Part shown: positions 1 through 64,000 of the stretch, piece by piece
How the letters are laid out: each line of letters opens with the position of its first letter
How positions within the stretch are numbered: position 1 is the stretch's first letter
DNA from: Candidatus Uhrbacteria bacterium
GTDB lineage: Bacteria > Patescibacteriota > Patescibacteriia > UBA9934 > GWF2-40-263
DNA: 64,000 bases
Assembly (NCBI GenBank): GCA_016188425.1
Contig: JACPHX010000009.1
Coordinates: forward strand, 3,582-67,581
Direction: 5' to 3'
The notes under the pieces: generated by a model
What the model was told of the DNA's origin: nothing
The model's input: the letters and a program-made list of their open reading frames with translations, nothing else
The model's database searches: none
Program-made: the position numbers and the translations under genes

Positions 1-180
1 GGCACGGCGTTGCGCGGCACGTTCATTATCGATCCGGAAGGAATTCTCAAATACGCCCTCATTCACGATAATGGCGTAGGACGAAGCGTCACAGAGACCT
101 TGCGCGTGCTTCAGGCGTTCCAAACAGGAGATCTGTGCCCCGTCGATTGGCAGCAAGGAGAACAGACCTTAGGAAAGTAA
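1..180 (+). CDS. Peroxiredoxin (AhpC/Tsa-type 2-Cys), C-terminal fragment truncated by the window edge
   Basis: Frame-1 translation GTALRGTFIIDPEGILKYALIHDNGVGRSVTETLRVLQAFQTGDLCPVDWQQGEQTLGK* matches the conserved AhpC C-terminus (GRSVDE..LR..QA.Q, resolving Cys, CP.NW). Stop TAA at 178-180. Confidence 0.6.
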   Translation, partial: GTALRGTFIIDPEGILKYALIHDNGVGRSVTETLRVLQAFQTGDLCPVDWQQGEQTLGK

Positions 181-209
181 CTCCGAAAACAGGCCGTGAG
201 GAAGAGGGA

Positions 210-1697
210 TCATATCCGCCTCAATACTTCTGCCAGCGTGCGAACACCCCATCCTGTTCCTCCGTGTTTCATATACGAATTGATCGGCTTCTCGGCAAAT
301 GCAGGGCCAGCGATATCGAGGTGCGCCCAGGGTTTTCCACCGACGAACTCCTGGAGAAACAATCCGGCTGTGACAGATCCACCCCAAGGAGAGCCGAGAT
401 TCTTATAGTCGGCAATCTCGGACTTCAAATCTCGCTTATATGCTTCTTCAAGAGGAAGTTGCCACATCTTCTCCCCCGTCGCCTGCGCAGAGTCCATAAC
501 CATTTTAATGAGCTTCTGGTCGTTCCCCATTACCCCGACGACTTCTTCTCCCAAAGCGACCAAACAAGCGCCGGTAAGCGTCGCAAGATCGATAATGGCA
601 GTCGGTTCGGACTTGAGGGCAAACGTAAGCACATCCGCGAGCGTCACACGCCCCTCCGCGTCGGTATCGTGGATCTCGATGGTCTTCCCATTCATAGCCG
701 TCACAACATCACCTGGGCGAAGGGCTTTCCCCGAAGGCATATTCTCGCAGGCACCGAAGTACCCGTGCACTTCGACCGTCGGCGAAAGTTCATTGATAAT
801 CGAAAACAACCCTATGACCGCGGCTGCCCCTGCCATATCGCATTTCATGGAAAGCATGTACTTCGTTGGTTTGAGTGACAACCCGCCCGAATCGAAGGTA
901 ATCGCTTTTCCGACGAGCGCAATGCGTTGCTTCGACGCTTTCTTTGGTTTGTACGTCAGGTGAACCAGATATGGTTCATGGTCAGATCCTTGCGCGACGC
1001 CGAGCAAACCCCCTGCGCCCATTTCTGTGAGCTGTGCCTTATCAAACACTTCCATCTCTACTTGAGGAACCCCTTCGACGAGTTTCCGAGTCTCCTCGAC
1101 TAATTCTTTTGGTGAAAGATGTGCACCGGGCGTGTTGACGAGGTCCCGCGCAAAAATCGTCGCCCGTGCAAGCGCTTCCGCCCGTGGGCGGATCTTCTCT
1201 GCCAGCCGAACCAATGCGGCATCCGCGAGGGCAATCGTCACCTCTTCCGGAGGAACTCCCTCTTCTTTCTTATACCGACCAAACGCATAGCTCGCTAGAA
1301 GGAGCCCTTCGACCATGGCCGTGGCATACGATTCGAATTGGGTCTTCCCTTTTCCAAAAAAAATAATGGTCGCTGATGCGGTCTTTGCGCCCTTGAGACA
1401 ATTCATTGCGGTTCCAGCCGCCTGTCGGACGATCTCTGGCGTCAACTTCTTTTTCTCCCCCATCCCCAACAAGATCACCCGCGCGGCTCCAATTTTCCCA
1501 TCCGTGCGGATGAGGAGGGTCTGGGCTGCCTTCCCTTCAAAGTGCTCTTCCTCTGCATATCGGCTCAGCATTTGTCCCAGATGTTTATCAACAAGCATGG
1601 TCTCGGCTGGTTGGGTCTTTCCCCCGCTAAACCAAGGCAAAACCAGTACCGGCGTCGTGACGGTCTCAATGGATTCCTTTTTGAAACGAATAGTCAT
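210..1697 (-). CDS. pepA: Leucyl aminopeptidase (M17 family)
   Basis: 495-aa ORF with an ATG start at 1697. M17 signature NTDAEGRL is present as HDTDAEGRVTLADVL, plus conserved MKxDMAGAA and GxxxGxxQxxARxL-like blocks. Confidence 0.9.
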   Translation of the reverse strand: MTIRFKKESIETVTTPVLVLPWFSGGKTQPAETMLVDKHLGQMLSRYAEEEHFEGKAAQTLLIRTDGKIGAARVILLGMGEKKKLTPEIVRQAAGTAMNCLKGAKTASATIIFFGKGKTQFESYATAMVEGLLLASYAFGRYKKEEGVPPEEVTIALADAALVRLAEKIRPRAEALARATIFARDLVNTPGAHLSPKELVEETRKLVEGVPQVEMEVFDKAQLTEMGAGGLLGVAQGSDHEPYLVHLTYKPKKASKQRIALVGKAITFDSGGLSLKPTKYMLSMKCDMAGAAAVIGLFSIINELSPTVEVHGYFGACENMPSGKALRPGDVVTAMNGKTIEIHDTDAEGRVTLADVLTFALKSEPTAIIDLATLTGACLVALGEEVVGVMGNDQKLIKMVMDSAQATGEKMWQLPLEEAYKRDLKSEIADYKNLGSPWGGSVTAGLFLQEFVGGKPWAHLDIAGPAFAEKPINSYMKHGGTGWGVRTLAEVLRRI

Positions 1698-2016
1698 AGT
1701 GGGGGAAGAGTAACAAACGAGGAGAAAAGAGGAAAGATTCCATTGACAGTGTTTTTGTTTTTCCGTATATTATTGGCATTCCTTGAGAGCCAATGGGCGT
1801 GCCCTTGGCCACAAGTTTGACCTCTGTCTCCTTTGTTCCCCTCTAAGATATCTGCCTGCCCACCATAGCTCTGTGCCATTTGAGCGACGGCGGGTTATCC
1901 TTCACCAATATGAGCCGCCGCAAAGAACATCGCCAAATCTGGAAAGACGCTCGGAAACAAAATCTCTCCGACCAGCGTAAAGCCAAGGCAAAACGCTTCG
2001 TCAAAGCGAAAGCCAA

Positions 2017-2054
2017 GTAAAAAAACCACCGAGAGAAATCTCGGTGGTTTTTTT
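2017..2054. terminator. Bidirectional intrinsic terminator (ends the minus-strand Complex-I-like operon)
   Basis: Perfect 9-bp stem ccaccgaga/tctcggtgg (2026-2034 / 2039-2047) with loop gaaa, flanked by A8 on the left and T7 on the right. It sits just downstream of the NuoD-like gene stop at 2098. Confidence 0.7.
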
Positions 2055-2097
2055 ACCCTCCCTTTCCAGCCCTTTCTTGCCCTTCCTGCCCCCTCTC

Positions 2098-3663
2098 CTA
2101 CATATCTGTCCCCGAGTACGACAAATTGAGCGACTTATTGCACAGCGGGAAATCTGGGACGATGTTCCCTGGACCAATCTCCCCGAAGAGCGCCCAGTTG
2201 CAGAATGAGGGGTCGCGTGGGAAACAGCGGTCGATTTTCCCGTCTTTGAGGCGGACGGCCACGAGAACTTCGCCACGCCAGGATTCGACGGCGCCTAGGC
2301 CGGAACCGTTTTGGGCGAGGCAGGGCACCAGGACGCCACCACTCCCCTTCTCTGTGAGCAATCGACGGACGATGTCCATGGAGGTCTTGATCTCCTCGAT
2401 GCGCATCGTAAAGCGCGCGTGGACGTCTCCAGCGGTTTGGGTGATGATTTGTGGAACCAAATCAGGCATCGATCGGAACGCGGCGTATGGATGGTCGCGG
2501 CGGACGTCGATGTCTACGCCAGAAGCGCGAGCGGGGACGCCCAAAGCGCCGTAAGCGATGGCGGCTGCCTTTGAAAGAACCCCTGTCGTTTCCAGACGTT
2601 CAAGGAATGCATCGGAGGACATCGCAAGAGATAGGACGGATTGCATCTCTTCCGTGGCTTCCTTAACCACCGTCAATATTTGCTTCTTTTCCTCTTCCGA
2701 GAGTATTCGTTTTGCGCCTCCTGGAAGGATTTGCCCCCGCCAGTAGCGATTGCCAAACAAATCCATCGAAAGTCTCATCAAACGCTCCTTGATACGGAAT
2801 CCGCTGGCGGCCACGTACGAAAATCCCGTTCCCATCCCCCCCATGTTCGCGAGGTCGTGGATGTGCATCGTCAGGCGTTCAAGCTCGACGAGCAGAGTAC
2901 GCAACAACTGCGCTGGTTTTGGGACTTCACATCCTGCAGCGGCCTCGACGGCCTCGCAGAACGCCAAAGCGTTCGCGGCTGCCATATCCCCGCTCAACCG
3001 TTCTATAAATGGCAGCGCCTCCATAGGCGTCTTCCCTTCCAACAGTTTCTCAACGCCCTTATGCGTGAAAAACAGCTTGCCTTCCAAAGTAATGATCCGT
3101 TCGCCAGCGACATTGAAACGGAAATGCCCAGGCTCGATGATACCCGCATGAATGGGTCCGACCGGAATTTCATAGATACCTTCCCCCTCCACGTGATGCA
3201 TGGGATAGGGAACATCTGCGTGGTCGAGCTTGGTATTCCAAGCGAATCCTTTGCGTAGCGGGTAGGTTCCCTCGGGCACATTCTCGTGATGAACCAGCCG
3301 GCGCGGATCCGGGTGGCCGACGGCTTTGAGGCCGAACATGTCTTGCATGTAGCGCTCATACCAGTGCGCGGCCATGACGGTCGGCGTCAGGGATGGATAC
3401 TCGGGCTTGGAAAATGGCACGGTGGTCGAGACGACAAGCCAGCCATGGCTCGCGACATGGGAAAAGACGGCGTGCATGCCGAAATCGGAGGCAGGCGATT
3501 CTTGCGTCGCATACAAGAGCGAGAGCGGAAGATGGAACTCCGATACCAAACGGGTCGCGAGCGGAGCAAGTTGCTCGGCGGTGACGGTGGCACGCGTCAG
3601 CTGTGGCGTCTTGGCCGTTGATTTTACACCGACGGCCGCGAGGATATGTTCGATCGTCATCAT
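2098..3663 (-). CDS. Fused NuoC-NuoD / hydrogenase large-subunit homologue lacking the [NiFe]-binding cysteines (EhrL-like)
   Basis: The NuoC-like N-terminus (MMTIEHILAAVG...) is fused to a NuoD/HycE-like domain. The N-terminal RxCGxC motif is replaced by RLSGDM, and the C-terminal DPCxxC by DPSFCNW. The start is taken at ATG 3663 (MMTIEH), which overlaps the upstream gene's stop. The ORF-track start at 3789 would overlap the neighbouring gene. Confidence 0.7.
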   Translation of the reverse strand: MMTIEHILAAVGVKSTAKTPQLTRATVTAEQLAPLATRLVSEFHLPLSLLYATQESPASDFGMHAVFSHVASHGWLVVSTTVPFSKPEYPSLTPTVMAAHWYERYMQDMFGLKAVGHPDPRRLVHHENVPEGTYPLRKGFAWNTKLDHADVPYPMHHVEGEGIYEIPVGPIHAGIIEPGHFRFNVAGERIITLEGKLFFTHKGVEKLLEGKTPMEALPFIERLSGDMAAANALAFCEAVEAAAGCEVPKPAQLLRTLLVELERLTMHIHDLANMGGMGTGFSYVAASGFRIKERLMRLSMDLFGNRYWRGQILPGGAKRILSEEEKKQILTVVKEATEEMQSVLSLAMSSDAFLERLETTGVLSKAAAIAYGALGVPARASGVDIDVRRDHPYAAFRSMPDLVPQIITQTAGDVHARFTMRIEEIKTSMDIVRRLLTEKGSGGVLVPCLAQNGSGLGAVESWRGEVLVAVRLKDGKIDRCFPRDPSFCNWALFGEIGPGNIVPDFPLCNKSLNLSYSGTDM

Positions 3664-5174
3664 ACGGTGGAAGTAATGAGCTTGGCGACTCTTGAAAGAA
3701 CCTGGAATCCTTCGGCGGTGAAGAACCAATAGCCCAGTGCCACAAGCAGCACCACATGAACAGCCATCACTCCGTGCGTGATGCGCCACCCTTCAGGATG
3801 TGCGGCTTCACGGCTTGGTTCGTGTGATTCTGTCCCAAGCATCGTTGGATCAAACAGCATCGCAAAGGTCGCGCGCATCATCCCCACAAAGGCGAGAACC
3901 AACAGGAGCATGAAAATGAAGGTTATTGGTTTATTGAGGTTGATACCAATGGCGACGAGGAAATATTCGCTTGCAAATAGCGGGGACAAAGGGACGGCCA
4001 GGAGGGCAAGCATCAAGGCGAGGAACAAACCGGCCGTGCGTGTGTCCGTGCGCATGAGGCGCGGGAGCAGGTCGATCTTGGTCGTCTTGTAGCGCAACAG
4101 CCATTCCCCTGCCCCAAAGAAAAGGCCGGACTTGGCAAGGGTGTGTCCCGCCATGTGCATCAGCATCGGCACGACGCCAATGGGGCCCAGGCCCACACAG
4201 ATTGCCATGAGGCCCATGTGCTCCACGCTCGAGTACGCAAGCAGGCGCTTGTAATTGCGAAGTCCCAGGAAGATGAATGCAGGCAAGGCGACGGAGAGAA
4301 GGCCAAAGACGAGAAAGAAACGCTCGGTCCACCAAGTCTGGTTTAATGAAAAATCAACCAAATCCTTGAAACGGAGTATCGTCACGAAGGCACAGTTGAG
4401 GAGCGTCCCCGAGAGGAATGCGGAAATTGGGGACGGTGTTTTGCTGTGCGCGTCCGGGAGCCAGGTATGCATTGGGACGAACCCGACTTTTGTCCCGATC
4501 CCGATAAAAAGAAAGACGAACGCCCAGCGCATCAGGTCTGGAGAGAGACTTCCAGCTGAAGCGCGGAGTGCCGCCAGATTGAATGCCTCTTGCGGCGAGA
4601 GGCCGGCCTGGGTCGCCGCGAAGCCAACCATGAGGACGCCGATCAGCCCCAAAGCAATGCCTGTCGAACAAAGCAGGACATACTTCCATGCCGCTTCGAC
4701 GCCCCCCTCTTTTCGATAAAAGGCGACGAGCAAAGTTGTCGACAAGGTTGTTGCCTCAAGCGCAAACCACAACACACCCACATGGTTCGCGACCGCGGCG
4801 AGCAACATCGAGAGGACGAACAAATGCCCCATGCCGTAGTACAAACGGTTTTTCCGCGCATCGACGATCCCTTCGACCTGTTCTTCACCCATGTACCGCA
4901 CGCTCACGAGCATCACGCTCGCGTACAAGACGGAGACCAGGAGCAAGAGGAAGCACGCGAGGGCGTCCAAACGCAGCACCTTGCCTGCAAAAAAGGATGC
5001 CACTTCCCCTTCTTGGAAGAATCCCCCCGTGTATGAGAGCCAACCAACGATCAAAAACGTTGCGACTCCGACGATCGCGGAAACTTGGCGCAATGCTTTG
5101 GATGGCACACCGGGAATGGCGGCCAATACGGCGCCAAGGACGGGAAAAAGGAAGAGAAGCAATTGGATAGGCAT
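3660..5174 (-). CDS. Complex I antiporter-like subunit (NuoM/NuoN / HyfD-F / MrpD family)
   Basis: 504 aa with about 14 TM segments. It carries the characteristic WLPDAHSKTPSPISAFLSGTLLNCA block of the NuoM/N/MrpD family. Confidence 0.85.
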   Translation of the reverse strand: MPIQLLLFLFPVLGAVLAAIPGVPSKALRQVSAIVGVATFLIVGWLSYTGGFFQEGEVASFFAGKVLRLDALACFLLLLVSVLYASVMLVSVRYMGEEQVEGIVDARKNRLYYGMGHLFVLSMLLAAVANHVGVLWFALEATTLSTTLLVAFYRKEGGVEAAWKYVLLCSTGIALGLIGVLMVGFAATQAGLSPQEAFNLAALRASAGSLSPDLMRWAFVFLFIGIGTKVGFVPMHTWLPDAHSKTPSPISAFLSGTLLNCAFVTILRFKDLVDFSLNQTWWTERFFLVFGLLSVALPAFIFLGLRNYKRLLAYSSVEHMGLMAICVGLGPIGVVPMLMHMAGHTLAKSGLFFGAGEWLLRYKTTKIDLLPRLMRTDTRTAGLFLALMLALLAVPLSPLFASEYFLVAIGINLNKPITFIFMLLLVLAFVGMMRATFAMLFDPTMLGTESHEPSREAAHPEGWRITHGVMAVHVVLLVALGYWFFTAEGFQVLSRVAKLITSTV

Positions 5175-5180
5175 AGCATC

Positions 5181-5834
5181 TTAGTCGGTCAATTCGCTCA
5201 AGGCCTTAGTGTCCTCCGTGCCATAGAGGGTTTGGACATGGTGGGAGAGCGTGGCCATCAAGAGGGCGCCAAACATGAGGGCGCCGAATATCCCCGCCTC
5301 CAAGAGCGCCGGCACACCGGTGATCGTGGCGAAGGCAAAGGCAGAAATACCATTCTCAATCGTGAGGAAGCCGATAATCTGGGAGAGGACGTCACGACGG
5401 AAGATTAAAAGAAGCATGCCAACAAAGAAAACCTCTACAGAAAGAAGTATTGCCTGGTTGGAAACCGCGTGTTGGACGAATGGCCAATGGGAAACCGCAG
5501 CTGCCAGCCCAAGCACCATGACTAACGCAAGCAACAAAGATGTGGTTGGTCGAACACTTGTTTGGAGGCGCTCTAGTGCATGGCTCTTGCGCACGGATCG
5601 TGACAGAATCCACGGGACGAAGGCGACCTTCACCAGCACGGTGAGCGCCGCGACCGCCCAAAAATGTATCTCCCCACCTTGCCAAGCTAACACCGCGGCG
5701 TACACCGCCAGCATCAGCGAGGCAAACGCGTACAACCTAAGGATACTTCGTAACCGTAGCGTCACGATGCACATGAGCGAGGCGAGTAGGCAAAGCCCAA
5801 GGGCTATGAACTGGATCGCAACAGGAGAAATCAT
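5181..5834 (-). CDS. Small membrane subunit, HyfE/NuoK-like
   Basis: 217 aa and fully hydrophobic. Its size and position between the NuoH-like and NuoM-like genes match hydrogenase-4 component E. Confidence 0.55.
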   Translation of the reverse strand: MISPVAIQFIALGLCLLASLMCIVTLRLRSILRLYAFASLMLAVYAAVLAWQGGEIHFWAVAALTVLVKVAFVPWILSRSVRKSHALERLQTSVRPTTSLLLALVMVLGLAAAVSHWPFVQHAVSNQAILLSVEVFFVGMLLLIFRRDVLSQIIGFLTIENGISAFAFATITGVPALLEAGIFGALMFGALLMATLSHHVQTLYGTEDTKALSELTD

Positions 5835-6766
5835 ACGATCAGAGTGATAATGAGGCCGGCGACGCCAAGGACAAACGCATACGCGAGGTATTCCTGCATC
5901 CGGAAGAACCGCATTTTGGCGATAGAGGTTTCAAGCAAGGCCAACGCTCCCCCAAGAACGATCAGCTTTACCACGAGCGCTCCTACCGCCATCCCCAGGC
6001 CGACGAGTGTATAATCGACACCCGCAAGCAAGTAGGTGCTTGGAAGCAAGAAAGAGCCAATAAGGAGAACAAACACCGTAAGTTTCGTCCAACTTGCAAG
6101 CTCAAGGAGTGCAAGATACGGCCCGGAATATTCTAGAATCATCGCTTCATGAACCATCGTCAGCTCCAGGTGGGTTGCTGGGTTATCGACGGGGTAGCGT
6201 GCATTTTCCGCCAATGACACCAGCACAAGTGCGGCCAGAGAAAGCGCGAGACCCGGGTGCACCACCCATCCCACGACTCCGTTTCCAATCATAAGACTCA
6301 CCATAGCGGTTCCGCTCCCAAGACCGAAACCCGCGAGCGTGACAAAAAAGGCTGGCTCAACGAGAGCCGCAATGGTCATTTCGCGGCTGGCTCCCATGCC
6401 GCCAAAGGCGCTCCCGCTATCGAGGCCACCCAAGACAAGGAAGACGGATCCAAGGGCAAGGATCCCCGAAATGAGGACAAAGTGGGAAAGCGGGCTGATC
6501 CCCTCAAGGGTCAACAACGGCAGGACGGCGGCGGCGAATACTGTTGTTCCGAGAACGACGAATGGGACGGTGCGAAACACCCAAGACGCATTTGTCGAAA
6601 AAACGATCTCCTTCTTCATGAGGGTGAGGAAGGTGTAGTAAGGCAACAGTGGCGAAGCACCGTGGCGTCCTTGCAGACGCGCTTTGCAGAGGCGCACCCA
6701 TCCGATAAGGAAAGGCGCGACCAGGATGACGAGGAATGCTTGGATAATGGCAAAGATGATCATCAT
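5831..6766 (-). CDS. NuoH/HycD/HyfC-like membrane subunit
   Basis: Start taken at ATG 6766 (MMIIFAIIQ...), a 4-nt overlap with the upstream gene. Motif GWVRLCKARLQGRHGASPLLPYYTFLTLMKKE is typical of NuoH/HycD. The 5' extension in the ORF track (to 7123) is an R/P-rich read-through into the neighbouring gene and is rejected. Confidence 0.8.
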   Translation of the reverse strand: MMIIFAIIQAFLVILVAPFLIGWVRLCKARLQGRHGASPLLPYYTFLTLMKKEIVFSTNASWVFRTVPFVVLGTTVFAAAVLPLLTLEGISPLSHFVLISGILALGSVFLVLGGLDSGSAFGGMGASREMTIAALVEPAFFVTLAGFGLGSGTAMVSLMIGNGVVGWVVHPGLALSLAALVLVSLAENARYPVDNPATHLELTMVHEAMILEYSGPYLALLELASWTKLTVFVLLIGSFLLPSTYLLAGVDYTLVGLGMAVGALVVKLIVLGGALALLETSIAKMRFFRMQEYLAYAFVLGVAGLIITLIV

Positions 6767-8760
6767 AGGGCGAGTATCAGGCTCACGATGAGGGCGAGGA
6801 ACAAGAGGAACATGTAGAACTGAACGGAACCCGTTTGCAGGCGGCGTGCCTGCTTGCTGATCCAGAAGACCAATTTTTCCATTGGCGCGTAGCCGTATTC
6901 GACCCAAATGGAACGAACTTGGAGCGAGTAGGTGCGGCGTGCCATCCAGGGATTGGTGCTGACCATCGGCGTCGCCACGATCTCTTTGCGGATACGTAAG
7001 AGGGAACGGAAAAAGAAACGGATCGGGCCCGAGAACGCGGTGGCGGTGTATTCCATCCCCGGCGTAATCGGCTGGCCGCAATCCCATTGGTGGTAGGCGC
7101 GCTCGCGACGGACATCGCTCCAAAGGCGGCGCAACGCGTAGCAGAAGAGGATGGCTGCCAGGAGGGCGAGACCGACGATGAGCGGCGAAGAAGCGTTGGT
7201 ATCGGCACCCGCAAGAGGGGGGAAGAAATAGTTACCGCTTTGGACGAATTGCACTGTCTCCAAGCCAAAGACCATCCGCACGATGAGCGGGGCGAACAAT
7301 CCCATGAGAACCAGGAGCAATGCAGGCACCGCCATCGTAAACCGGTAGATCCCCCCTGCCGGCGTGGCTGCCTCTGCTTCTTTGCTTCGAGGAGCCCCGA
7401 GCATAGAAATACCGAAAAGCCGCACCATCGCAAAGATCGCCAGGCCTCCAACACACACCATGATGATCGCGATCAATAAGAGCACGATGCTTCCAGGCAT
7501 TCCATCAAGAATGGCCTGCCATATACTTGAAAGGAACATCCATTCGCCCCAGAAAGTTCCAAAAGGAGGGAGTGCGGCCGCGGAGAGACAGAGCACAAGG
7601 AAGAAGGCCGCAAATACCGGCATGCGTTTTGCAAGACCGCCCATTGCCTCCAACGAATGCGAATGAGTACGGGTGATAATGGTTCCCGCAGACAAGAACA
7701 ACCCTGCTTTGAACAAACCATGTGCCCACACATGGATAACGAGCGCCAGCAAGGAACCAATCGCCAAGGCCTGGTTACCGCCATACATTCCCAAGAAAAA
7801 AACCCCAGCCATCGTGAAAAGCAGCCCCATATTTTCTACGCTGCTCATAGCAAGGACGCGCTTAATATCCCGCTCAAGAAGCGCATAAAGAACGCCATAG
7901 AGCGCAGAAAGGAGGCCGAATCCAACCACCACATACGCGACCCAGCTTGGAAGGAATGGGCCAATGACGAATCCAAACCGGAGAAACCCATACAGAGCGA
8001 CTTTGAGCATCACGCCAGACATCAGCGCAGAAATGTGGCTCGGGGCCTGCGGATGTGCTTCTGGAAGCCAGGCATGAAACGGAACCAGGCCGGCCTTGGA
8101 ACCAAAACCAAAGAAAAATAATCCAAATGCGAGCCCTAACATCGGAACAGGTAAATCCGCAGCCGCGGAAAGATTAATAAAATCGATGGACAATGACCCA
8201 TCCCCTATCAAGAGCAATCCTCCTAAAATGGCCGCCCCTGAAATCTGCGTCATGGTCAGATAAAACAATGCCGCTTTGATTGAGGCCCGACTACACTCGG
8301 CCATGACAAGAAACGCCGAAGAAAGGGACATCAGTTCCCAAAAAAAGAAAAAAGAAATTGAGGTTTGTGCCAACAAAACCCCCTGCATACCCAAGACGAA
8401 CAAAGCGGTCCCCGCGAGCAAGGTAGGAAGATGGTATTTTTCCCGATAATCTTCGAGATAACGAAGCCCGAATATACCGCACAAGGCGGAAACCAGGCAC
8501 ACGAGCGTGAAGAATGCGGCGCTTAAACTATCAATCGAGAGGATGGTTGAGAAAACCGCTGGGAAGGAAATAATGCCAAGAAATGGCGTGCCTCCAACCA
8601 GAAGGAACAAGAATCCAGCAAGAGCCCCGACAAGCGTACTCATGATAAATACCATTTGCGCCGCCCACTCCGCCAATCGCGACCGGATCAGAGGAAGAAA
8701 CGCGGATGCAAGAACACCCAAGAGCGACAGGACGAACAGGCGAGGAAGGATTTCAATCAT
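6763..8760 (-). CDS. NuoL/HyfB/HycC-like antiporter-type membrane subunit
   Basis: 665 aa (HyfB is about 672). Carries the HAWLPEAHPQAPSHISALMSGVMLK antiporter block. Many TM helices. Confidence 0.85.
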   Translation of the reverse strand: MIEILPRLFVLSLLGVLASAFLPLIRSRLAEWAAQMVFIMSTLVGALAGFLFLLVGGTPFLGIISFPAVFSTILSIDSLSAAFFTLVCLVSALCGIFGLRYLEDYREKYHLPTLLAGTALFVLGMQGVLLAQTSISFFFFWELMSLSSAFLVMAECSRASIKAALFYLTMTQISGAAILGGLLLIGDGSLSIDFINLSAAADLPVPMLGLAFGLFFFGFGSKAGLVPFHAWLPEAHPQAPSHISALMSGVMLKVALYGFLRFGFVIGPFLPSWVAYVVVGFGLLSALYGVLYALLERDIKRVLAMSSVENMGLLFTMAGVFFLGMYGGNQALAIGSLLALVIHVWAHGLFKAGLFLSAGTIITRTHSHSLEAMGGLAKRMPVFAAFFLVLCLSAAALPPFGTFWGEWMFLSSIWQAILDGMPGSIVLLLIAIIMVCVGGLAIFAMVRLFGISMLGAPRSKEAEAATPAGGIYRFTMAVPALLLVLMGLFAPLIVRMVFGLETVQFVQSGNYFFPPLAGADTNASSPLIVGLALLAAILFCYALRRLWSDVRRERAYHQWDCGQPITPGMEYTATAFSGPIRFFFRSLLRIRKEIVATPMVSTNPWMARRTYSLQVRSIWVEYGYAPMEKLVFWISKQARRLQTGSVQFYMFLLFLALIVSLILAL

Positions 8761-8808
8761 ATTTGCTTTGCAGAGACGCCCAAATTAGGCGTCTTTACAC
8801 GAAATGCA

Positions 8809-9342
8809 TTAACGTTGTGCGGATTTCAACGCTCGCAGGACTCCACGTAGGATCTCCGTCGGTGTAGGTGGATCCCCAGGGATCTTGATGTGGACTTGGA
8901 TCACATTTTCGACAGCACCGACGACGGCATACGAATCCTTCCAAATGCCACCCGTGCAAGCTCCATCCCCTACCGCGACGACGATGCAGGGCTGTGGCGC
9001 TGCCTCGTACGTCGTTTTGACGGCACGTGCGAGGTTCCGCGTCACAGGACCCGTAACCCACACCATATCGGCATGGCGAGGGGAAGCCACGAAAGAAAGG
9101 CCAAACCGGTCGATATCGTAGTAGGCGTTGTTGAGGGCTGTAAGCTCGATTTCCTCCCCATTGGTCGATCCTCCATCTACCGCGCGTATACGCAAAGAAC
9201 GCCCGCCGTAGAGGGATTTAATCGTCGATTTGAGCTCATGCCCCACCTGTTCCAGTTCGCTATCTTTAGGCAAAAAATCCTTTGTCTCCTGCGTCACCCT
9301 AGGCCCAAAAAACAGTCGCCCCCACAACTTCAAAAGATACAT
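8809..9342 (-). CDS. NuoB / hydrogenase small-subunit homologue lacking the N2-cluster cysteines (EhrS-like)
   Basis: Conserved SPRHADMVWVTGPVTRNL block. GSCNGCExE is replaced by GGSTNGEEIE, and PGCPP by PGDPP. At most one of the four cluster-ligand Cys is retained (in AVGDGACTGG). Confidence 0.7.
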   Translation of the reverse strand: MYLLKLWGRLFFGPRVTQETKDFLPKDSELEQVGHELKSTIKSLYGGRSLRIRAVDGGSTNGEEIELTALNNAYYDIDRFGLSFVASPRHADMVWVTGPVTRNLARAVKTTYEAAPQPCIVVAVGDGACTGGIWKDSYAVVGAVENVIQVHIKIPGDPPTPTEILRGVLRALKSAQR

Positions 9343-9372
9343 AGGTAAGATTGTTTGCGTGAAATTGTGCTT

Positions 9373-9400
9373 ATTCTATGCCCGCAGCGATTTTTGGCAA
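9373..9400 (-). promoter_or_regulatory. Sigma70-like promoter for the Complex-I-like operon
   Basis: On the minus strand: TTGCCA (9400-9395), a 16-nt spacer, then TAGAAT (9378-9373), about 30 nt upstream of the NuoB-like ATG at 9342. Phased A-tracts at 9421-9475 lie just upstream (UP-element or curved-DNA-like). Confidence 0.45.
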
Positions 9401-9470
9401 GGGAGGTTAGGCACAGGGGTTAAAAATCAAAAACCAAATTCAAAAAACCAAAAATGGCAAAATAAGTGTC

Positions 9471-9548
9471 GCAAAAAAGTGCCAACGCTCGGCGTTAGCA
9501 GTGGAAACGCGAGTCTGTTGAGCGAAATCGCCAACGCCGAGCGTTGGC
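9471..9548 (-). terminator. atp operon intrinsic terminator (long hairpin plus U-run)
   Basis: 16-bp perfect inverted repeat gccaacgctcggcgtt / aacgccgagcgttggc (9481-9496 / 9533-9548). On the minus-strand RNA it is followed by UUUUUU (9475-9470). Located downstream of atpC. Confidence 0.6.
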
Positions 9549-9705
9549 AGCAAGCGACTCTTAAAGACCAATGGGGTTTGGATTAAATCCGCACATGAGC
9601 CCATCCTTGCCACCGGCCCATTGCGTACAACGGGCGTAGGTCACACGATTGTTACTTCCAAGAATCGTCAGAAAAAAGTCGTAGTGTTCCTCCATACTTA
9701 AGACA

Positions 9706-10149
9706 CTACGGCGTACTCCTCGGCACTGAATGTATTGATAAGTGCTTTCTTCTCGCCACCTTGGTCCTTGCCAACTCTCTCTCAAGCGCGGCGGCAGCGG
9801 CCGCGAAACCTACATCGTCGACCTGATGCTTCTCCAAGAGAACCTGCCGTGCGCGTTCCTTCGCCTCCTCGACCCTCACGAGGTCCAGCTCTTCCATCTT
9901 CTCTGCCGTGTCTGCGAGCACCAATGCTTCCCCGCCTTTTTTCACTTCCAAAAATCCCGTGGAGATCGCGAGGTATTCTTCCTTGCCCGCGACCTTGAGC
10001 TTCATCTCCCCTGCCTTGAGCGCCGCCAAAAGTTCGATGTGATTGGGCAGGATCGTAATTTCCCCGCTGCCAGTCATGACGGTCACCGAATCAACGTCCT
10101 GTGAGAGGACGGCGCGTTCGGGGGTGACTATAGATAAATGAAGAGGCAT
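9706..10149 (-). CDS. atpC: F1 ATP synthase epsilon subunit
   Basis: The N-terminal beta-sandwich block LxIVTPERAVxSQDVDSVTVMTGSGEITILPNHIELLAALKAGEMK is typical of epsilon. It sits at the operon end after beta. The C-terminal tail is longer than usual. Confidence 0.85.
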   Translation of the reverse strand: MPLHLSIVTPERAVLSQDVDSVTVMTGSGEITILPNHIELLAALKAGEMKLKVAGKEEYLAISTGFLEVKKGGEALVLADTAEKMEELDLVRVEEAKERARQVLLEKHQVDDVGFAAAAAALERELARTKVARRKHLSIHSVPRSTP

Positions 10150-10152
10150 ATT

Positions 10153-12467
<2,315 letters not shown>

Positions 12468-12469
12468 AG

Positions 12470-13972
12470 CTAAACGCGTGTCTTTTTATAATCCTCAATG
12501 CCCTTCTTGAGCTCGGCCACCGTCTGATCCTTGAGCTCTCGATCCGTTTTGATCGTCTTCATCAGTTTGGAACCGACCGTCGCCATATATTCATGCAACC
12601 CCGCCTCCCATTCCGCTACCTCCTCCACCGGAACATCGTCAACGAGGCCGTTGATGACGGCAAATAAGACGACAACCTGATATTCAAACGGCATCGGGGA
12701 ATACTGGGGCTGTTTGATGATTTCCACGGCGCGGCGACCACGATCGATCTGCTTGCGCGTCGCTTCGTCCATATCCGTCGCAAACTGAGCAAACGCTTCC
12801 AACTCACGGAACTGTGCCAAATCCAGACGCAGCTTCCCTGCCACCTTCTTCATGGCCTTCGTCTGGGCTGCTGAACCTACGCGCGAGACAGACAAACCGA
12901 CGTTGAGTGCAGGACGGATTCCCCGATAGAATAGATCGGTTTCAAGATAAATCTGACCGTCCGTGATCGAGATCACGTTGGTCGGAATGTACGCAGATAC
13001 GTCACCCGCTTGGGTTTCGATGATGGGGAGCGCGGTCAGCGATCCACCACCATTTTCTTCATTGAGGCGAGCGGCACGCTCCAGGAGACGGGAGTGGAGA
13101 TAAAAAACATCTCCAGGATACGCTTCACGACCTGGCGGGCGGCGGAGCAGCAAGGAAAGCTCACGATACGCCCAAGCATGCTTGGAGAGGTCGTCATACA
13201 CCACGAGCACATCCTCACCCTTGCCCATGAAGTATTCGCCAATGGCGCAACCGGCATACGGGGACAAAAAGACGAGCGACGCAGGATCGGAAGCACCCGC
13301 AACAACAACGGTCGTGTATTCCATGGCTCCGGCCTTTTCAAGACGCGCGACAATATTGGCGACCTTTGATTCCTTCTGGCCGATCGCGACGTAAATACAC
13401 TTCACCCCCTCCCCTTTCTGATTCAAAATCGTATCAACGGCAATCGCCGTCTTTCCCACCTGGCGGTCGCCAATGATAAGCTCACGCTGTCCGCGGCCGA
13501 TCGGAATCATGGCATCGATGGCTTTGATACCCGTGTGGAGCGGCACCCCGACGCTTTTGCGAGTCATAACGCCTGGCGCCACCTTCTCAATCGGCATATG
13601 GGTCTTCACCTTGATGGACCCTTTGCCATCGATGGGCTCTCCCAGCGGGTTGATGACGCGACCGATCACTTCGTCAGAAACCGGAATAGAAAGAATACGG
13701 CCGGTTGATGTGACTGTATCCCCCTCCTTAATGCCAGAGGACTCGCCCAAAAGCATCGCTCCGACCGTCTCTTCTTCAAGGTTAAGCGCGACGCCGATGA
13801 CCCCGTTTGAAAATGAGAGCATTTCCGCGGCTTGGCAATCGGAAAGGCCAGTCAAGCGAGCGATGCCGTCACCGACAGAGATTACTTTTCCCACGTTTTT
13901 TGTCTCCGCCGTGGGAGCAAAATTCGCCAGCTGGCTTCGGAGCGCTTCGATTATGTCGTTTTTCTTCGTCAT
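12470..13972 (-). CDS. atpA: F1 ATP synthase alpha subunit
   Basis: GDRQVGKT P-loop, 500 aa, canonical alpha blocks. Confidence 0.97.
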
Positions 13973-13974
13973 AG

Positions 13975-14361
13975 CTAGTCTTTCACGAAATGTGAGTGCA
14001 ATTGTTGAAGCCGTCCCCGGATCGAGCCGTCGAGTACTTGGTCATCTTTCTCAATGATCGCTCCCCCGATGAGGGCTGTATCGACCACGACCCTCAAATC
14101 TGCTCCCGCGATAACCGACTCAATGTCCTTTTCTGTTTCTTTTGAAAGCGGATGCGCGGAGGTGATGCGGACATTGGCAAGCCCATAGCGTTCCATCCAA
14201 ACCCGGTCGATCGCGCGTTCCAGGTCGGGCAGATGTGCGCGCTTTCCTTGCTGCACCAACCGTTCGATGACGACCTTGGCGAGTTCCACTTGGTCTTTGG
14301 GAGCTGCCTGTGCCATCGCGTCCACGCAAGCTTCGGCTATACGCTGCCAGTGCTGTTTCAT
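13975..14361 (-). CDS. atpH: F1 ATP synthase delta (OSCP) subunit, unusually short
   Basis: 128 aa. An in-frame TGA lies 5 codons upstream of the ATG, so no longer form is possible. The start overlaps the atpF stop by 4 nt. The C-terminal region (…[25 protein letters not shown]) matches the delta C-terminal domain. Confidence 0.75.
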
Positions 14362-14927
14362 ACGAGTTTCATTTTCTCAATGACATCCTTCGCCAAACTC
14401 TCCGACTTTTTAGCCGTCATAGAATCGGAGAGCACAACACCGGCTGCCTCCACGACGACCGCGGCCAATTCCTTACGGGCAGATTGCACCATGCTCACAC
14501 GTTCGCGCGCGATCTCCTTCTTGCCAGATTCGACCACCTGACGCACTTGCTCCTTGGTCTCCTGAAGTACTCGTTCCCGTTCCACCTCCAGCTGGTCGCG
14601 GGTTTGGCGCATGAGTTCGGCCGCCTCCTTCTTGGCGCCGATGATCATGGAATCGCTGTGTTCCTTTGCTTGTTCGAGGGACTTTTTCGCCAGTTCCGCG
14701 TTTTGAACACCAGATTGGATCATGCCAGACCGTTCATCGAGCTTGGCGAGGACAGGCTTATAAATCCATTTCCAGACCACCAAAAGCACCAGCAGGAAGT
14801 TGAACCCCTGTGCCAGGAGGTAGCCGCCATTTATCCCGAGAGCCGAAAGGCCACCGGAGGGTGGCTCTGGTGACGACTCGACTGCCGTGGTGGTTGCGTA
14901 TGTCTGCGTGGTTTTCGCGGTCGCCAT
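14358..14927 (-). CDS. atpF: Fo ATP synthase b subunit
   Basis: 189 aa with a single N-terminal TM helix (FNFLLVLLVVWKWIY) followed by a long charged coiled coil. Confidence 0.85.
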   Translation of the reverse strand: MATAKTTQTYATTTAVESSPEPPSGGLSALGINGGYLLAQGFNFLLVLLVVWKWIYKPVLAKLDERSGMIQSGVQNAELAKKSLEQAKEHSDSMIIGAKKEAAELMRQTRDQLEVERERVLQETKEQVRQVVESGKKEIARERVSMVQSARKELAAVVVEAAGVVLSDSMTAKKSESLAKDVIEKMKLV

Positions 14928-14958
14928 AGATCGTCGCGGTGAGAACTCCTTTCACTAC

Positions 14959-15312
<354 letters not shown>

Positions 15313-16119
15313 TTAATGAGCCGCCGCATGTTCCTCCTCTCCCCCATGGGCGGTCGTCATGGTCGAGAGGAAGACGACAGTGAGCATGGCAAAGACGGTG
15401 GCCTGAATGAGGCCGACCATCATTTCCAAGAACAGGAATGGCAGGGGAATAAGGTAGGCAACCATGCTATAGATGACCGTAAGCAACACTTCACCGGCAA
15501 AAACATTTCCGAACAACCGGAGCGCCAATGATGCTGTTTTTGCGACTTCACCAATCGTTTCGAGCAATCCCACAAAGAACTCGGACAAAGCAACCACAAG
15601 AGCCATCGGGCCTTTCTTGACGGAAAGAACGATACCACGGAAGTTAAAAAACTTGCTGAAATGATTGAAGAATCCGATCGAGAGCAAACCGAAAATATGC
15701 ATCGAAACCACGGAAATGATGGCAATCGCGAGCGTAAAGTTCAAATCGCTCGTCGCGGGGCGAAACAAGGGGATCAACTCCCGCTCGCCTTGATGCATGG
15801 CCCAGACGCCGATCGATCCGACTCCTGGGAGCAAGCCGATCCAGTTTGAAAGGAGGATAAAGAAAAAAAGCGAGGCAACCAGCGGGAAAAACCGCCGCGC
15901 CTTCGTTTTGTTCCCCGTAATCTTTTCCATTTCCACGAGCAAAAAATCTACCAGCGTATCAACGACATGGGCAAAACCTTGCGGGGTGACCGCGGCACGG
16001 CGTCGGATGAACAATCCGGTGATAACAAAGACTACGAGCACGATCCACCCCGTAAAAATGCTATTTGTGACCGCAAAAGAGCCAAGATGGAAAATCGGTT
16101 CTGCCGCAATAGAAATCAT
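15313..16119 (-). CDS. atpB: Fo ATP synthase a subunit
   Basis: 268 aa with the conserved essential-Arg block LALRLFGNVFAGE and 5-6 TM helices. Confidence 0.95.
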   Translation of the reverse strand: MISIAAEPIFHLGSFAVTNSIFTGWIVLVVFVITGLFIRRRAAVTPQGFAHVVDTLVDFLLVEMEKITGNKTKARRFFPLVASLFFFILLSNWIGLLPGVGSIGVWAMHQGERELIPLFRPATSDLNFTLAIAIISVVSMHIFGLLSIGFFNHFSKFFNFRGIVLSVKKGPMALVVALSEFFVGLLETIGEVAKTASLALRLFGNVFAGEVLLTVIYSMVAYLIPLPFLFLEMMVGLIQATVFAMLTVVFLSTMTTAHGGEEEHAAAH

Positions 16120-16376
16120 ACCATGTCTTTAAATTCTTCCCCGAGCGCGCGTGTTTTCCGACGAACGGCGACCATGCTCCCCAAGAAGGAAGCGGCCACA
16201 CAGAGGATCAGGAACCAATGCCAGGTATCGAAACGTTTATCGAGCCAAGAACCAAGAAAAGCCCCAAGGACCGCGGGCGGCGCGATGAGTCCCGTTAGTT
16301 GAAAAAACGTCTTAGCCGCAAAGCGGTAGTAATTTCCAAGGCCGTCTGGCTTCTTTTGTTGGATTTTTTCATCCAC
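16116..16376 (-). CDS. AtpZ/AtpI-like small membrane protein leading the atp operon
   Basis: 86 aa with two TM helices, overlapping the atpB start by 4 nt. Its size and position fit the AtpZ (ATPase_gene1) family. The start is GTG at 16376. Confidence 0.55.
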   Translation of the reverse strand: MDEKIQQKKPDGLGNYYRFAAKTFFQLTGLIAPPAVLGAFLGSWLDKRFDTWHWFLILCVAASFLGSMVAVRRKTRALGEEFKDMV

Positions 16377-16468
16377 AGGTGGCCACAGTGTACCTTACTA
16401 GGAGATTTATTCAAGGATTTCAAAAATACCACTTGATTTCCAAAGCAAATTAACCACACAATGCTTCC

Positions 16469-17248
16469 ATGACGACGCCCGATACGTTCTTTCCACCCAT
16501 GAGACTATTCTGGACTTCCTTGAAACGGAACGCGAAAACAGTTTGGGTCCCCGTTGATGCAAAACTGTGGGCCATCGCAAGGGCGTTCGATCGCCTTGGC
16601 GTGAGCGGGAACCAAGTCACAGGGTACCGGGGCCTAGGCATTTTTCCTGGGGTGTATCTTTTCTCTACGAACCATTGGATTCTCGCGACGATCATTTTGG
16701 TTCCTTGCTTCCTAGGAGACAACACCGACGGGCTCGTCGCTCGTCTCCAAGAAGCGCGCCAAGCGGGGCCACTTCCCTTGCTGACAGAACTTCGAATGAC
16801 GTGGCGGGAGATATGGAAGTACAAAGGGTGCAGCCAATTCGGCATGGCCTTCGACCCATTTGTCGACAAAGTCCTCGTCCAGGGCGTGCTACAAATCACA
16901 GGGGGTGGCATTGTGCATCCTGGCTTGATGGTCGGCTCTATTTGTATAGCGCTCCTCTCGACGTGGCTGCGGATCATCATGTCGGAAATCAAGAAGAGTA
17001 CCGTTCTTTCAGGGAAGCCGGAACCCGTCTTTAGCATCGGCGCCAACACATGGGGCAAGGCCAAGATGGTGACAGAGGTCGGCTCGCTCATCGACATCGT
17101 CTTCCCCACCTTCATGATGGACCACAACCAGTACACGCGCGCAAACGCGAACGTGACTCTTCTCGCCTCTTGCATCCTGGGCCTCCTCTCCGTCCTGGGC
17201 CAAGCGCGAGGGCTGGTGCGGTATCTCGGAACCAGGCCCACGACGTAA
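16469..17248 (+). CDS. CDP-alcohol phosphatidyltransferase family protein
   Basis: Family signature D-x2-DG-x2-AR…G-x3-D-x3-D is present as GDNTDGLVARLQ…GMAFDPFVDKV. Multi-TM protein. The mirror ORF on the minus strand (16450-17241) is R-rich junk. Confidence 0.7.
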   Translation: MTTPDTFFPPMRLFWTSLKRNAKTVWVPVDAKLWAIARAFDRLGVSGNQVTGYRGLGIFPGVYLFSTNHWILATIILVPCFLGDNTDGLVARLQEARQAGPLPLLTELRMTWREIWKYKGCSQFGMAFDPFVDKVLVQGVLQITGGGIVHPGLMVGSICIALLSTWLRIIMSEIKKSTVLSGKPEPVFSIGANTWGKAKMVTEVGSLIDIVFPTFMMDHNQYTRANANVTLLASCILGLLSVLGQARGLVRYLGTRPTT

Positions 17249-17421
17249 TTCCCTTCTATCGAGAGATGGAGGGAAGTTTTTATAAGGGGAAGGATGATAG
17301 GGGATAATCTCTGTCATCCTTCCCCCCTAAACCACGCCGTTCACAAATTGAAAAGGCATGGTGATCCTGTTTGACACGCCACCTTTTCCGCGGTACGTTT
17401 TCCTTAGAAAGGAGGTGGCTA

Positions 17422-18324
17422 TTGGCCACAAAGCAACAGACGTACTCGTTCCTTAGAAACAGCATACAGTCAAACAACGACTGGCTCGCGGCATGCCATG
17501 CCGCTTTGCTCATGATGCTGGACAAATTGCATGATCCGAACCAGCAATTGCGGGATCCGGGCACCGGAAGCCTCAACAGCTCGGTGGCAAGGTTCCTGCA
17601 AATCATCCTCAAGACCAAATACGACATGAGGGCGGTCCGGATCTGCCGGGAATATCTTGAGCGCGCGGGGGTTGGCCCACCGCTCGATGGGGAGGAAACG
17701 CGAGCGCGCGCCCTTGCCCATATCGTCCGGCCGTATGTACAGGAACCCCTCCTGGACTTCGGCTGCGGCAGCGGGCTGACTTCTTGGGCGCTGCAGCCGA
17801 CGCAGCTTCCCATGAACTTCGACCCGGAAGCCGGGAACGAGCCCCCGCTCGTGCCCGTACAATTCGATCTCTCCGACGGGAGGGACGATCGGTGCAAGGG
17901 ATTCCCCTTTGCGACGAATCTCAAGGAGGTGTCCCGGCATGCGGAAACGATGGGGAAATTTACGACCCTCCTCATCGAAGTGCTTCATCACACGCAGGAT
18001 CCGGCAAAGATGCTGCGTTCCCTCATGCCGTTCACCCGGCGTTTCATCATCATCGAACCGGTCGTCGATACGCTCGTCTCGCGTCCGGTACAAGCGCTCA
18101 TGGACTGGTTCTTTGTCCGTGTCGTGCTTCAAAGCGACATGGACATCCCCAATACCTGGAAAACGGGTCACGAATGGCACGACGTATTCGAAGCTCCCGG
18201 CCTGAAGCTCGTCCACCGCGTCAAAATCGGCACCGCGTTCCCCCACGCGTACGAGGACCTTCGCTTGTATGTCGTCGATGTGGAGAACGGCGAAATCCTT
18301 GCCAGGCAGTTGTCCGCCGCGTGA
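17422..18324 (+). CDS. Class I SAM-dependent methyltransferase (putative)
   Basis: Motif I LLDFGCGSGLTS. The likely start is TTG at 17422, 6 nt after a strong SD AAGGAGGTG (17407-17415). The ORF track extends it to 17371. Confidence 0.5.
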   Translation: MATKQQTYSFLRNSIQSNNDWLAACHAALLMMLDKLHDPNQQLRDPGTGSLNSSVARFLQIILKTKYDMRAVRICREYLERAGVGPPLDGEETRARALAHIVRPYVQEPLLDFGCGSGLTSWALQPTQLPMNFDPEAGNEPPLVPVQFDLSDGRDDRCKGFPFATNLKEVSRHAETMGKFTTLLIEVLHHTQDPAKMLRSLMPFTRRFIIIEPVVDTLVSRPVQALMDWFFVRVVLQSDMDIPNTWKTGHEWHDVFEAPGLKLVHRVKIGTAFPHAYEDLRLYVVDVENGEILARQLSAA

Positions 18325-18521
18325 CCCCTCTTCGACTGGCTATCGATGTGGGGTTTATTTTTTTGCTCCCAAACCTTACAGATTGTCATTTTGTCATGCT
18401 TCCCGTCAGAGCATTTCACGCCTCATCCCGCCGCGTCTGTTTTGCTTCCAGTACCGAGACGGCTATGTGATCACCATAGATTGGGCGTCTGTACGGGAAA
18501 CGGGTATCATGATGCCAACCT

Positions 18522-19154
18522 ATGCTTTCTTGGATCCTCAAGCCATTTGATCTCATTTTTCACCTGGATCGTATTCTCCCCCCGCTCATCGCTACGCATG
18601 GCGATTGGGTGTATGGATTGCTTTCGTTCATTGTTTTTCTTGAAACCGGGCTCGTGATCGCCCCATTCCTACCGGGCGACTCCCTCCTGTTTGCTGCAGG
18701 AACGATGGCGGCTATCGGATCCTTAAATCCTGTTCTCCTATGGATTTTCCTCTGGATCGCGGCGGTCGCAGGCGATGCGTTGAATTACGCAGTGGGTCGA
18801 CTTGCCGGCGAACGTCTCCTTGCCTCCCGCTGGCTCTCCCGCAGACACTACGACCAAGCCCATGCCTTTTATGTGCGCTCCGGCAGTCTTGCCATTATCC
18901 TCGCTCGATTTATCCCGATTGTCCGTACCTTTGCCCCATTCGTCGCAGGCGTGAGCCGCATGCCCTATCAAGCATTTTTTTTCTATAACATCTTTGGCGG
19001 CGGGTTGTGGGTCACATTGTTTGTGTGGGGAGGGTATTTCTTCGGCAACCTCCCATTCATGCGCGATCGATTCTCCACGGTGGTTATTGGGATCGTGATT
19101 GTTTCGTTCCTGCCGTTTCTCTGGAAAACCTCGAGGGAATTCAAAAAAAGATAG
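18522..19154 (+). CDS. DedA/SNARE-associated (TVP38/TMEM64) family membrane protein
   Basis: 210 aa carrying FLPGDSLLFAAG and the conserved DedA core. Multi-TM. Confidence 0.85.
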   Translation: MLSWILKPFDLIFHLDRILPPLIATHGDWVYGLLSFIVFLETGLVIAPFLPGDSLLFAAGTMAAIGSLNPVLLWIFLWIAAVAGDALNYAVGRLAGERLLASRWLSRRHYDQAHAFYVRSGSLAIILARFIPIVRTFAPFVAGVSRMPYQAFFFYNIFGGGLWVTLFVWGGYFFGNLPFMRDRFSTVVIGIVIVSFLPFLWKTSREFKKR

Positions 19155-19244
19155 GCGGCACCATTGCCCTTCCGCCTGTTTTGTCGTACCATTTCGCCAC
19201 ATTCATCCTTCCAGCGACTTTTGTTCCCCCCTTCCACCCTCCTT

Positions 19245-20699
19245 ATGGATCCAGGAAACGTCATCATCCGTTTTGAAAATGTTACGTTTGGATACGATCA
19301 GGAAAACCCAAATCTCAAGGAGGTCAATTTTTCCGTTCGCGAGGACACGAAAATAACCTTGATGGGACAAAACGGAGCCGGAAAAAGCACCATTTTTAAA
19401 CTTATTACCGGGGAACTTAAACCAGATAAAGGGAATGTCCACATCAAGCAAGGTGCCAAAATCGGTATCGCGACCCAAGTGATGCCAAAGGAATGTCTGG
19501 ACATGGCCGTCTGCGACTTCTTCGCCCGTGCCTTCCCCGCAAGAATGTACGACTTGGACAGAAGGATCGCTGATGTCCTGGAGGCGGTGAACCTCGCGAC
19601 CCCCTACGATAAGCAGATAAAATTATTCTCTGGTGGCCAACAGGCGCGCCTGCTTTTGGCGTATGCCCTGATCCAAAACCCAGATATTCTCCTTTTGGAT
19701 GAACCGACCAACAACCTCGACGCGGCGGGGATTGAACACCTGACGGGTTTCCTGATGGTCTATTTAAAAACCGTCCTTGTCATCTCCCACGACGCCGAGT
19801 TCCTGAACTCGTTCACAGAGGGGGTGTTGAACCTCGATGTCCATACCAAAAAGGTAGAGAAATACGACGGAAACTACTTGAACGTTGTCGAAGAAATCGC
19901 CGCCCGCGTGGAGCGCGACCGTGCCAAAAATGCCCAGCTGGAGAAAGAAATTCAGGACCGGAAAGACAAAATCAACTTTTTTGCAAATAAAGGAGGAAAA
20001 ATGCGCGCCCTCGCCGCGAAGCTGCGCGATGAAGTCGTAGAGGCAGAGGAAAACATGGTGGATGTGCGCCGCGAGGATCGCACCATCCGCCCCTTTACGA
20101 TACCCGCGCAATCGTTTGTCGAGCCGATCGTCACGATCACTGCCGTTAAAGTGATCAAGGATCACGAACCATTTAGAGCCGCCATCTCGCTCCAACTCCG
20201 AAAACAACAGCGCCTCCTCGTCTCTGGACCAAACGGCATAGGAAAAAGCACGCTTCTTCGCACATTGGCAGACGGCGGCGATGAAGGAGCCGCCATCACC
20301 AAAGGAGTAAAGGTTGGCTATTATCGCCAAGATTTCTCGGGCTTGGATTTTGGCCAGACGGTTTACAAATCACTAGCTGCTTTGATGGAAATTCCCGACA
20401 ACGAACGTGTGCACGCTACCGCGGCGCAATTCCTTCTCACAGGGGAAACCCTGCATACGCTCGTGGGGTCGCTGTCAGAGGGCCAGAAGGGCCTTTTATG
20501 CTTTGCCAGGTTCGTGCTCCAAGAACCGGGCCTCCTCATTTTGGATGAGCCGACCAACCACATCAACTTCCGCCACCTCCCCGTGATCGCCGACGCGCTC
20601 AATGAGTATAAGGGCGCTATGATCGTCGTGAGTCACGCGCCAGACTTTTTAAACAAAATTAATTTCACGGAATACCTGGATTTAAGCACGCTGATATAA
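19245..20699 (+). CDS. ABC-F type ATPase (two tandem ABC domains, no TMD)
   Basis: Two Walker A motifs (GQNGAGKST, GPNGIGKST) and two signature motifs (LSGGQQARL, LSEGQKGLL). The start is placed at MDPGNV. The ORF track starts at 19164. Confidence 0.85.
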   Translation: MDPGNVIIRFENVTFGYDQENPNLKEVNFSVREDTKITLMGQNGAGKSTIFKLITGELKPDKGNVHIKQGAKIGIATQVMPKECLDMAVCDFFARAFPARMYDLDRRIADVLEAVNLATPYDKQIKLFSGGQQARLLLAYALIQNPDILLLDEPTNNLDAAGIEHLTGFLMVYLKTVLVISHDAEFLNSFTEGVLNLDVHTKKVEKYDGNYLNVVEEIAARVERDRAKNAQLEKEIQDRKDKINFFANKGGKMRALAAKLRDEVVEAEENMVDVRREDRTIRPFTIPAQSFVEPIVTITAVKVIKDHEPFRAAISLQLRKQQRLLVSGPNGIGKSTLLRTLADGGDEGAAITKGVKVGYYRQDFSGLDFGQTVYKSLAALMEIPDNERVHATAAQFLLTGETLHTLVGSLSEGQKGLLCFARFVLQEPGLLILDEPTNHINFRHLPVIADALNEYKGAMIVVSHAPDFLNKINFTEYLDLSTLI

Positions 20700-20714
20700 A
20701 CAATTCCTGGTCGC

Positions 20715-20755
20715 AAAAAATAGCGCAATGGTAACACCCTGCGCTCTTTTGTTTC
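20715..20755. terminator. Putative bidirectional terminator between the convergent ABC-F and surface-protein genes
   Basis: A7, then stem agcgca/tgcgct (20723-20728 / 20741-20746), then TTTTGTTT. Confidence 0.4.
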
Positions 20756-20768
20756 TTTGCTGCTGTTC

Positions 20769-23654
20769 CTACTCTTCTCGACGAACAGATAGGAGAGAAC
20801 CAAACAAAACGATCATGGAAAAAAAGCCAAAACCCGCCAATGGAAACCCAGTGCGAGGAAGTTCTGCCGCGGCTCCAAGAACTTTTGGTTCTGGAGGGAC
20901 GATCACGGATCCAGAAGAGTCCGCGGGCGGTTCTAGAGGCAATTCATCTGCGGCGCCCAGCACTTGGCCTTGCGGGACCGCTGGCGTCTGCGGCCCTCTG
21001 TCTCCACGTCGATGACCGCCTCCCCCTCCTCCGCCTCCTCCGCCCCCATCGCCGCTTCCCCCCTCTCCGATATCATTTACGTTTACTTCGCAGACGGCAC
21101 TCTGTCCATCCGCGACCAGCAACGAACCTCCTTCAGCACAATCTTTGGCGTAGGTCACCTCATATCCTTCCGGGGCTGTCACCGAGACGGCATGCGCTCC
21201 TTCCGCCACTTCGTGCGTACTCCCCTCTGCGATCGGCGATCCATCCAGCATCAACCCGAAATCGGATTCATTCGCCTGCCCTTCGCCATCATTGGTGATC
21301 AGCAACTCCACGCGCACCGAACCAACGCCCGGTTCGCCGTCGCCATCCCCCCCTCCACCTTCCTCTTCGATATCATTGACCGTTACTTCGCAGGTCTTGT
21401 CTTCACCCCCTCCAACGACAACGGATCCATCCTCGGCGCAATCCTCCCCAAACGTAACCGCATACCCCTCTGGAACCGTTGCCCCAACCGTATGGGTTCC
21501 TTCTGTGACTTCCTTTGCGCTCCCTGATGTGACGACCTCTTCATCCAAAGTCAACCCAATATCTGACTCTTCCGCTTCCCCGCCATCATCATTTACAAGA
21601 GTCAGATGAACCATGAGGGTACCGACACCAGGGTCACCCTCACCTCCTCCCCTTTTCGCGTCGTTGAGATGAACGAGGCAAACACGCAGGTCCCCCGGGG
21701 CGGCATCGCCGGCACACCCATCACCAAATGAGGCGGCATACCCGTGCAAATTATCACCCGTCACTGAGAAAGATCCGGCCGCGAGATAGTCGAGCGTTCC
21801 CGTTTCAGACCCAGTTACTACCTTTGAGGCCTCTGTGTTCGCCAGGTTATATGTGAATCCGGAAGCCAAGCGACTTCCACCGTCATCGTTTGTTACCTCG
21901 GTAAGAATCACGAGCTTGATCCGCTCATCCGCGCCTTCAGAGATGTCATCGTTCACGACCGTGCAATCGATCGGGCTCCCGGGGGCGAGTTCGGACATCG
22001 AGCAGGCGCCGGCATAGAACGGCGCGTACCCTTCGGGTCCATCGGTTTCTTCCACCTCAAAAGACATGGGCCAGACCCGCACATCCGTTCCGCTCGCGCT
22101 TCCCGGAAAACTTACTTCTTGAGACGCCGATGTTTCGTCTGGTACGCTCGCAAGCGAAGCGCCGATTCCTGCGGCCATCAAGGTAAAATCCTCACTCGCG
22201 GATTCGCCTCCATCGTCATTAATCACGAACGTGCGCACGCGTGCCCGTACGGCATCCGCAGGAGTCCACGGAAGTTCCGCCAGGGTATTAACAAACGTGC
22301 AAACCGTTTCTTCGCCCTCGAAGACGGTGGCAATAAGGGTTCCATCTTCAGAGAACGCGCAATGTTCCCCTTCTCCGCGCAAGAACTCGTATTCGGCCGG
22401 CCCGCTTTCCGTCACCCGGTATTCCCCTATGCGCATGGCGTCAACGAGAGTTGAGTCTTCCCCTTCAGGAATGGAGAAAAGAACGTCTCCATACGCATCC
22501 GGCGACACGGCGAAGGAGAAATCGGACGGAGTGCCGGACCCGACAAACGTCTTCCGCAGGCGCAAAGAACCATCGGGATGGGCTCGAAGCTCCGCCCTTG
22601 GAACCAAGATGTATTTGGCGGCCCCTTCGGCAAATGTCAGGAGATAATTTTCCTTGCCCTTATCGGCGTCTGAGCCAATGCGGATGCAAAACGGGACGAA
22701 CGCCTTTTGCCCCGGAAGTACGTTCTTCAGGGTTACGCGATAGTATCGGTAGCCCTTATGGGTCTTGGGCGTAAATTCAATATCGGTATTTCGGCCGCCA
22801 AAAGGACCGGTAACCGCCACATCGACCGGGGCGCCTGCGGCATCGCGCACCGAGGTTAGCGTGCCGATAGATTCAGTCAGATAATCGAAATCGTTCCGTT
22901 TGTGGGCGAGGGCAGGATTAAGCAAAGGCGAGGTAATCTGCTCCAAATCGTCGATCATGATAAACCCGTTATCTCCATGGCCAAAAATGATGGGAAAGGT
23001 AAGATCGCGCGTTTCCGCGGTGGTGTTTGTCGCTTCAAAAACAGAGGGGACGCACTCGCGAAGGTTGTACCCATGCACATACGCGCGCGGATTCGCGATG
23101 TTCATCGCCAAAGGATCGAGTGGGTTTTCGTCCGCATCCGACCACAAATCCACCTTGTCTAAATCGAGCGCGTACACCCCAAGCTCCGCGGGCGGGATGA
23201 CGAGCGGCGGCAATGACTCCATATCGACGGCCTGTTGGGAAAAAAGAGGCGCGTCTGAAGGCGCTTCTTCTTCATCCAAAGACGCATCCGATTCGGCCAC
23301 GGCTGGTTCCTGCATTGTTTCGCTCTGCGCGGGCTGGTCGGTTGCTTCTGTCCCAGCAGCCGTTTCATCCGCCATCCCCGCAACCGATTCTTGCACGGGA
23401 GACGGAACCTCCTGCAGAGGAAAAATTTCCTCAAACCCCTCTGGTCCAGACGCCTCTTCTGTTGACGTCGATTCCTCTGCCGCCGGCTTTTCTGAAGATG
23501 AATCGCCCGCGGCGCTCTGCGCGGCCGTCGACGGATCGGGTGGCGTTTCTGTCTCTTGCGCCTGTGCCAAGGACACGAAGCTGAACCCAACAACGAGGGA
23601 AAGGCAGAAGGCGAGTCGCCACGAAAACGGATGGGCTGGAATTAGACGACTCAT
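20769..23654 (-). CDS. LPXTG-type (LPRTG) sortase-anchored cell-surface protein with tandem beta-sandwich-like repeats and a poly-Gly linker
   Basis: N-terminal signal peptide MSRLIPAHPFSWRLAFCLSLVVGFSFVSLAQAQ. Repeated units of about 100 aa (…V.NDDGG…GY.V.…DC…) occur roughly three times. Then a G12 run, HRRGDRG, and a C-terminus …AAELPRTGFPLAGFGFFSMIVLFGSLLSVRREE, which is a sorting motif plus hydrophobic segment plus basic tail. Confidence 0.8.
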   Translation of the reverse strand: MSRLIPAHPFSWRLAFCLSLVVGFSFVSLAQAQETETPPDPSTAAQSAAGDSSSEKPAAEESTSTEEASGPEGFEEIFPLQEVPSPVQESVAGMADETAAGTEATDQPAQSETMQEPAVAESDASLDEEEAPSDAPLFSQQAVDMESLPPLVIPPAELGVYALDLDKVDLWSDADENPLDPLAMNIANPRAYVHGYNLRECVPSVFEATNTTAETRDLTFPIIFGHGDNGFIMIDDLEQITSPLLNPALAHKRNDFDYLTESIGTLTSVRDAAGAPVDVAVTGPFGGRNTDIEFTPKTHKGYRYYRVTLKNVLPGQKAFVPFCIRIGSDADKGKENYLLTFAEGAAKYILVPRAELRAHPDGSLRLRKTFVGSGTPSDFSFAVSPDAYGDVLFSIPEGEDSTLVDAMRIGEYRVTESGPAEYEFLRGEGEHCAFSEDGTLIATVFEGEETVCTFVNTLAELPWTPADAVRARVRTFVINDDGGESASEDFTLMAAGIGASLASVPDETSASQEVSFPGSASGTDVRVWPMSFEVEETDGPEGYAPFYAGACSMSELAPGSPIDCTVVNDDISEGADERIKLVILTEVTNDDGGSRLASGFTYNLANTEASKVVTGSETGTLDYLAAGSFSVTGDNLHGYAASFGDGCAGDAAPGDLRVCLVHLNDAKRGGGEGDPGVGTLMVHLTLVNDDGGEAEESDIGLTLDEEVVTSGSAKEVTEGTHTVGATVPEGYAVTFGEDCAEDGSVVVGGGEDKTCEVTVNDIEEEGGGGDGDGEPGVGSVRVELLITNDGEGQANESDFGLMLDGSPIAEGSTHEVAEGAHAVSVTAPEGYEVTYAKDCAEGGSLLVADGQSAVCEVNVNDIGEGGSGDGGGGGGGGGGGHRRGDRGPQTPAVPQGQVLGAADELPLEPPADSSGSVIVPPEPKVLGAAAELPRTGFPLAGFGFFSMIVLFGSLLSVRREE

Positions 23655-23873
23655 ATGCGGGGATGCAAATAAAAAAAATTATCTCCCCTGTAAAGTACCT
23701 TTCTTTTTCCCAGAAGACCACCGAGTCTTATCCACAGGAGATTCAGAAGAGTAGGAAAGGCGATCGCCCAACCGCAGCGACTTTTTACCTTGAATCATCT
23801 TTGTATTCGATATATTAAATATCATCGTTTATTGTTTTTCTTCATTTACTTGAAGAATACGTGCCTGAACACA

Positions 23874-23902
23874 AAAAGCTGCCAACTCGTGGCAGCTTTT
23901 TG
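23874..23902. terminator. Bidirectional intrinsic terminator
   Basis: A5, then stem agctgcca/tggcagct (8 bp, loop actcg), then T5. Located downstream of the zinc-ribbon gene. Confidence 0.7.
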
Positions 23903-23914
23903 TGTTCAAATCTC

Positions 23915-24427
23915 TTACACGACGAGGGTCGTCGGATCCTCCATCGGAGATTCTTCCTCATCCGTTCCTTCGGGCGTTTCTTCCCCTTCCTCCGATTCCC
24001 CTTCCTCTCCCCCTTCATCGATCACAAGCGCATCTTCCAGGATTGAAAGGATTGCGTCCAGCTTCTCGTTGATCATGCGCAGTTCCTTGGAGACATCCTT
24101 GCCGACTCCTAGCGGCGCTGGCGCGCTGCGGGAAAAAGAAGGTTTCTGGAATGAGCGGTCTCCGCCAAATCCTCCACGGGATCCATCCTCCTCTTCGCGC
24201 TGGAAACAGTCCTTGCAGTATACCGGCTTTTTGCCGTTTGGACGGAACGGAACTTGGCAATGATTGCCACACTCGGCACAAACAGCGTCAAACAGCTCTT
24301 TCATAAAGCCGCCTGTACCTTGGGAACGTCCTTGTCCGCCGCCCCAGGAACGACCGCCGCCGCCGAAACGGGGCCTGCTTTGATACCCACCTTGGCGTCC
24401 ACCGCCATTTCCTTGAAAATCTCGCAT
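23915..24427 (-). CDS. Arg/Gly-rich (RGG-box) zinc-ribbon protein, putative nucleic-acid binding
   Basis: Start at ATG 24427 (MRDFQGNGGGRQGGYQSRPRFGGGGRSWGGGQGRSQGTGG…). CxxC…CxxC ribbon: CAECGNHCQVPFRPNGKKPVYCKDCF. Acidic C-terminal tail. The upstream ORF-track extension runs into the terminator. Confidence 0.55.
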   Translation of the reverse strand: MRDFQGNGGGRQGGYQSRPRFGGGGRSWGGGQGRSQGTGGFMKELFDAVCAECGNHCQVPFRPNGKKPVYCKDCFQREEEDGSRGGFGGDRSFQKPSFSRSAPAPLGVGKDVSKELRMINEKLDAILSILEDALVIDEGGEEGESEEGEETPEGTDEEESPMEDPTTLVV

Positions 24428-24513
24428 ACGATGCTTCTTGTTTTTACTTTTTCTTATAGTGAATTGACGCACTATACGGGATGAGAGCGGAAAAGGCAAG
24501 GGTTCATACAATA

Positions 24514-24581
24514 GCAAAATGTAAAAACCAACCCCGGGGGTTGGGGGCCCTTAACCCCCGGGGTTGGTTTTTACATTTTGC
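24514..24581. terminator. 29-bp perfect inverted repeat / bidirectional terminator overlapping the RsmB-like gene's stop codon
   Basis: gcaaaatgtaaaaaccaaccccgggggtt (24514-24542) pairs with aacccccggggttggtttttacattttgc (24553-24581). The GC-rich inner stem is followed by U-rich outer arms. One arm encodes the RsmB-like gene's C-terminus …KTNPGG*. Confidence 0.65.
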
Positions 24582-25492
24582 TCTACTTGCTTCTTGCGAA
24601 ATTTGGCAACAAACAATCCCTCATGCGCGTCTGTGGGCAGCAGGGTGAGATACCCCTCCTTGGCCTTCCTCCCATCGATATTCACGGTCACCTGCTCCTG
24701 TACAACCGATGGGTACTCCTTCGCAAGCCAATCAACCATCAGCTCATTTTCCTCCGGAGCCAAGGTGCAGGTAGAGTAGACCAAGGTACCCCCCACTTTT
24801 AAGGAGGCGACGGCTGCCCGCAGGAGGCGACGTTGTTCCTTGGCATGGGCGATAATGTTCTTTTGAGACCAAAAACGAAAGCTCCGTGGATCCTTCGTCG
24901 AAATGCGTCCCTCGGCCGAGCAAGGGACATCCGCCAGAACCTTATCGAAGGCGCTCTCTAACCCCCTACATAGCAAGGAGGCATCCCCTTCCTTGGCTTC
25001 CTCGATCGTCACCCCTTGCTTGGCGATGGTATGGGTCAATTTTTGAAACCGGACGGCGTCGCTCTCCATCGCCACAATGAACCCCTCATTTCCCATCATG
25101 GCCGCCATCTGGCTTGTCTTGCTCCCGGGGGCGGCACACAGATCCAGCACCCGCTCTCCAGGCTTTGGATCCAGGACGATCGGCGGAACCATGGAGGAAA
25201 GGCCTTGGAGGTAAATAAAACCGGCTGTACACACATCTGTCTCAAGGAGCTCCTTGTCATCCATCGACTTGCAGATGAATGCGTGAGGGATGGCCTTGAT
25301 CCGCTCAAAGGCAATCCCCTGCTCGCGCAGGCGCGACATTAGTTCTTGATCGGCGATCTTCAAGGTATTGGCACGGAAGGTGGGGCGGCGATCAACGCCA
25401 AAAGCCGCGACGATGCGGTCGCGGGCGGAGGGGCCGTATTGTGCGGCGAGACGGTCGAGGAAAAGGAGCGGGAGCCGGCGTTGCATACTCAT
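24551..25492 (-). CDS. 16S rRNA (cytosine-C5)-methyltransferase, RsmB/RsmF (NOL1/NOP2/Sun) family
   Basis: SAM motif DLCAAPGSKT, and catalytic Cys motifs DVPCSAEG and YSTCT. 313 aa. Confidence 0.85.
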   Translation of the reverse strand: MSMQRRLPLLFLDRLAAQYGPSARDRIVAAFGVDRRPTFRANTLKIADQELMSRLREQGIAFERIKAIPHAFICKSMDDKELLETDVCTAGFIYLQGLSSMVPPIVLDPKPGERVLDLCAAPGSKTSQMAAMMGNEGFIVAMESDAVRFQKLTHTIAKQGVTIEEAKEGDASLLCRGLESAFDKVLADVPCSAEGRISTKDPRSFRFWSQKNIIAHAKEQRRLLRAAVASLKVGGTLVYSTCTLAPEENELMVDWLAKEYPSVVQEQVTVNIDGRKAKEGYLTLLPTDAHEGLFVAKFRKKQVEQNVKTNPGG

Positions 25493-25666
25493 TCAAATAC
25501 GGCGCTTCAATTTTAGCGGATACTTCCAATCGGTGACCCGCGATGCTATTGAGGAGAAGCGATGCTCTCTTTCCTATTGTATGTACTCAAAAAAAACGTA
25601 GAAACAAGAAACAGGAAAATACTTGGAATCAGCAACCAGTAAAAATATCCCCTCGAAGGAGTATTA

Positions 25667-25921
25667 ATGGCTACAAAAGCTGTGACGACACCGAATCCGG
25701 ACAGAAACAAACTGGCAGAAAGAAAAAGTCTAGATATTGCTGGTTTCATAAGGTGTAAAACACTGTTGTTTCAAAAATTCCCGTCACGAACCGACGAACG
25801 CCCTGAATATCCCCCATTGTACCAGAGGACAAGCACAAAGACGCCTTCGTTGAAAATAACACCCCGCCTCTTTCGAAGCAGGGGATTGATCAGGGCGGAC
25901 AATCGAGAACAAAGTCAGTGA
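25667..25921 (+). CDS. Hypothetical small basic protein (low confidence)
   Basis: A strong SD AAGGAG sits 6 nt before the ATG (cgaaggagtattaATGgct). 84 aa, Lys/Arg-rich, no recognisable motif. It lies in a local low-GC pocket and competes with a minus-strand 67-aa two-TM ORF (25546-25749). Confidence 0.3.
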   Translation: MATKAVTTPNPDRNKLAERKSLDIAGFIRCKTLLFQKFPSRTDERPEYPPLYQRTSTKTPSLKITPRLFRSRGLIRADNREQSQ

Positions 25922-26648
25922 GGTACCCCTCTGCACTGATCTGTGCGCCCGTAATTGTTCTCCTGTCGTAGGAGAACGCTCCCTCCACAAAAAACTCACC
26001 TCGATATCGCCTGTCTTCGAAGAAATCCAGCCCTGTCACGACTGGCTCACCTACCGGAAGTCCAATAAGGACCATTCTGTCGACGAGTCGATCCGACACG
26101 GGATCAAACCGTCCTTGCTCTCGAACCTCCAACAGAACCGATTGCCCCGTCGTGCGGTTTATGCATTCCTTCAAGAAGACCGGACCGAAAACGCCAGGCA
26201 CTGCCGCGTTCCAAACGTCGATTCGCTCTGTCGGACAAGCATCCAACAACGTTCGCCAGTAGTTCCGAGGTCCGTCCCAGCGAAAGCAATAGGTCGATTC
26301 TTGATCGACCCCCCGCAGCACATAAACGAAACTCGCCTCGCCGGACACGGCCGTGTCCAGCAGCGCTTCGCGCGCATCCGCTGCGCTGTCTTTGGGGTAA
26401 AAAAGGATGCGTCCGTCAGTGAATAGTACGGGAGAGACGAAGATGAGGGCTCCTGGGATACTGCTTGCATCGAACGTGCCGATATCTCGCACCCCAAGGT
26501 CTAGGAAGACAGTCCCGGCGTCGCGGCCGGAGGACGGCGCATCTTCGAGGCCCGCATCGTGATCGGGAAGATAGACGGGATCCTCTGCGCATGCAAACAC
26601 CACCGCTATGAAAACCGGTAACCGGAACAACGAACCCTGTTTCAACAT
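25890..26648 (-). CDS. Secreted/lipoprotein-like hypothetical protein
   Basis: 252 aa with signal peptide MLKQGSLFRLPVFIAVVFAC followed by AEDP (possible lipobox VFAC). No recognised domain. Confidence 0.5.
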   Translation of the reverse strand: MLKQGSLFRLPVFIAVVFACAEDPVYLPDHDAGLEDAPSSGRDAGTVFLDLGVRDIGTFDASSIPGALIFVSPVLFTDGRILFYPKDSAADAREALLDTAVSGEASFVYVLRGVDQESTYCFRWDGPRNYWRTLLDACPTERIDVWNAAVPGVFGPVFLKECINRTTGQSVLLEVREQGRFDPVSDRLVDRMVLIGLPVGEPVVTGLDFFEDRRYRGEFFVEGAFSYDRRTITGAQISAEGYLTDFVLDCPP

Positions 26649-26746
26649 TGGCTCCTCCTGCTTAAGGACGTGAAAAAGATAGCTTGTTTTTTCTTATCTG
26701 TCAACAACACAAAACCCCGCGCAAGCGGGGATTTGTTGTGAGGATC

Positions 26747-29700
26747 TTACTTAGAATGCTTCTTTTTTCTTGTCAGCACATAGGCCGCTGCTCCCCCAGC
26801 GGCTGCCAGAATCAAGAGAACTATAGGCCAGACGGCTTTCGGTTCCTCTTTCGTTCCAAGTATCCGTTCGCGGATCGAGCCGGGCTTTGTTGGCGCTTTA
26901 GGCGGCATCTGCTGCGCCTGTGCCAATTCCAACGTTCTCCCTGTCGGGCGATTGAGGCGTGCTGGCGATGCTTTCTCCGTTGCCACGGCGATCTTTCTCG
27001 TGATCACCTCTTTCGTTTTGCGATCCGTGTTAAACACCTTGAGAGTAGAGGTGAGATCGAATGCTTGCGGGCTTCCTATATCCGCCACCTGGAAGAGAGC
27101 GACTTTTTCTTCATTCGCCACCACCTCCTGCACGCAAGAGTCTGTGGCGACCATTTCCCCTGCTTCATTTATGACCCCAAGGAGCTTGTACCCTTCCGGA
27201 ACCTGCGCACAGACATTTACGCTCCAGTTGCTATCCGAGGAGAAGATGAACGGATAGAAGTTCTGCGATTCAGTGTTATCCCACAGAAGGACATCCGCGA
27301 AGGTGATGTTCAGGTAACTGCCTTCAAACTCTTCCTCGGTGGAGGCATCCCACTGATGCTCGTGCGATTGATTATGCGGAGGTTTCTTGATGGTACGAAT
27401 CGCTCCGAGCTTCTTGGTGGCCAATGTTCCATCCGGGGTCGCGATGAAGTCGTCTGGATTCTTGTTCTTCCCTGTGAAAACCACTCTTCCGCTGGACTGG
27501 TCCACGTACTTGCCGATCACGAGATATCTTCCTGGAGCCGGTTCACCCACGAGACAGCTGCCGTCGGCGGATGTCGTACAGCTTCCCATCAGGCCGACCG
27601 CTCCGTCGAAGACTTCGTCGTACTTGCTCTTCTTGGGGCCGCTCGTGCCGTAAAGGGCTACGAAGTCGGCATCGTCGCGATTGAACACGCGGACAACCGC
27701 TCCTTCCAGAGGACCTTTGCAGCTCGCCTTGTCGCCCGGGCAGGCGCCTGTTTTGTGCGGATCGACCGTATGAAGCGACATCTCGATCTTATCCGCGGCA
27801 GGGCAGCCGAAGTAGGCGGCGCTTCCCGAGACGGCCGGGCATTGGTCTTCGGCGTTGGGAACGCCGTCCTCATCGTCGTCGCCGGCCAGCGGACACCCGT
27901 TGTTGGATGCCGGGCCGGGAACCGCGGGACATTGGTCGACGTCATCCAGGACTCCGTCGCCGTCGGTATCCGGAATCGGGCATCCATTGTTGGAGGCGGG
28001 ACCGGGGTAGGTTGGGCAGGCATCTACGTCGTCCAGGACTCCGTCGCCGTCGGTATCGGGGATCGGGCAGCCGTAGTTGGAGGCGGGTCCGGGAAGCGCG
28101 GGACATTGGTCGACATTATCGAGGACTCCGTCGCCATCGGTATCCGGGACTGGGCAGCCGTTGTACTCGATGACTCCGACAACGTTTGGACACTGATCGA
28201 CGTTATCGGTGATGCCATCGCCGTCGGTATCGGGGTACGGACACCCGTTGTTTGATGCCGGGCCGGGAACGGCGGGGCATTGGTCGACATCATCGGGAAC
28301 TCCGTCGCCATCCGTATCTGTTGGAACCACCTCCGGGCACCCGTTATTGGAGGCCGGCCCCGGCTCGGTAGGACATTGATCGAGATTGTCCGTAATTCCG
28401 TCGTTGTCCGTATCCGGGTACGGGCAGCCATAATTCGCGGCAGGGCCGGGAATCGATGGGCACTGATCAACGTCGTCGAGGACTCCGTCGTTGTCCGTAT
28501 CCGGGATAGGACAGCCGTTGTAGGCAGAGGAACCGGGAACGGTTGGACAAAGATCGACGTTATCGAGGACTCCGTCGCCATCAGTATCTGGCCATGGGCA
28601 GCCATTGTTGAGGGCGGGGCCAGGTTCGTTTACGCATTGGTCGACATCATCGAGGACTCCGTCGTTGTCCGTGTCTGGTATCGGGCAGCCGTTATTGGAG
28701 GCGGGGCCGGGAATGGTTGGGCACTGATCGACGTTGTCGTAGACACCGTCGCCGTCTGTATCCACGGGTGCCGCGGTTGGGCAGCCGTTGTTGGAGGCGG
28801 GGCCCGCTGTTTCCGGGCAATAATCGGCGCTCTCGAGGACTCCGTCGTTGTCGGTATCCGTGCCTGGCGGTTTGCCAAACCCGAATACAAGTCTTTGGCC
28901 GGGGATTATCGCGCGCGTCAGGGTTTCCCCCTGAAAGGTCATGGTCAAAGTGGAACCGACGAGATCCGTACTGAACAAACAATTTTCAGATGAAGTCACC
29001 CCCGATGACGTACTCGAGAAAAAAACGCTCGACGTATCTAGGTCGATCATGCTTCCTTGATTGACCACCGTGTTCGTCTCGTCTCTCACAGACCATGTTT
29101 CCGGCATAATCGCGGTTTCCGTATCCCCAGGTCCGGACTGCGTCACAGAGACCGGATAATGATTATTGCCGATGTTTGATATCTTTATTTCACCACTCTT
29201 CGGGCACAAAATGGCTGCCTGTTTTCCCATATCAGCACTCACCAAAAACGCCGAACCAGCCGTCATTTCCCATTCGCAAAGGTCGGTGACCCCGTTATTG
29301 AAGCAGGCACCGTTCCCCCACCCGGTCACACCAAAATTACATGAATAAGTTGTACTTACCTCTGGACAGAGCCCCCAAATTGTGGTCTCCATGCTTTCGT
29401 GTTCACAGTTTGAGCGAACTTTGAACTGACCCCCTGCCAATTCACCTGCAGTATAAGGAATGACTCCATCGTCAATAATAATAGCCATTTTGTAATAATC
29501 CAACACCGGCATGTCAACGTTTATTTCTGAAGTCACCCACGATTTAAATCCCTCCTCGTTGCTAGGACGGCCATTATCATCCGTGGTGGTTTCTCTTCTG
29601 ACGTAAGACGTCCTGGTAGGACAGATGGAATCCGGATATGTATTCGGAATTTCACAAAACGCATGCAGCTTCAATAATCCTTCCGTGACGGTCCCATTCA

Positions 29701-32700
29701 ATTCGAGAGGGGCTATGATCACAGAGGCAGAAGACGGTGGAAGCCGGCATCTGTCACAGACGGTATTGATCGTTTGGGTCGGTAAGCATTCGAGCCCGGG
29801 CGTGCAGCCCGGTGGACTCACTTCTCCCAATACGGCGCATGGCGCGCCTCGTCTACTGCTTACTATGCCATCTTCGTCACAGGAAAGAATGCCGGTGTCA
29901 CAATCTTCTCCCGGATCTACCACGCCGTTTCCGCACGTAAGCGCTAAAGCCGCTGATTGTGCCGATGCTGAATGTATGCCGAATATATCCCGTAGATAAC
30001 CAGCGATACGCCCCACCAGGTTTCCCGCAACATGCGGCGGTGATGCAGCGGATACAACCGGGATCCCCGTGTTCACCCAACCAGGATCCAATAGGCACGA
30101 AGAGCACCCGTCTCCGTCTGCCGCATTTCCATCATCGCATTCTTCTGGCAACTGCCAAAGATTATCCCCGCAGCTTGGAAGAATCGGCCGGCAAGAACCA
30201 TCGCACGAATCCGTCTCATCCAGATTTCCGTCGTCGCATAATTCCCCTGGTTCAACCATCCCGTTTCCGCACACAGGCGCGAATTCGCATGTCAAGCAAC
30301 GATCACAAGACGTAATACCGTATCCAGTACACACAAACGGCGGAGCAGAGGCGCGGCAGTTGCTCGCGCATCCGTCGTTATTCACAGGCAGACACAATCC
30401 GCTGCCTATTCCCGCACAGTCGCTATTTTGCGTGCACTCGCGGAGATCGGGAGCAGGGCATCGCATACCGTTGTCACACACTTCTCCAGGATCTTGGACA
30501 GCGTTTCCACACAATCGAACACAGGTATTCACCCCAAAACCAGCGCAAGCAAAACCTGATTCGATTTGACACAAGGGGGAACACCCGTCGCCTCCCTGCG
30601 TGTTTGCATCGTCACAGGATTCGGCTCCGTTCTGAACGCCGTTCCCGCAGTCTGCTGGAATTTCAATGGCGCATACGTTCGAGCACCCATCGTTGTTTTC
30701 GGTATTTCCATCGTCACACGTTTCTCCGCAACCAATGACGCCGTTTCCGCAGGTATCTGTCGGCACCGTCTGGCAACTCGCAGAACAACAAGCCGTTCCG
30801 TCATCGCATGTCTCCCCTGCTTCCACGATAAAGTTTCCGCACACGGCGCCTGCCTCCAGCGTGCAGACGGCGCTGCATCCGTCGCCGGACGTTCTGTTGC
30901 CGTCATCACAAAATTCCGTGGCATCTGTTATCCCATCCCCGCAAAGAACCGGCGTGACGGTGGACCCCAGGTTTACCAATCTCGCCTCCGAATACACCCC
31001 TTCCGAATTTCCTCCGGCCCACACAAAGCCGTTTGGAAGCTCCACCATGTCGTTGAGCGCGGCGGCGCCGGGCGTGACGTCGTATTCCCAATTTGATCCT
31101 CCGTCGGGGGAATGCATCATCGTCGAGGCGGCTCTCGCGTACAAATTCACCCCATCCGCCGTCGCCACCTCAAAGAGGGGTTCGTTAGGTATCGAGGCAT
31201 TGATAAGCACGGTCTGCGACGCGCCGAACTTGACCGCTTTGCCGTTTCCGTTTCCGTCATTTCCAACAAGGAAAAAGTCCGTGAACCCTGGACCGAACTC
31301 TTCTTTTTGGAACACGTCTGTGTAGACGGAAGCGTCTGAACCGTTTCCGAGCAAGAATCGTTCCGAAGAGAACGCGCCCAGCGACGTCGGGGTGACGAGG
31401 AACAACGACGGGCCTTCGCTTGTGCGCGCCGTAAACAAGCACTGGAAGTTATTGTTACAGGTAATATCCGAATCGATGACGCAGGAATTCAGGGCGGTGC
31501 AATCCGAAATGGACACTGGCGTATCGAATGTGGTTCCGAAAAGAATATCCGACGACCAGCTCAAAGTTCGCGCGGTAGCATCGAGCTTCACGCCCATCCC
31601 CCCCCACTCATCGATGCTGATATCCGAAGTGAATGTTCCTGCTTGCGGTTGGTCTTCCCAGGCGCCAGGCGCTCCATATCCGCCTTGGAACGCCTGTCCT
31701 GGATTCCGCCAGAGAAGATTGTTTGCATCAACGGCCAAAACCTGTTCGTCTCCGAAATCCGCAAAGATCTTTTTGATTTCCGGTCCTCCGAAGGAAAGCG
31801 TCCATGACGCCCCTCCGTTTGCGGTTCGAACCATGCTTGTCCCGCCGGGCGTCATCGGTTCTCCGCCCGCCAGACACGTCAGCGCGTCTTTACAGACGAT
31901 CGCGTTGATTTTCTTCAACCCCGTATTGCTGAACGCGGTGTAATTTGATACGGGAATTTGGACGGATGTATACAGGACGTCACCCATCACAAACGGCGAA
32001 GAAGCGGGGCGCGCCGCCACCGCGACCGCGCCGCCGAAGAAGGTCGTCTTCGTCCATGTTGAACCTCCGTCGGTTGTTTGATACACCCCGTCGGAGGCGG
32101 AGAGATATCCTGTATTTGCATCCGCGAAACTCAACGTGGTGATGTCAGTGGGACTTCCTGGCAAGAACGCTTCAAACCAATTCTCCCCGGCGTCAGTCGT
32201 CTGGAAGAGTTTCCCCACAGAGTTCACCGACCCGATAATAAACCCGCTGTTCGCCGTTACCATTTTCAAATCATTGACCTTGAAGAACCCGGCGGAGGAG
32301 GGCAGAATTTCCGTCGATGTCCATCGCGGGGGGGCATTGATCACAGGAACCAAGCAAACCTGCCCTACCAATGAGCTCACGACGTGTGCTGGATTCGTCG
32401 TCCCGGAAGCGTAGTAATTCGTATCCGGGTTGTTGGCAAACTGATAATCCGCCTCAACCTGGCAGGTGTCGGAGCAGCCGTCGCCGCTGGCGGTATTGCC
32501 ATCGTCGCACGCTTCCGTGTTCACGACGTATCCGTCGCCGCAAACCGCCGCCTCGAACAAGCACAGGGAGGAGCAGCCGTCGCCGTCTCGGCCCTTGCAA
32601 TATCCGCCGGCCGTTGCGCAATCTCCATCAGAGCCGCAGGCGGTAGTGTTGTCTCCGGTGCACACGCCGCCGTCATCACATTCTTCCGACAGGTAACTGA

Positions 32701-34174
32701 TGGCTCCGTCGCCGCATCCTACGCGGGCGCCATCGATGACGAACGCGCATGTTCCGCCGTTGGGGCAATAATCGTAGCCACCATCCGGGACATAACAGAC
32801 CGAATCAGGAAAATCTCCGCCGACGCATTTTCCAGCTTCTAACTGGCAATGGCTGGAGCAGCCGTCGCCATCCGTCTGGTTGCCGTCATCGCATGCCTCG
32901 TAGCCGTCTCCGGATACCGCGCCGTCCCCGCACAGGCCGTTCTCTACCACGGAACCACGACGGACGTATCCCGCCTTGAGGGTGCAGTTATCGGAACAAT
33001 AGGCGGACGGATCCTCTACCACAACGCATTGCTCGGTTGGCGCTGCCATCGGACAATCTGCATCGGAGGCACATGCCTGTCCGGCATTCAGCCCCGCATC
33101 GCACAGCGAAACATCATGGTCGTAGACACACTGTTCGCCGCTGGTGCCGCAAAAATCTCCAGATTCATTCGTACAATCCATCCCCGCATTCGCTCCTGAA
33201 TCGCATAGATAGATTTCATCCTGGAAACAATTGGCGGTGGCCGGGCTTGCGCAATCGGCATCTGTCGTACATGTTCCCCCCGCATTCGATCCTGAATCGC
33301 ACTCCTTTACCGCCGCCGTCGGATCGCACTGTTCGCCAGAAAAGAACGTGTAAAAACCGTCTCCGCAAAACCGGCCGCACGAGGCCGCGGAGCCACCGGA
33401 ATCGCATCCGCCGCCAATCCCATCTTGCCCATCGCACTCTTCGCCATATTCAATCAGACCGTTGCCGCAGGTTGCGTTGTCGCACGATCCCCGTATGTCG
33501 TCTGTCAAATAAACGTTCGTATTGAAATTGCCCGTTTCACGGGCGACGACCACCGCTTTTTTGTCATCGATAAGGTCTATCTGCGATGGATCCGAACATC
33601 CCGGCTGCTCGCAGACAGAACCCTTATTGTAATAATGCGCTCCACCGTCGGACGTATAGGAAATCCGATCTCCGCTTAGCACGGCGCCGACGCTCTCATC
33701 AAAAAAAGCCAAATCCGTCGCGTTGGACGGCGCACTTACCTCGGCATCAAACGCCTCGTTCCCGTTGTTGGCTCCCGTGCCATTTATCTGAACCCACGCT
33801 CCCGAAAGGTCTTTTTTCGCCACGCCGTTTTGCGTGAGAGCCACCACCGACGAGGTCGTATCCGTCCGCTCAATGCTTATTACAAAATCTCCCGCGATCG
33901 AATCGTCCACCCAGCTCGCGCCCCCATCAACCGTCTTTGCCACGGATCCGAAATCCCCTTTCAGGTAACAGGTTTGATCCGAACTGCACGTAATCTGTTC
34001 GACGTCGGTGAGCAAATAGTCCGCACTCACCGGCTGCCAGTAGTTCGTCGCGAAGCTTTTTATCGAGTACCTATACACGTACGAGGCGGTTGCAGCCACC
34101 CCCACCAAAACCGCGACCATGGATAGGAACACGATGGGCTTTGAAAGCGTTTTCTTTTTCATAAGTAGAAACAT
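26747..34174 (-). CDS. Giant (2475 aa) anchored extracellular protein with Cys-rich repeats, BNR/Asp-box repeats, about 13 thrombospondin type-3 repeats and a C-terminal TM anchor
   Basis: N-terminal signal anchor [26 protein letters not shown]. Multiple CGDG…EECDDGN…GDGCS..C..E units (Myxococcus cysteine-rich-repeat type). TxDGGxxW BNR motifs. [29 protein letters not shown] repeated 13 times. A carboxypeptidase-regulatory-like segment. C-terminus [30 protein letters not shown], a TM helix plus basic tail with no LPXTG. Confidence 0.85.
27790..28900. repeat. Tandem array of about 81-nt DNA repeats (13 units) encoding the TSP3 calcium-binding repeats
   Basis: Near-identical units such as gggacattggtcgacgtcatccaggactccgtcgccgtcggtatccggaatcgggcatccattgttggaggcgggaccggg recur throughout. 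All three alternative frames on both strands also yield repetitive ORFs in the track. Confidence 0.85.
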
Positions 34175-35133
34175 AGTGTCGTGTGCCGCATGTTACAAAA
34201 AACCTTTTTGATCCTTACTTTGTTAAGAAAGAACAGAAGACAGAGCCCGAACGCGAACAGAACGATGGAAATGACCTGCGAGTAGGTCATGTGCAGGAGC
34301 GGACTCAACCTCGATTCGGTTGGATCCCGAAAAAATTCGAGAGAGAATCTCATGATCGGATACAGTATAGCATACGCGGCAAACACCGTGCCGTGGATAA
34401 GTTTCCGACGACGCACTTCCAGAAGCGCGATGAAGACGAGCAGGTTGCCCAGCGCGAGATAGAGCTGAACAGGATGAAGCGTTTGATATAAAAGATACAG
34501 GTGCGGACCGCTCACATACTTGATGGCCCATGGCAAAGCCGACCGCGTGCCAAAATCATCTCCACTATAAAAACACGTCAGTATCCTGGTAAAAAACGAC
34601 GTGAAAGAAATAGCCGGGGCGATCACGTCAAGCAGCAGGAGCGGAAATTTTTCCTTCACGAGGCGCAGGTAGGCAACACTGGCCGCCAGCAGTCCGACAA
34701 GGCCGCCATAAAAAACCGATCCGCCGGCCTTCCACATCAAAAATCCCTCCCAATCCCACCACCCCTTCCCCCATGGGCCAAGATAATGAAACGCTCTGCC
34801 GCCAAAATACACTCCCAGCTGCGCCACGATCGCAAACATGGCCCAATACCACCACGGACGACGAATCTTTCGCGCACGCGCATCGAGAAAAACCCATGAT
34901 AGGGGAATAAGAGCCCCGGCCGTCCAGATGGAATTCAGAATATTCACCCCTCCTTTTCCGCCTAAGGAAGCATGCGGTTGGTAGGGAATAAACCCATCCG
35001 GACCCAATAGCTGAATCGTCCAGGCCATCACACTGAGAATCGATAACAAAAGAAGCACGCCCACGAAAGCGGTGTGCACCTCTTCACGCTGATACCACGA
35101 GGGTTGAGACATAGCGCTCGTAGTATACAACAT
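34159..35133 (-). CDS. lgt: Prolipoprotein diacylglyceryl transferase
   Basis: Lgt core blocks (…GGLVGLL…; …[15 protein letters not shown]…) in a multi-TM protein. The start is uncertain (ATG candidates at 35112, 35133 and 35169; the ORF track uses 35271). The 3' end overlaps the giant gene's start by 16 nt. Confidence 0.75.
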
Positions 35134-35296
35134 CTTTATGAGGAGGATCGGTTTTTCCACGGCGCGCATCCGACTCAAGATCTTCCCCGCGTTTCCGACG
35201 CTCCTTGAGCTCGCCTGCTTCAAGGTGGATGCCCGTCTTCCCTGTGGATCAGCCAAGGAGAGACCGTCCATATCGATTTATCCCCACCTCCCCCGG

Positions 35297-35325
35297 TTGA
35301 CACGCACTGTTATTCGCGATGTAAT
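35297..35325 (+). promoter_or_regulatory. Consensus sigma70-type promoter for recQ
   Basis: TTGACA (35297-35302), a 17-nt spacer, then TGTAAT (35320-35325). The predicted TSS at about 35332 falls at the AAGGAGG element. Confidence 0.5.
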
Positions 35326-35348
35326 TTTTCCATAAGGAGGAGAGAACC

Positions 35349-35373
35349 GTCAGCTCTCACGCTGACTTTTTTT
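35349..35373 (+). promoter_or_regulatory. 5'-UTR hairpin plus T7 run immediately abutting the recQ start codon
   Basis: Stem gtcagc/gctgac (35349-35354 / 35361-35366) with loop tctcac, then TTTTTTT (35367-35373), then ATG 35374. The SD-like AAGGAGGA (35333-35340) lies upstream of the hairpin. Confidence 0.5.
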
Positions 35374-37545
35374 ATGCGAAATTTGCTTAAACAGTACTTT
35401 GGGTACGACGAATTCCGTCCGTTGCAGGAAGAAATCATTCAAACCGTTCTTGATCGAAAAGATGCGCTTGTCCTGATGCCCACCGGCGGGGGTAAATCAT
35501 TGTGCTACCAACTCCCCGCGCTCAAATTCGATGGCATCACCCTTGTCGTCTCCCCCTTGATCGCCCTCATGAAAGATCAAGTCGACGCACTCACGGAAAA
35601 CGGCATCGCGGCCGCGTTCCTCAACAGCACATTGCGATTCGATGAGATCGACGCCATACAACGACGCGCCATCGACGGCTCATTGAAGGTCCTCTACGTC
35701 GCGCCGGAGCGTTTGGCGACGCCGGGCTTCCAATCGTTTCTCCGGCAGCTGAACCTTTCTTTCATTGCCATAGACGAAGCGCATTGCATTTCTGAATGGG
35801 GCCACGATTTCCGCCCCGAGTACCGCAACCTCAAGGATCTCCGCCATGCCTTCCCGGACGCGCCTGTCATGGCGCTGACGGCGACGGCGACGCCGCGCGT
35901 GCGCGAGGATATCGTGCATCAGCTGAAACTCCAGGATGCGAAGGCGTTTCTTTCCAGTTTCAACCGACCCAATCTCCAGTACACCGTCCGACCGAAATCG
36001 GATTCCTTTGGGCAACTCGTCTCTCTCTTGGGCGGCCTCAACAACAACCCCGCGATCATCTATTGCTTTTCAAGAAAAGACACGGAGGCGCTCGCTGACG
36101 ATCTGCGCCGAACCGGCTTCAAAGCCCTCCCCTACCACGCGGGATTAGAACGAGATCTTCGACGGCAGACGCAAGAGCAATTCATCCGCGACGAGGTGAC
36201 GATCATCGTCGCGACGATTGCGTTTGGCATGGGTATAGACAAACCTGATGTCCGCCTGGTCGCCCACATGGATCTCCCTAAAACGATCGAGGGCTACTAT
36301 CAAGAAACGGGTCGTGCCGGACGCGACGGGCTACCTAGCGAGTGCGTCCTTTTTTACTCCTTCGGGGACAAACGCAAGCAGGAGTATTTCATCGATCAAA
36401 TCCAAGACGAACAGGAACGCGATCTTGCGCGGAAAAAACTGGCGCAAATGATCGACTATTGCGAGACGTCGAACTGCCGGCGGCAATATCTGCTCCAGTA
36501 TTTCGGCGAGTCGTGGGACGCGCCGTCCTGCGGATCGTGCGATGCCTGCGTTGCATCTCCAGAATCTCCGGAAACGGATGCGACGGAAATCGCTCAAAAA
36601 ATTCTGTCAACGATTCTGCGTACGGGTGAAAAATTCGGGGTCATTCATATCATCCACGTGCTGCGGGGCTCGCGTCGCGAGCAGGTGTTCCAATACCATC
36701 ACGAAAACCTATCGGTCTACGGAACAGCAAAAGGGCACTCGGCGACGGAGTTGCGCGAGTACATGCGTCTCCTTCTCAAGAAGGGGTACGTGGAGAAAAA
36801 CGAGGGGGAATACCCAACCTTGCGCGTGAGCAAAATGGGGAAAGCGGCGCTGATCGATCGGACGCAGATTCCGTTGCCTCAAGTAACGGTGGGGACGCGA
36901 TCCATCACGCCCGGCCCGTTTGGTGCACCCCGTGACGCAAAAACGGGTCTCCCGTTTGAGAAAGATTTGTTCGAGGATCTCCGACGCGTACGCAAGGAGC
37001 TCGCGGACACGCACGGCGTTCCGCCGTTCATCATCTTTGGCGACCGGACGCTCCAGGAAATGTCGTATTTCCTTCCTCGGTCCAAAGAACGTCTTGGGGG
37101 TCTCTTTGGTGTGGGACAGACAAAACTGGAGGCGTACGGGGATGCGTTTTTAGCGAGCATCCGTTCCTACGCTGTCTCTCGAGGCCTCCCCGAACGTCCC
37201 GCCCCCTCCCACCTTCCCCCTCCTCCCTCCCGTCCCCCCGCCTCCGTAAACCGGCCAAGCTCCACCTATCAGCAGACGAAGGATCTCGTTGAAAAAAAGC
37301 TCTCTCTCGCAGCGATCGCGCGGGAGAGGAATTTGAGCGAAGGGACGATCGTGGGACACATCGTTGCGCTGCTTCAACAACGGACACCCCTGGAGATCGC
37401 TTACCTGCGGCCAGCGGATGACAGATTGCAGGCCATTCGGGAGGCATACAAGAAGGCGGGAACGAATATGCTCACACCGGTGAAGATGATGCTGGGGGAT
37501 GGATACTCGTACGATGAGATCAAGCTGGCGAGGTTGTTCCTCTGA
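35374..37545 (+). CDS. recQ: ATP-dependent DNA helicase RecQ
   Basis: 723 aa carrying the RecQ N-terminus MRNLLKQYFGYDEFRPLQEEII, Walker A PTGGGKSLCYQLPAL, DEAH box IDEAHCISEWGHDFRPEY, a Zn-binding C4 region (CRRQ…CGSCDAC), winged-helix and HRDC-like regions, and a C-terminal extension. Confidence 0.95.
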   Translation: MRNLLKQYFGYDEFRPLQEEIIQTVLDRKDALVLMPTGGGKSLCYQLPALKFDGITLVVSPLIALMKDQVDALTENGIAAAFLNSTLRFDEIDAIQRRAIDGSLKVLYVAPERLATPGFQSFLRQLNLSFIAIDEAHCISEWGHDFRPEYRNLKDLRHAFPDAPVMALTATATPRVREDIVHQLKLQDAKAFLSSFNRPNLQYTVRPKSDSFGQLVSLLGGLNNNPAIIYCFSRKDTEALADDLRRTGFKALPYHAGLERDLRRQTQEQFIRDEVTIIVATIAFGMGIDKPDVRLVAHMDLPKTIEGYYQETGRAGRDGLPSECVLFYSFGDKRKQEYFIDQIQDEQERDLARKKLAQMIDYCETSNCRRQYLLQYFGESWDAPSCGSCDACVASPESPETDATEIAQKILSTILRTGEKFGVIHIIHVLRGSRREQVFQYHHENLSVYGTAKGHSATELREYMRLLLKKGYVEKNEGEYPTLRVSKMGKAALIDRTQIPLPQVTVGTRSITPGPFGAPRDAKTGLPFEKDLFEDLRRVRKELADTHGVPPFIIFGDRTLQEMSYFLPRSKERLGGLFGVGQTKLEAYGDAFLASIRSYAVSRGLPERPAPSHLPPPPSRPPASVNRPSSTYQQTKDLVEKKLSLAAIARERNLSEGTIVGHIVALLQQRTPLEIAYLRPADDRLQAIREAYKKAGTNMLTPVKMMLGDGYSYDEIKLARLFL

Positions 37546-37633
37546 GGGCCCAGCCAACACCAGGCGTTGGCAAAAAAAGAGCGCGCCGTGTCTGCCAAAG
37601 TGGCAGGCGTGCGCGCGAGGAAGCCGCGACGGT

Positions 37634-38737
37634 TCAAGACTCGGACTGGCGGATCCGCGTCTCTCCTTTGCGGTAGCACCACATGATCCGAATGGACCCG
37701 TTCTTCTTCCAGGTGAACCGGAGCTCATCGGAGCCGCGGCTGCTGAACGATCCTTCGGCCGTGAACGGGAGCTTGAAATTGCACTTGCGCGTATGGAGGG
37801 ACGCGTAGGACGCGCCGTGGACGCACAGGACCTCTAGCTGCGAGATGATCCGTTTCTGGTCATCAGACGGCAAGTCTCGCAGCGCACGCAGGAAGGCGGT
37901 TTCGTACTGGACCGTCCCCGCGTCGTTCTCCCACGCGAACTCCTTTGGAAGGAACCCGAGCAGGGCCTCTTCCTCCCGCTCCTGGCGGGTCTTCCCTTCC
38001 TTGATCTGCCCCGCGACACGCGCGAGCTCCGGGAACTCTGGGAATTCCTTCGCGAGGCGCGCGAGCCCGCCCGCCGCCACCTGGCTCAAACCCTGCTGGA
38101 GCGTGTCCACTTGCCGCTCGAGTCCTGCGCACCGCCGCTCCACGAAGTCGACCACGAGAGCGCGCTCTGCGTCGATTTCCGCCAACCGCTCGTTCTCCTG
38201 GCGAATGCGCTCGATCTCTTCACGGATCTGCTGGTCCTCGCCGATCATCTTTTCGAGCGCGCCGATGAGGCCGCTGGTGTGTGCGAGGACGTCGCGGCCG
38301 CCCTCCAGATCATCCAGCCGGAGCATCGGGATCGTCTCCTCCTCGATCTCATCATCGAGCTTCGCAGGCAGAGGGATAGCCCCCAATCCGAGATCCTCCC
38401 AGGTGCGCAAATTATCCTTGTTGAGGCAGAGAAACCCGTGCTGAATGGTCGAGGAGAGCGCCTTCCCTTCGATCTCGCGCTTCTGTGCGTCCGATCCGAT
38501 CAGCCACAAGTAGGCGTACCTGAGTGACTGCTTGTCCACTTGGTAGTTGGAATCGGAGATCTCGATCTCCAAGGGCTTGAGCGCCTCTCGAATGCGCTCG
38601 AACGTTGCCGCGTCTTGGTTGCGCACGGCCTTGTAGTTCTCTTGAAGGAACTGGCAGACGACCTGGCGCCGCTGCAAGAGTTTCGGGTTTGTTTTCCCCA
38701 TGTACGAGGGGCTTTTCTCCAAAAAATGAACGGCCAT
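37634..38737 (-). CDS. Hypothetical coiled-coil protein with an uncharacterised C-terminal domain
   Basis: Start at ATG 38737 (MAVHFLEKSP), preceded by GGAGAAG. The central region is heptad-rich and acidic (…EEIERIRQENERLAEIDAERALVVDFVERR…). The C-terminus is …LPFTAEGSFSSRGSDELRFTWKKNGSIRIMWCYRKGE. No confident family assignment. Confidence 0.45.
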   Translation of the reverse strand: MAVHFLEKSPSYMGKTNPKLLQRRQVVCQFLQENYKAVRNQDAATFERIREALKPLEIEISDSNYQVDKQSLRYAYLWLIGSDAQKREIEGKALSSTIQHGFLCLNKDNLRTWEDLGLGAIPLPAKLDDEIEEETIPMLRLDDLEGGRDVLAHTSGLIGALEKMIGEDQQIREEIERIRQENERLAEIDAERALVVDFVERRCAGLERQVDTLQQGLSQVAAGGLARLAKEFPEFPELARVAGQIKEGKTRQEREEEALLGFLPKEFAWENDAGTVQYETAFLRALRDLPSDDQKRIISQLEVLCVHGASYASLHTRKCNFKLPFTAEGSFSSRGSDELRFTWKKNGSIRIMWCYRKGETRIRQSES

Positions 38738-38840
38738 GTTCTTCTCCGGGGGTTTGTTGAACGTCTCTCTGGACCCCCACCAGAAAGACACGCAACCGTA
38801 CCCAAAAAAACCGGCGCTGTCAAGCGCCGGTTTCTCTCGT

Positions 38841-39401
38841 TCATTTGGTGCAGACGTACACGAACGCGGGTGGGATGTTTGGAACAACGTCAGTCATCCG
38901 CACGCCCGCAAACCGTCGCTCCAGCCGATGGCGGAATGCCTGCCCGTTTGGCAGATACTGCAACGGAAAATAGGCAAATGTTACGAAGACGCCGCCGGGA
39001 TGAAGCGCCTCATACAACGCCCCCAACAGGCGCTCTTGCAAGCCATTCTCAAAAGCCGTCCACGGCAGCCCGGAGATAACACGATCGCATCCGTCATGCC
39101 CTGCTTGTGTAAGCAGAGGCCCGATATCCTCCGCCGACGTCGTGTGGATCGGCAGGAATGGAAACCGCACCGAGAGCTCTTTGGAAAAATCCGCATTGAT
39201 CTCAATAAGGTGCAGCGCCGCCTCCGGCCGTTTTTTCTCGAGGATCGCCGACGTGAACACGCCGGTCCCTGGGCCGACTTCGACGATCACGCGGGCGTCT
39301 GCGAGCTGCGCCTCGCGTACCATAAGATCCGCGAGCCGCCGCGAGCTCGCGGCGATGGCGCCGGATTCTTTCGGGTGGAGGAGGGTTTGTTTGAGGAACA
39401 T
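38841..39401 (-). CDS. Small class I SAM-dependent methyltransferase, PmtA-like (phospholipid N-methyltransferase / RrnaAD-related family)
   Basis: 186 aa. The N-terminus FLKQTLLHPKESGAIAASSRRLADLMV and motif I VIVEVGPGTGVFT are the hallmarks of the Rhodobacter-type PmtA family. Confidence 0.65.
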   Translation of the reverse strand: MFLKQTLLHPKESGAIAASSRRLADLMVREAQLADARVIVEVGPGTGVFTSAILEKKRPEAALHLIEINADFSKELSVRFPFLPIHTTSAEDIGPLLTQAGHDGCDRVISGLPWTAFENGLQERLLGALYEALHPGGVFVTFAYFPLQYLPNGQAFRHRLERRFAGVRMTDVVPNIPPAFVYVCTK

Positions 39402-39419
39402 GGGATGGACGATGAACGA

Positions 39420-40568
39420 TTAGCGAATGGACGAATATCCTCCAGGAATCCCATTCTTTGAATACACGATCTGCCAGAGCTGGTTCTGGCGCACGCGGAA
39501 GGTGGCGGCGCAGGCGAGAAGGTAATAGCGCCACATGCGATGGAACCGCTCGTCGTACTTCCCGGCGAGCTCGACCCAGTGTTGCTCTACGTTCGCATAC
39601 CAGGCCATGAGCGTTTTGTCGTAGTCGGTGCCGAAGTTGTGCCAATCCTCCATCACGAACAACCCTTCGGCCGCTTTCGTGATCTGTGCCGCAGAGGGAA
39701 TGAGAGAATCGGGAAAGATGAATTTCTCGATCCAGGGGTCGGTCGTAATTGACGAGCGGTTGCCGCCGATCGTATGGAGGAGGAACAGGCCGTCGTCTTT
39801 GAGGCAGCGCCGTGCGACTTCGAAATACGTGCGGTAATTTTTGTGTCCGACATGCTCGAACATCCCCAAGGAGATGATATGGTCGAACGTTTCGTTCACG
39901 GAGCGGTAATCTTGCAGACGGATGTCCACTGTGAGTCCTTTGCAGAGCGTTTGCGCAAGCGCCATCTGTTCTTTAGAGACCGTAACGCCCACGACATGCG
40001 CGCCGTATTTTTCCGCCGCGAACTTTGCGAAGCTCCCCCACCCGCAGCCGATATCAAGGACGCGCTGCCCTCGCTGCAATCCGATTTTCCGACAAACCAG
40101 ATCGAGTTTCGCCTCTTGCGCGTCATCGAGGTTCATCGCGGTTTTCCAATACCCGCAGGTGTAGGTCAGACGCTTGTCCAACATCCGGGTGTAAAGGTCA
40201 TTTCCAATGTCGTAGTGCGCTTTGCCGATATGGAACGCGCGAGCGCCAAACTGGCGGTTCATCACTTGGGCCAAGAGCGCGTTCTTGGCCATGCCGAAGG
40301 TCGGCTTGATCTTGGAACGGATATTGCCTTTCAAAAGGAGGGCGACCATCTCGTCGATCGCTTCGCAGTCCCACCAACCGTCCATGTAGGACTCGCCCAA
40401 TGCAAGCGATCCGCCCGAGAGAACGCGGGCATAAAACCGTTCGTCACGGACACGAAGGTCGTGCGGAGCGGAGCCGTTAAGGTCTACACCCGTACCATTC
40501 AGCAGATCCGAGACCGCATGCTTCAAAGAAGCGCTCATAGGGATGATATGGCTCACTCTAGCACACAT
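39420..40568 (-). CDS. cfa: Cyclopropane-fatty-acyl-phospholipid synthase
   Basis: 382 aa. SAM motif VLDIGCGWGSFAKFAAEKYGAHVVGVTVS and the conserved CFAS blocks (…YSAAYF…, …ISLGMFEHVG…). Confidence 0.9.
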   Translation of the reverse strand: MCARVSHIIPMSASLKHAVSDLLNGTGVDLNGSAPHDLRVRDERFYARVLSGGSLALGESYMDGWWDCEAIDEMVALLLKGNIRSKIKPTFGMAKNALLAQVMNRQFGARAFHIGKAHYDIGNDLYTRMLDKRLTYTCGYWKTAMNLDDAQEAKLDLVCRKIGLQRGQRVLDIGCGWGSFAKFAAEKYGAHVVGVTVSKEQMALAQTLCKGLTVDIRLQDYRSVNETFDHIISLGMFEHVGHKNYRTYFEVARRCLKDDGLFLLHTIGGNRSSITTDPWIEKFIFPDSLIPSAAQITKAAEGLFVMEDWHNFGTDYDKTLMAWYANVEQHWVELAGKYDERFHRMWRYYLLACAATFRVRQNQLWQIVYSKNGIPGGYSSIR

Positions 40569-40611
40569 CCTGCATTGGTTTCCAGATAAAATCTGACGAA
40601 ACGTCGGGCTC

Positions 40612-40971
40612 TTATTCTTTTGGCATTTCTCCCTCCCCTTCTTTCACTAATTTCTTTTGAATTTCTTTCCATTGGCTTTTGAAGAATTGTTCCAAATCCG
40701 CCATCTCGCTCGCGGCGATCCCTTTGGCTCTCTGGAAGTGGCCAAGCACCTCCTTCACCATTTCCTCATATTCCGCCTTCGTGAAGCATTCATTCGCCTT
40801 CCATTTCTTGTTCAATTCCTTTTGGAGGGCCTGGGCCGCTTTTTTGGCTTCCGCCCTCAATTCCTCCCCTTTCCGGGATCGGATGAACAGCCCGGCAAAG
40901 AACCCCGCCGTCAGTCCCATCATCAGTGCCTTGCCCCAGTGACAAGTTTTACACGCGTTCTGACTTTCCAT
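40612..40971 (-). CDS. YtxH-like (DUF948) small membrane-anchored coiled-coil protein
   Basis: N-terminal TM/amphipathic segment GKALMMGLTAGFFAGLFIRSRKG followed by a Lys/Glu-rich helix. ATG at 40971. The ORF track gives a TTG start at 41013. Confidence 0.5.
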   Translation of the reverse strand: MESQNACKTCHWGKALMMGLTAGFFAGLFIRSRKGEELRAEAKKAAQALQKELNKKWKANECFTKAEYEEMVKEVLGHFQRAKGIAASEMADLEQFFKSQWKEIQKKLVKEGEGEMPKE

Positions 40972-41081
40972 ACGACAAAAGAAAAGGATTACTTGAAAGC
41001 AAGTATAGCGCAACTTGTCAGGAAGGAAAGACGGCGGGCATTTTGACTTTTGTGTTTAATACCTGTACCATAGGTGGAGGT

Positions 41082-41363
41082 ATGCATCATCATCCCTCAC
41101 ACACCGATTCGGAGCCGCGGCTCAAAAAAGCGGAAGGCCAGCTCGCCCATGTGGCGCGCATGGTTAAGGACGGCGCGTATTGCATGGACATCATCCAGCA
41201 AGTGAACGCGCTCATCGGCATCCTGCAACAAGCCAACAGCCAGCTGCTGGCGCGGCATCTTGCCACCTGCGGGGCGAACCTTGCGTCGGAAGATCCGGAG
41301 GTAAAAGAAAAATTCATAAAAGAGATAGTGCGCGCGTGGACGATGGCGCAGCGCAAAGGCTGA
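41082..41363 (+). CDS. csoR: Copper-sensing transcriptional repressor, CsoR/RcnR family
   Basis: 93 aa. ATG at 41082 with GGAGG 2-6 nt upstream. The conserved RLK..EGQ…R block is present. Cu(I) ligand pattern C…H-x3-C is present as Cys in YCMDIIQQ and RHLATC. Confidence 0.85.
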   Translation: MHHHPSHTDSEPRLKKAEGQLAHVARMVKDGAYCMDIIQQVNALIGILQQANSQLLARHLATCGANLASEDPEVKEKFIKEIVRAWTMAQRKG

Positions 41364-41364
41364 T

Positions 41365-41763
41365 ATGACACACCCTTCCTTCAAACCATTCGCGTCCTTC
41401 CTTCTCCTTGCTCTTGTGTCAGGAAGCGTGTGCGCGCTCTCCCTGTTCATGGCGCCGCCCGCCTACGCATCGCCTGTCTCGCGCGACCTGTCTCCCGCCG
41501 CGATGTCGGCATCCATGGAACCGGCGCCAGCGCCCGCCCCCCAGACGGCGGTCTTTTGTTGCGAGAAAAACCGCATGAATCACCAACCGGATGCGACGGC
41601 TCCGGAACGACCGACCGTCTCCCGCCTCTCCGCCACGGCGCCGTTCGCGGCGCCCCGTATGCTTCGGAACGAACCGGCGTCGGCCCTCGCTCTCCCAAAG
41701 GAGACATTCCCTTTTCAAAGGCACCGCCGACAAATCATAGCCGCCGCCATCAAGCGCGAATAG
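41365..41763 (+). CDS. Small secreted Cys-containing hypothetical protein (copper operon member, low confidence)
   Basis: The ATG overlaps the csoR stop. Strong signal peptide MTHPSFKPFASFLLLALVSGSVCALSLFMAPPAYASP. Mature part is about 95 aa with FCCEKN. No recognised domain. Confidence 0.4.
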   Translation: MTHPSFKPFASFLLLALVSGSVCALSLFMAPPAYASPVSRDLSPAAMSASMEPAPAPAPQTAVFCCEKNRMNHQPDATAPERPTVSRLSATAPFAAPRMLRNEPASALALPKETFPFQRHRRQIIAAAIKRE

Positions 41764-41809
41764 GGAAAAAGGGAAATTCGATGTTATTCAAGTTTTCCTC
41801 TTTCTTCAT

Positions 41810-43156
41810 ATGCCCCAACAAACTCTCCCTATCCGCGGCATGCACTGCCGCTCCTGCGAACTGCTTCTGGAGGATTCCATCGGTTCCGTCCAAGGCGTCG
41901 CAAAAGTTAAAGTGGATTTCCGCAAAGGATGCGCCCTCATCGAACACGGGGCGGATATTCCCAGCCGCCACGAGATCGAGCGCGCCATAACAAACGCCGG
42001 GTATGAAATCGGCGCCCCGGGGAAACTTCCTTGGCTCACCAAAGACTCGACGGATCGACGGTACGTCTTCATCGGTATCATCGTCGTCCTCATCCTCTAT
42101 TACGCCGCGCGCGGGACCGGGCTTTTTGACGTTGCTCTGGATGAATCGAACGTGGGCGTCGGTTTCGCCCTGACGCTTGGCCTCGTCGCCGGCATCTCTA
42201 CCTGCATGGCGCTTGTGGGTGGGCTCATCCTGGGTATCTCCGCCCGGCACGCCGAGCGCCATCCGGAAGCCACCTCCTGGCAGAAATTCCGCCCCCATCT
42301 CTTCTTCAATGCTGGTCGCATACTGGGCTACGCGATCCTCGGCGGACTCCTGGGTGGCCTGGGGAGCTTCCTTCAAATCTCCGGCGTCTTCCTCGCGTTC
42401 CTCACCCTCGCGGTCGCGCTCGTCATGATCTCGCTTGGGATTAAACTGACGAATCTCTCCCCGAGGATCTCGGCGACCTCCTTCACGCTTCCCTCCTCCA
42501 TTGCGCGCCTCTTTGGGATCTCGGAACATCAAAAAGAATACAGCCACAAGGCATCCATGGTGACCGGCGCGCTCACCTTCTTCCTCCCCTGCGGATTCAC
42601 GCAAGCGATGCAGTTGTATGCCGTCAGTACCGGGGACTTCAAAACCGGTGCGATGGTCATGGGCGCATTCGCCCTGGGAACCGCTCCGGCGCTTCTTGGC
42701 ATCGGAGGGCTCTCCTCGATCATGAAAGGAACCGCCGCGCGCGTCTTCTATGCCATCGTTGGCATCCTCTTGATTGCCTTTGGCCTCTACAACGTTCGCA
42801 GCGCGCTCTCGATCCTTCCCGTTACCGGTCCAACGAAGACAAATAACGAACTGAACTACTCGCCGATCAATCAAGGAGCGGCGCCTCAAGGAAACGTCCA
42901 GGTCATCACCATGACCCAATCCGCTTCCGGCTACTCCCCCGCCACGATGCGCGTCAAAGTCGGCATCCCGGTTCAATGGGTCGTCACCTCCGAATCGTCC
43001 TTCACCTGCGCCTCCACTATCGTGGCCCCGTCATTGGGAATTAATGCGGATCTGAAAAAGGGACAGAATGTCTTCACCTTCACCCCCACGGAAAAAGGAA
43101 CGATTCCCTTTTCCTGTTCCATGGGCATGTACCGCGGGTCGTTCATCGTTGAATAA
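41810..43156 (+). CDS. Fusion protein: HMA metal-binding domain + CcdA/DsbD-like (DsbD_2-type) 6-TM thiol core + C-terminal cupredoxin-like Cys/Met domain
   Basis: N-terminal GMHCRSCE (GMxCxxC). The TM core has single conserved Cys in GISTCMALVGG and FFLPCGFTQAM, the CcdA/DsbD arrangement. The extracytoplasmic C-terminal domain of about 100 aa carries FTCAS…FSCSMGMYRGSF. Confidence 0.7.
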   Translation: MPQQTLPIRGMHCRSCELLLEDSIGSVQGVAKVKVDFRKGCALIEHGADIPSRHEIERAITNAGYEIGAPGKLPWLTKDSTDRRYVFIGIIVVLILYYAARGTGLFDVALDESNVGVGFALTLGLVAGISTCMALVGGLILGISARHAERHPEATSWQKFRPHLFFNAGRILGYAILGGLLGGLGSFLQISGVFLAFLTLAVALVMISLGIKLTNLSPRISATSFTLPSSIARLFGISEHQKEYSHKASMVTGALTFFLPCGFTQAMQLYAVSTGDFKTGAMVMGAFALGTAPALLGIGGLSSIMKGTAARVFYAIVGILLIAFGLYNVRSALSILPVTGPTKTNNELNYSPINQGAAPQGNVQVITMTQSASGYSPATMRVKVGIPVQWVVTSESSFTCASTIVAPSLGINADLKKGQNVFTFTPTEKGTIPFSCSMGMYRGSFIVE

Positions 43157-43160
43157 ATCT

Positions 43161-43367
43161 ATGCACAGACTGAACTTTACGATCACGAATCTCACCTGTG
43201 ATGCCTGTATCAAAGTTTCGACTATGACGTTGCGCAAACTTCCTGGCGTCATGGATGTCCACGTTGATCTTTCAACAGGCGCCGCCACTATTCAATCGGA
43301 GGAACTTATCCATCCACGCGACGCAGAGCACGCGCTCACCGCAAAAGGATACACGGTCGCGTTCTAA
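43161..43367 (+). CDS. copZ: Copper chaperone CopZ (single HMA domain)
   Basis: 68 aa starting at ATG 43161 (MHRLNFTITNLTCDACIKV…), with the MxCxxC metal site. The ORF track starts it at 43068. Confidence 0.85.
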   Translation: MHRLNFTITNLTCDACIKVSTMTLRKLPGVMDVHVDLSTGAATIQSEELIHPRDAEHALTAKGYTVAF

Positions 43368-43376
43368 TCCAATTGT

Positions 43377-46262
43377 ATGCAACAACTCTATCGCGTCTCC
43401 GGGATGCATTGCGCTTCCTGCGAAACGCTTATCAACGAGGAGGTCGGAGGACTCCCCGGCGTGGTTGGTGTCGTCACCAGCGCCAAAGACGGAACATGTC
43501 GGGTCACAACCAGTGGGACGGTTTCAGAGGAAGCCGTCATCGGGGCGATCAAAGCGGCTGGCTATGATGCCGTACCGGAGACGATCTCTTCGCCGTCTAT
43601 CCCGACGCCGACCTCGAGAGACCCGCACACGACCCTCATCGAACGCGAAGGAACAACCGTGTCATTTCAATCAACCAAAAAGACTAAAGGAGAGGGAGTC
43701 TTGGAAATCGACGCGCACGGCCGGCCGACCTTCAAGGGAACCGTCACGACGGAACACTCGCATACGATCGAATTTCCCAAGAACATGCGGGAACAAATCA
43801 AAGACATCATCAGCTCCTTCGATTCCCTCTTCAAAGACAGGCAGGAATCGCCACAGACAAACCAACTGACCACGTCAGAAGCATCCGCCGCCTCGAGATC
43901 CGTGCAGCCGGCGCACTCGCAACAGGCCACCTTTGCATTGAACGGCATGCACTGCACTTCCTGCGCCGGCGTCATCAGCAAGAGCATCAAGAAACTCCCC
44001 GGGATCGTTGAAGCAAACGTCAGTTTTGCCTCGGAGAAAGCGCGGGTCACCTTCGATCCCCGCGTGGTGAACGAAGCTGTCATCATCGAACGCGTGAAAA
44101 AAGCCGGCTATCGCGCCGCCGTCTCCGCCAAGGCGGATCCGGAGGAGGATCGGGCGCGCCGCGCCAGGGAGATCGGTTCCTATTGGCGCCGTTTCCTCGC
44201 CGGAGCCATCCTCTCGTTGCCGATGGTCTATTTCATGTTCCTCGATTTCTTCGGCTTCCTTCCCGGCCGCTCCTTCCTCCTCCCTTGGGTCGGCGCCGTC
44301 TCCTTCGCGCTCGCGACCCCCGTCCAGCTCATCCTGGGAGCCGGATTCTACAAAGGGATGTGGTCGAGTTTGCGGATGAAGACGTTCAACATGGACAGCT
44401 TGATCGCGATCGGCACCAGCACCGCGTTCCTCTACAGCGTCGTCAACTTCCTCCTGTACGCGACGAAGAACGGCTCAATCCTAGGCCTCGCGGGAGAAAA
44501 AATTCCCGAGCTCTATTTTGAGACGGCCGCTTTCCTCATCACTTTCGTCCTTCTGGGAAAATGGCTGGAGAGCAAAGCGAAGGGGCAGACATCGGAGGCC
44601 GTGCGCAAGCTCATGGAACTGCAGGCGAAGACGGCGCGCGTCATCCGCGGCGGGAAGACGATTGATGTGCCGATCGGCGACGTCGTCGAACACGACACCG
44701 TCGTCGTCCGCCCGGGAGAAAAGGTGCCGGTCGACGGCATCATCGTCCGCGGCGACTCCTCGATCGATGAATCCATGCTGACCGGCGAGAGCATTCCCGT
44801 CGAGAAGCACGCGGGAGACAAGGTCATCGGCGCGACGGTAAACAAAAACGGCAGCTTCGAGTTCCGCGCGCTCAAGGTGGGAAGCGAGACGGTTCTGGCG
44901 CGCATCATCGAACTCGTAGAGGAGGCGCAGGGATCGCGCGCGCCCATCCAGGCATTTGCCGACCGCATCTCGGCGCGATTCGTCCCGATCGTCATTGGAA
45001 TCGCTGTCGCCACCTTCCTGGTCTGGTACTTCCTTCTCGGCGCCTCGCTTAGCTTCGCCCTCATGGCCTTTACGGCGGTCATCGTCATCGCCTGCCCTTG
45101 CGCGCTCGGGCTCGCGACGCCGACAGCCATCATGGTGAGCACGGGCATAGGGGCGCAACACGGCATCCTCATCAAGGGAGGCGAGCCATTGGAGGCCGCG
45201 TGCAAGGTACGTGCGATCGTCTTTGACAAGACCGGCACGCTCACTAAAGGCAAGCCGGAGGTCACGGACGTACAGACGCTTGGAACCCTCGACGAAGACG
45301 CGGTTATGGAAATCGCCGCGGGGCTGGAGGGCAAATCGGAACACCCGCTTGCGGAAGCCATCTGCCGGTACGCGGAGGAAGAAAACATCGAACCGTCCGA
45401 GGTGGCCTCCTTCCAAGCCGTTCCTGGCCAGGGAGTCCAAGGAGCGATCGATGGGACTCCGTACTATTTCGGCAATCGGAAATTGATGGAAACGCTGCAC
45501 ATTGATGGTCGTCGCATCGAGCGGAAAATGCGTAAGCTCGAGGAGGAGGGCAAAACCGCCATGCTCCTCTCCAGCGACAAAGAACTCCTCGGCATCATCG
45601 CCGTCGCGGACGCGATCAAATCTACGTCCCCATCCGCCATGGCATCGCTCAAACGCCTCGGGCTGGCCGTCTACATGATCACGGGCGACAATACGCGAAC
45701 CGCTCTGGCTATCGCGCGGCAAGCCGGCATCGAGGAGCAGAACGTGCGGGCGGAGGTGCTCCCGGAGGACAAGGCGAATGAGGTGAAAAAAATCCAAGCG
45801 GCGGGAGTGAAGGTTGCCATGGTCGGCGACGGGCTCAACGACGCCCCCGCGCTCGCGCAGGCGGATGTCGGCATCGCGATGGGCAGCGGCACGGACGTGG
45901 CCATGGAGGCGGGAAGCATCGTGCTCATGAAAAACGACTTGGAGGATGTTGTTTCCGCGATCCAGCTGAGCCGCGAGACGCTGGGGAAGGTAAAACAGAA
46001 CCTCTTCTTCTCGCTGTTCTACAACGTGATCGGCATCCCGATCGCGGCCCGCGTCTTCATCGGCTTGGGGATCGTCCTTCGCCCGGAACTCGCGGGCCTC
46101 GCCATGGCCTTAAGCTCCGTCTCGGTCGTGGCGAACTCCCTCTTGCTGCGCCGGTTCCGACCAGGCCGGCGCAACTGGCTCTCGACGTTCGCGCCCGTAG
46201 CGATGACCGGGGCGTTCACGATGGCGTTCATCCTCCTGGCCAGAGTAAGCGCGGGAGGATAG
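43377..46262 (+). CDS. copA: Cu(I)-translocating P1B-type ATPase CopA with two N-terminal HMA domains
   Basis: Two GMHCxSC motifs, TGES, CPC ([12 protein letters not shown]), [17 protein letters not shown]. 961 aa. Confidence 0.95.
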
Positions 46263-46277
46263 CGGCAACAGATAAAT

Positions 46278-46308
46278 CCGCCAGGCATTCATGCCTGGCG
46301 GGTTTTTA
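46278..46308 (+). terminator. Intrinsic terminator after copA
   Basis: 11-bp perfect stem ccgccaggcat/atgcctggcgg with a 2-nt loop, followed by GTTTTT. Confidence 0.75.
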
Positions 46309-46389
46309 ATAGAAGGTTCTGCGGGCGCTTTTTTATCGCCCGAAGAGTGTGACGAAAAAACGTCTTCACTCGCAATACCCACGAGAGCG

Positions 46390-48417
46390 TCAAAACGGCT
46401 TCCTTGTATTCTCTGCCAAAGACCTTCGCCGCAGCAATACCGCGTTCACCGCCACGATCACCGTGGACACGCTCATGAACACCGCGGCGACCGCGGGCTC
46501 CAGGATGATGCCTCTGGAGGCGAGCACGCCGGCGGCCAGCGGAAGCGCCACGAGGTTGTATCCTGTCGCCCAAAAGAGGTTCTGGATCATCTTGGCATAG
46601 GTCAGCTTGGAGAGCTTGATGATTTTTGGAATGTCTCTTGGATCGTTCTTGACCAGGATGATCCCTGCTGATTCGATCGCGACATTCGTCCCCGCGCCGA
46701 TGGCGATCCCCAGGTCTGCCTGCGTCAGGGCGGGCGCGTCGTTCACCCCATCCCCCACCATCGCCACGATATGCCCTTTTTGCTGCAATGACTTCACCGT
46801 ATCAGCTTTCTGACCGGGAAGAACCTTCGCAAAATATTCATCGATCCCGATCTCTTTGGCCACCCATGCGGCCACATCCTCCGAGTCCCCCGTGATCATC
46901 GCTGTGCGTATCCCCACGGCCTTCAAGGACGCGACTGCTTCTCTGGATTCTTCGCGGATGATGTCCGCAAGGGCGATGGCACCCAACAGACGGTGAACTG
47001 AAGCGACATAGATCACCGTCTTCCCCTCTCTTGAAAGCGTCTGGATCTGTCGTGCGACCTCGGATGGGATCGCGACAGACGTTTCCTCCATGAGCGCGAT
47101 GTTTCCGACAGACACCTTTCCCCCCTCGACCCAACCTTGAGCTCCCTTTCCCGGAACGCGCTCAAATTGTTTCACCTCTTTATGGTCGATCTTCCGCGCC
47201 CGCGCTTCGTCGACTATGGCTTTGGCAAGTGGATGCTCCGACTGGCTGTTGACCGACGCGGCCATGGCGAGTACTTGGTTTGCCTCAACCGAATCGACGG
47301 GGACGATTTCGCTCACGCCAAATGCCCCGAGGGTCAGCGTTCCCGTCTTGTCGAAAAGCACGGTATCAATCGTCCGCGCGGCTTCCAGCGAGAGACGCTG
47401 CTTGATGAGCAGGCCGTTGCGCGCAGCCATAGTCGTCGAAATAGACGCGACCAGCGGTACGGCGAGCCCAAGCGCGTGGGGACAGGCGACCACGAGCACG
47501 GCGACGAGTCGCTCCGTCGCGGTCACGAGACCGGCGTCGGCGAGAAGCCACGCGATGAAGGTGATCCCTCCAGATGTCACCGCGATGACGGTCAAATACA
47601 GCGCCGCGCGATCGGAGAGAATCTGGAGTTTAGATTTGGATGCCTGCGCCTGTGCGACTAATCGCATCACCCCCGCGAGGAACGTCGCCTCCCCGATCTT
47701 ATCGACGCGCACCGTAAGCCCGCCGTCGCCATTGAGCGATCCGGCGATCACCTGATCCCCCATCTTCTTGCTCACCGGTTTTGATTCACCCGTGACGACT
47801 GCCTCATTTACATCCGACTGCCCTTCCTCGATGACGCCGTCGGCCGGCACTTTGCTTCCTGGGCGGACGAGGACGCGGTCGCCTGCGACCAGTTCCGAGA
47901 GAGGGATCTTCTCCGTTTTTCCTTCTCGGATCACCTCCGCGACATCCGGCAATAATTTTGCGAGTTCCTTCAATGCCCCTTGCGCGCCGGACACAGCCCT
48001 CATCTCGATCCAGTGGCCAAGCAGCATCACCGCGATGAGCGTCGATAATTCCCAAAAGAGCGTTTCCTCTCTGCCGGCGAATACCGAGAACGCACTAAAC
48101 AGATACGCGGCCGTGATCGCGATAGAAATAAGCGTCATCATTCCCGGAAGTTTCGCGCGGATCTCGCGAGCCGCCCCCGCGATGAACACCCACCCGCCGT
48201 AAAAAAAGATGATGGATCCCAACAACAAAAATGAAATTTGGTCCCCGACGAATCGCGGGAGACGCCACCCGATCACGATTTCAGGCATGTCGGAAGCAAA
48301 GAGAATCGGCACCATCAAAATCAGCACCACCCAAAGTTTTTGCAAAAAAGCATCTGTCGAATGCCCCGCATGCTTGTCTGTCTCCTGCGCGTGTGAGTGG
48401 TGCTCTTCCATACGCAT
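46390..48417 (-). CDS. copB: P1B-type ATPase with CPH motif and His-rich N-terminus (CopB-type)
   Basis: Start ATG 48417 (MRMEEHHSHAQETDKHAGHS). TGES, CPH (VACPHALGLAVP), DKTGTLT, GDGVNDAPAL. The ORF track extends it to 48540. Confidence 0.9.
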   Translation of the reverse strand: MRMEEHHSHAQETDKHAGHSTDAFLQKLWVVLILMVPILFASDMPEIVIGWRLPRFVGDQISFLLLGSIIFFYGGWVFIAGAAREIRAKLPGMMTLISIAITAAYLFSAFSVFAGREETLFWELSTLIAVMLLGHWIEMRAVSGAQGALKELAKLLPDVAEVIREGKTEKIPLSELVAGDRVLVRPGSKVPADGVIEEGQSDVNEAVVTGESKPVSKKMGDQVIAGSLNGDGGLTVRVDKIGEATFLAGVMRLVAQAQASKSKLQILSDRAALYLTVIAVTSGGITFIAWLLADAGLVTATERLVAVLVVACPHALGLAVPLVASISTTMAARNGLLIKQRLSLEAARTIDTVLFDKTGTLTLGAFGVSEIVPVDSVEANQVLAMAASVNSQSEHPLAKAIVDEARARKIDHKEVKQFERVPGKGAQGWVEGGKVSVGNIALMEETSVAIPSEVARQIQTLSREGKTVIYVASVHRLLGAIALADIIREESREAVASLKAVGIRTAMITGDSEDVAAWVAKEIGIDEYFAKVLPGQKADTVKSLQQKGHIVAMVGDGVNDAPALTQADLGIAIGAGTNVAIESAGIILVKNDPRDIPKIIKLSKLTYAKMIQNLFWATGYNLVALPLAAGVLASRGIILEPAVAAVFMSVSTVIVAVNAVLLRRRSLAENTRKPF

Positions 48418-48421
48418 CTGC

Positions 48422-49126
48422 TTATCTAAGCGGCCGATCGAACCGGTAATCGCCCTCCATCCGCCGGAACACATCCTGCTCGCAGGCATAGATGACCGGG
48501 CGGGCCGTTTCCAATTCGATAAACGGAATTTGTTCATCACTGATGGACTCCAAAAATTTGATCACAGCGCGCAATGTGTTCCCATGGGCGGTCATGAGGA
48601 TGGTCTCCCCCGCTTTGATGCGCGGATGAATCTGCGTCTCAAAGTACGGAACGACACGGTCATACACATCCTTTAAACTTTCCCCGCCCGGAGGTCGAGC
48701 GACAAAACTTCTTCGCCATCCCAGCACTTGTTCTTCCCCAAATTCCTTCGCCGCCGCTTCCTTATTCATCCCTTGAAGTTCGCCATATGCACGTTCATTC
48801 AGGGCCTCGGAGGTGAAGATGGGAAGTGTTTCGCCCTTAAACCAAGCAGGCATTCGATCCAGCCGATTGTACCGTTCATCAGCCCCATGGCTGAACACGC
48901 CGATTTTATGCTGAGAGGATAAGATGATGAGCAGCGTCTGATGCGCCCGTTCGAGGTTCGATGTAAACGCCGCGTCATAATCGAAACGCTTGCAGTGGCC
49001 CGCCAAATCCTGCGCCTCCTGGATGCCGTTCTCGCTCAACGGCACATCCAGCCAACCGGTAAACCGATTCAAGATGTTCATTCGAGACTCACCATGGCGA
49101 ACAAGGACGAGAGTTCCGTGTGTCAT
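48422..49126 (-). CDS. gpmA: 2,3-bisphosphoglycerate-dependent phosphoglycerate mutase
   Basis: Start ATG 49126 (MTHGTLVLVRHGESRMNILNRFTGWLDVPLSENG…), a near-exact GpmA N-terminal signature. Its stop is 2 nt from the copB start. Confidence 0.85.
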   Translation of the reverse strand: MTHGTLVLVRHGESRMNILNRFTGWLDVPLSENGIQEAQDLAGHCKRFDYDAAFTSNLERAHQTLLIILSSQHKIGVFSHGADERYNRLDRMPAWFKGETLPIFTSEALNERAYGELQGMNKEAAAKEFGEEQVLGWRRSFVARPPGGESLKDVYDRVVPYFETQIHPRIKAGETILMTAHGNTLRAVIKFLESISDEQIPFIELETARPVIYACEQDVFRRMEGDYRFDRPLR

Positions 49127-49158
49127 AGGATTCAATGGGTGACGTTTTTGTCCCGGAG

Positions 49159-49551
49159 TTACTTCCACCACTCTCCCGACTTCCTGGGCCAGCCCATCAA
49201 GAGCAACAACGAAAGCGGAGATCCCCAATTAGCCCATCGTTCAACGAAATCCCACAAAGGATCTGGTCCAAACGGCCAACGAACAAGCGCGGTCCAGAGA
49301 CCCCAAAACGCCATCCAAAGAACCAGAGCGCGCACGGGGCGGACAAGGATGTGGATCGCCAACAACAGGTCGGCTATTCCTATCAACAAAAGAAGCGTGG
49401 TGATCGTTTTCTCGTCCGTGATCCCAAAGGAGGAAAAGTAGACAAACCAACTTTTCTTCGCTTCCAGGGCGAATACGCCGTGGCCGATGAATGTTCCTGC
49501 GGTGGCGATACGGAGAATCCACTGGGCATTGATGGACGTCGACATGCTCAT
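49159..49551 (-). CDS. Small multi-TM membrane protein, DoxX-like (tentative)
   Basis: About 130 aa with 3-4 hydrophobic helices (…ILRIATAGTFIGHGVFAL…, …LLLLIGIADLLLAIHILV…). ATG options at 49551 and 49545. The track uses TTG at 49563. Confidence 0.4.
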   Translation of the reverse strand: MSMSTSINAQWILRIATAGTFIGHGVFALEAKKSWFVYFSSFGITDEKTITTLLLLIGIADLLLAIHILVRPVRALVLWMAFWGLWTALVRWPFGPDPLWDFVERWANWGSPLSLLLLMGWPRKSGEWWK

Positions 49552-49671
49552 AGGGTGGAACAAATTTAAACAAAAAAATCAAATTCATTATACGTTCTTT
49601 CCGCTTCTTTGCCCAATGAATCCTCTTCTCCTGTACAATATATTCGATGATTCATCGTCTCCCCAAGATGT

Positions 49672-50295
49672 ATGTGGAAAGACAGAAGCGAGGCAGCACA
49701 AGAATTGGTTACACGCTTGAAACAACTCGCCCTCCCCTTCGATATCGTTCTTGCCCTCCCCCGTGGCGGGGTCATTCTTGGAGCGATCATTGCTCGCGCG
49801 TTCAAGAAACCCCTTGATTTGTTGATCCCCCGTAAAATAGGCGCGCCGTCCAATGAAGAATACGCCATCGGCGCGGTCACGGAAGAAGGGATCGCCGTTT
49901 GGAACGAAGAAGAGAAGGCCTCAGTGGATCCTTCCTGGCTTGAACACATGGTTGCGAAACAGCGTGCGGAAGCAACGCGCCGCCGATTGACATATCTGGG
50001 GAGCGCCCATCGCCGAGATCTCCGCGGGAAAAGCATTCTTATTGTCGATGACGGCATCGCGACCGGCCTCACCATGATGGCCGCGATCGCGGAAGCGCGG
50101 CAGCTCCAAGCCGGAAAAATTCTTCTCGCGATCCCCGTTGCACCGCCAGACACCCTTGAACGAATCCGCCCGGACGTCGAGGGCGTCGCGGTTCTTTCTG
50201 CCCCCGCATCGTTTGGCGCCGTCGGGGCGTTTTACGAAAATTTTCCGCAAGTAACCGATGCGGAAGTCATTTCTCTTTTGAAAGAATTTTTATGA
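49672..50295 (+). CDS. Phosphoribosyltransferase-domain protein (COG1926-like)
   Basis: 207 aa with the PRPP-binding motif SILIVDDGIATGLTM. Confidence 0.75.
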   Translation: MWKDRSEAAQELVTRLKQLALPFDIVLALPRGGVILGAIIARAFKKPLDLLIPRKIGAPSNEEYAIGAVTEEGIAVWNEEEKASVDPSWLEHMVAKQRAEATRRRLTYLGSAHRRDLRGKSILIVDDGIATGLTMMAAIAEARQLQAGKILLAIPVAPPDTLERIRPDVEGVAVLSAPASFGAVGAFYENFPQVTDAEVISLLKEFL

Positions 50296-51134
50296 TCACC
50301 TTCGTCTCCTCCTTCAGCGCCCCGTTCACGACGCTCGCGAGCGGCGCGTACTCGCTCGCGCATTTTGCCGACGGCGAGCCTGCGTATCGGTTATCTACCG
50401 TCGTCAAAGACGAACCCGTTCGCCTGATTGCCAGTGTGACAGCAGACCCCGCCTCCTTCTTTGAGCTCTTGAGCCTGCATCAACTGTTACAAGACGGCGG
50501 CGCGCCATCGATTCAAATCGTCATCCCCTACCTTTGTTTTTCTCGGCTGGACAAACGTACGAAAACAGGAGAAGCGCGCCTGGGGATCATGGTCGCCAGG
50601 CAGATCAAAGCAACCAAGGCGCATCTGGTCGTTCTGGACGTCCACAGCCCCCGCATCCTCCGCGCGCTCGGGCAACGAGCAGAAGAAATCACCGCGATCC
50701 CCTTGCTCGCCAAGAGCATCGGCGATAGCGGCCCCGTTGATGTGGTCGTCGCTCCAGATAAGGGAGCGCGAGATCGCGCAAAGCGCTTTGCAGACGCCCT
50801 TGGGTCTTCCCCACGCCTCGCGTTCATTTCAAAGAAACGTCCAGCGGCGAATGTCGCGAAAGCCACACGGTTGGTCGGGGACGTACAGGGGAGTCGTTGC
50901 GTCATTGTCGATGACATGATCGACACAGGCGGAACGATCGCAGAAGCGGTTCGCCTCCTGCGCGCCCATGGCTCCGCCAGCATCCGGATTGCCGCCACCC
51001 ACGGAATTTTCTCCGCCGGGGCGAGAGAGAAGCTTGCCGCGCTCCCGGTAGAGCAGATCATCGTCACCAACTCGCTCCCGCAGACACCACACCAGAGGAT
51101 CCGGGTCGTCGACGCCACAACGCTTCTTTCCTAA
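50292..51134 (+). CDS. prs: Ribose-phosphate pyrophosphokinase (PRPP synthetase)-like
   Basis: 280 aa with FADGEPAYRL, IVIPYLCFSRLDKR and CVIVDDMIDTGGT (PRPP-binding loop). 4-nt overlap with the upstream gene. Confidence 0.7.
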   Translation: MITFVSSFSAPFTTLASGAYSLAHFADGEPAYRLSTVVKDEPVRLIASVTADPASFFELLSLHQLLQDGGAPSIQIVIPYLCFSRLDKRTKTGEARLGIMVARQIKATKAHLVVLDVHSPRILRALGQRAEEITAIPLLAKSIGDSGPVDVVVAPDKGARDRAKRFADALGSSPRLAFISKKRPAANVAKATRLVGDVQGSRCVIVDDMIDTGGTIAEAVRLLRAHGSASIRIAATHGIFSAGAREKLAALPVEQIIVTNSLPQTPHQRIRVVDATTLLS

Positions 51135-51148
51135 GTAGTGTCCATTCC

Positions 51149-51724
51149 TTACTTTCCCTGAAGTTCCTTCTGTCTGATTCCGCACCACCCGCGAAAAATC
51201 TTCATCGACGTTCCTGTTTTGCATACAAGCCATCCCGTGAGCATGCCCAGCACGATCCCTCCGAGGATATCCGAGGGGTAGTGTACGCCCCCTGCTACGC
51301 GAGCGAGGCCTATAAGCAGGCCGGACGCATAAAAGAAATACCCGAGACGCCGGTTGAACATCGTGGTGACGGTGGCGAGGGAGAACATGAAAATTGTATG
51401 CCCCGACGGGAACGAGTAGGCGTGGTCGGTGAGGAGGTGTGGGAGGGAGAGAGCAAGGAACGGACGCGGGCGATGGTAATAAAAACGAACAACGGAAATC
51501 ACGCCCAATCGGGCGACAAGCACGGACACGATGGCTAACGCATATGGGCGCAAGGCCGGACGTCCTCCCTTCCTCCAGGCCTTCAGGGCGAACACGGCAA
51601 AAATCAGCATGATCACGAACACAAAATGCTTCCCCAATAAAACAATGATCGCGTCGCCGGCCGTCGAGCGTCCGGCCAAGCCGTGGAGAAAATAGAAGAG
51701 AGAAAGGTCAATCGAGTTGGTCAT
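51149..51724 (-). CDS. PAP2-family phosphatase (BcrC/undecaprenyl-diphosphatase-like)
   Basis: PAP2 motifs KxxxxRxRP (HRPRPF), PSGH and SRVAGGVHYPSD. ATG at 51724. Confidence 0.8.
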   Translation of the reverse strand: MTNSIDLSLFYFLHGLAGRSTAGDAIIVLLGKHFVFVIMLIFAVFALKAWRKGGRPALRPYALAIVSVLVARLGVISVVRFYYHRPRPFLALSLPHLLTDHAYSFPSGHTIFMFSLATVTTMFNRRLGYFFYASGLLIGLARVAGGVHYPSDILGGIVLGMLTGWLVCKTGTSMKIFRGWCGIRQKELQGK

Positions 51725-51940
51725 AACGTCGTTTTCATAACAAGAAAAGTATAGCAAAAAAATCACGAACGCAGTGGCAATGCGGCATTTCTCCCTCTCT
51801 CAATTGAGCCAAAAATCACGCCGCTGTGTTAAGCGTATTTAGCTTTGTTTAGCAAATTTTTTGAGACGCTGGCCGTTGACAATTTGGTCAAAATATGGTA
51901 CCCTGTGGCGTCGACTGCAAAGAGCGGTCGTTTTATTTCT

Positions 51941-52537
51941 ATGACCAATCAGAGCCCTACCCCTTATTCCCTGACCATCAACTCTATGAAGAACGCATTT
52001 GCGCCCCTCATGCTCGCTTCGATGGTCTTGGGCTTTCCTGCCTATGCGCAGGCCTCCCCCGACGAAATCCAAATCGGCGTCTTTTCCACCCTTCCAATTG
52101 TGGAAGCGGTAGAGGAAACCCCGGTCGCGGAACAGCCAACCCCTACCGTCCAGGAGGTCTTGCTCTTGGTGTGTGAGGAAAAGGGCTATGGCGAGGATTG
52201 TGGAAAAACGCTCTTGGGCATGCTCTGGAACGAGTCGTCCAACCGGGCCACCGTCATCGGCGACCGCGGCGCGGCGCGCGGCTACTTCCAGATCCACTAC
52301 AAGCTCCACAAGATCACCGCCGCCTGTGCCGAAGACCTTGTGTGTTCTGCCCGCTGGTCGCTTGCCTACTTGGAGCGCAACCAATACCCTAAGTACAAGA
52401 ACTACGCGATCCAATGCCATAACAGCTGTAACGTGAAAAACGGCTACGCGGCCAAGGCGGTTCGCCACGGAAACTACTTCTGGGACAAGCCCCTTGCGAT
52501 CACCCAGCCGGCACCCATCGTACTGGCGGTGAAATAA
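51941..52537 (+). CDS. Secreted lysozyme-like / lytic-transglycosylase (SLT)-like protein
   Basis: Signal peptide MKNAFAPLMLASMVLGFPAYAQA. An alternative start is at the internal ATG 51986 (MKNAF), where the signal peptide begins. SLT-type catalytic arrangement WNESS…GDRGAARGYFQI. The antisense 233-aa ORF is junk. Confidence 0.55.
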   Translation: MTNQSPTPYSLTINSMKNAFAPLMLASMVLGFPAYAQASPDEIQIGVFSTLPIVEAVEETPVAEQPTPTVQEVLLLVCEEKGYGEDCGKTLLGMLWNESSNRATVIGDRGAARGYFQIHYKLHKITAACAEDLVCSARWSLAYLERNQYPKYKNYAIQCHNSCNVKNGYAAKAVRHGNYFWDKPLAITQPAPIVLAVK

Positions 52538-52544
52538 CAAGAAG

Positions 52545-52570
52545 GACCCGCAGAGCGCGGGTCTTTTTGT
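52545..52570 (+). terminator. Intrinsic terminator
   Basis: Stem gacccgc/gcgggtc (52545-52551 / 52557-52563), loop agagc, then TTTTTGTTTG. Confidence 0.75.
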
Positions 52571-52609
52571 TTGTGGAAGGTCAAACCACCAATCGCCCTC
52601 TCTCCCTTT

Positions 52610-53101
52610 CTATTTTAAATAACTTTCCCCTCTCACATAGTGGCACGTATACCCTCCCGGATTCTTCTGCAGGTAATCCTGATGGTACCCCTCGGCCACA
52701 TGGAACTCCTCCAATGGTTCCAGCAACGTCGCCACTGGATGTTTCCATCGACCGGACCTATTCACCCTTTCAATGAAGTTCTCCGCCTCTTTCTTTTCCT
52801 CATCATTCCCATAAAAGATCGAGGAGCGATACGACGTGCCGACATCGTTCCCCTGCCGGTTCCGCGTCGTCGGGTCGTGGATGCGGAAAAAGAAGTCGAG
52901 GATGGCACGGTACGTCGTCTTTCCTGGATCGTATTCAATCTGGATCGCCTCGGCGTGGCCTGGATGGTTTTCGTAAGTCGGATCCGCATTTTCTCCGCCG
53001 GCATAGCCGACCTCGGTATTCACGACGCCGGGCAGCGCGCGGAACAACTCCTCCATTCCCCAGAAACATCCGCCGGAAAGCACGGCTTTTTTTGTGGCCA
53101 T
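52610..53101 (-). CDS. msrA: Peptide methionine sulfoxide reductase A
   Basis: 163 aa with the GCFWG active site ([12 protein letters not shown]) and conserved MsrA blocks. Confidence 0.95.
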
Positions 53102-53189
53102 ATATCCGATGAGTTCATCAGATATTTATGGTACCTCAAACCTCTCGACGTTCCCAGAAGATCTGTCTCCTCGTTCCCTGGAACGACTA

Positions 53190-53217
53190 TCACAAACCGC
53201 CCCCTTGCGAGGGCGGT
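53190..53217. terminator. Stable hairpin between the giant surface-protein gene and msrA (putative terminator/attenuator)
   Basis: 10-bp perfect stem caaaccgccc/gggcggtttg with an 8-nt loop. No clear U-run on the minus strand. Confidence 0.35.
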
Positions 53218-53229
53218 TTGCAGGGAATC

Positions 53230-56200
53230 CTAGAGGCCGAAAATCGTCTCTATCTGCGCCCGAAGCTGCGGGCCGTTCTGCGATCCTTGGATCATGCCGA
53301 CAAGGCGGTGATCCGCATCGAGGAAGTAGAATTGCGGCAAGCTCATCACGCGATACGCATCGTAGAAATCGTCGCCGACCTTGTAGACCGGGAGCGAATA
53401 GGAGCCGCGGCGCACCTGGGACCAGCTGACATTGATAGGATCCAGGGTGCTGACGGGCAACAGGACGATGTCCGGGTACTGGTCGATCAGGTCTGCGAAC
53501 GCCGTCATCTGCTCCATGGAGAGCGTATTCCAGGCGCTGTAGGCCATCACGACGGATCTCTTGCCGGCGGCCGCGCTATACAGCGAGCGCGTCTCGCGGT
53601 CCACGGATGTCAAAGAAATATCGGGCATCTGCGTTCCAAGAGGAATCGCGACTTGCGATTCTGCGGCCGCCACATTGAGCGCGAAGTTGTCCGGCGCCTG
53701 GATCAGGCCGAAACGGGAGAACAGGTTGTGCCAGAATCCTTGATTTGATTCCATGACGATATCTGCCGTCACGACGCTTCGAGTCGGTATCGTGGTGATC
53801 GAAGAGGTGATGGTGCGGTGGCCAGCATGGGAAACCTCCAGATAGAACTCTCCGGGAGGAAGCACGAGCGAGAAATTCCCGCTGACAAGGAAAGGATTCA
53901 TTTGTCCGTAGGATGCCCCGTTCCAGATGTCGAATGAACCGTCGTTCCCGCGCTCATACGCCGTCACGGTCACATCGGAAATGAATTCCTTCGTCTGTTC
54001 ATCCGAAATGGTTCCGTCGGTAATAACCAGGACGCCGTTGATCGGCCGCTGGTAATCCCGGACGCCGTTTGAGAAGCTCGCGGTGAGCTCATGCATTCCG
54101 GTTTCTTCGAAGGAGATGTCTCCGACCCATAGGTGCAGGTCGCGGTCGAAGGTGAGGGGGAACTCCCGCCGTTCGGAGGCGCCGATAATCATGGCCTCCG
54201 TCGCTCCAGGTGTCCCCTCCAAGAAAATCGTCCCGCCTTCCCCCTCCTGCAGATGAACCGTCCCATCGCCATCCAGCGGAGAAGCCTGCGCACCCAGCGT
54301 CGTAATTTCGTTTGCCCCTATGATAAGGCCGGCATCAAGGGTGAAAGGACAAGCACTGGAAGTGGTAATCGTCCCATCGATATCAACCGCGCGGACGAGC
54401 GCCGAGTAGAAGCCGGAGGGGATCGTTGTGAAGGTCAGGTTGTATCCTCCCGCGTCGGTGCCAAGACCGAAGACGGTTGGAACAGGGATCCAGCTTAACC
54501 CGCCGTTGAGCGAATAATCGACGGTGGAAATATTGCCTGCCGACGCGTTCACAAACCCTCCGATCGTGATAGGCAAGGCGTCATACACCGTAAAACACCC
54601 GAAGGTCCAGTCGATCGCGGTGGGGGTTGGGGGCGGTGGCGGTTCCGGGGCTGCAAGGAAAGCGAACGGAACGATCAGAGGTTCAATCGGCGGCTGTTCT
54701 GGTATGGGCGGGGGTGGGGGCTGTTCTCCTCCTCCGCCTCCTCCTCCGCCTCCTCCGCCTCCTCCTCCTCCGCCATCACCTCCGCCTCCGCCTCCTCGGC
54801 GCCGTACTTGAATGGTGACGGTGGCCGTATCGCAGAGATCATTGGTATCGCAGATTTGGTAGACAAAGGTGTCATCGCCGACAAAGCCGTTGTTTGGCGT
54901 GTAGGTAATCACTCCGGTCTCTTCATCGATAGCGGTAATCGTGCCGTTGCCGGGAGGGGTGATAATCGTGATGGAACCAAGAACCAATTCCCCATCGACT
55001 CCCTCATCGTTCGCCGGCACATCTATATCGACCGGCGTATTGCGATTCGTGACGGCCGAATCGTCGTTGGCCACCGGAGGAGCAAGCTCTCCGACGGTGA
55101 TCGTCACCACCGCGGTGTCGCACAGCCCGTCATCGTCGCACACTTCGTAGGTAAACGTGTCGGTGCCGGTGAACCCTTCTCCCGGCGTATAGGTCGCGAC
55201 GCCCGTTTCCGGATCGATGGTTACCTCTCCGTTGGTGGGAGGATCCGTGACCGTCACGGTCGAAGGGACAAGGAGCCCGTCAAGATCCGAGTCGTTCTCC
55301 AAAAGATCGATCTCGACGGGGACGTCGACGGTGGTGCTTGCTCCGTCATCGCCCGCGATGGGCGGAGCGAGGACGGTAATGGTCACCAAGGCCTGGTCGC
55401 ACAAATCGGTGGTATCGCAGACCTCGTAGACAAAGGTGTCTACGCCGTAGAATCCTTCATCCGGCGTGTAGGTGACGGCGCCTGTTTCCGGATCGACTGA
55501 TACTTCCCCGTCGGTGGGTGGCGTCACGATCGCTACCGAGGCCGGGTCGAGATTCCCGTCTTCATCGGTGTCATTGTCCAAGATGTCGATCACCACCTGG
55601 GTATCCATGGTGGTCGTGGCTGCATCGTCGTTGGCAACCGGCGGATTTTCTTCCGGCGTAAACACGCAGTCCTCCGGCGTGATCTCTTCATCGCCATTCA
55701 AATCCGTAATCGGGATGATGTCTCCCTCGTGGTTGCCGTGGTCGTTGTTTCCTTCCCCGTCAACCGCGCTCGCGTCAACCGTCAGCACGGTGAAGGGGTT
55801 GTTTTCTGATCCGGTGGCGTGACAAATGGTGACCTGGTCATCGCCCCCCAGGACGAGAATCGTTACCTCCGCGGTATCGCATAGGGTATCGGTATCGCAA
55901 ATCTGGTAGACAAAGGAATCGGAGCCGATGAAATCCACATCCGGATCATAGGTAATTTCCCCGGAGACGGGGTTGATGCTGACGATGGACCCGTTGCTCG
56001 GCGGCGTGATGATGGTGACAGATGCAAGATCCAGGTTTCCATCGGGATCCGTGTCGTTCTCCGGCACGTCAACCGCCACCGGCTGGTTCACCATGGTGAA
56101 GGTCGAGTCATCGACGGCGACCGGCGGCTGGTTCTCTTCGGGCGGGATATAGACACAATCGTCCTCATCGACCACCTCGTCGCCATTCAAATCGGCAATA

Positions 56201-57972
56201 GGGATAATATCCCCCTCATGGTTGCCGTGGTCGTTGTTTCCTATGCCATCCACCGCGCTCGCGTCAACGGTGAGCACGGTGTAGGGATTTTGTTCCGAGC
56301 CGGTGGCGTGACAAATGGTCACGTTGTCCTCGCCTCCAAGAACCAGAATCGAGACTTCGGCCGTATCACAGAGGGAATCCGTGTCGCAAATCTGGTAGAC
56401 GAATGCGTCGGAGCCGATAAAGTCCGTGTCTGGCGTATAGGTGGCCTCACCTGTTTCTGGGTTCACTGATACCCCTCCATTGGAGGGAGGGGTGATAATC
56501 GTGACGGATGCCAAATCCAAATTCCCGTCAAAATCCGTATCGTTGCCTGGAACGTCGATATCGACGGGGGTATTCACGAAACTAAACGCTGCATTGTCGA
56601 CGGCATCGGGCGGTTGGTTCCCCTGGGGCGGAACGTAGACGCAGTCGTCCGCATCGATATTTTCATCGCCGTCCAAATCTGTAATGGGAATAATGTCCCC
56701 TTCGTGGTTGGCGTGGTCGTTGTTGCCTTCGCCATCCACCGCGCTTGCGTCAACGGTAATGACGGTGTACGGGTTGCTTTGGGATCCGGTCGCGTGGCAA
56801 ATAGTCACTTTGTCATCCGATCCCAATACATCGATGGTAACGGTCGCCGTGTCACAGGCGCCGTCTTGGTCGCACACCTCATAGGTAAAGGAATCAGATC
56901 CCACAAAATCCGCGGCCGGGGCATAGGTAATTTCCCCCGTGGCTTCATTGATATTCGTAATGATGCCGTTGGTGGGAGGAACCGTAATGGCTACCGAACC
57001 GGCATCCAGCTCCCCTTCCGGATCCACGTCGTTGTCAAGGATATCGATGACGACCGGCGTATTGACCGCCGTAGCAGCCGCGTCGTCATTGGCAGTTGGC
57101 GGCAGGTTCTCATCCGGAACATAGGTGCAATCTTCCTCGGTAATGTCTCCGTCGCCATTGGCATCGCCAATCGGAATGATGTCCCCAAAGGCATGCTGCT
57201 CGTCGACGATATGCTGGGTATGGTCGTTGTTCCCCTCGCCGTCGACCGCATCCGCATCAACTGTTATGACGACGTACGGATTCGCGTCGGAGTTCGTCCG
57301 ATGGCAGATGGTTACCTGGGGGTCTTCCTCTTGGTGGTTGGCAGCGACCAAAAACGATTGGGTTGCCAAGGCATCGAAACGGCTGGTCTGCACCCGCGTT
57401 TCCTGCGCCGTTTGCTGGGTAATCCGTCCTTTAGACAGCATGGCGATGGATGTCAGCGTTGGAATGCTTCGCGGTCCGCTGGTAAGGGACAGGCGCAGCT
57501 TGATGCTGTCGCTGGCAAGCGGGAGGCTGCCGATATGCGCATTGACTTCCTCTACTTTATTCCAGCAAGTGGAACAATTGTTTGCTTGCGTCCACTTCAG
57601 CCCGTCGTACCAGTACCAATAGGTAAAGTCTGAGGTCAGCTGGTACCCGATGGATGACCCGGCTCCCACAGAGGCCTGTTGGGCAAACCCGACGAGCGAT
57701 GCTTCTTCCGGCAGCCGGAGGTCTTCTAAGTAGACGACCTCTTCTGTGGCGTTATTGCGAACCGGGCGCACACCATCGCTGTCCATGACGACGCTCGTTA
57801 CATCGTAGGAGAAATGGCTTGGCTCGGTTGTTTTGACGGTAAAGGCACGCGCCCCTATCTCGCTGCCGCTGCGCGTTAAGAGGAAGACGGAGATGCCCAG
57901 CACCGCAAGGAACCCCGCCAGGAGCTTGAGGCCAGCGCCCCCTTGCGATTTTCGTGGAGAATATGACGTCAT
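53230..57972 (-). CDS. Giant (1580 aa) surface protein: four [Cys/His module + cadherin-like/VCBS-type beta-sandwich] units, two extra cadherin-like domains, a poly-Gly/poly-Pro linker and a C-terminal Cys-less thioredoxin-fold domain
   Basis: N-terminal signal anchor. VTICHATGSxxNPYTV.TVDASAVDGEGNNDH.NHEGDIIPI modules repeat 4 times. Cadherin-like units A.DD…NTPV.IDVL.ND.D.DG.L…GSDSFVY.VCDT…CDTA.VTI repeat 6 times. Then G22…P5…P5 and a C-terminus …SLPQFYFLDADHRLVGMIQG. Confidence 0.85.
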   Translation of the reverse strand: MTSYSPRKSQGGAGLKLLAGFLAVLGISVFLLTRSGSEIGARAFTVKTTEPSHFSYDVTSVVMDSDGVRPVRNNATEEVVYLEDLRLPEEASLVGFAQQASVGAGSSIGYQLTSDFTYWYWYDGLKWTQANNCSTCWNKVEEVNAHIGSLPLASDSIKLRLSLTSGPRSIPTLTSIAMLSKGRITQQTAQETRVQTSRFDALATQSFLVAANHQEEDPQVTICHRTNSDANPYVVITVDADAVDGEGNNDHTQHIVDEQHAFGDIIPIGDANGDGDITEEDCTYVPDENLPPTANDDAAATAVNTPVVIDILDNDVDPEGELDAGSVAITVPPTNGIITNINEATGEITYAPAADFVGSDSFTYEVCDQDGACDTATVTIDVLGSDDKVTICHATGSQSNPYTVITVDASAVDGEGNNDHANHEGDIIPITDLDGDENIDADDCVYVPPQGNQPPDAVDNAAFSFVNTPVDIDVPGNDTDFDGNLDLASVTIITPPSNGGVSVNPETGEATYTPDTDFIGSDAFVYQICDTDSLCDTAEVSILVLGGEDNVTICHATGSEQNPYTVLTVDASAVDGIGNNDHGNHEGDIIPIADLNGDEVVDEDDCVYIPPEENQPPVAVDDSTFTMVNQPVAVDVPENDTDPDGNLDLASVTIITPPSNGSIVSINPVSGEITYDPDVDFIGSDSFVYQICDTDTLCDTAEVTILVLGGDDQVTICHATGSENNPFTVLTVDASAVDGEGNNDHGNHEGDIIPITDLNGDEEITPEDCVFTPEENPPVANDDAATTTMDTQVVIDILDNDTDEDGNLDPASVAIVTPPTDGEVSVDPETGAVTYTPDEGFYGVDTFVYEVCDTTDLCDQALVTITVLAPPIAGDDGASTTVDVPVEIDLLENDSDLDGLLVPSTVTVTDPPTNGEVTIDPETGVATYTPGEGFTGTDTFTYEVCDDDGLCDTAVVTITVGELAPPVANDDSAVTNRNTPVDIDVPANDEGVDGELVLGSITIITPPGNGTITAIDEETGVITYTPNNGFVGDDTFVYQICDTNDLCDTATVTIQVRRRGGGGGGDGGGGGGGGGGGGGGGGEQPPPPPIPEQPPIEPLIVPFAFLAAPEPPPPPTPTAIDWTFGCFTVYDALPITIGGFVNASAGNISTVDYSLNGGLSWIPVPTVFGLGTDAGGYNLTFTTIPSGFYSALVRAVDIDGTITTSSACPFTLDAGLIIGANEITTLGAQASPLDGDGTVHLQEGEGGTIFLEGTPGATEAMIIGASERREFPLTFDRDLHLWVGDISFEETGMHELTASFSNGVRDYQRPINGVLVITDGTISDEQTKEFISDVTVTAYERGNDGSFDIWNGASYGQMNPFLVSGNFSLVLPPGEFYLEVSHAGHRTITSSITTIPTRSVVTADIVMESNQGFWHNLFSRFGLIQAPDNFALNVAAAESQVAIPLGTQMPDISLTSVDRETRSLYSAAAGKRSVVMAYSAWNTLSMEQMTAFADLIDQYPDIVLLPVSTLDPINVSWSQVRRGSYSLPVYKVGDDFYDAYRVMSLPQFYFLDADHRLVGMIQGSQNGPQLRAQIETIFGL

Positions 57973-57984
57973 AGGTGGTGGGGA

Positions 57985-59328
57985 TCAGGAAGGCATTTTA
58001 CGGAAGTTGCGAATGGCCGAGTACCCCACGAAGGACACCAGAAGAGAGATGAGGGTCAGGATGATGAAGGTTGAAAGAAGCTGCTGGCGGGTCTGTTCGA
58101 ACAAGACGGTGGTTGGAGACCCGACGGAAACCATGCCGATGATTTTGCCATTGATATCGCGCAACGGCACGAACGCGCTGTAATAAAGCGTTCCGAGCCG
58201 ATCAAGACTCGTGCTTAAAACCTCTCCTTTTGCCAAGGTGGTTTCCAAGACGCGCAAATCCGTTTCCTGGCTTCCGACCCAACGAGAGACGCCGTCGGTC
58301 GTGGTAATGGTCGTTGCCGATCGTCGATCGTCGGTGTAAATGGTGGTTTCAAGCCCGGTTGCCTTTTTGGAGAAGTCCACGAAGGCCGTGTCGAACTTGT
58401 ATCCGACTTCAACCGCCCCCACCGCATTCGTCCCCGAGAGAATCGGGGCAAACGCGTGCGTGACCACCAAGGGCGAAAGCACGCCCGCTTCCTTGTCGAA
58501 CGACTTGATGTGTTTCTTTTCCTTCAAAACGTAGGTCACAAGCGGATCGACGTTTGCCACGCGCCCGCGATCGCGGATATCGGAGGGAGAGACGATGATT
58601 TCGCCGTAGGAATTGTAGATTTTGAGGATATCCACGCCAGAACTTAAAAAGAAATCGCTCATGAGCTGATCCAGCACCTTCACCTGGCCTCCTTTGAAGG
58701 CCTCGAGGAAACGGCTGTCATTGGCAATCGTACGCGCCAGGATGAGAGAGGTGTTCTCGCGATCGAGCATCACCACTTGCTGGGTCTCGGACCCTTGCTC
58801 CATCAGCCGCAAGTTATTGCTTTCGACAATGCGGAAGACCAGCATGGAAAAAATGAACGAACCGAGCGTGGAGACAACGATGGCGATAGTGAGGAAGACG
58901 ACATAGGTACGCAGGAAGGGACGAAGTTTGATGAAGTTCCATGCCCAGATCGCCAGGAAGAGAAACCCGATGAAACTAAATAAGACCCCCCACTGCCAGG
59001 CCGGGCTGAATCCAAGCGACTGTTCGCGCAAGGGAACGAGGGAGAGAGCGGGAAGGCGGGAAACGATCAAACTGATGCTGTAGCCCAGCAAAGAGAGATA
59101 TCCGAGCATCGGCCAAAGGTTTTGGCGCTTGGAAGCCGGATTGTCGCGCTGGCTGCGATAGCGTCGGATCTGGATGCGGATCGTGGCAAGGATGAAGAGG
59201 GTCGACATGCCCGCGAGGATGGAAGGGACGAACCCCTTGGCACTGGGCCAGGCAATGACGAGGACCGCGGCGAGGAGGGCGTAGATGGTGATCTCCAGCC
59301 CGGAAAAAGAGCGTGATTCTTTTTGCAT
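57985..59328 (-). CDS. Membrane protein with an extracytoplasmic double-Cache-like sensor domain and no recognisable output domain
   Basis: About 5 N-terminal TM helices. A 250-aa extracellular region has Cache-like modules (…LSPLVVTHAFAPILSGTNAVGAVEVGY…; …LYYSAFVPLRDINGKIIGMVSVGSP…). A final TM helix follows, then the stop. Confidence 0.6.
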   Translation of the reverse strand: MQKESRSFSGLEITIYALLAAVLVIAWPSAKGFVPSILAGMSTLFILATIRIQIRRYRSQRDNPASKRQNLWPMLGYLSLLGYSISLIVSRLPALSLVPLREQSLGFSPAWQWGVLFSFIGFLFLAIWAWNFIKLRPFLRTYVVFLTIAIVVSTLGSFIFSMLVFRIVESNNLRLMEQGSETQQVVMLDRENTSLILARTIANDSRFLEAFKGGQVKVLDQLMSDFFLSSGVDILKIYNSYGEIIVSPSDIRDRGRVANVDPLVTYVLKEKKHIKSFDKEAGVLSPLVVTHAFAPILSGTNAVGAVEVGYKFDTAFVDFSKKATGLETTIYTDDRRSATTITTTDGVSRWVGSQETDLRVLETTLAKGEVLSTSLDRLGTLYYSAFVPLRDINGKIIGMVSVGSPTTVLFEQTRQQLLSTFIILTLISLLVSFVGYSAIRNFRKMPS

Positions 59329-59337
59329 ACGTCCGAA

Positions 59338-59637
59338 TTATTCGTTTGTCCGTTGGAGATGAATAAGACTTGGCTCTGCGAGAACGCCCTTGTAGATGCT
59401 AAAAAACCCGAACAGCTGCACCGCCAGCGCGGGCAGGCCGAGTCCGGGGTATTTCCTCTCCAGAATAAAAAGGAAAAACGCAAACGCGAGCGAAAAGAAC
59501 CCTATGATACGCCACACCGTCTTTAACTGCTTCTCATACTTATAGGTGGTGAGAAACAGCGACGCGGACGATACACAGACAAGGACGGCGAACACGGCCA
59601 TGACATAGTGCGTGAACTCGAGCCAAAAAATATACAT
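59338..59637 (-). CDS. Small (99 aa) three-TM membrane protein, hypothetical
   Basis: Hydrophobic ORF tightly packed between two surface-module genes. Confidence 0.4.
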   Translation of the reverse strand: MYIFWLEFTHYVMAVFAVLVCVSSASLFLTTYKYEKQLKTVWRIIGFFSLAFAFFLFILERKYPGLGLPALAVQLFGFFSIYKGVLAEPSLIHLQRTNE

Positions 59638-59698
59638 AGATTACATTCAGTATACCACTTTACGGCACGTGAGCATGTGGATAATGGTGACGAAGGGG

Positions 59699-61585
59699 TT
59701 ATTTTTCCGCGCGGAGCTTTACGTTTTTCGCAAACGTCTGCGCTTCTTTCGCCGCTTTGAGGTCCGCCTCCAGCCGCTCTTCCTTGTAGCCGTCCTTCTG
59801 ATAGGAGATCGAGTAGCAATTGGGGCCCAGGAGGAAGAAGTAGCGCCCCAGGGAGTCGGTGAGCGTGGTCTCCAGCACTTTGTTGTACTCCGTCTCAAAT
59901 ATGCGCACGACGGCGCGATCGATCGTTTGTCCGGAAGCCGCATCGCTCACGCGCCCCCAGTTCTTGGGCTTCTTCAGATGCGCCAAACGCCGCGCGAGCA
60001 TGAGGGCGACGAGCTGAAGCGCCAAGAGGCCGAAGGAGACGGCATCCGGACGCAATATGGCCACGCCGATCGCAAGCACGATACCGATGTAGGTAAGCAA
60101 AAACTCGAATTTCCTTAGGAGACGGCGGAACAGAATGGATGTAGGCTTGTGATAATTTTCATCCTGCGTCGGGTCCACGGGAATATTGGCGGCAATGGTC
60201 GTCCCCTTTGCCGGCACGCTCACGGCGCCACCGACGTAGATCGAGGAGAATTCGCCGTCCGCCTTTTTTCCTTTGAGGATGTTTGAGGGGAATGTGAATG
60301 GCGGTTTCATCACCTGCATGGTGTAGCGCCCCGGGAGGACGAGGAAGAAATATTTTCCGTCGCGCCCCGTGACGCGCGTTTGCGCCAGGCGTCCGTCTTC
60401 TTTAAACAGGCGAACGGTGGCGAGTTCGATGGGCAGCTTGCTGATCGCGTTATAAACCATGCCGATCCCCGTTGCTTTGCGCTTGCGGAGAAAACCGAAC
60501 GGGACTCCAAGCAGATAGCGGACGTACTTGATGAGGTCGAAGTACCGAAGCAGGATGATGAGACTCAAAATCGACGCAAGGAGTATCGTCCCTTTGGATG
60601 CCGCGACGATCGTGTCCCCTACCCCGGAAGCGAGCGCGTTTTTCAAAAAGCCCACCACGGATTCTCCCGTGAGCGAATCCATGAAGTTCGCCCAGCTCTC
60701 CAGGGTGGAGGAGGCGCCGGCGGGAAGCAAGGGGGGGGGAGGCGGGATGGAGGGTGGAGGGGAGGAGGGAGGAAGTGGGAGGGAGGAGGGCAACGAAGGG
60801 GAAGAAGGAGGGGGAGCGGAGGGGGAGGGGGCGGGAGGGGGCGGAGAGGAGGGGGCGGGAACGGGAGCGGGAACGGGGATTCCTGCGGTCGCAAAAGAAC
60901 TTTCGTAGCTCGCGCTATTTCCCCACTCATCCGCCGAGGTAGCCTTGTAGTAATACGTTGTGCCTGGATCCAGCCCGGACAGGTTTACGACATGGTTGGT
61001 ATCCGTCACGGCCGCAAGCTGCCACGAGGCCGTCGCGGCCTTCACCCCCCTCCCGCCTCCCATCCCGACGCTTCCATAGGCCCGGGTCGTGCCGTAATCA
61101 ACCCGCGTCGTGGCCGGTTCATCGGTGGTCCAATGGATGGTCGCGGAGCTCTGCGTCACGCTCCCGGCCTGCACATCGAAGAGCTTCGGCGCCACGGCAT
61201 CCGCCGTTTCGAATACTTTCGTCGCGACCGCCGTTTGCTGGCACGCATCGTAAACGGTCGCTTTGAGATAGATGAGGGTATCCTCCGGAAGATTCGTCAG
61301 AGAAAAAGAAAATCTCGTCGTGGGGTTCTCCTCTGACTCCATCCCGAGTTCATACCGCGTGGAAGTGCCGACCGCGAGCGTGGCTGTGGCGGACACGTTC
61401 GTCCGGAACGAAACCTGCGCGCTGTCGAGCGTGACTCCGGATACGCTGAAGGAGGAAATCGCCGGCGGATCTGGGCACGGATTCGTCCGTGGAGTGTCAT
61501 TGTCCGGCGGCGGAGCCACGAATGATTGGGCGCGAACAAACATCGGCTGCAGAAGGAAAAGAACGGCGCATAGGTACGCAAACAT
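59699..61585 (-). CDS. Membrane/surface protein with two Fn3-like (PAP-N-terminal-like) domains, a Pro/Ser-rich linker and two CarboxypepD_reg-like domains
   Basis: Start at ATG 61585 (signal peptide MFAYLCAVLFLLQPMFVRAQS). The track start is 61651. TIHWTTDEPATTRVDYGTTRAYG Fn3-like blocks. Linker PVPAPVPAPSSPPPPAPSPSAPPPSSPSLP…. …GRDGKYFFLVLPGRYT… and …SLGRYFFLLGPNCYSI… CarboxypepD_reg-like blocks, separated by TM helices. Confidence 0.6.
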   Translation of the reverse strand: MFAYLCAVLFLLQPMFVRAQSFVAPPPDNDTPRTNPCPDPPAISSFSVSGVTLDSAQVSFRTNVSATATLAVGTSTRYELGMESEENPTTRFSFSLTNLPEDTLIYLKATVYDACQQTAVATKVFETADAVAPKLFDVQAGSVTQSSATIHWTTDEPATTRVDYGTTRAYGSVGMGGGRGVKAATASWQLAAVTDTNHVVNLSGLDPGTTYYYKATSADEWGNSASYESSFATAGIPVPAPVPAPSSPPPPAPSPSAPPPSSPSLPSSLPLPPSSPPPSIPPPPPLLPAGASSTLESWANFMDSLTGESVVGFLKNALASGVGDTIVAASKGTILLASILSLIILLRYFDLIKYVRYLLGVPFGFLRKRKATGIGMVYNAISKLPIELATVRLFKEDGRLAQTRVTGRDGKYFFLVLPGRYTMQVMKPPFTFPSNILKGKKADGEFSSIYVGGAVSVPAKGTTIAANIPVDPTQDENYHKPTSILFRRLLRKFEFLLTYIGIVLAIGVAILRPDAVSFGLLALQLVALMLARRLAHLKKPKNWGRVSDAASGQTIDRAVVRIFETEYNKVLETTLTDSLGRYFFLLGPNCYSISYQKDGYKEERLEADLKAAKEAQTFAKNVKLRAEK

Positions 61586-61725
61586 TCTGAATAAACGTGA
61601 CGCCGGCTGACTCGCCAAAACCGATGGCTCCTCCATAGATAGATGGATCATGAGATGATGAGCTGACTATTGATGACAGTTTACCAACAATACGAGTCTG
61701 CGAAAAGAAACCGATTCGCCGCCTG

Positions 61726-63255
61726 CTACTCCCGCATCACCGGGATTCGATTCAAATCCGCATTGCTGATCCCCAGCCCCAGCGATCGCATGAGCGCGAA
61801 GGCATCCGCGGGGCGGCCGAGGTAGTATCGCAAACCATCGACAGGATTCACATACCACGCTTCCCCATGTTCCTCGACTTGTAGCAATATGCGGCCACGC
61901 AATCGGTTCACAAGAACAGGATCAATCGGTGCCATCGTCTGGTTGAGAGAATTCCCTCCGCTGATAGGGATCTTCGACAGATCTCGATTCGTAATCCCCA
62001 ACCCTTGTTCGCGCATGAGCGCAAATGCGTCATCCGGTCGGCCAAGATACCGGCGTGCCTGCACGACCGGATCCAGCCACCACGCTTCCCCATGCTCTTC
62101 ATCCTGGAGCAGGATTCGACCATTCAGACGACGTATCAGCATCGGATCGCTTCCGACAAACCGCGCGCGCTCGCGCGCGTACACGTCCTCCACCCCCGTC
62201 TCTCCCCCTCCTCCACTCTCCCCTCCCTCCGCATTGATCCTCGATCTCCCTCTCGTCGAGAGATTCCACGCGGTCGGGAAATTCCGTGCAATGTAATTCA
62301 GCTGCGAGAGTTCCCGTTCATTCGCCTGCGTCCCCCGTTCAAGGACAAGAACGTATCCGACCGAAAAATCGCGCAGCGCCGCCGGGTAGGCGGGCTCCCG
62401 CGGCGCGAGCGTCGAGACAAGGTCGTCTCCCGTAAGCGCCACCATCGTCCCCTGCACCGTCTCTCGTTCTCCTCCCTCGCTGCCCGCTGCCAGCTGCCCG
62501 CTGCCAGCTCCCCCATCAACCTTGATAAAATGCATCGGCTGGATCTCGCTCTTCCCCGCAAAGCCCATCAGGTACATCTCAAACCAGTTGAACCGCTGAT
62601 AATCACTCCCCTGCTCCCCGTCGGCACTGTCATTGATGAACGTGCGGTCCCCGACATATCTCCAGGGATTCCCGCCAATGGGGCTGAGGTAAAGTTTGTC
62701 GTTCTCGCGGGTAGACGTGTCGAAAAAATCAGACCAATGCGCGCCGTCGCGCTGGAGATTGATGCCCGGATCTCTCGCCACGCCGGCGGGGTAGGCCAGC
62801 CAGTAGTGGCTTGTTTCATGGACGATGTCGCCGATCGTCGGCGGGAGAAACTCGGAGCCGGGAGGCGCGATGTCGTGGAAGACCATCACGCCAAGGAGCC
62901 GGCCCGCGCTTCCGTACTCCTCTCCCAGATCGATGGGCGTATCTCCATCGCTGCGCAGGCCGCGGATATCGGTGCGCACGGGAAGCTCGTAATCGTAGGG
63001 AGCGCCCTTCTCTGGAAAATTGGTGTAGATCGCGAGGAAGTCGTACGCATCGGCATGCGACTCGTAGAATTTCTTCGCGACGCGCATGGGGTCGACGGAG
63101 CCATCCTGGGAGCGCAACGTGCCGTCGTCGGTCAGGAGGTAGGCATGGGGAGGGAGAAGGGCGGCAGCCTGCGCGGTCCGTGTGGTAACGAGCGGAATCA
63201 CGAGCGCGAAACACAGGGACACGACACAAAAAAGAGTGCGCACGTTCATGGTCAT
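61726..63255 (-). CDS. Secreted putative HExxH zinc metallopeptidase with two C-terminal ~55-aa repeats of unknown family
   Basis: Signal peptide MTMNVRTLFCVVSLCFALVIPLVTTRTAQA. HExxH present as IVHETSHYW. Repeats: RLNGRILLQDEEHGEAWWLDPVVQARRYLGRPDDAFALMREQGLGITNRDLSKIP and RLRGRILLQVEEHGEAWYVNPVDGLRYYLGRPADAFALMRSLGLGISNADLNRIP. The antisense 529-aa ORF is R-rich junk. Confidence 0.55.
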   Translation of the reverse strand: MTMNVRTLFCVVSLCFALVIPLVTTRTAQAAALLPPHAYLLTDDGTLRSQDGSVDPMRVAKKFYESHADAYDFLAIYTNFPEKGAPYDYELPVRTDIRGLRSDGDTPIDLGEEYGSAGRLLGVMVFHDIAPPGSEFLPPTIGDIVHETSHYWLAYPAGVARDPGINLQRDGAHWSDFFDTSTRENDKLYLSPIGGNPWRYVGDRTFINDSADGEQGSDYQRFNWFEMYLMGFAGKSEIQPMHFIKVDGGAGSGQLAAGSEGGERETVQGTMVALTGDDLVSTLAPREPAYPAALRDFSVGYVLVLERGTQANERELSQLNYIARNFPTAWNLSTRGRSRINAEGGESGGGGETGVEDVYARERARFVGSDPMLIRRLNGRILLQDEEHGEAWWLDPVVQARRYLGRPDDAFALMREQGLGITNRDLSKIPISGGNSLNQTMAPIDPVLVNRLRGRILLQVEEHGEAWYVNPVDGLRYYLGRPADAFALMRSLGLGISNADLNRIPVMRE

Positions 63256-63430
63256 ATGCGTAAATTTATCATGAAGCGCCGCATCGAGCTATGTCGCGGG
63301 CCAGCGTATCGGGAGGTTTGGGTGGTATACTGTCCCCAGTATGCCAAACGCCCGCCACCACCAGCATCCTCCCAAGCGCGAGCATGTCCTGCGCGAGGCC
63401 TTCCCCTCCAGGGACCGATTGAAATACGGT

Positions 63431-63676
63431 ATGGATCGCCTCGTCTACCTCGCCGGTTTCGTGCTCCCGCTCATGACGATTCCTCAATTGACGACCCTCT
63501 ACATCCATCGCGACAGCACCTCCCTCTCCGCCGTCACCTGGGTGACGTATTTCCTCGGCTCCTGCTTCTGGTTCTTCTACGGGATCGTCCATAAGGAGCG
63601 TCCGATCATCTTTATCAACATGATGCTGGCGATCGTGCAGGGACTGATCGTGGTGGGAATTTTCTTGTTCAGGTAG
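63431..63676 (+). CDS. SemiSWEET (PQ-loop / MtN3-like) sugar transporter
   Basis: 81 aa from ATG 63431, three TM helices, and a conserved PQ motif (LPLMTIPQLTTLY). The ORF track starts at 63341. Confidence 0.55.
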   Translation: MDRLVYLAGFVLPLMTIPQLTTLYIHRDSTSLSAVTWVTYFLGSCFWFFYGIVHKERPIIFINMMLAIVQGLIVVGIFLFR

Positions 63677-63779
63677 AGAGATGGTCTCTGGCACCGCCGC
63701 GGAACCCCAACGCGAATCGCCATCAAAAATCACCAGGTGTTTCCTGGTGATTTTCCGGCTCGACCTGCGGGGATCCGTC

Positions 63780-63935
63780 CTATGCTTGCTCGTGGGTCTC
63801 CGGAGACTTCAAACAGCAATCAATCGCCTTTTTTCCAGAACCACAGGGACACATCTCATCCATACCATGGCATTGGACATACATCTTTCCCGACCCGCAC
63901 GAACAAGATGCTTTAAGTTCATCGATCGTCTTCAT
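63780..63935 (-). CDS. Small SEC-C motif (metal-binding) protein
   Basis: 51 aa, too short to appear in the ORF track: MKTIDELKASCSCGSGKMYVQCHGMDEMCPCGSGKKAIDCCLKSPETHEQA*. It carries two CxCGSGKK-type SEC-C motifs. Confidence 0.5.
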   Translation of the reverse strand: MKTIDELKASCSCGSGKMYVQCHGMDEMCPCGSGKKAIDCCLKSPETHEQA

Positions 63936-64000
63936 ATCCTTAGATGATAAGAATTATAGGCACAAGTATACCACGACCTGACCCGTTTTCTTTGCAACAC

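What the first reader, a model, noticed from the sequence alone, without database searches (positions are those of the whole stretch)
54880..57370. Novel ~55-aa Cys/His module (VTICHATGS…GNNDH.NHEGDIIPI) alternating with cadherin-like domains in a 1580-aa surface protein
- Four times in succession, a cadherin-like/VCBS-type beta-sandwich domain is preceded by a highly conserved module: VTICHATGSxxNPYTV(I/L)TVDASAVDGEGNNDHxNHEGDIIPIxDLxGDExxDxxDCVY.
- The module has invariant Cys, several His and Asp/Asn-rich loops. It looks like a metal (Ca or Zn)-binding or disulfide-bonded insert, but I cannot assign it to a known domain.
- Periodic insertion of a small conserved module between every adhesin repeat is unusual. 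It may define a new repeat class.
Basis: seen in the sequence. Interest (0 to 1): 0.6.

Follow-up and report, generated by a model that had tools for sequence, protein, structure and literature searches.

The report
Unannotated Cys/His mini-domain in surface proteins
The repeated ~60-residue Cys/His module is real. It is an independently folding small domain found in over a thousand surface proteins of CPR bacteria, Actinomycetota and Chloroflexota, and no domain or structure library available here describes it.

Summary
**Observation:** confirmed. The 1580-aa minus-strand gene (53230..57972) of a Candidatus Uhrbacteria MAG carries four copies of a 62-69-aa module. Each copy precedes a Big_9/tandem-95 (cadherin-like) domain, and two further Big_9 domains follow without a module.

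**Not part of the Big domain:**
- No Pfam or NCBIfam match at E<=10.
- No profile-profile similarity to the Big_9 repeats (probability 0.8%).
- Most carriers lack Big_9: 70 of 74 scanned. They include ~100-aa secreted proteins, tandem module-only arrays and sortase-linked actinobacterial proteins that RefSeq calls "hypothetical protein".

**Family size and core:** an exhaustive HMM search found 1,779 cluster representatives (50% identity). The core is KVTICHxTGSxxNPYVxITV...H..H..DIIP...C. The Cys pair, three His and one Asp are nearly invariant.

**Structure:** AlphaFold2 with a 150-sequence alignment gives a confident model (pLDDT 92.9) of a beta-hairpin plus short helices. Foldseek finds no PDB neighbour, and the profile finds no PDB sequence.

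**Window subtype:** it adds a DGEGNNDH insert and a DxDxDG (EF-hand/dockerin-like) loop before the closing Cys. Among 80 genome loci this subtype was seen only in three CPR loci.

**Best reading (inferred):** an extracytoplasmic mini-domain stapled by a disulfide, with a His3/Asp metal site and, in this subtype, a Ca2+ loop. Function is untested.

The parts
53230..57972 (-). Gene for the 1580-aa N-terminally anchored surface protein (Candidatus Uhrbacteria MAG). Order of parts: TM/signal aa 15-32; conserved N-terminal domain aa ~40-215; 4 x [module + Big_9]; 2 x Big_9; Gly/Pro linker; mid domain; CarboxypepD_reg; Trx-like domain.
57109..57318 (-). Module copy 1 (aa 219-288), with a 7-aa insert. 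Key residues C223, H224, H251, H254, D264, C282. DxDxDG loop DANGDGDITEED at aa 270-281.
56623..56811 (-). Module copy 2 (aa 388-450). Key residues C392, H393, H420, H423, D426, C444. Loop DLDGDENIDADD at aa 432-443. aa 385-451 (this copy plus 3 residues upstream and 1 downstream) is the stretch modelled by AlphaFold2 (pLDDT 92.9).
56137..56325 (-). Module copy 3 (aa 550-612). Key residues C554, H555, H582, H585, D588, C606. Loop DLNGDEVVDEDD at aa 594-605.
55648..55836 (-). Module copy 4 (aa 713-775). Key residues C717, H718, H745, H748, D751, C769. Loop DLNGDEEITPED at aa 757-768.
56824..57108 (-). Big_9 / tandem-95 (cadherin-like) domain 1 (aa 289-383)
56338..56622 (-). Big_9 / tandem-95 domain 2 (aa 451-545)
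55852..56136 (-). Big_9 / tandem-95 domain 3 (aa 613-707)
55369..55647 (-). Big_9 / tandem-95 domain 4 (aa 776-868)
54805..55368 (-). Big_9 / tandem-95 domains 5 and 6 (aa 869-960 and 964-1056), not preceded by a module

Best explanation
The module is an autonomous small extracytoplasmic protein domain. The core is about 44 aa and the window version is 62-69 aa. It belongs to a large family absent from every library searched here, found in surface proteins of Patescibacteria (CPR), Actinomycetota and Chloroflexota.

**Shown:**
- The module recurs in many architectures.
- It folds confidently on its own into a beta-hairpin (KVTICHAT / YxVITV) followed by short helical turns.
- It is unrelated to the Big_9 domain that follows it.

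**Inferred mechanism:**
- The two near-invariant cysteines (C392 and C444 in copy 2) form a disulfide. This ties the C-terminal tail back onto the hairpin.
- The near-invariant His next to the first Cys (H393), the H-x-x-H pair (H420, H423) and the Asp of 'GDIIP' (D426) form a transition-metal site, with Zn2+, Cu2+ or Ni2+ as candidates.
- In the window's subtype, the 12-residue loop D-x-[DN]-G-D-x-x-[IV]-x-x-x-D just before the closing Cys binds Ca2+ in the manner of an EF-hand/dockerin DxDxDG loop.

**Inferred role:**
- In the Uhrbacteria protein, the result would be a rigid, metal-stabilised joint between successive Big_9 beta-sandwiches of an N-terminally anchored stalk.
- In the small actinobacterial proteins, the modules are the only globular part, displayed on a Pro/Thr-rich stalk. 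There they would be the functional (metal- or ligand-binding) head.
For: **Four copies.** 36 of 62 columns are invariant.

**No known family.**
- Pfam and NCBIfam give nothing at E<=10 for the four copies.
- No family covers the module in 74 carriers.
- RefSeq names six cultured-strain carriers 'hypothetical protein'.
- Two motif searches of the literature were empty.

**Family size.** 1,779 representatives at E<=1e-3, with 1-6 copies per protein.

**Independence from Big_9.**
- Only 4 of 74 carriers have Big_9.
- Back-to-back module arrays exist (P0018), as do single-module small proteins (P0043, P0001-P0014).
- hhalign against Big_9 gives probability 0.8%.

**Fold.**
- The AlphaFold2 model has pLDDT 92.9 and pTM 0.77, with strands at model residues 4-10 and 18-24 and helices at 25-28 and 57-60.
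- Foldseek finds nothing below E = 6 in the PDB.
- The broad profile finds no PDB sequence.

**Conservation.**
- H36, H39 and D42 (model numbering) are 98-99% conserved in 150 diverse instances.
- With anchors that do not use Cys (NP[YFW] plus HxxH..D), 142 of 143 instances have C-H at -8/-7 and 142 of 143 have a downstream Cys.
- No Cys/His interchange is seen.

**Extracytoplasmic setting.**
- The window protein has an N-terminal hydrophobic segment.
- 126 of 164 carriers have an N-terminal hydrophobic stretch and 37 of 164 have an LPxTG-like C-terminus.
- Sortase is the commonest neighbour family, 10 of 100 neighbour ORFs.
- The adjacent Big_9 domains carry their own conserved Cys pair.

**Ca loop.**
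- The best PDB sequence matches are dockerin and EF-hand loops, but weak: E = 0.05.
- Asp or Asn sits at loop positions 1, 3, 5 and 12 in all four copies.
- The predicted helix starts at loop position 10, as in EF-hands (the EF-hand geometry is from established knowledge).

**Selection.** Modules M2-M4 are 76-79% identical, against 57-76% for the flanking Big_9 domains.
Against: - No coordinates of the model could be inspected. The Cys-Cys distance and the His/Asp geometry were not measured, so the disulfide and the metal site rest on conservation and context only.
- The dockerin/EF-hand match is not significant (E = 0.05).
- In copies 2-4, loop position 6 is Glu rather than the canonical Gly.
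- The neighbour census shows no metal-homeostasis genes.
- Libraries not available here (InterPro/CDD beyond Pfam and NCBIfam, CATH, SCOP) might describe the module.
Confidence: 0.55

Rival explanations
1. The module is only the N-terminal strand set or extension of an extended cadherin-like/Big_9 domain.
For: In the window it always sits directly before a Big_9 domain. The same [module + Big_9] unit recurs in relatives P0017, P0020, P0024, P0027 and P0029.
Against: - Big_9 domains 5 and 6 lack it.
- 70 of 74 carriers have no Big_9.
- Module-only tandem arrays and ~100-aa single-module proteins exist.
- The module folds confidently alone.
- hhalign probability is 0.8%.
Confidence: 0.02
2. A Cys2His2-type zinc site: the two Cys and two of the His chelate one Zn2+, as in a zinc-finger-like knuckle, with no disulfide.
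For: C, H, H, H and C are near-invariant, with the spacing C-x27-H-x2-H-x20-C. Small domains of this size are often held together by Zn (established knowledge).
Against: - The proteins are secreted or wall-anchored, where Cys pairs are usually oxidised.
- No Cys/His interchange is seen at any ligand position, unlike many zinc-finger families.
- C and H are adjacent within a strand, so their side chains should point to opposite faces. This last point is inference.
Confidence: 0.15
3. A purely structural disulfide-stapled spacer with no metal site. The conserved His and Asp only make hydrogen bonds or salt bridges, and the module merely lengthens or stiffens surface stalks.
For: - The module is interspersed with stalk-type domains (Big_9, DUF11, SpaA-like) and with Pro/Thr linkers.
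- No metal-related neighbours were found.
Against: - Three His plus one Asp at 98-100% conservation across phyla is unusual for a passive spacer.
- In many actinobacterial proteins the modules are the only folded part of the mature protein, which argues for a function of their own.
Confidence: 0.23
4. A reactive Cys-His module, with a catalytic dyad or a covalent cross-link or adduct former, analogous in principle to the thioester or isopeptide domains of Gram-positive surface proteins.
For: An invariant adjacent Cys-His is present in sortase-associated surface proteins.
Against: - The core is only ~44 aa.
- There is no Gln/Lys/Asn partner motif of thioester or isopeptide domains and no similarity to them.
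- A second invariant Cys is better explained by a disulfide.
Confidence: 0.05

Closest known systems
DxDxDG calcium-binding loops of dockerin type I modules and EF-hands (Pfam Dockerin_1, EF-hand)
   Same: - The last 12 residues before the closing Cys read D-x-[DN]-G-D-x-x-[IV]-x-x-x-D.
- A predicted helix starts at loop position 10.
- Dockerins and calcium-binding proteins are the top PDB sequence matches.
   Different: - The match is weak (E = 0.05) and covers about 20 residues only.
- There is a single loop rather than a pair, with no entering helix.
- Glu replaces Gly at loop position 6 in copies 2-4.
- The loop is absent from most family members, which have 'IPAPxGGCP' or a longer actinobacterial insert.
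- No Pfam Dockerin or EF-hand hit at E<=10.
Thrombospondin type 3 repeats (Pfam TSP_3 / TSP3_bac)
   Same: Both use Asp-rich Ca2+-type loops combined with a nearby Cys in extracellular proteins. One small family member carries a precomputed TSP_3 hit (P0256).
   Different: - TSP3 repeats have no beta-hairpin core, no C-H / H-x-x-H / D-I-I-P signature, and they wrap around Ca without a hydrophobic core (established knowledge).
- The window modules have no Pfam TSP_3 hit.
Big_9 (PF17963) / tandem-95 repeat (NF012211) / Cadherin_5 bacterial cadherin-like domains
   Same: It is the physical neighbour in this protein. It is also extracellular, also has a Cys pair and an NDxDxDG-like loop.
   Different: - Big_9 is a ~95-aa beta-sandwich.
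- There is no profile similarity (hhalign probability 0.8%).
- The module occurs mostly without it.
Small Cys/His zinc-binding modules (zinc ribbons and knuckles)
   Same: Similar size, and a near-invariant set of Cys and His built on a beta-hairpin.
   Different: - The setting is extracytoplasmic.
- The Cys and His lie inside a strand rather than in a knuckle turn.
- There is no CxxC or CPxC.
- Foldseek finds no zinc-finger neighbour.

Membership tests
Big_9 / Cadherin_5 / tandem-95 repeat (extended Big domain) | Match to the family HMM (PF17963, PF17892, NF012211), or profile similarity to bona fide repeats | tested here: not met
   The four modules scanned alone give no Pfam or NCBIfam hit at E<=10. 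hhalign of module profile A3 against the six Big_9 repeats of the same protein gives probability 0.8%.
Big_9 / Cadherin_5 / tandem-95 repeat (extended Big domain) | Obligate co-occurrence with the Big domain, as an integral strand set would require | tested here: not met
   Only 4 of 74 full-length carriers have Big_9. Big_9 domains 5 and 6 of the window protein lack the module.
Dockerin type I / EF-hand | 12-residue DxDxDG-type loop with acidic or amide residues at positions 1, 3, 5 and 12 and a hydrophobic residue at position 8 | tested here: met
   All four copies qualify: DANGDGDITEED, DLDGDENIDADD, DLNGDEVVDEDD, DLNGDEEITPED. Position 6 is Gly only in copy 1.
Dockerin type I / EF-hand | Significant match to the family model or to solved members; paired loops flanked by helices | tested here: not met
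   No Pfam hit at E<=10. The best PDB match is a dockerin at E = 0.05. There is one loop per module, and the model shows no entering helix.
Dockerin type I / EF-hand | Ca2+ binding | not testable with these tools
   This needs coordinates with ions, or experiment (ITC, Ca-dependent thermal shift).
Any Pfam-A (2025) or NCBIfam (release 20) family | HMM match covering the module in the window copies or in diverse family members | tested here: not met
   the most frequent family in 74 carriers matches only 4 of them, and none covers the module. Precomputed Pfam is '-' for 121 of 122 hit rows for small family members (two proteins appear in both lists).
Any protein of known structure (PDB) | Sequence-profile or fold similarity to a solved chain | tested here: not met
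Cys2His2-type zinc finger | Tetrahedral Zn site formed by the conserved Cys and His | not testable with these tools
Conservation alone cannot separate a disulfide plus His site from a C2H2 site.

The most novel reading that the evidence does not exclude
The module is a new fold and a new class of extracytoplasmic His3/Asp metal-binding mini-domain. Ultra-small CPR bacteria (Uhrbacteria, Saccharibacteria, Falkowbacteria, Buchananbacteria) share it with the Actinomycetota and Chloroflexota. Displayed on cell surfaces, it would capture metals or mediate metal-dependent cell-cell contact. Because Saccharibacteria live as epibionts on Actinomycetota (established knowledge), the shared module could take part in epibiont-host attachment.
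Probability: 0.12. Interest if true: 0.8.

Novelty: new variant of a known kind. Interest (0 to 1): 0.5.

Why it matters
- **A gap in domain libraries.** A compact domain with a strongly conserved C/H/H/H/D/C signature is present in at least 1,779 protein clusters across three large lineages, yet Pfam, NCBIfam and the PDB do not cover it. RefSeq therefore labels even cultured Arthrobacter and Pseudarthrobacter carriers 'hypothetical protein'.
- **Annotation gain.** Defining the family would annotate thousands of surface proteins. These include giant CPR proteins that are candidates for host contact.
- **Experimental tractability.** At 45-65 residues the module suits NMR, crystallography and metal-binding studies.
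- **If the metal site is confirmed.** It would add a new small extracellular metal-binding fold.
- **If it is not confirmed.** The module still defines a new building block of monoderm surface proteins.

Tried and rejected
1. Single-sequence AlphaFold2 of a module-Big_9-module stretch failed (pLDDT 33.6). It used one of the two structure jobs.
It was repeated with the four window copies.
4. An exact look-up of the 1580-aa protein in the assembly index and the cluster collection found nothing, probably because the annotated start differs.
5. Two literature searches with motif strings returned only irrelevant word matches.
6. Rfam found nothing in the window.
7. I took the ORF next to the Arthrobacter sp. 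92 carrier (L014:6721-7566) for a sortase by eye. Pfam gave no hit at E<=1e-3, so I dropped that claim. The sortase association rests on the census only.
8. In alignment A3, the invariance of C8, H9 and C60 follows partly from how I extracted instances with a regex. I re-tested it with Cys-independent anchors.
9. The neighbour census gave no hint of a metal-homeostasis context.
Full report
**1. What is in the window**

The finding lies in one long minus-strand ORF, window 53230..57972, which encodes 1580 aa.

- Neighbouring proteins are identical to entries of a Candidatus Uhrbacteria (Patescibacteria/CPR) MAG contig of 78,961 bp. They are MsrA (MBI2551151) and a cache-domain protein (MBI2551153).
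- The protein starts with a hydrophobic segment at aa 15-32.
- Pfam finds six Big_9 / Cadherin_5 / Cadherin_4 domains, a CarboxypepD_reg domain and a weak AhpC-TSA match at the C-terminus.
- NCBIfam calls the repeats tandem-95 repeats.

'VTICH' occurs four times. The module boundaries are M1 aa 219-288, M2 388-450, M3 550-612 and M4 713-775, which correspond to window 57109-57318, 56623-56811, 56137-56325 and 55648-55836. Each module is followed by a Big_9 domain. Big_9 domains 5 and 6 (aa 869-1056) follow without a module.

The four copies share 36 invariant columns of 62, and copy 1 has a 7-residue insert.
- The module is 62-69 aa long, not ~55 aa.
- It does not precede every repeat.

**2. 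It is not part of the Big domain and not a known family**

- The four modules alone give no Pfam or NCBIfam hit even at E<=10. The one listed hit, TIGR04056 at E = 0.18, is noise.
- A profile of the module against the six Big_9 repeats of the same protein gives hhalign probability 0.8%. It aligns only 14 columns of Asp-rich loop.
- A profile search of PDB sequences with the four copies finds only weak dockerin and EF-hand loop matches, best E = 0.05.
- The broad family profile finds nothing in the PDB at E<=10.

**3. It is a large family with many architectures**

An exhaustive hmmsearch of 1.84 billion cluster representatives found 1,779 proteins at E<=1e-3, 287 at E<=1e-10 and 14 at E<=1e-30. 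They carry one to six matched stretches per protein and range from 108 to 2795 aa among the 150 listed. The word-indexed search found additional small proteins of ~54-137 aa, nearly all named 'hypothetical protein' and without Pfam domains.

Reading the instances gives this core:

K-V-T-[IL]-C-H-x-T-G-S-x-x-N-P-[YF]-V-x-I-T-V ... (G)H-x-x-H-x-(G)D-I-I-P ... C

Three subtypes can be told apart:
- **Minimal form:** Cys-to-Cys about 38 residues, ending 'IPAPxGGCP'.
- **Long actinobacterial form:** contains 'IPPFxxxGxxYxGxNWDxxGQAIxxNGC'.
- **Window's form:** has a 'DGEGNNDH' insert and 'IPITDxNGDGxIDxxDC'.

A Pfam census of 74 full-length carriers shows that no family covers the module. The commonest families (Big_9, DUF11, PD40, DUF4215 and others) each occur in only 4 of 74. 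The NCBIfam census gives the same picture. The module also occurs in two forms that lack any other domain:
- back-to-back arrays with nothing between the copies (P0018, five copies at aa 343-614);
- a single copy in a 171-aa protein (P0043).

It usually does.

**4. Where it occurs**

A scan of one genome per species found 215 confirmed loci. I tallied the record titles of the 80 loci kept:

| Group | Loci |
|---|---|
| Actinomycetota (Arthrobacter, Pseudarthrobacter, Knoellia, Agromyces, Sinomonas, Acidimicrobiia and others) | 49 |
| Chloroflexota | 17 |
| CPR (Saccharibacteria, Falkowbacteria, Buchananbacteria, Curtissbacteria) | 11 |
| Dormibacterota | 1 |
| Methylomirabilota | 1 |
| Unclassified | 1 |

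- The DxDxDG-loop subtype was found by regex only in the three CPR loci L001-L003.
- Six carriers from cultured strains are named 'hypothetical protein' in RefSeq and UniRef.
- Carriers look extracytoplasmic. 126 of 164 have an N-terminal hydrophobic stretch and 37 of 164 have an LPxTG-like C-terminus.
- Sortase is the most frequent family among immediate neighbours, 10 of 100 ORFs.
- Typical Arthrobacter carriers consist of a signal peptide, 1-3 modules, a Pro/Thr-rich stalk, and then a sorting-like signal with a TM segment and a basic tail. In these proteins the modules are the only folded part of the mature protein.

**5. Conservation**

In 150 diverse instances at <72% identity, H36, H39 and D42 (model numbering, equal to H420, H423 and D426 of the protein) are 98-99% conserved. 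T11, P17, P45 and G30 are also strongly conserved.

In that alignment, the invariance of C8, H9 and C60 is partly built in by my extraction regex. I therefore re-tested it with anchors that do not use Cys (NP[YFW] plus a downstream HxxH..D):
- 142 of 143 instances have C-H at -8/-7.
- 142 of 143 have a downstream Cys.

There is no Cys/His interchange at any of these positions.

Within the window protein, modules 2-4 are 76-79% identical in protein and 77-78% in DNA. The adjacent Big_9 domains are 57-76% identical. The copies are therefore not recent duplicates, and the module is at least as constrained as the domain it accompanies.

**6. Structure**

- A single-sequence prediction failed (pLDDT 33.6).
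- With the 150-sequence alignment, AlphaFold2 gives a confident model of aa 385-451 (copy 2 with its flanking residues): pLDDT 92.9, pTM 0.77, and all five models at 88.8 or above.
- The model has strands at residues 4-10 (KVTICHA) and 18-24 (YTVITVD), and short helices at 25-28 and 57-60.
- Foldseek finds nothing in the PDB (best E = 6.0) or in BFVD (best E = 2.9).
- Coordinates could not be read, so no distances were measured.

**7. Most likely mechanism (inference)**

- The proteins are exported, and the neighbouring Big_9 domains have their own conserved Cys pair. The two module cysteines therefore most likely form a disulfide that ties the C-terminal tail to the hairpin.
- In a regular hairpin, adjacent residues point to opposite faces. 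C392 and H393 should therefore sit on different faces. H393 would lie on the face carrying the conserved hydrophobic residues (V, I / I, V), which must pack against the H-x-x-H-x-x-D-I-I-P segment.
- This places three His and one Asp together, a typical Zn/Cu/Ni-type site.
- The window subtype adds a 12-residue loop with Asp or Asn at positions 1, 3, 5 and 12 and Ile or Val at position 8. The predicted helix begins at loop position 10, as in EF-hands and dockerins (established knowledge; DxDxDG motif as recalled from Rigden and Galperin 2004).
- I therefore read the window's modules as disulfide-, metal- and Ca2+-stabilised rigid joints between the Big_9 sandwiches of a long stalk. I read the family as a small surface-displayed metal- or ligand-binding domain.

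Rivals are:
- a C2H2-like Zn site without a disulfide;
- a passive spacer without metal;
- a reactive Cys-His module;
- the 'extension of Big_9' idea, which is now refuted.

**8. The protein family around it**

BLASTP of the non-repeat parts shows a conserved family of giant proteins: P0015, P0017, P0020, P0024, P0027, P0123 and P0135. They share:
- the N-terminal domain (aa ~40-215);
- a middle domain (aa ~1100-1315);
- the CarboxypepD_reg domain;
- the C-terminal thioredoxin-like domain.

P0123 has the same length, 1651 aa, as the carrier ORF of the Buchananbacteria locus L003. The middle of these proteins varies. The same module subtype is followed either by Big_9 or by Cys-rich acidic repeats (DUF4215 / myxo_disulf_rpt).

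**9. Novelty and score**

- The module is a real, widespread, strongly constrained domain. Pfam-A (2025 copy), NCBIfam 20, PDB sequences and PDB folds (Foldseek) do not cover it, and motif-string searches of the literature find no description of it.
- It is a new family within a familiar kind of object: small stabilised modules of bacterial surface proteins, here with an embedded and well-known type of Ca loop. Its function is untested.
- I rate it 'new variant of a known kind', interest 0.5.
- It would rate higher if the His3/Asp site and a new fold are confirmed, or if the sharing between CPR and Actinomycetota turns out to relate to epibiont-host contact.

Noticed in passing
window 53233-53685 (-), aa ~1430-1580 of the 1580-aa protein: The C-terminal thioredoxin-like (AhpC-TSA / ResA-like) domain has the WCxxC active site of ResA replaced by W-N-T-[LS]-x-x-E-Q. 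The same WNT..EQ motif is conserved in seven related giant proteins (P0015, P0017, P0020, P0024, P0027, P0123, P0135). It therefore looks like a conserved redox-inactive Trx fold at the tip of the protein.
   Followed up: partly
window 57985-59328 (-); also L001:343-2016 and L003:1800-3587: A membrane protein with a dCache_3/sCache_3 sensory domain ends 12 nt upstream of the giant surface-protein gene on the same strand. A Cache_3 protein is also the upstream neighbour of the module-bearing gene in a Saccharibacteria locus and a Buchananbacteria locus. This suggests a conserved gene pair in CPR.
   Followed up: partly
window 57328-57855 (-), aa ~40-215; and window ~54028-54675 (-), aa ~1100-1315: Two further conserved regions of the giant protein have no Pfam or NCBIfam match but are shared at 26-41% identity with 8-11 other large module-bearing proteins. 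They are additional uncharacterised domains of this CPR surface-protein family.
   Followed up: partly
window ~54673-54804 (-), aa 1057-1100: After the last Big_9 domain comes a run of about 24 Gly (RRRGGGGGGDGGGG...), followed by a Pro-rich stretch (EQPPPPPIPEQPPIEP). It is a very flexible or low-complexity linker.
   Followed up: no
L015, L024, L028, L029, L034, L052, L061, L073 (Arthrobacter / Pseudarthrobacter carriers): The small actinobacterial module proteins end in N-x-G-F-[ND]-[AV]-Q-T-A, followed by a TM segment and a basic tail, rather than in a canonical LPxTG. This may be a non-canonical sorting signal. The ORF next to the Arthrobacter sp. 92 carrier (L014:6721-7566) has no Pfam Sortase hit at E<=1e-3.
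   Followed up: partly
window 59699-61651 (-): A second predicted surface protein of 650 aa has Pur_ac_phosph_N (Fn3-like), SdrD_B and two CarboxypepD_reg stretches, plus a long Pro/Ser-rich segment. Together with the Cache protein and the giant protein it forms a same-strand cluster of envelope genes.
   Followed up: no
window 26747-34174 (-): Another very long ORF of 2475 aa lies in the same window. It was not examined.
   Followed up: no
window Big_9 domains (for example 56338-56622, -): Each Big_9/tandem-95 repeat carries an invariant C-D-x4-C-D pair and an N-D-x-D-x-[DE]-G-x-L loop. The stalk domains themselves thus also look disulfide- and Ca-stabilised. The only hhalign match to the module is this loop.
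   Followed up: partly

What the first reader, a model, noticed from the sequence alone, without database searches (positions are those of the whole stretch)
53230..63255. Ten-kb minus-strand 'surface module' of five tightly packed genes
- **Gene order (63255 down to 53230):** secreted HExxH protein with novel repeats; Fn3/CarboxypepD_reg membrane protein; 99-aa membrane protein; Cache-sensor membrane protein; 1580-aa cadherin-like protein.
- **Spacing:** intergenic gaps are 74 nt, 61 nt, 9 nt and 12 nt, all co-directional. That is consistent with one or two transcription units.
- **Possible function:** combining a protease, a sensor, accessory membrane proteins and a giant calcium-type adhesin resembles an attachment and remodelling apparatus. 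It could serve host or partner-cell binding, or biofilm-matrix interaction.
- **Novelty:** none of the components is individually assignable to a characterised system. This makes the module a candidate undescribed surface system.
Basis: inference. Interest (0 to 1): 0.55.

Follow-up and report, generated by a model that had tools for sequence, protein, structure and literature searches.

The report
Cache membrane protein paired with giant fibril
The five ORFs are real, but only the last three (two ancestral genes: a sensor-like Cache membrane protein, split here, and a giant surface fibril protein) form a cassette that recurs across Patescibacteria and that I found no description of; the protease-like and Fn3 genes are only local neighbours.

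Summary
The five minus-strand ORFs, their coordinates and the 74/61/9/12-nt gaps are exact. The window comes from a Candidatus Uhrbacteria (Patescibacteria/CPR) genome.

The five-gene "module" is not conserved. In 34 non-redundant relatives, no homologue of the HExxH protein or of the 650-aa Fn3/CarboxypepD_reg protein lies within 10 kb.

A smaller core is conserved:
- **One split gene.** The 99-aa ORF and the 447-aa Cache ORF are in the same frame, separated by one TAA. They are fused (549-618 aa) in 30 of 34 relatives.
- **Tight pairing.** In 29 of 30 testable relatives, a giant follows this roughly 9-TM dCache protein at -47 to +37 nt. The Cache protein has no output domain.
- **Giant architecture.** It has an N-terminal anchor, a conserved N-domain, a variable Ca-type stalk and a conserved ~460-aa C-terminal head. 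The head ends in a cysteine-less ResA/TlpA-like thioredoxin fold.
- **Sister family.** A distant Cache family (~27% identity) keeps the pairing with a short head-only protein, in inverted order.

The "novel" 55-aa repeats are a widespread Patescibacteria module. Best reading: a surface fibril or adhesin with a dedicated membrane partner. The mechanism is inferred, not shown.

The parts
57985..59328 (-). Cache membrane protein, C-terminal piece (447 aa): about five TM helices, an extracytoplasmic dCache domain and a C-terminal TM helix. It has no cytoplasmic output domain.
   Evidence: Pfam sCache_3_3 at 67 bits and dCache_3 at 53.7 bits, both above cut-off. AF2 model pLDDT 85. Foldseek matches to dCache ligand-binding domains of MkcA, PctD, TlpA, DctB, KinD and LuxQ, E 8e-9 to 1e-5. 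Hydropathy. 92 homologue clusters besides itself, those that carry a name almost all Patescibacteria.
58111..58767 (-). dCache ectodomain (residues 188-406).
59338..59637 (-). 99-aa ORF. It is the split-off N-terminal module (about three TM helices) of the Cache protein.
   Evidence: It aligns to residues 1-99 of the fused homologues P0122, P0125, P0126 and P0163. tblastn finds it directly upstream of the Cache part in every relative. It is fused in 30 of 34 non-redundant relatives.
59338..59340 (-). In-frame TAA that splits the ancestral Cache gene. The downstream piece restarts at ATG 59328, 9 nt later.
   Evidence: The same split is present in an independent Logan assembly and in the NCBI annotation MBI2551153/54.
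53230..57972 (-). Giant surface protein (1580 aa).
   Evidence: A homologous giant lies immediately downstream of the Cache gene in 29 of 30 testable relatives.
57874..57924 (-). N-terminal signal-anchor TM helix of the giant (residues 17-33).
   Evidence: Hydropathy. No AxA-type cleavage site is seen (inference).
57403..57861 (-). Conserved membrane-proximal N-domain (residues 38-190) with an invariant Cys pair (C133, C136).
   Evidence: Alignment of 30 giants. No Pfam hit and no PDB sequence hit. Cys spacing is x2 in most and x3 in three.
54805..57321 (-). Variable stalk: four ~60-aa Cys-flanked 'TICH' modules with DxDGD-type loops, alternating with six Big_9/cadherin-like repeats in all.
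   Evidence: Stalk composition differs among relatives: Big_9, DUF4215 or TICH modules in varying numbers.
54622..54804 (-). Gly-run and Pro-rich hinge (residues 1057-1117).
   Evidence: Similar G/P runs precede the head in several relatives.
53233..54621 (-). Conserved C-terminal head (residues 1118-1580): an Ig-like domain, an unassigned domain, a CarboxypepD_reg-like domain and a thioredoxin fold.
   Evidence: Alignment A3 has 39 invariant columns. Pfam CarboxypepD_reg in 9 of 12 members and AhpC-TSA in 7 of 12. The head is also found in short sister-family proteins, E 4e-30 to 2e-32.
53233..53685 (-). Cysteine-less ResA/TlpA-like thioredoxin-fold domain. The WCxxC motif is replaced by WNTLS; the SLP cis-proline loop is kept.
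   Evidence: Profile versus PDB: 5um7 at 1.6e-9, ResA 4nmu at 3e-7, pneumococcal Trx-family proteins 2yp6 and 4hqz at 2e-5. The printed alignment places WnT opposite WCxxC.
53192..53221 (-). 13-bp GC-rich hairpin starting 9 nt after the giant's stop codon. It is the probable end of the transcription unit.
   Evidence: RNA fold -26.7 kcal/mol, z -4.2, 0 of 200 shuffles fold as well. There is no classical U-run.
59649..59657 (-). TGGTATACT, an extended -10-like element 11 nt upstream of the 99-aa ORF start. It is a possible internal promoter for the conserved cassette.
   Evidence: Read directly. The consensus scan did not call it. Weak evidence.
59699..61651 (-). 650-aa Fn3/CarboxypepD_reg membrane protein. 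It is a lineage-specific neighbour, not part of the conserved cassette.
   Evidence: Pfam and four hydrophobic segments. No homologue near any relative's cassette. Not homologous to the sister-family head proteins.
61726..63255 (-). 509-aa protein with an N-terminal signal-like segment, an uncharacterised ~300-aa HExxH domain and two 55-aa repeats. It is a lineage-specific neighbour.
62230..63153 (-). HExxH domain (residues 35-342; motif at 62806-62820).
   Evidence: 1,546 cluster representatives at E<=1e-3. HExxHxW...H[WFY] in 120 of 149 hits; E147, H150 and W152 invariant, H173 in 35 of 36. AF2 pLDDT 83. No PDB match by sequence or Foldseek.
61729..62109 (-). Two 55-60-aa repeats: a widespread modular domain, mostly from Patescibacteria, that is not in Pfam.
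   Evidence: 1,477 hits that cover only about 26% of the query. They are attached to CAP, PF09992, PF13529, TSP3 and other domains. No Pfam hit at E<10.

Best explanation
**What it is.** The 10-kb run is probably one transcription unit in this Candidatus Uhrbacteria genome. It is made of two lineage-specific envelope genes placed in front of a conserved Patescibacteria cassette.

**The cassette has two ancestral genes.**
1. A roughly nine-TM membrane protein carries an extracytoplasmic dCache domain and has no cytoplasmic output domain. Here an in-frame TAA in its variable cytoplasmic linker splits it into 99-aa and 447-aa pieces.
2. A giant follows, tightly or translationally coupled. It is anchored at its N-terminus. 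It has a conserved membrane-proximal N-domain, a variable calcium-type stalk of Big_9/cadherin-like repeats and Cys-flanked modules, and a Gly/Pro hinge. Its conserved ~460-aa head ends in a redox-dead ResA/TlpA-like thioredoxin fold.

**Proposed mechanism (inferred).**
- The giant is a fibrillar surface protein that holds its head some tens of nanometres from the membrane.
- The cysteine-less thioredoxin pocket, with its cis-proline loop intact, acts as a binding site rather than a catalytic one.
- The Cache protein is the giant's cognate membrane partner. It binds or senses the head or the anchored base, and it transmits through the long helices that connect the Cache domain to its TM bundle.

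**The two upstream genes.** The HExxH protein and the 650-aa protein are not part of this machine. The HExxH protein is more likely a cell-wall-directed metallohydrolase, targeted by its 55-aa repeats.
For: **Shown**
- ORFs and gaps are as reported.
- The 99-aa and 447-aa ORFs are co-linear with single 549-618-aa proteins in relatives.
- There are 34 non-redundant relatives.
- In 29 of 30 with enough downstream sequence, the Cache gene is followed at -47 to +37 nt by a giant with a homologous N-domain. Wherever the giant is complete and at least 1,200 aa, the homologous head is also present.
- All-against-all clustering of flanking ORFs finds no other recurrent neighbour.
- Two cassettes in one genome are each other's nearest relatives for Cache, head and N-domain, which indicates duplication as a unit.
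- In the sister Cache family (~27% identity, same TM architecture), 3 of 4 loci have a 721-739-aa head-only protein 2-9 nt upstream of the Cache gene. Head homology there is E 4e-30 to 2e-32.
- The dCache fold is supported, and no output domain was found.
- Thioredoxin-fold homology, with both cysteines replaced in all 12 aligned heads and in the 3 sister-family proteins, comes.
- A hairpin follows the giant's stop codon.

**Inferred**
- Adhesin or fibril role, from the stalk domains and the single N-terminal hydrophobic segment.
- Physical partnership, from the invariant adjacency that survives an order inversion.
Against: - There is no expression, localisation or binding data.
- The Cache protein has no recognisable output, so how a signal would be used is unknown.
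- The head could be structural, or could bind the cell's own wall, rather than a foreign ligand.
- One relative (L040) has a different N-domain on the downstream protein.
- One sister-family locus (L060) lacks the head partner and sits beside histidine-kinase and response-regulator genes.
- The family was recovered as only 93 clusters at 90% identity, so it is not universal in the phylum.
- The in-frame stop could mean decay of the gene in this genome.
- The distance-matrix correlation (r = 0.40) has no phylogenetic control.
Confidence: 0.5

Rival explanations
1. One reading: a five-gene attachment and remodelling apparatus. The secreted HExxH protease processes or releases the giant adhesin under control of the Cache sensor, with the 650-aa and 99-aa proteins as accessories. 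This would be a Lap-like logic.
For: - All five ORFs are co-directional with gaps of 74 nt or less.
- No convincing terminator lies between them, and a hairpin appears only after the giant.
- All five proteins have hydrophobic segments consistent with envelope or secreted proteins.
Against: - No homologue of the HExxH domain or the 650-aa protein was found within 10 kb of the Cache-giant cassette in 34 non-redundant relatives.
- HExxH relatives carry PG_binding_1 or sit beside an Amidase_3/PG_binding_1 gene, which points to the cell wall rather than the adhesin.
- The 55-aa repeats are a generic module on many unrelated secreted enzymes.
- The 99-aa ORF is part of the Cache gene, not an accessory protein.
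Confidence: 0.07
2. The adjacency reflects co-regulation only. The Cache protein is an accessory or co-sensor that signals through its TM helices to a separate histidine kinase or another membrane protein. The giant is simply a co-expressed surface protein with no physical link.
For: - Sister-family Cache genes lie next to response-regulator or histidine-kinase genes in 3 of 4 loci.
- The Cache protein has the long signalling helices typical of sensors.
- LuxQ-like and WalK-like sensors are among its structural matches.
Against: - No kinase or regulator gene recurs near the main-family cassette.
- Coupling at -47 to +37 nt in 29 of 30 relatives, and retention of the head partner after an order inversion, are stronger than expected for co-regulation alone.
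Confidence: 0.15
3. The giant is a structural envelope component (a spacer, a wall or S-layer tether, or a head-to-tail lattice) rather than an adhesin. The Cache protein is its membrane anchor or assembly factor and does no sensing.
For: - Both ends of the giant are conserved while the middle varies, as expected if both ends dock onto fixed cellular partners.
- The N-domain has an invariant Cys pair, and the C-terminal domain is a Cys-less relative of proteins that bind CxxC substrates.
- One Cache homologue is fused to an SLH wall-binding domain (P0185).
Against: - Stalk length varies roughly 2.5-fold among relatives (1,243-3,149 aa), which is unusual for a fixed-spacing structural element.
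- The most conserved Cache motifs are polar and cluster in and next to the membrane-proximal module (residues 313-352), which is compatible with a conserved binding site.
Confidence: 0.2
4. There is no system at all: the ORFs are unrelated envelope genes that happen to be neighbours, and the split Cache gene is a decaying pseudogene.
For: - An in-frame stop interrupts the Cache gene.
- The two upstream genes are indeed unrelated neighbours.
- The giant's exact sequence is absent from the protein collection, although its four neighbours are present.
Against: - Pairing is conserved in 29 of 30 relatives and in the sister family.
- The split lies in the variable linker, is followed by an ATG 9 nt later, and recurs independently in 4 of 34 relatives.
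- Both pieces keep the conserved residues of the family.
Confidence: 0.05

Closest known systems
LapA/LapD/LapG regulated giant adhesin of Pseudomonas (own knowledge of the system)
   Same: A giant repeat-rich, calcium-type surface protein is encoded beside a membrane protein with a periplasmic sensor-like domain.
   Different: - No T1SS genes or RTX signal were found.
- There is no LapG-type cysteine protease and no GGDEF/EAL/HAMP receptor.
- The giant here has a single N-terminal hydrophobic segment, probably a TM anchor.
- The protease-like neighbour is not conserved with the adhesin.
LuxP-LuxQ and WalK-YycH/YycI: sensors whose extracytoplasmic Cache/PAS-like domain reads a partner protein rather than a small molecule (own knowledge)
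   Same: - The ectodomain has the double Cache/PAS-like fold, and LuxQ and a WalK-YycH model are among the Foldseek matches.
- A dedicated partner protein is encoded next to it.
   Different: - There is no kinase or any other cytoplasmic output domain.
- The TM region is much larger: eight TM helices in the full-length protein besides the C-terminal one.
- The partner is a membrane-anchored giant rather than a soluble binding protein.
Fibrillar adhesins (anchor, stalk of repeated Ig-like domains, adhesive tip), e.g. RTX ice-binding adhesin or CshA (own knowledge)
   Same: - The stalk is built of Big_9, Cadherin_4/5, CshA-type and tandem-95 repeats.
- The layout is anchor at one end and a distinct conserved module at the other.
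- Stalk length varies among relatives.
   Different: - The anchor is an N-terminal TM helix, not LPXTG or an outer-membrane plug.
- The tip is a Cys-less thioredoxin fold preceded by Ig, unassigned and prealbumin-like domains. I do not know this combination as an adhesive tip.
- Pairing with a Cache membrane protein is obligatory.
Extracytoplasmic TlpA/ResA/StoA/Etrx thiol-disulfide oxidoreductases
   Same: Sequence-level homology of the last ~140 residues (E 1.6e-9 to 1e-3). The cis-proline loop is conserved.
   Different: - Both catalytic cysteines are replaced (WNTLS here; WNT..QEQ consensus) in all 12 aligned heads, so redox activity is excluded.
- The domain sits at the end of a 1,200-3,100-aa protein rather than on a short lipoprotein or membrane anchor.
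Saccharibacteria surface adhesins found essential by Tn-seq (PMC10633639)
   Same: They are large surface proteins of Patescibacteria with glycan-binding or Ig-like domains, proposed to mediate host attachment.
   Different: That paper does not mention a Cache domain or a thioredoxin domain. The domains it names are VCBS, dockerin and Fn3. No homology between those proteins and this cassette was tested here.

Membership tests
Cache superfamily (dCache_3 / sCache_3_3) | Profile match above the curated cut-off. | tested here: met
   sCache_3_3 at 67 bits (cut-off 28.8); dCache_3 at 53.7 bits (cut-off 25.7).
Cache superfamily (dCache_3 / sCache_3_3) | Extracytoplasmic fold: a long helix plus two PAS-like modules, flanked by TM helices. 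| tested here: met
   AF2 model pLDDT 85 with helix 137-203 running into the domain and helix 406-443 leaving it. Foldseek E 8e-9 to 1e-5 to solved dCache ligand-binding domains.
Signal transducers built on Cache (histidine kinase, MCP, GGDEF/EAL, STYK) | A cytoplasmic output domain (HisKA/HATPase, MCPsignal, GGDEF, etc.). | tested here: not met
   No such Pfam or NCBIfam domain at E<=0.1. The protein ends 8 residues after the last TM helix.
Fibrillar adhesin | A stalk of tandem Ig-like or cadherin-like repeats. | tested here: met
   Six Big_9/Cadherin_5/Cadherin_4 stretches; tandem-95 repeat at 5e-76.
Fibrillar adhesin | A cell-surface anchor. | tested here: inconclusive
   There is a single N-terminal hydrophobic helix at residues 14-33 and no LPXTG or other sorting signal. 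Whether it is cleaved was not determined.
Fibrillar adhesin | An adhesive tip domain with demonstrated binding. | not testable with these tools
   The head is conserved, but its ligand is unknown.
Lap-type regulated adhesin system | A dedicated protease and a c-di-GMP receptor co-conserved with the adhesin. | tested here: not met
   No GGDEF, EAL or LapG-like domains. The HExxH gene is absent next to the cassette in all 34 relatives.
TlpA/ResA-like thioredoxin family | Thioredoxin-fold sequence homology. | tested here: met
   Profile A3 versus PDB: 5um7 at 1.6e-9 and ResA 4nmu at 3e-7. AhpC-TSA at 25.4 bits against a cut-off of 26, just below Pfam threshold.
TlpA/ResA-like thioredoxin family | A catalytic CxxC motif. 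| tested here: not met
   WNTLS stands in place of WCxxC, and no Cys occurs at this position in any of the 12 aligned heads. The giant has no Cys after residue 1208.
Zincin metallopeptidases (for the 509-aa protein) | An HExxH motif with a conserved third ligand. | tested here: inconclusive
   HETSH at 146-150. E147 and H150 are invariant, H146 occurs in 29 of 36 and H173 in 35 of 36. Metal binding is not testable here.
Zincin metallopeptidases (for the 509-aa protein) | Assignment to a described peptidase family or fold. | tested here: not met
Single operon of five ORFs | Co-directional genes, short gaps and no internal terminator. | tested here: inconclusive
   The gaps are 74 nt or less, and the only strong hairpin follows the giant. 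However, an extended -10-like TGGTATACT lies before the 99-aa ORF, and the consensus scans are at background level. RNA data are needed.

The most novel reading that the evidence does not exclude
The Cache membrane protein and the head-bearing protein may form a previously undescribed Patescibacteria-specific surface sensing and attachment device.
- A cysteine-less thioredoxin-fold tip, displayed on a stalk whose length varies among lineages, captures a ligand on a host or partner cell. That ligand may be a CxxC-type or peptide motif.
- Engagement is read by an output-less nine-TM Cache protein whose TM bundle is itself the effector (a gate, a transporter regulator or a partner of another membrane protein).
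- This would be a signalling architecture with no cytoplasmic domain.
Probability: 0.2. Interest if true: 0.8.

Novelty: new variant of a known kind. Interest (0 to 1): 0.5.

Why it matters
How Patescibacteria recognise and hold on to host cells is largely unknown beyond type IV pili and a few adhesins in cultivated Saccharibacteria (PMC10633639, PMC11665869).

- **A specific candidate.** A two-gene cassette recurs in lineages labelled Uhrbacteria, Kerfeldbacteria, Dojkabacteria, Buchananbacteria and others. It pairs a sensor-like membrane protein with a giant fibril carrying a conserved tip. That makes it a concrete, testable candidate for a surface-interaction device.
- **Unannotated sequence modules defined here:**
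  - the giant's N-domain;
  - the head, with its redox-dead thioredoxin fold;
  - the 'TICH' stalk module;
  - the 55-aa repeat;
  - an HExxH domain family with more than 1,500 clusters.
- **A method point.** Tight spacing alone over-called a five-gene system. Synteny reduced it to two ancestral genes.

Tried and rejected
- **Third homologue search.** A concatenated N-domain plus head query returned nothing. The giant's exact sequence is not in that collection. Giants were therefore taken from fetched loci instead.
- **PDB profile searches.** The HExxH domain and the giant's N-domain gave nothing usable.
- **Pfam at E<10.** The N-domain, the TICH module, the unassigned head domain and the 55-aa repeat gave nothing.
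- **Is the 650-aa protein related to the sister-family upstream proteins?** Rejected. Those proteins are instead homologues of the giant's head. The L060 694-aa protein is neither.
- **Is MsrA (52610-53101) functionally tied to the Trx-like head?** It is absent from nearly all relatives' loci; the only hit is on the other strand, about 2.6 kb upstream of the cassette in L032/L033. A hairpin also separates it from the giant. I treat the adjacency as coincidence.
- **Promoter and terminator consensus scan.** Counts were at or below shuffle expectation, so it was uninformative.
- **Literature.** Eight text queries found no description of this pairing.
- **Rfam and tRNA scans of the window.** Both were empty.

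Full report
**1. The observation**

The region holds exactly the five minus-strand ORFs described:

| Coordinates | Length |
|---|---|
| 61726-63255 | 509 aa |
| 59699-61651 | 650 aa |
| 59338-59637 | 99 aa |
| 57985-59328 | 447 aa |
| 53230-57972 | 1580 aa |

The gaps are 74, 61, 9 and 12 nt. The domain calls also hold:
- The giant has six Big_9/Cadherin_5/Cadherin_4 stretches (Big_9 E 2.5e-104).
- The 447-aa protein matches sCache_3_3 and dCache_3 above cut-off.
- The 650-aa protein has two CarboxypepD_reg stretches and an Fn3-like Pur_ac_phosph_N domain.
- The 509-aa protein has an N-terminal hydrophobic signal-like segment, HETSH at 146-150 and two C-terminal repeats, but no Pfam or NCBIfam family.

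Exact matches to NCBI proteins MBI2551153-56 identify the source as a Candidatus Uhrbacteria (Patescibacteria) MAG.

**2. Five ORFs, four ancestral genes**

The 99-aa and 447-aa ORFs are in the same frame, separated by one TAA and 9 nt. Homologues such as P0122, P0125, P0126 and P0163 (554-578 aa) are single proteins. Their first ~95 residues align with the 99-aa ORF and the rest aligns with the Cache ORF.

Among 34 non-redundant relatives, 30 have the fused gene (549-618 aa) and 4 have it in two pieces. The break here lies in the variable, lysine-rich linker, which I place in the cytoplasm from the charge pattern of the loops. It is reproduced in an independent assembly. I read it as a tolerated gene fission, though decay cannot be excluded.

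**3. The conservation test**

I collected loci encoding relatives of the Cache protein from three sources:
- species-representative genomes;
- metagenomes;
- contigs carrying database homologues.

I then searched all loci with every component by tblastn, mapped the ORFs and clustered all flanking ORFs.

- **The core is conserved.** In 29 of 30 non-redundant loci that extend past the Cache gene, the next gene starts -47 to +37 nt from its stop and encodes a giant with a homologous N-domain.
- **Giant size and head.** Apparently full-length complete giants are 1,243-3,149 aa. Three shorter stop-terminated ORFs (281-879 aa) look truncated. Eleven of the twelve complete giants of at least 1,200 aa carry the full homologous C-terminal head; the twelfth (L023) stops short of its CarboxypepD_reg and thioredoxin domains.
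- **The one exception (L040).** It still encodes an anchored DUF4215-repeat protein there, with an unrelated N-domain.
- **The upstream genes are not conserved.** No locus has a homologue of the HExxH domain or of the 650-aa protein, and no other gene recurs.
- **Duplication as a unit.** One genome has two cassettes that are each other's closest relatives in all three parts.

**4. Deeper support from a sister family**

Weak hits to the Cache protein (P0206-P0212, ~27% identity) have the same N-terminal TM module, TM bundle, dCache domain and C-terminal TM helix.

In three of four loci examined, the gene 2-9 nt upstream encodes a 721-739-aa protein. Its C-terminal ~450 residues are homologous to the giant's head (E 4e-30 to 2e-32). 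They include a thioredoxin-like end without cysteines. These proteins lack the stalk and the N-domain.

The Cache-head association therefore survives both deep divergence and an inversion of gene order. This is the strongest argument that the two proteins work together, and that the head is the essential partner. The fourth locus (L060) lacks it. Three of the four sister loci have two-component genes nearby.

**5. Anatomy of the giant**

| Residues | Feature |
|---|---|
| 1-16 | Short basic N-terminal segment (read as cytoplasmic) |
| 17-33 | Single hydrophobic helix |
| 38-190 | Conserved N-domain with invariant G30, W82, W90 and a Cys pair (alignment numbering) |
| 218-1056 | Stalk |
| 1057-1117 | Gly-run and Pro-rich hinge |
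| 1118-1580 | Head |

- **N-domain.** The Cys pair has C-x2-C spacing in most relatives and C-x3-C in three. The domain has no Pfam or PDB sequence match.
- **Stalk.** Four ~60-aa Cys-flanked 'TICH' modules (TICHxTGSxxNPY...NNDHxxHxGDIIPIxDxNGD...DC) alternate with Big_9/cadherin-like repeats. Stalk composition and length vary widely among relatives.
- **Head.** It comprises an Ig-like domain with a Cys pair, an unassigned domain (LIFGANQF...LKLWxG...REIN), a CarboxypepD_reg/prealbumin-like domain and a C-terminal thioredoxin fold.
- **Thioredoxin fold.** A profile of 12 heads matches extracytoplasmic thiol-disulfide oxidoreductases: 5um7 at 1.6e-9, ResA at 3e-7 and two pneumococcal thioredoxin-family proteins (2yp6, 4hqz) at 2e-5. 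The printed alignment places WNT(L)A/S opposite WCxxC. Both cysteines are absent in every member, while the SLP cis-proline loop, RGxY and EQ are invariant. It is a conserved pocket without redox chemistry.
- **Reach (inference).** From the usual ~4 nm per Ig-like domain (own knowledge), the stalk here would place the head some tens of nanometres from the membrane.

**6. Anatomy of the Cache protein**

- An AF2 model (pLDDT 85) shows a 67-residue helix running from the last N-terminal TM helix into the ectodomain. It also shows two PAS-like modules and a 38-residue exit helix that forms the final TM segment.
- Foldseek matches dCache ligand-binding domains of chemoreceptors and kinases, including LuxQ. 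Nothing matches the TM bundle.
- The protein ends eight residues after the last TM helix, and no output domain is detectable.
- Many invariant residues lie near helix ends that I assign to the cytoplasmic side (Q53, R56, N70, R136, R140), or in and next to the membrane-proximal Cache module (FDxAFVDFSK, RSATTI, DGVSRWxGS).

**7. The two upstream genes**

- **HExxH domain.** It belongs to a large uncharacterised family: 1,546 cluster representatives at E<=1e-3. Some sit at the N-terminus of 5,000-6,500-aa proteins. The family shares HExxHxW...H[WFY] in 120 of 149 hits, plus invariant Y228, M230 and G231. A confident model (pLDDT 83) has no PDB neighbour by Foldseek.
- **Cell-wall association.** The closest relative replaces the 55-aa repeats with PG_binding_1. 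Another sits beside an Amidase_3/PG_binding_1 gene. Two of 36 aligned members carry PG_binding_1.
- **55-aa repeats.** They occur in at least 1,477 clusters behind CAP, PF09992, PF13529, TSP3 and other secreted domains. I infer a cell-wall-directed metallohydrolase with a generic targeting module that is common in Patescibacteria.
- **650-aa protein.** It has a signal-like segment, two Fn3-like domains, a proline-rich linker and two CarboxypepD_reg domains separated by TM segments. Its function was not resolved.

**8. Transcription**

- The HExxH gene is preceded by an 85-nt region that diverges from a probable plus-strand membrane-protein ORF at 63341-63676.
- No convincing terminator lies between the five ORFs.
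- A 13-bp GC-rich hairpin (-26.7 kcal/mol, z -4.2) starts 9 nt after the giant's stop codon, ahead of msrA.
- TGGTATACT lies 11 nt before the 99-aa ORF. In relatives the cassette is usually preceded by AT-rich non-coding DNA.

Co-transcription of all five ORFs is plausible here, but the cassette may also have its own start. RNA data are needed.

**9. Explanation and comparison**

Best supported: a conserved Patescibacteria cassette that encodes a fibrillar surface protein and its dedicated Cache-domain membrane partner. The pairing and the architectures are shown. Adhesion, ligand capture by the Cys-less thioredoxin pocket and signalling through the TM bundle are inferred.

It resembles fibrillar adhesins in layout, LuxPQ-type partner-reading sensors in logic, and ResA/TlpA proteins in one fold. 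It fails the defining features of Lap systems, of kinase or MCP transducers, and of catalytic thioredoxins (see the membership table).

Text searches of the paper library found no description of this pairing.

I rate it a new variant of a known kind, of moderate interest. The five-gene 'system' as originally proposed is not supported.

Noticed in passing
window 61729-62109 (-): The 55-aa repeat (GRILLQVEEHGEAWYVNPxDGxRYYLGRPxDAFxLMRxLGLGIxNxDLxxIP) is a widespread module, where names are given mostly from Patescibacteria. It is found in at least 1,477 protein clusters behind many different secreted domains (CAP, PF09992, PF13529, TSP3, trypsin-like). It has no Pfam model and may be a wall-targeting domain.
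   Followed up: partly
window 62230-63153 (-): The HExxH domain belongs to an uncurated family of at least 1,546 cluster representatives. Dozens of these are 5,000-6,500-aa proteins that carry the domain at their N-terminus. A confident AF2 model has no Foldseek neighbour in the PDB.
   Followed up: partly
window 55657-57315 (-), giant residues 220-772: Four copies of a ~60-aa Cys-flanked 'TICH' module (TICHxTGSxxNPY...NNDHxxHxGDIIPIxDxNGDxxIxxxDC) have no Pfam match. The module also occurs between DUF4215 repeats in the Kerfeldbacteria giant (L005), and a looser motif scan finds it in giants of several other relatives.
   Followed up: partly
window 52610-53101 (-): A methionine sulfoxide reductase A gene lies directly downstream of the giant, whose last domain is a Cys-less relative of the thioredoxins that recycle Msr enzymes. 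It is separated from the giant by a strong hairpin and is not conserved next to the cassette, so the adjacency is probably coincidence.
   Followed up: yes
window 2098-8760 (-): A fused Complex1_30kDa/49kDa/NiFe-hydrogenase large-subunit-like gene sits beside two Proton_antipo_M (Mrp/Nuo-type) membrane subunit genes. This looks like a group-4 membrane-bound hydrogenase-like or Mrp-like module, which I believe is uncommon in Patescibacteria.
   Followed up: no
window 26747-34174 (-) and 20769-23654 (-): The same window holds a second giant (2,475 aa; TSP_3, DUF4215 and BNR-like repeats) and a 961-aa SpaA_2 prealbumin-fold protein. The genome invests heavily in large surface proteins.
   Followed up: no
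L003 and L010/L028 (contig JAKLDG010000001.1, about 240 kb apart): One Patescibacteria genome carries two complete Cache-giant cassettes (giants of 2,888 and 1,310 aa). They are each other's closest relatives in the Cache, N-domain and head parts.
   Followed up: yes
L060, L062, L063 (sister-family loci): Sister-family Cache genes lie next to response-regulator and histidine-kinase genes in three of four loci. This hints that the output-less Cache proteins could feed into two-component systems.
   Followed up: partly
window 53230-57972 (-): The giant's exact protein sequence is not in the 15-billion-protein collection, although its four upstream neighbours are. It may be uncalled, called with another start, or flagged as a pseudogene in the public record. 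It contains a 24-residue stretch that is glycine except for one Asp.
   Followed up: no
window 63800-63934 (-) and 63720-63755: A small Cys-rich ORF (CSCGSGK...CPCGSGKK) is followed by a perfect hairpin with a T-run, which looks like a bidirectional terminator. This lies upstream of the region studied.
   Followed up: no
P0185: One Cache-family homologue (761 aa, on a short contig) also carries an SLH (PF00395) wall-binding domain hit.
   Followed up: no
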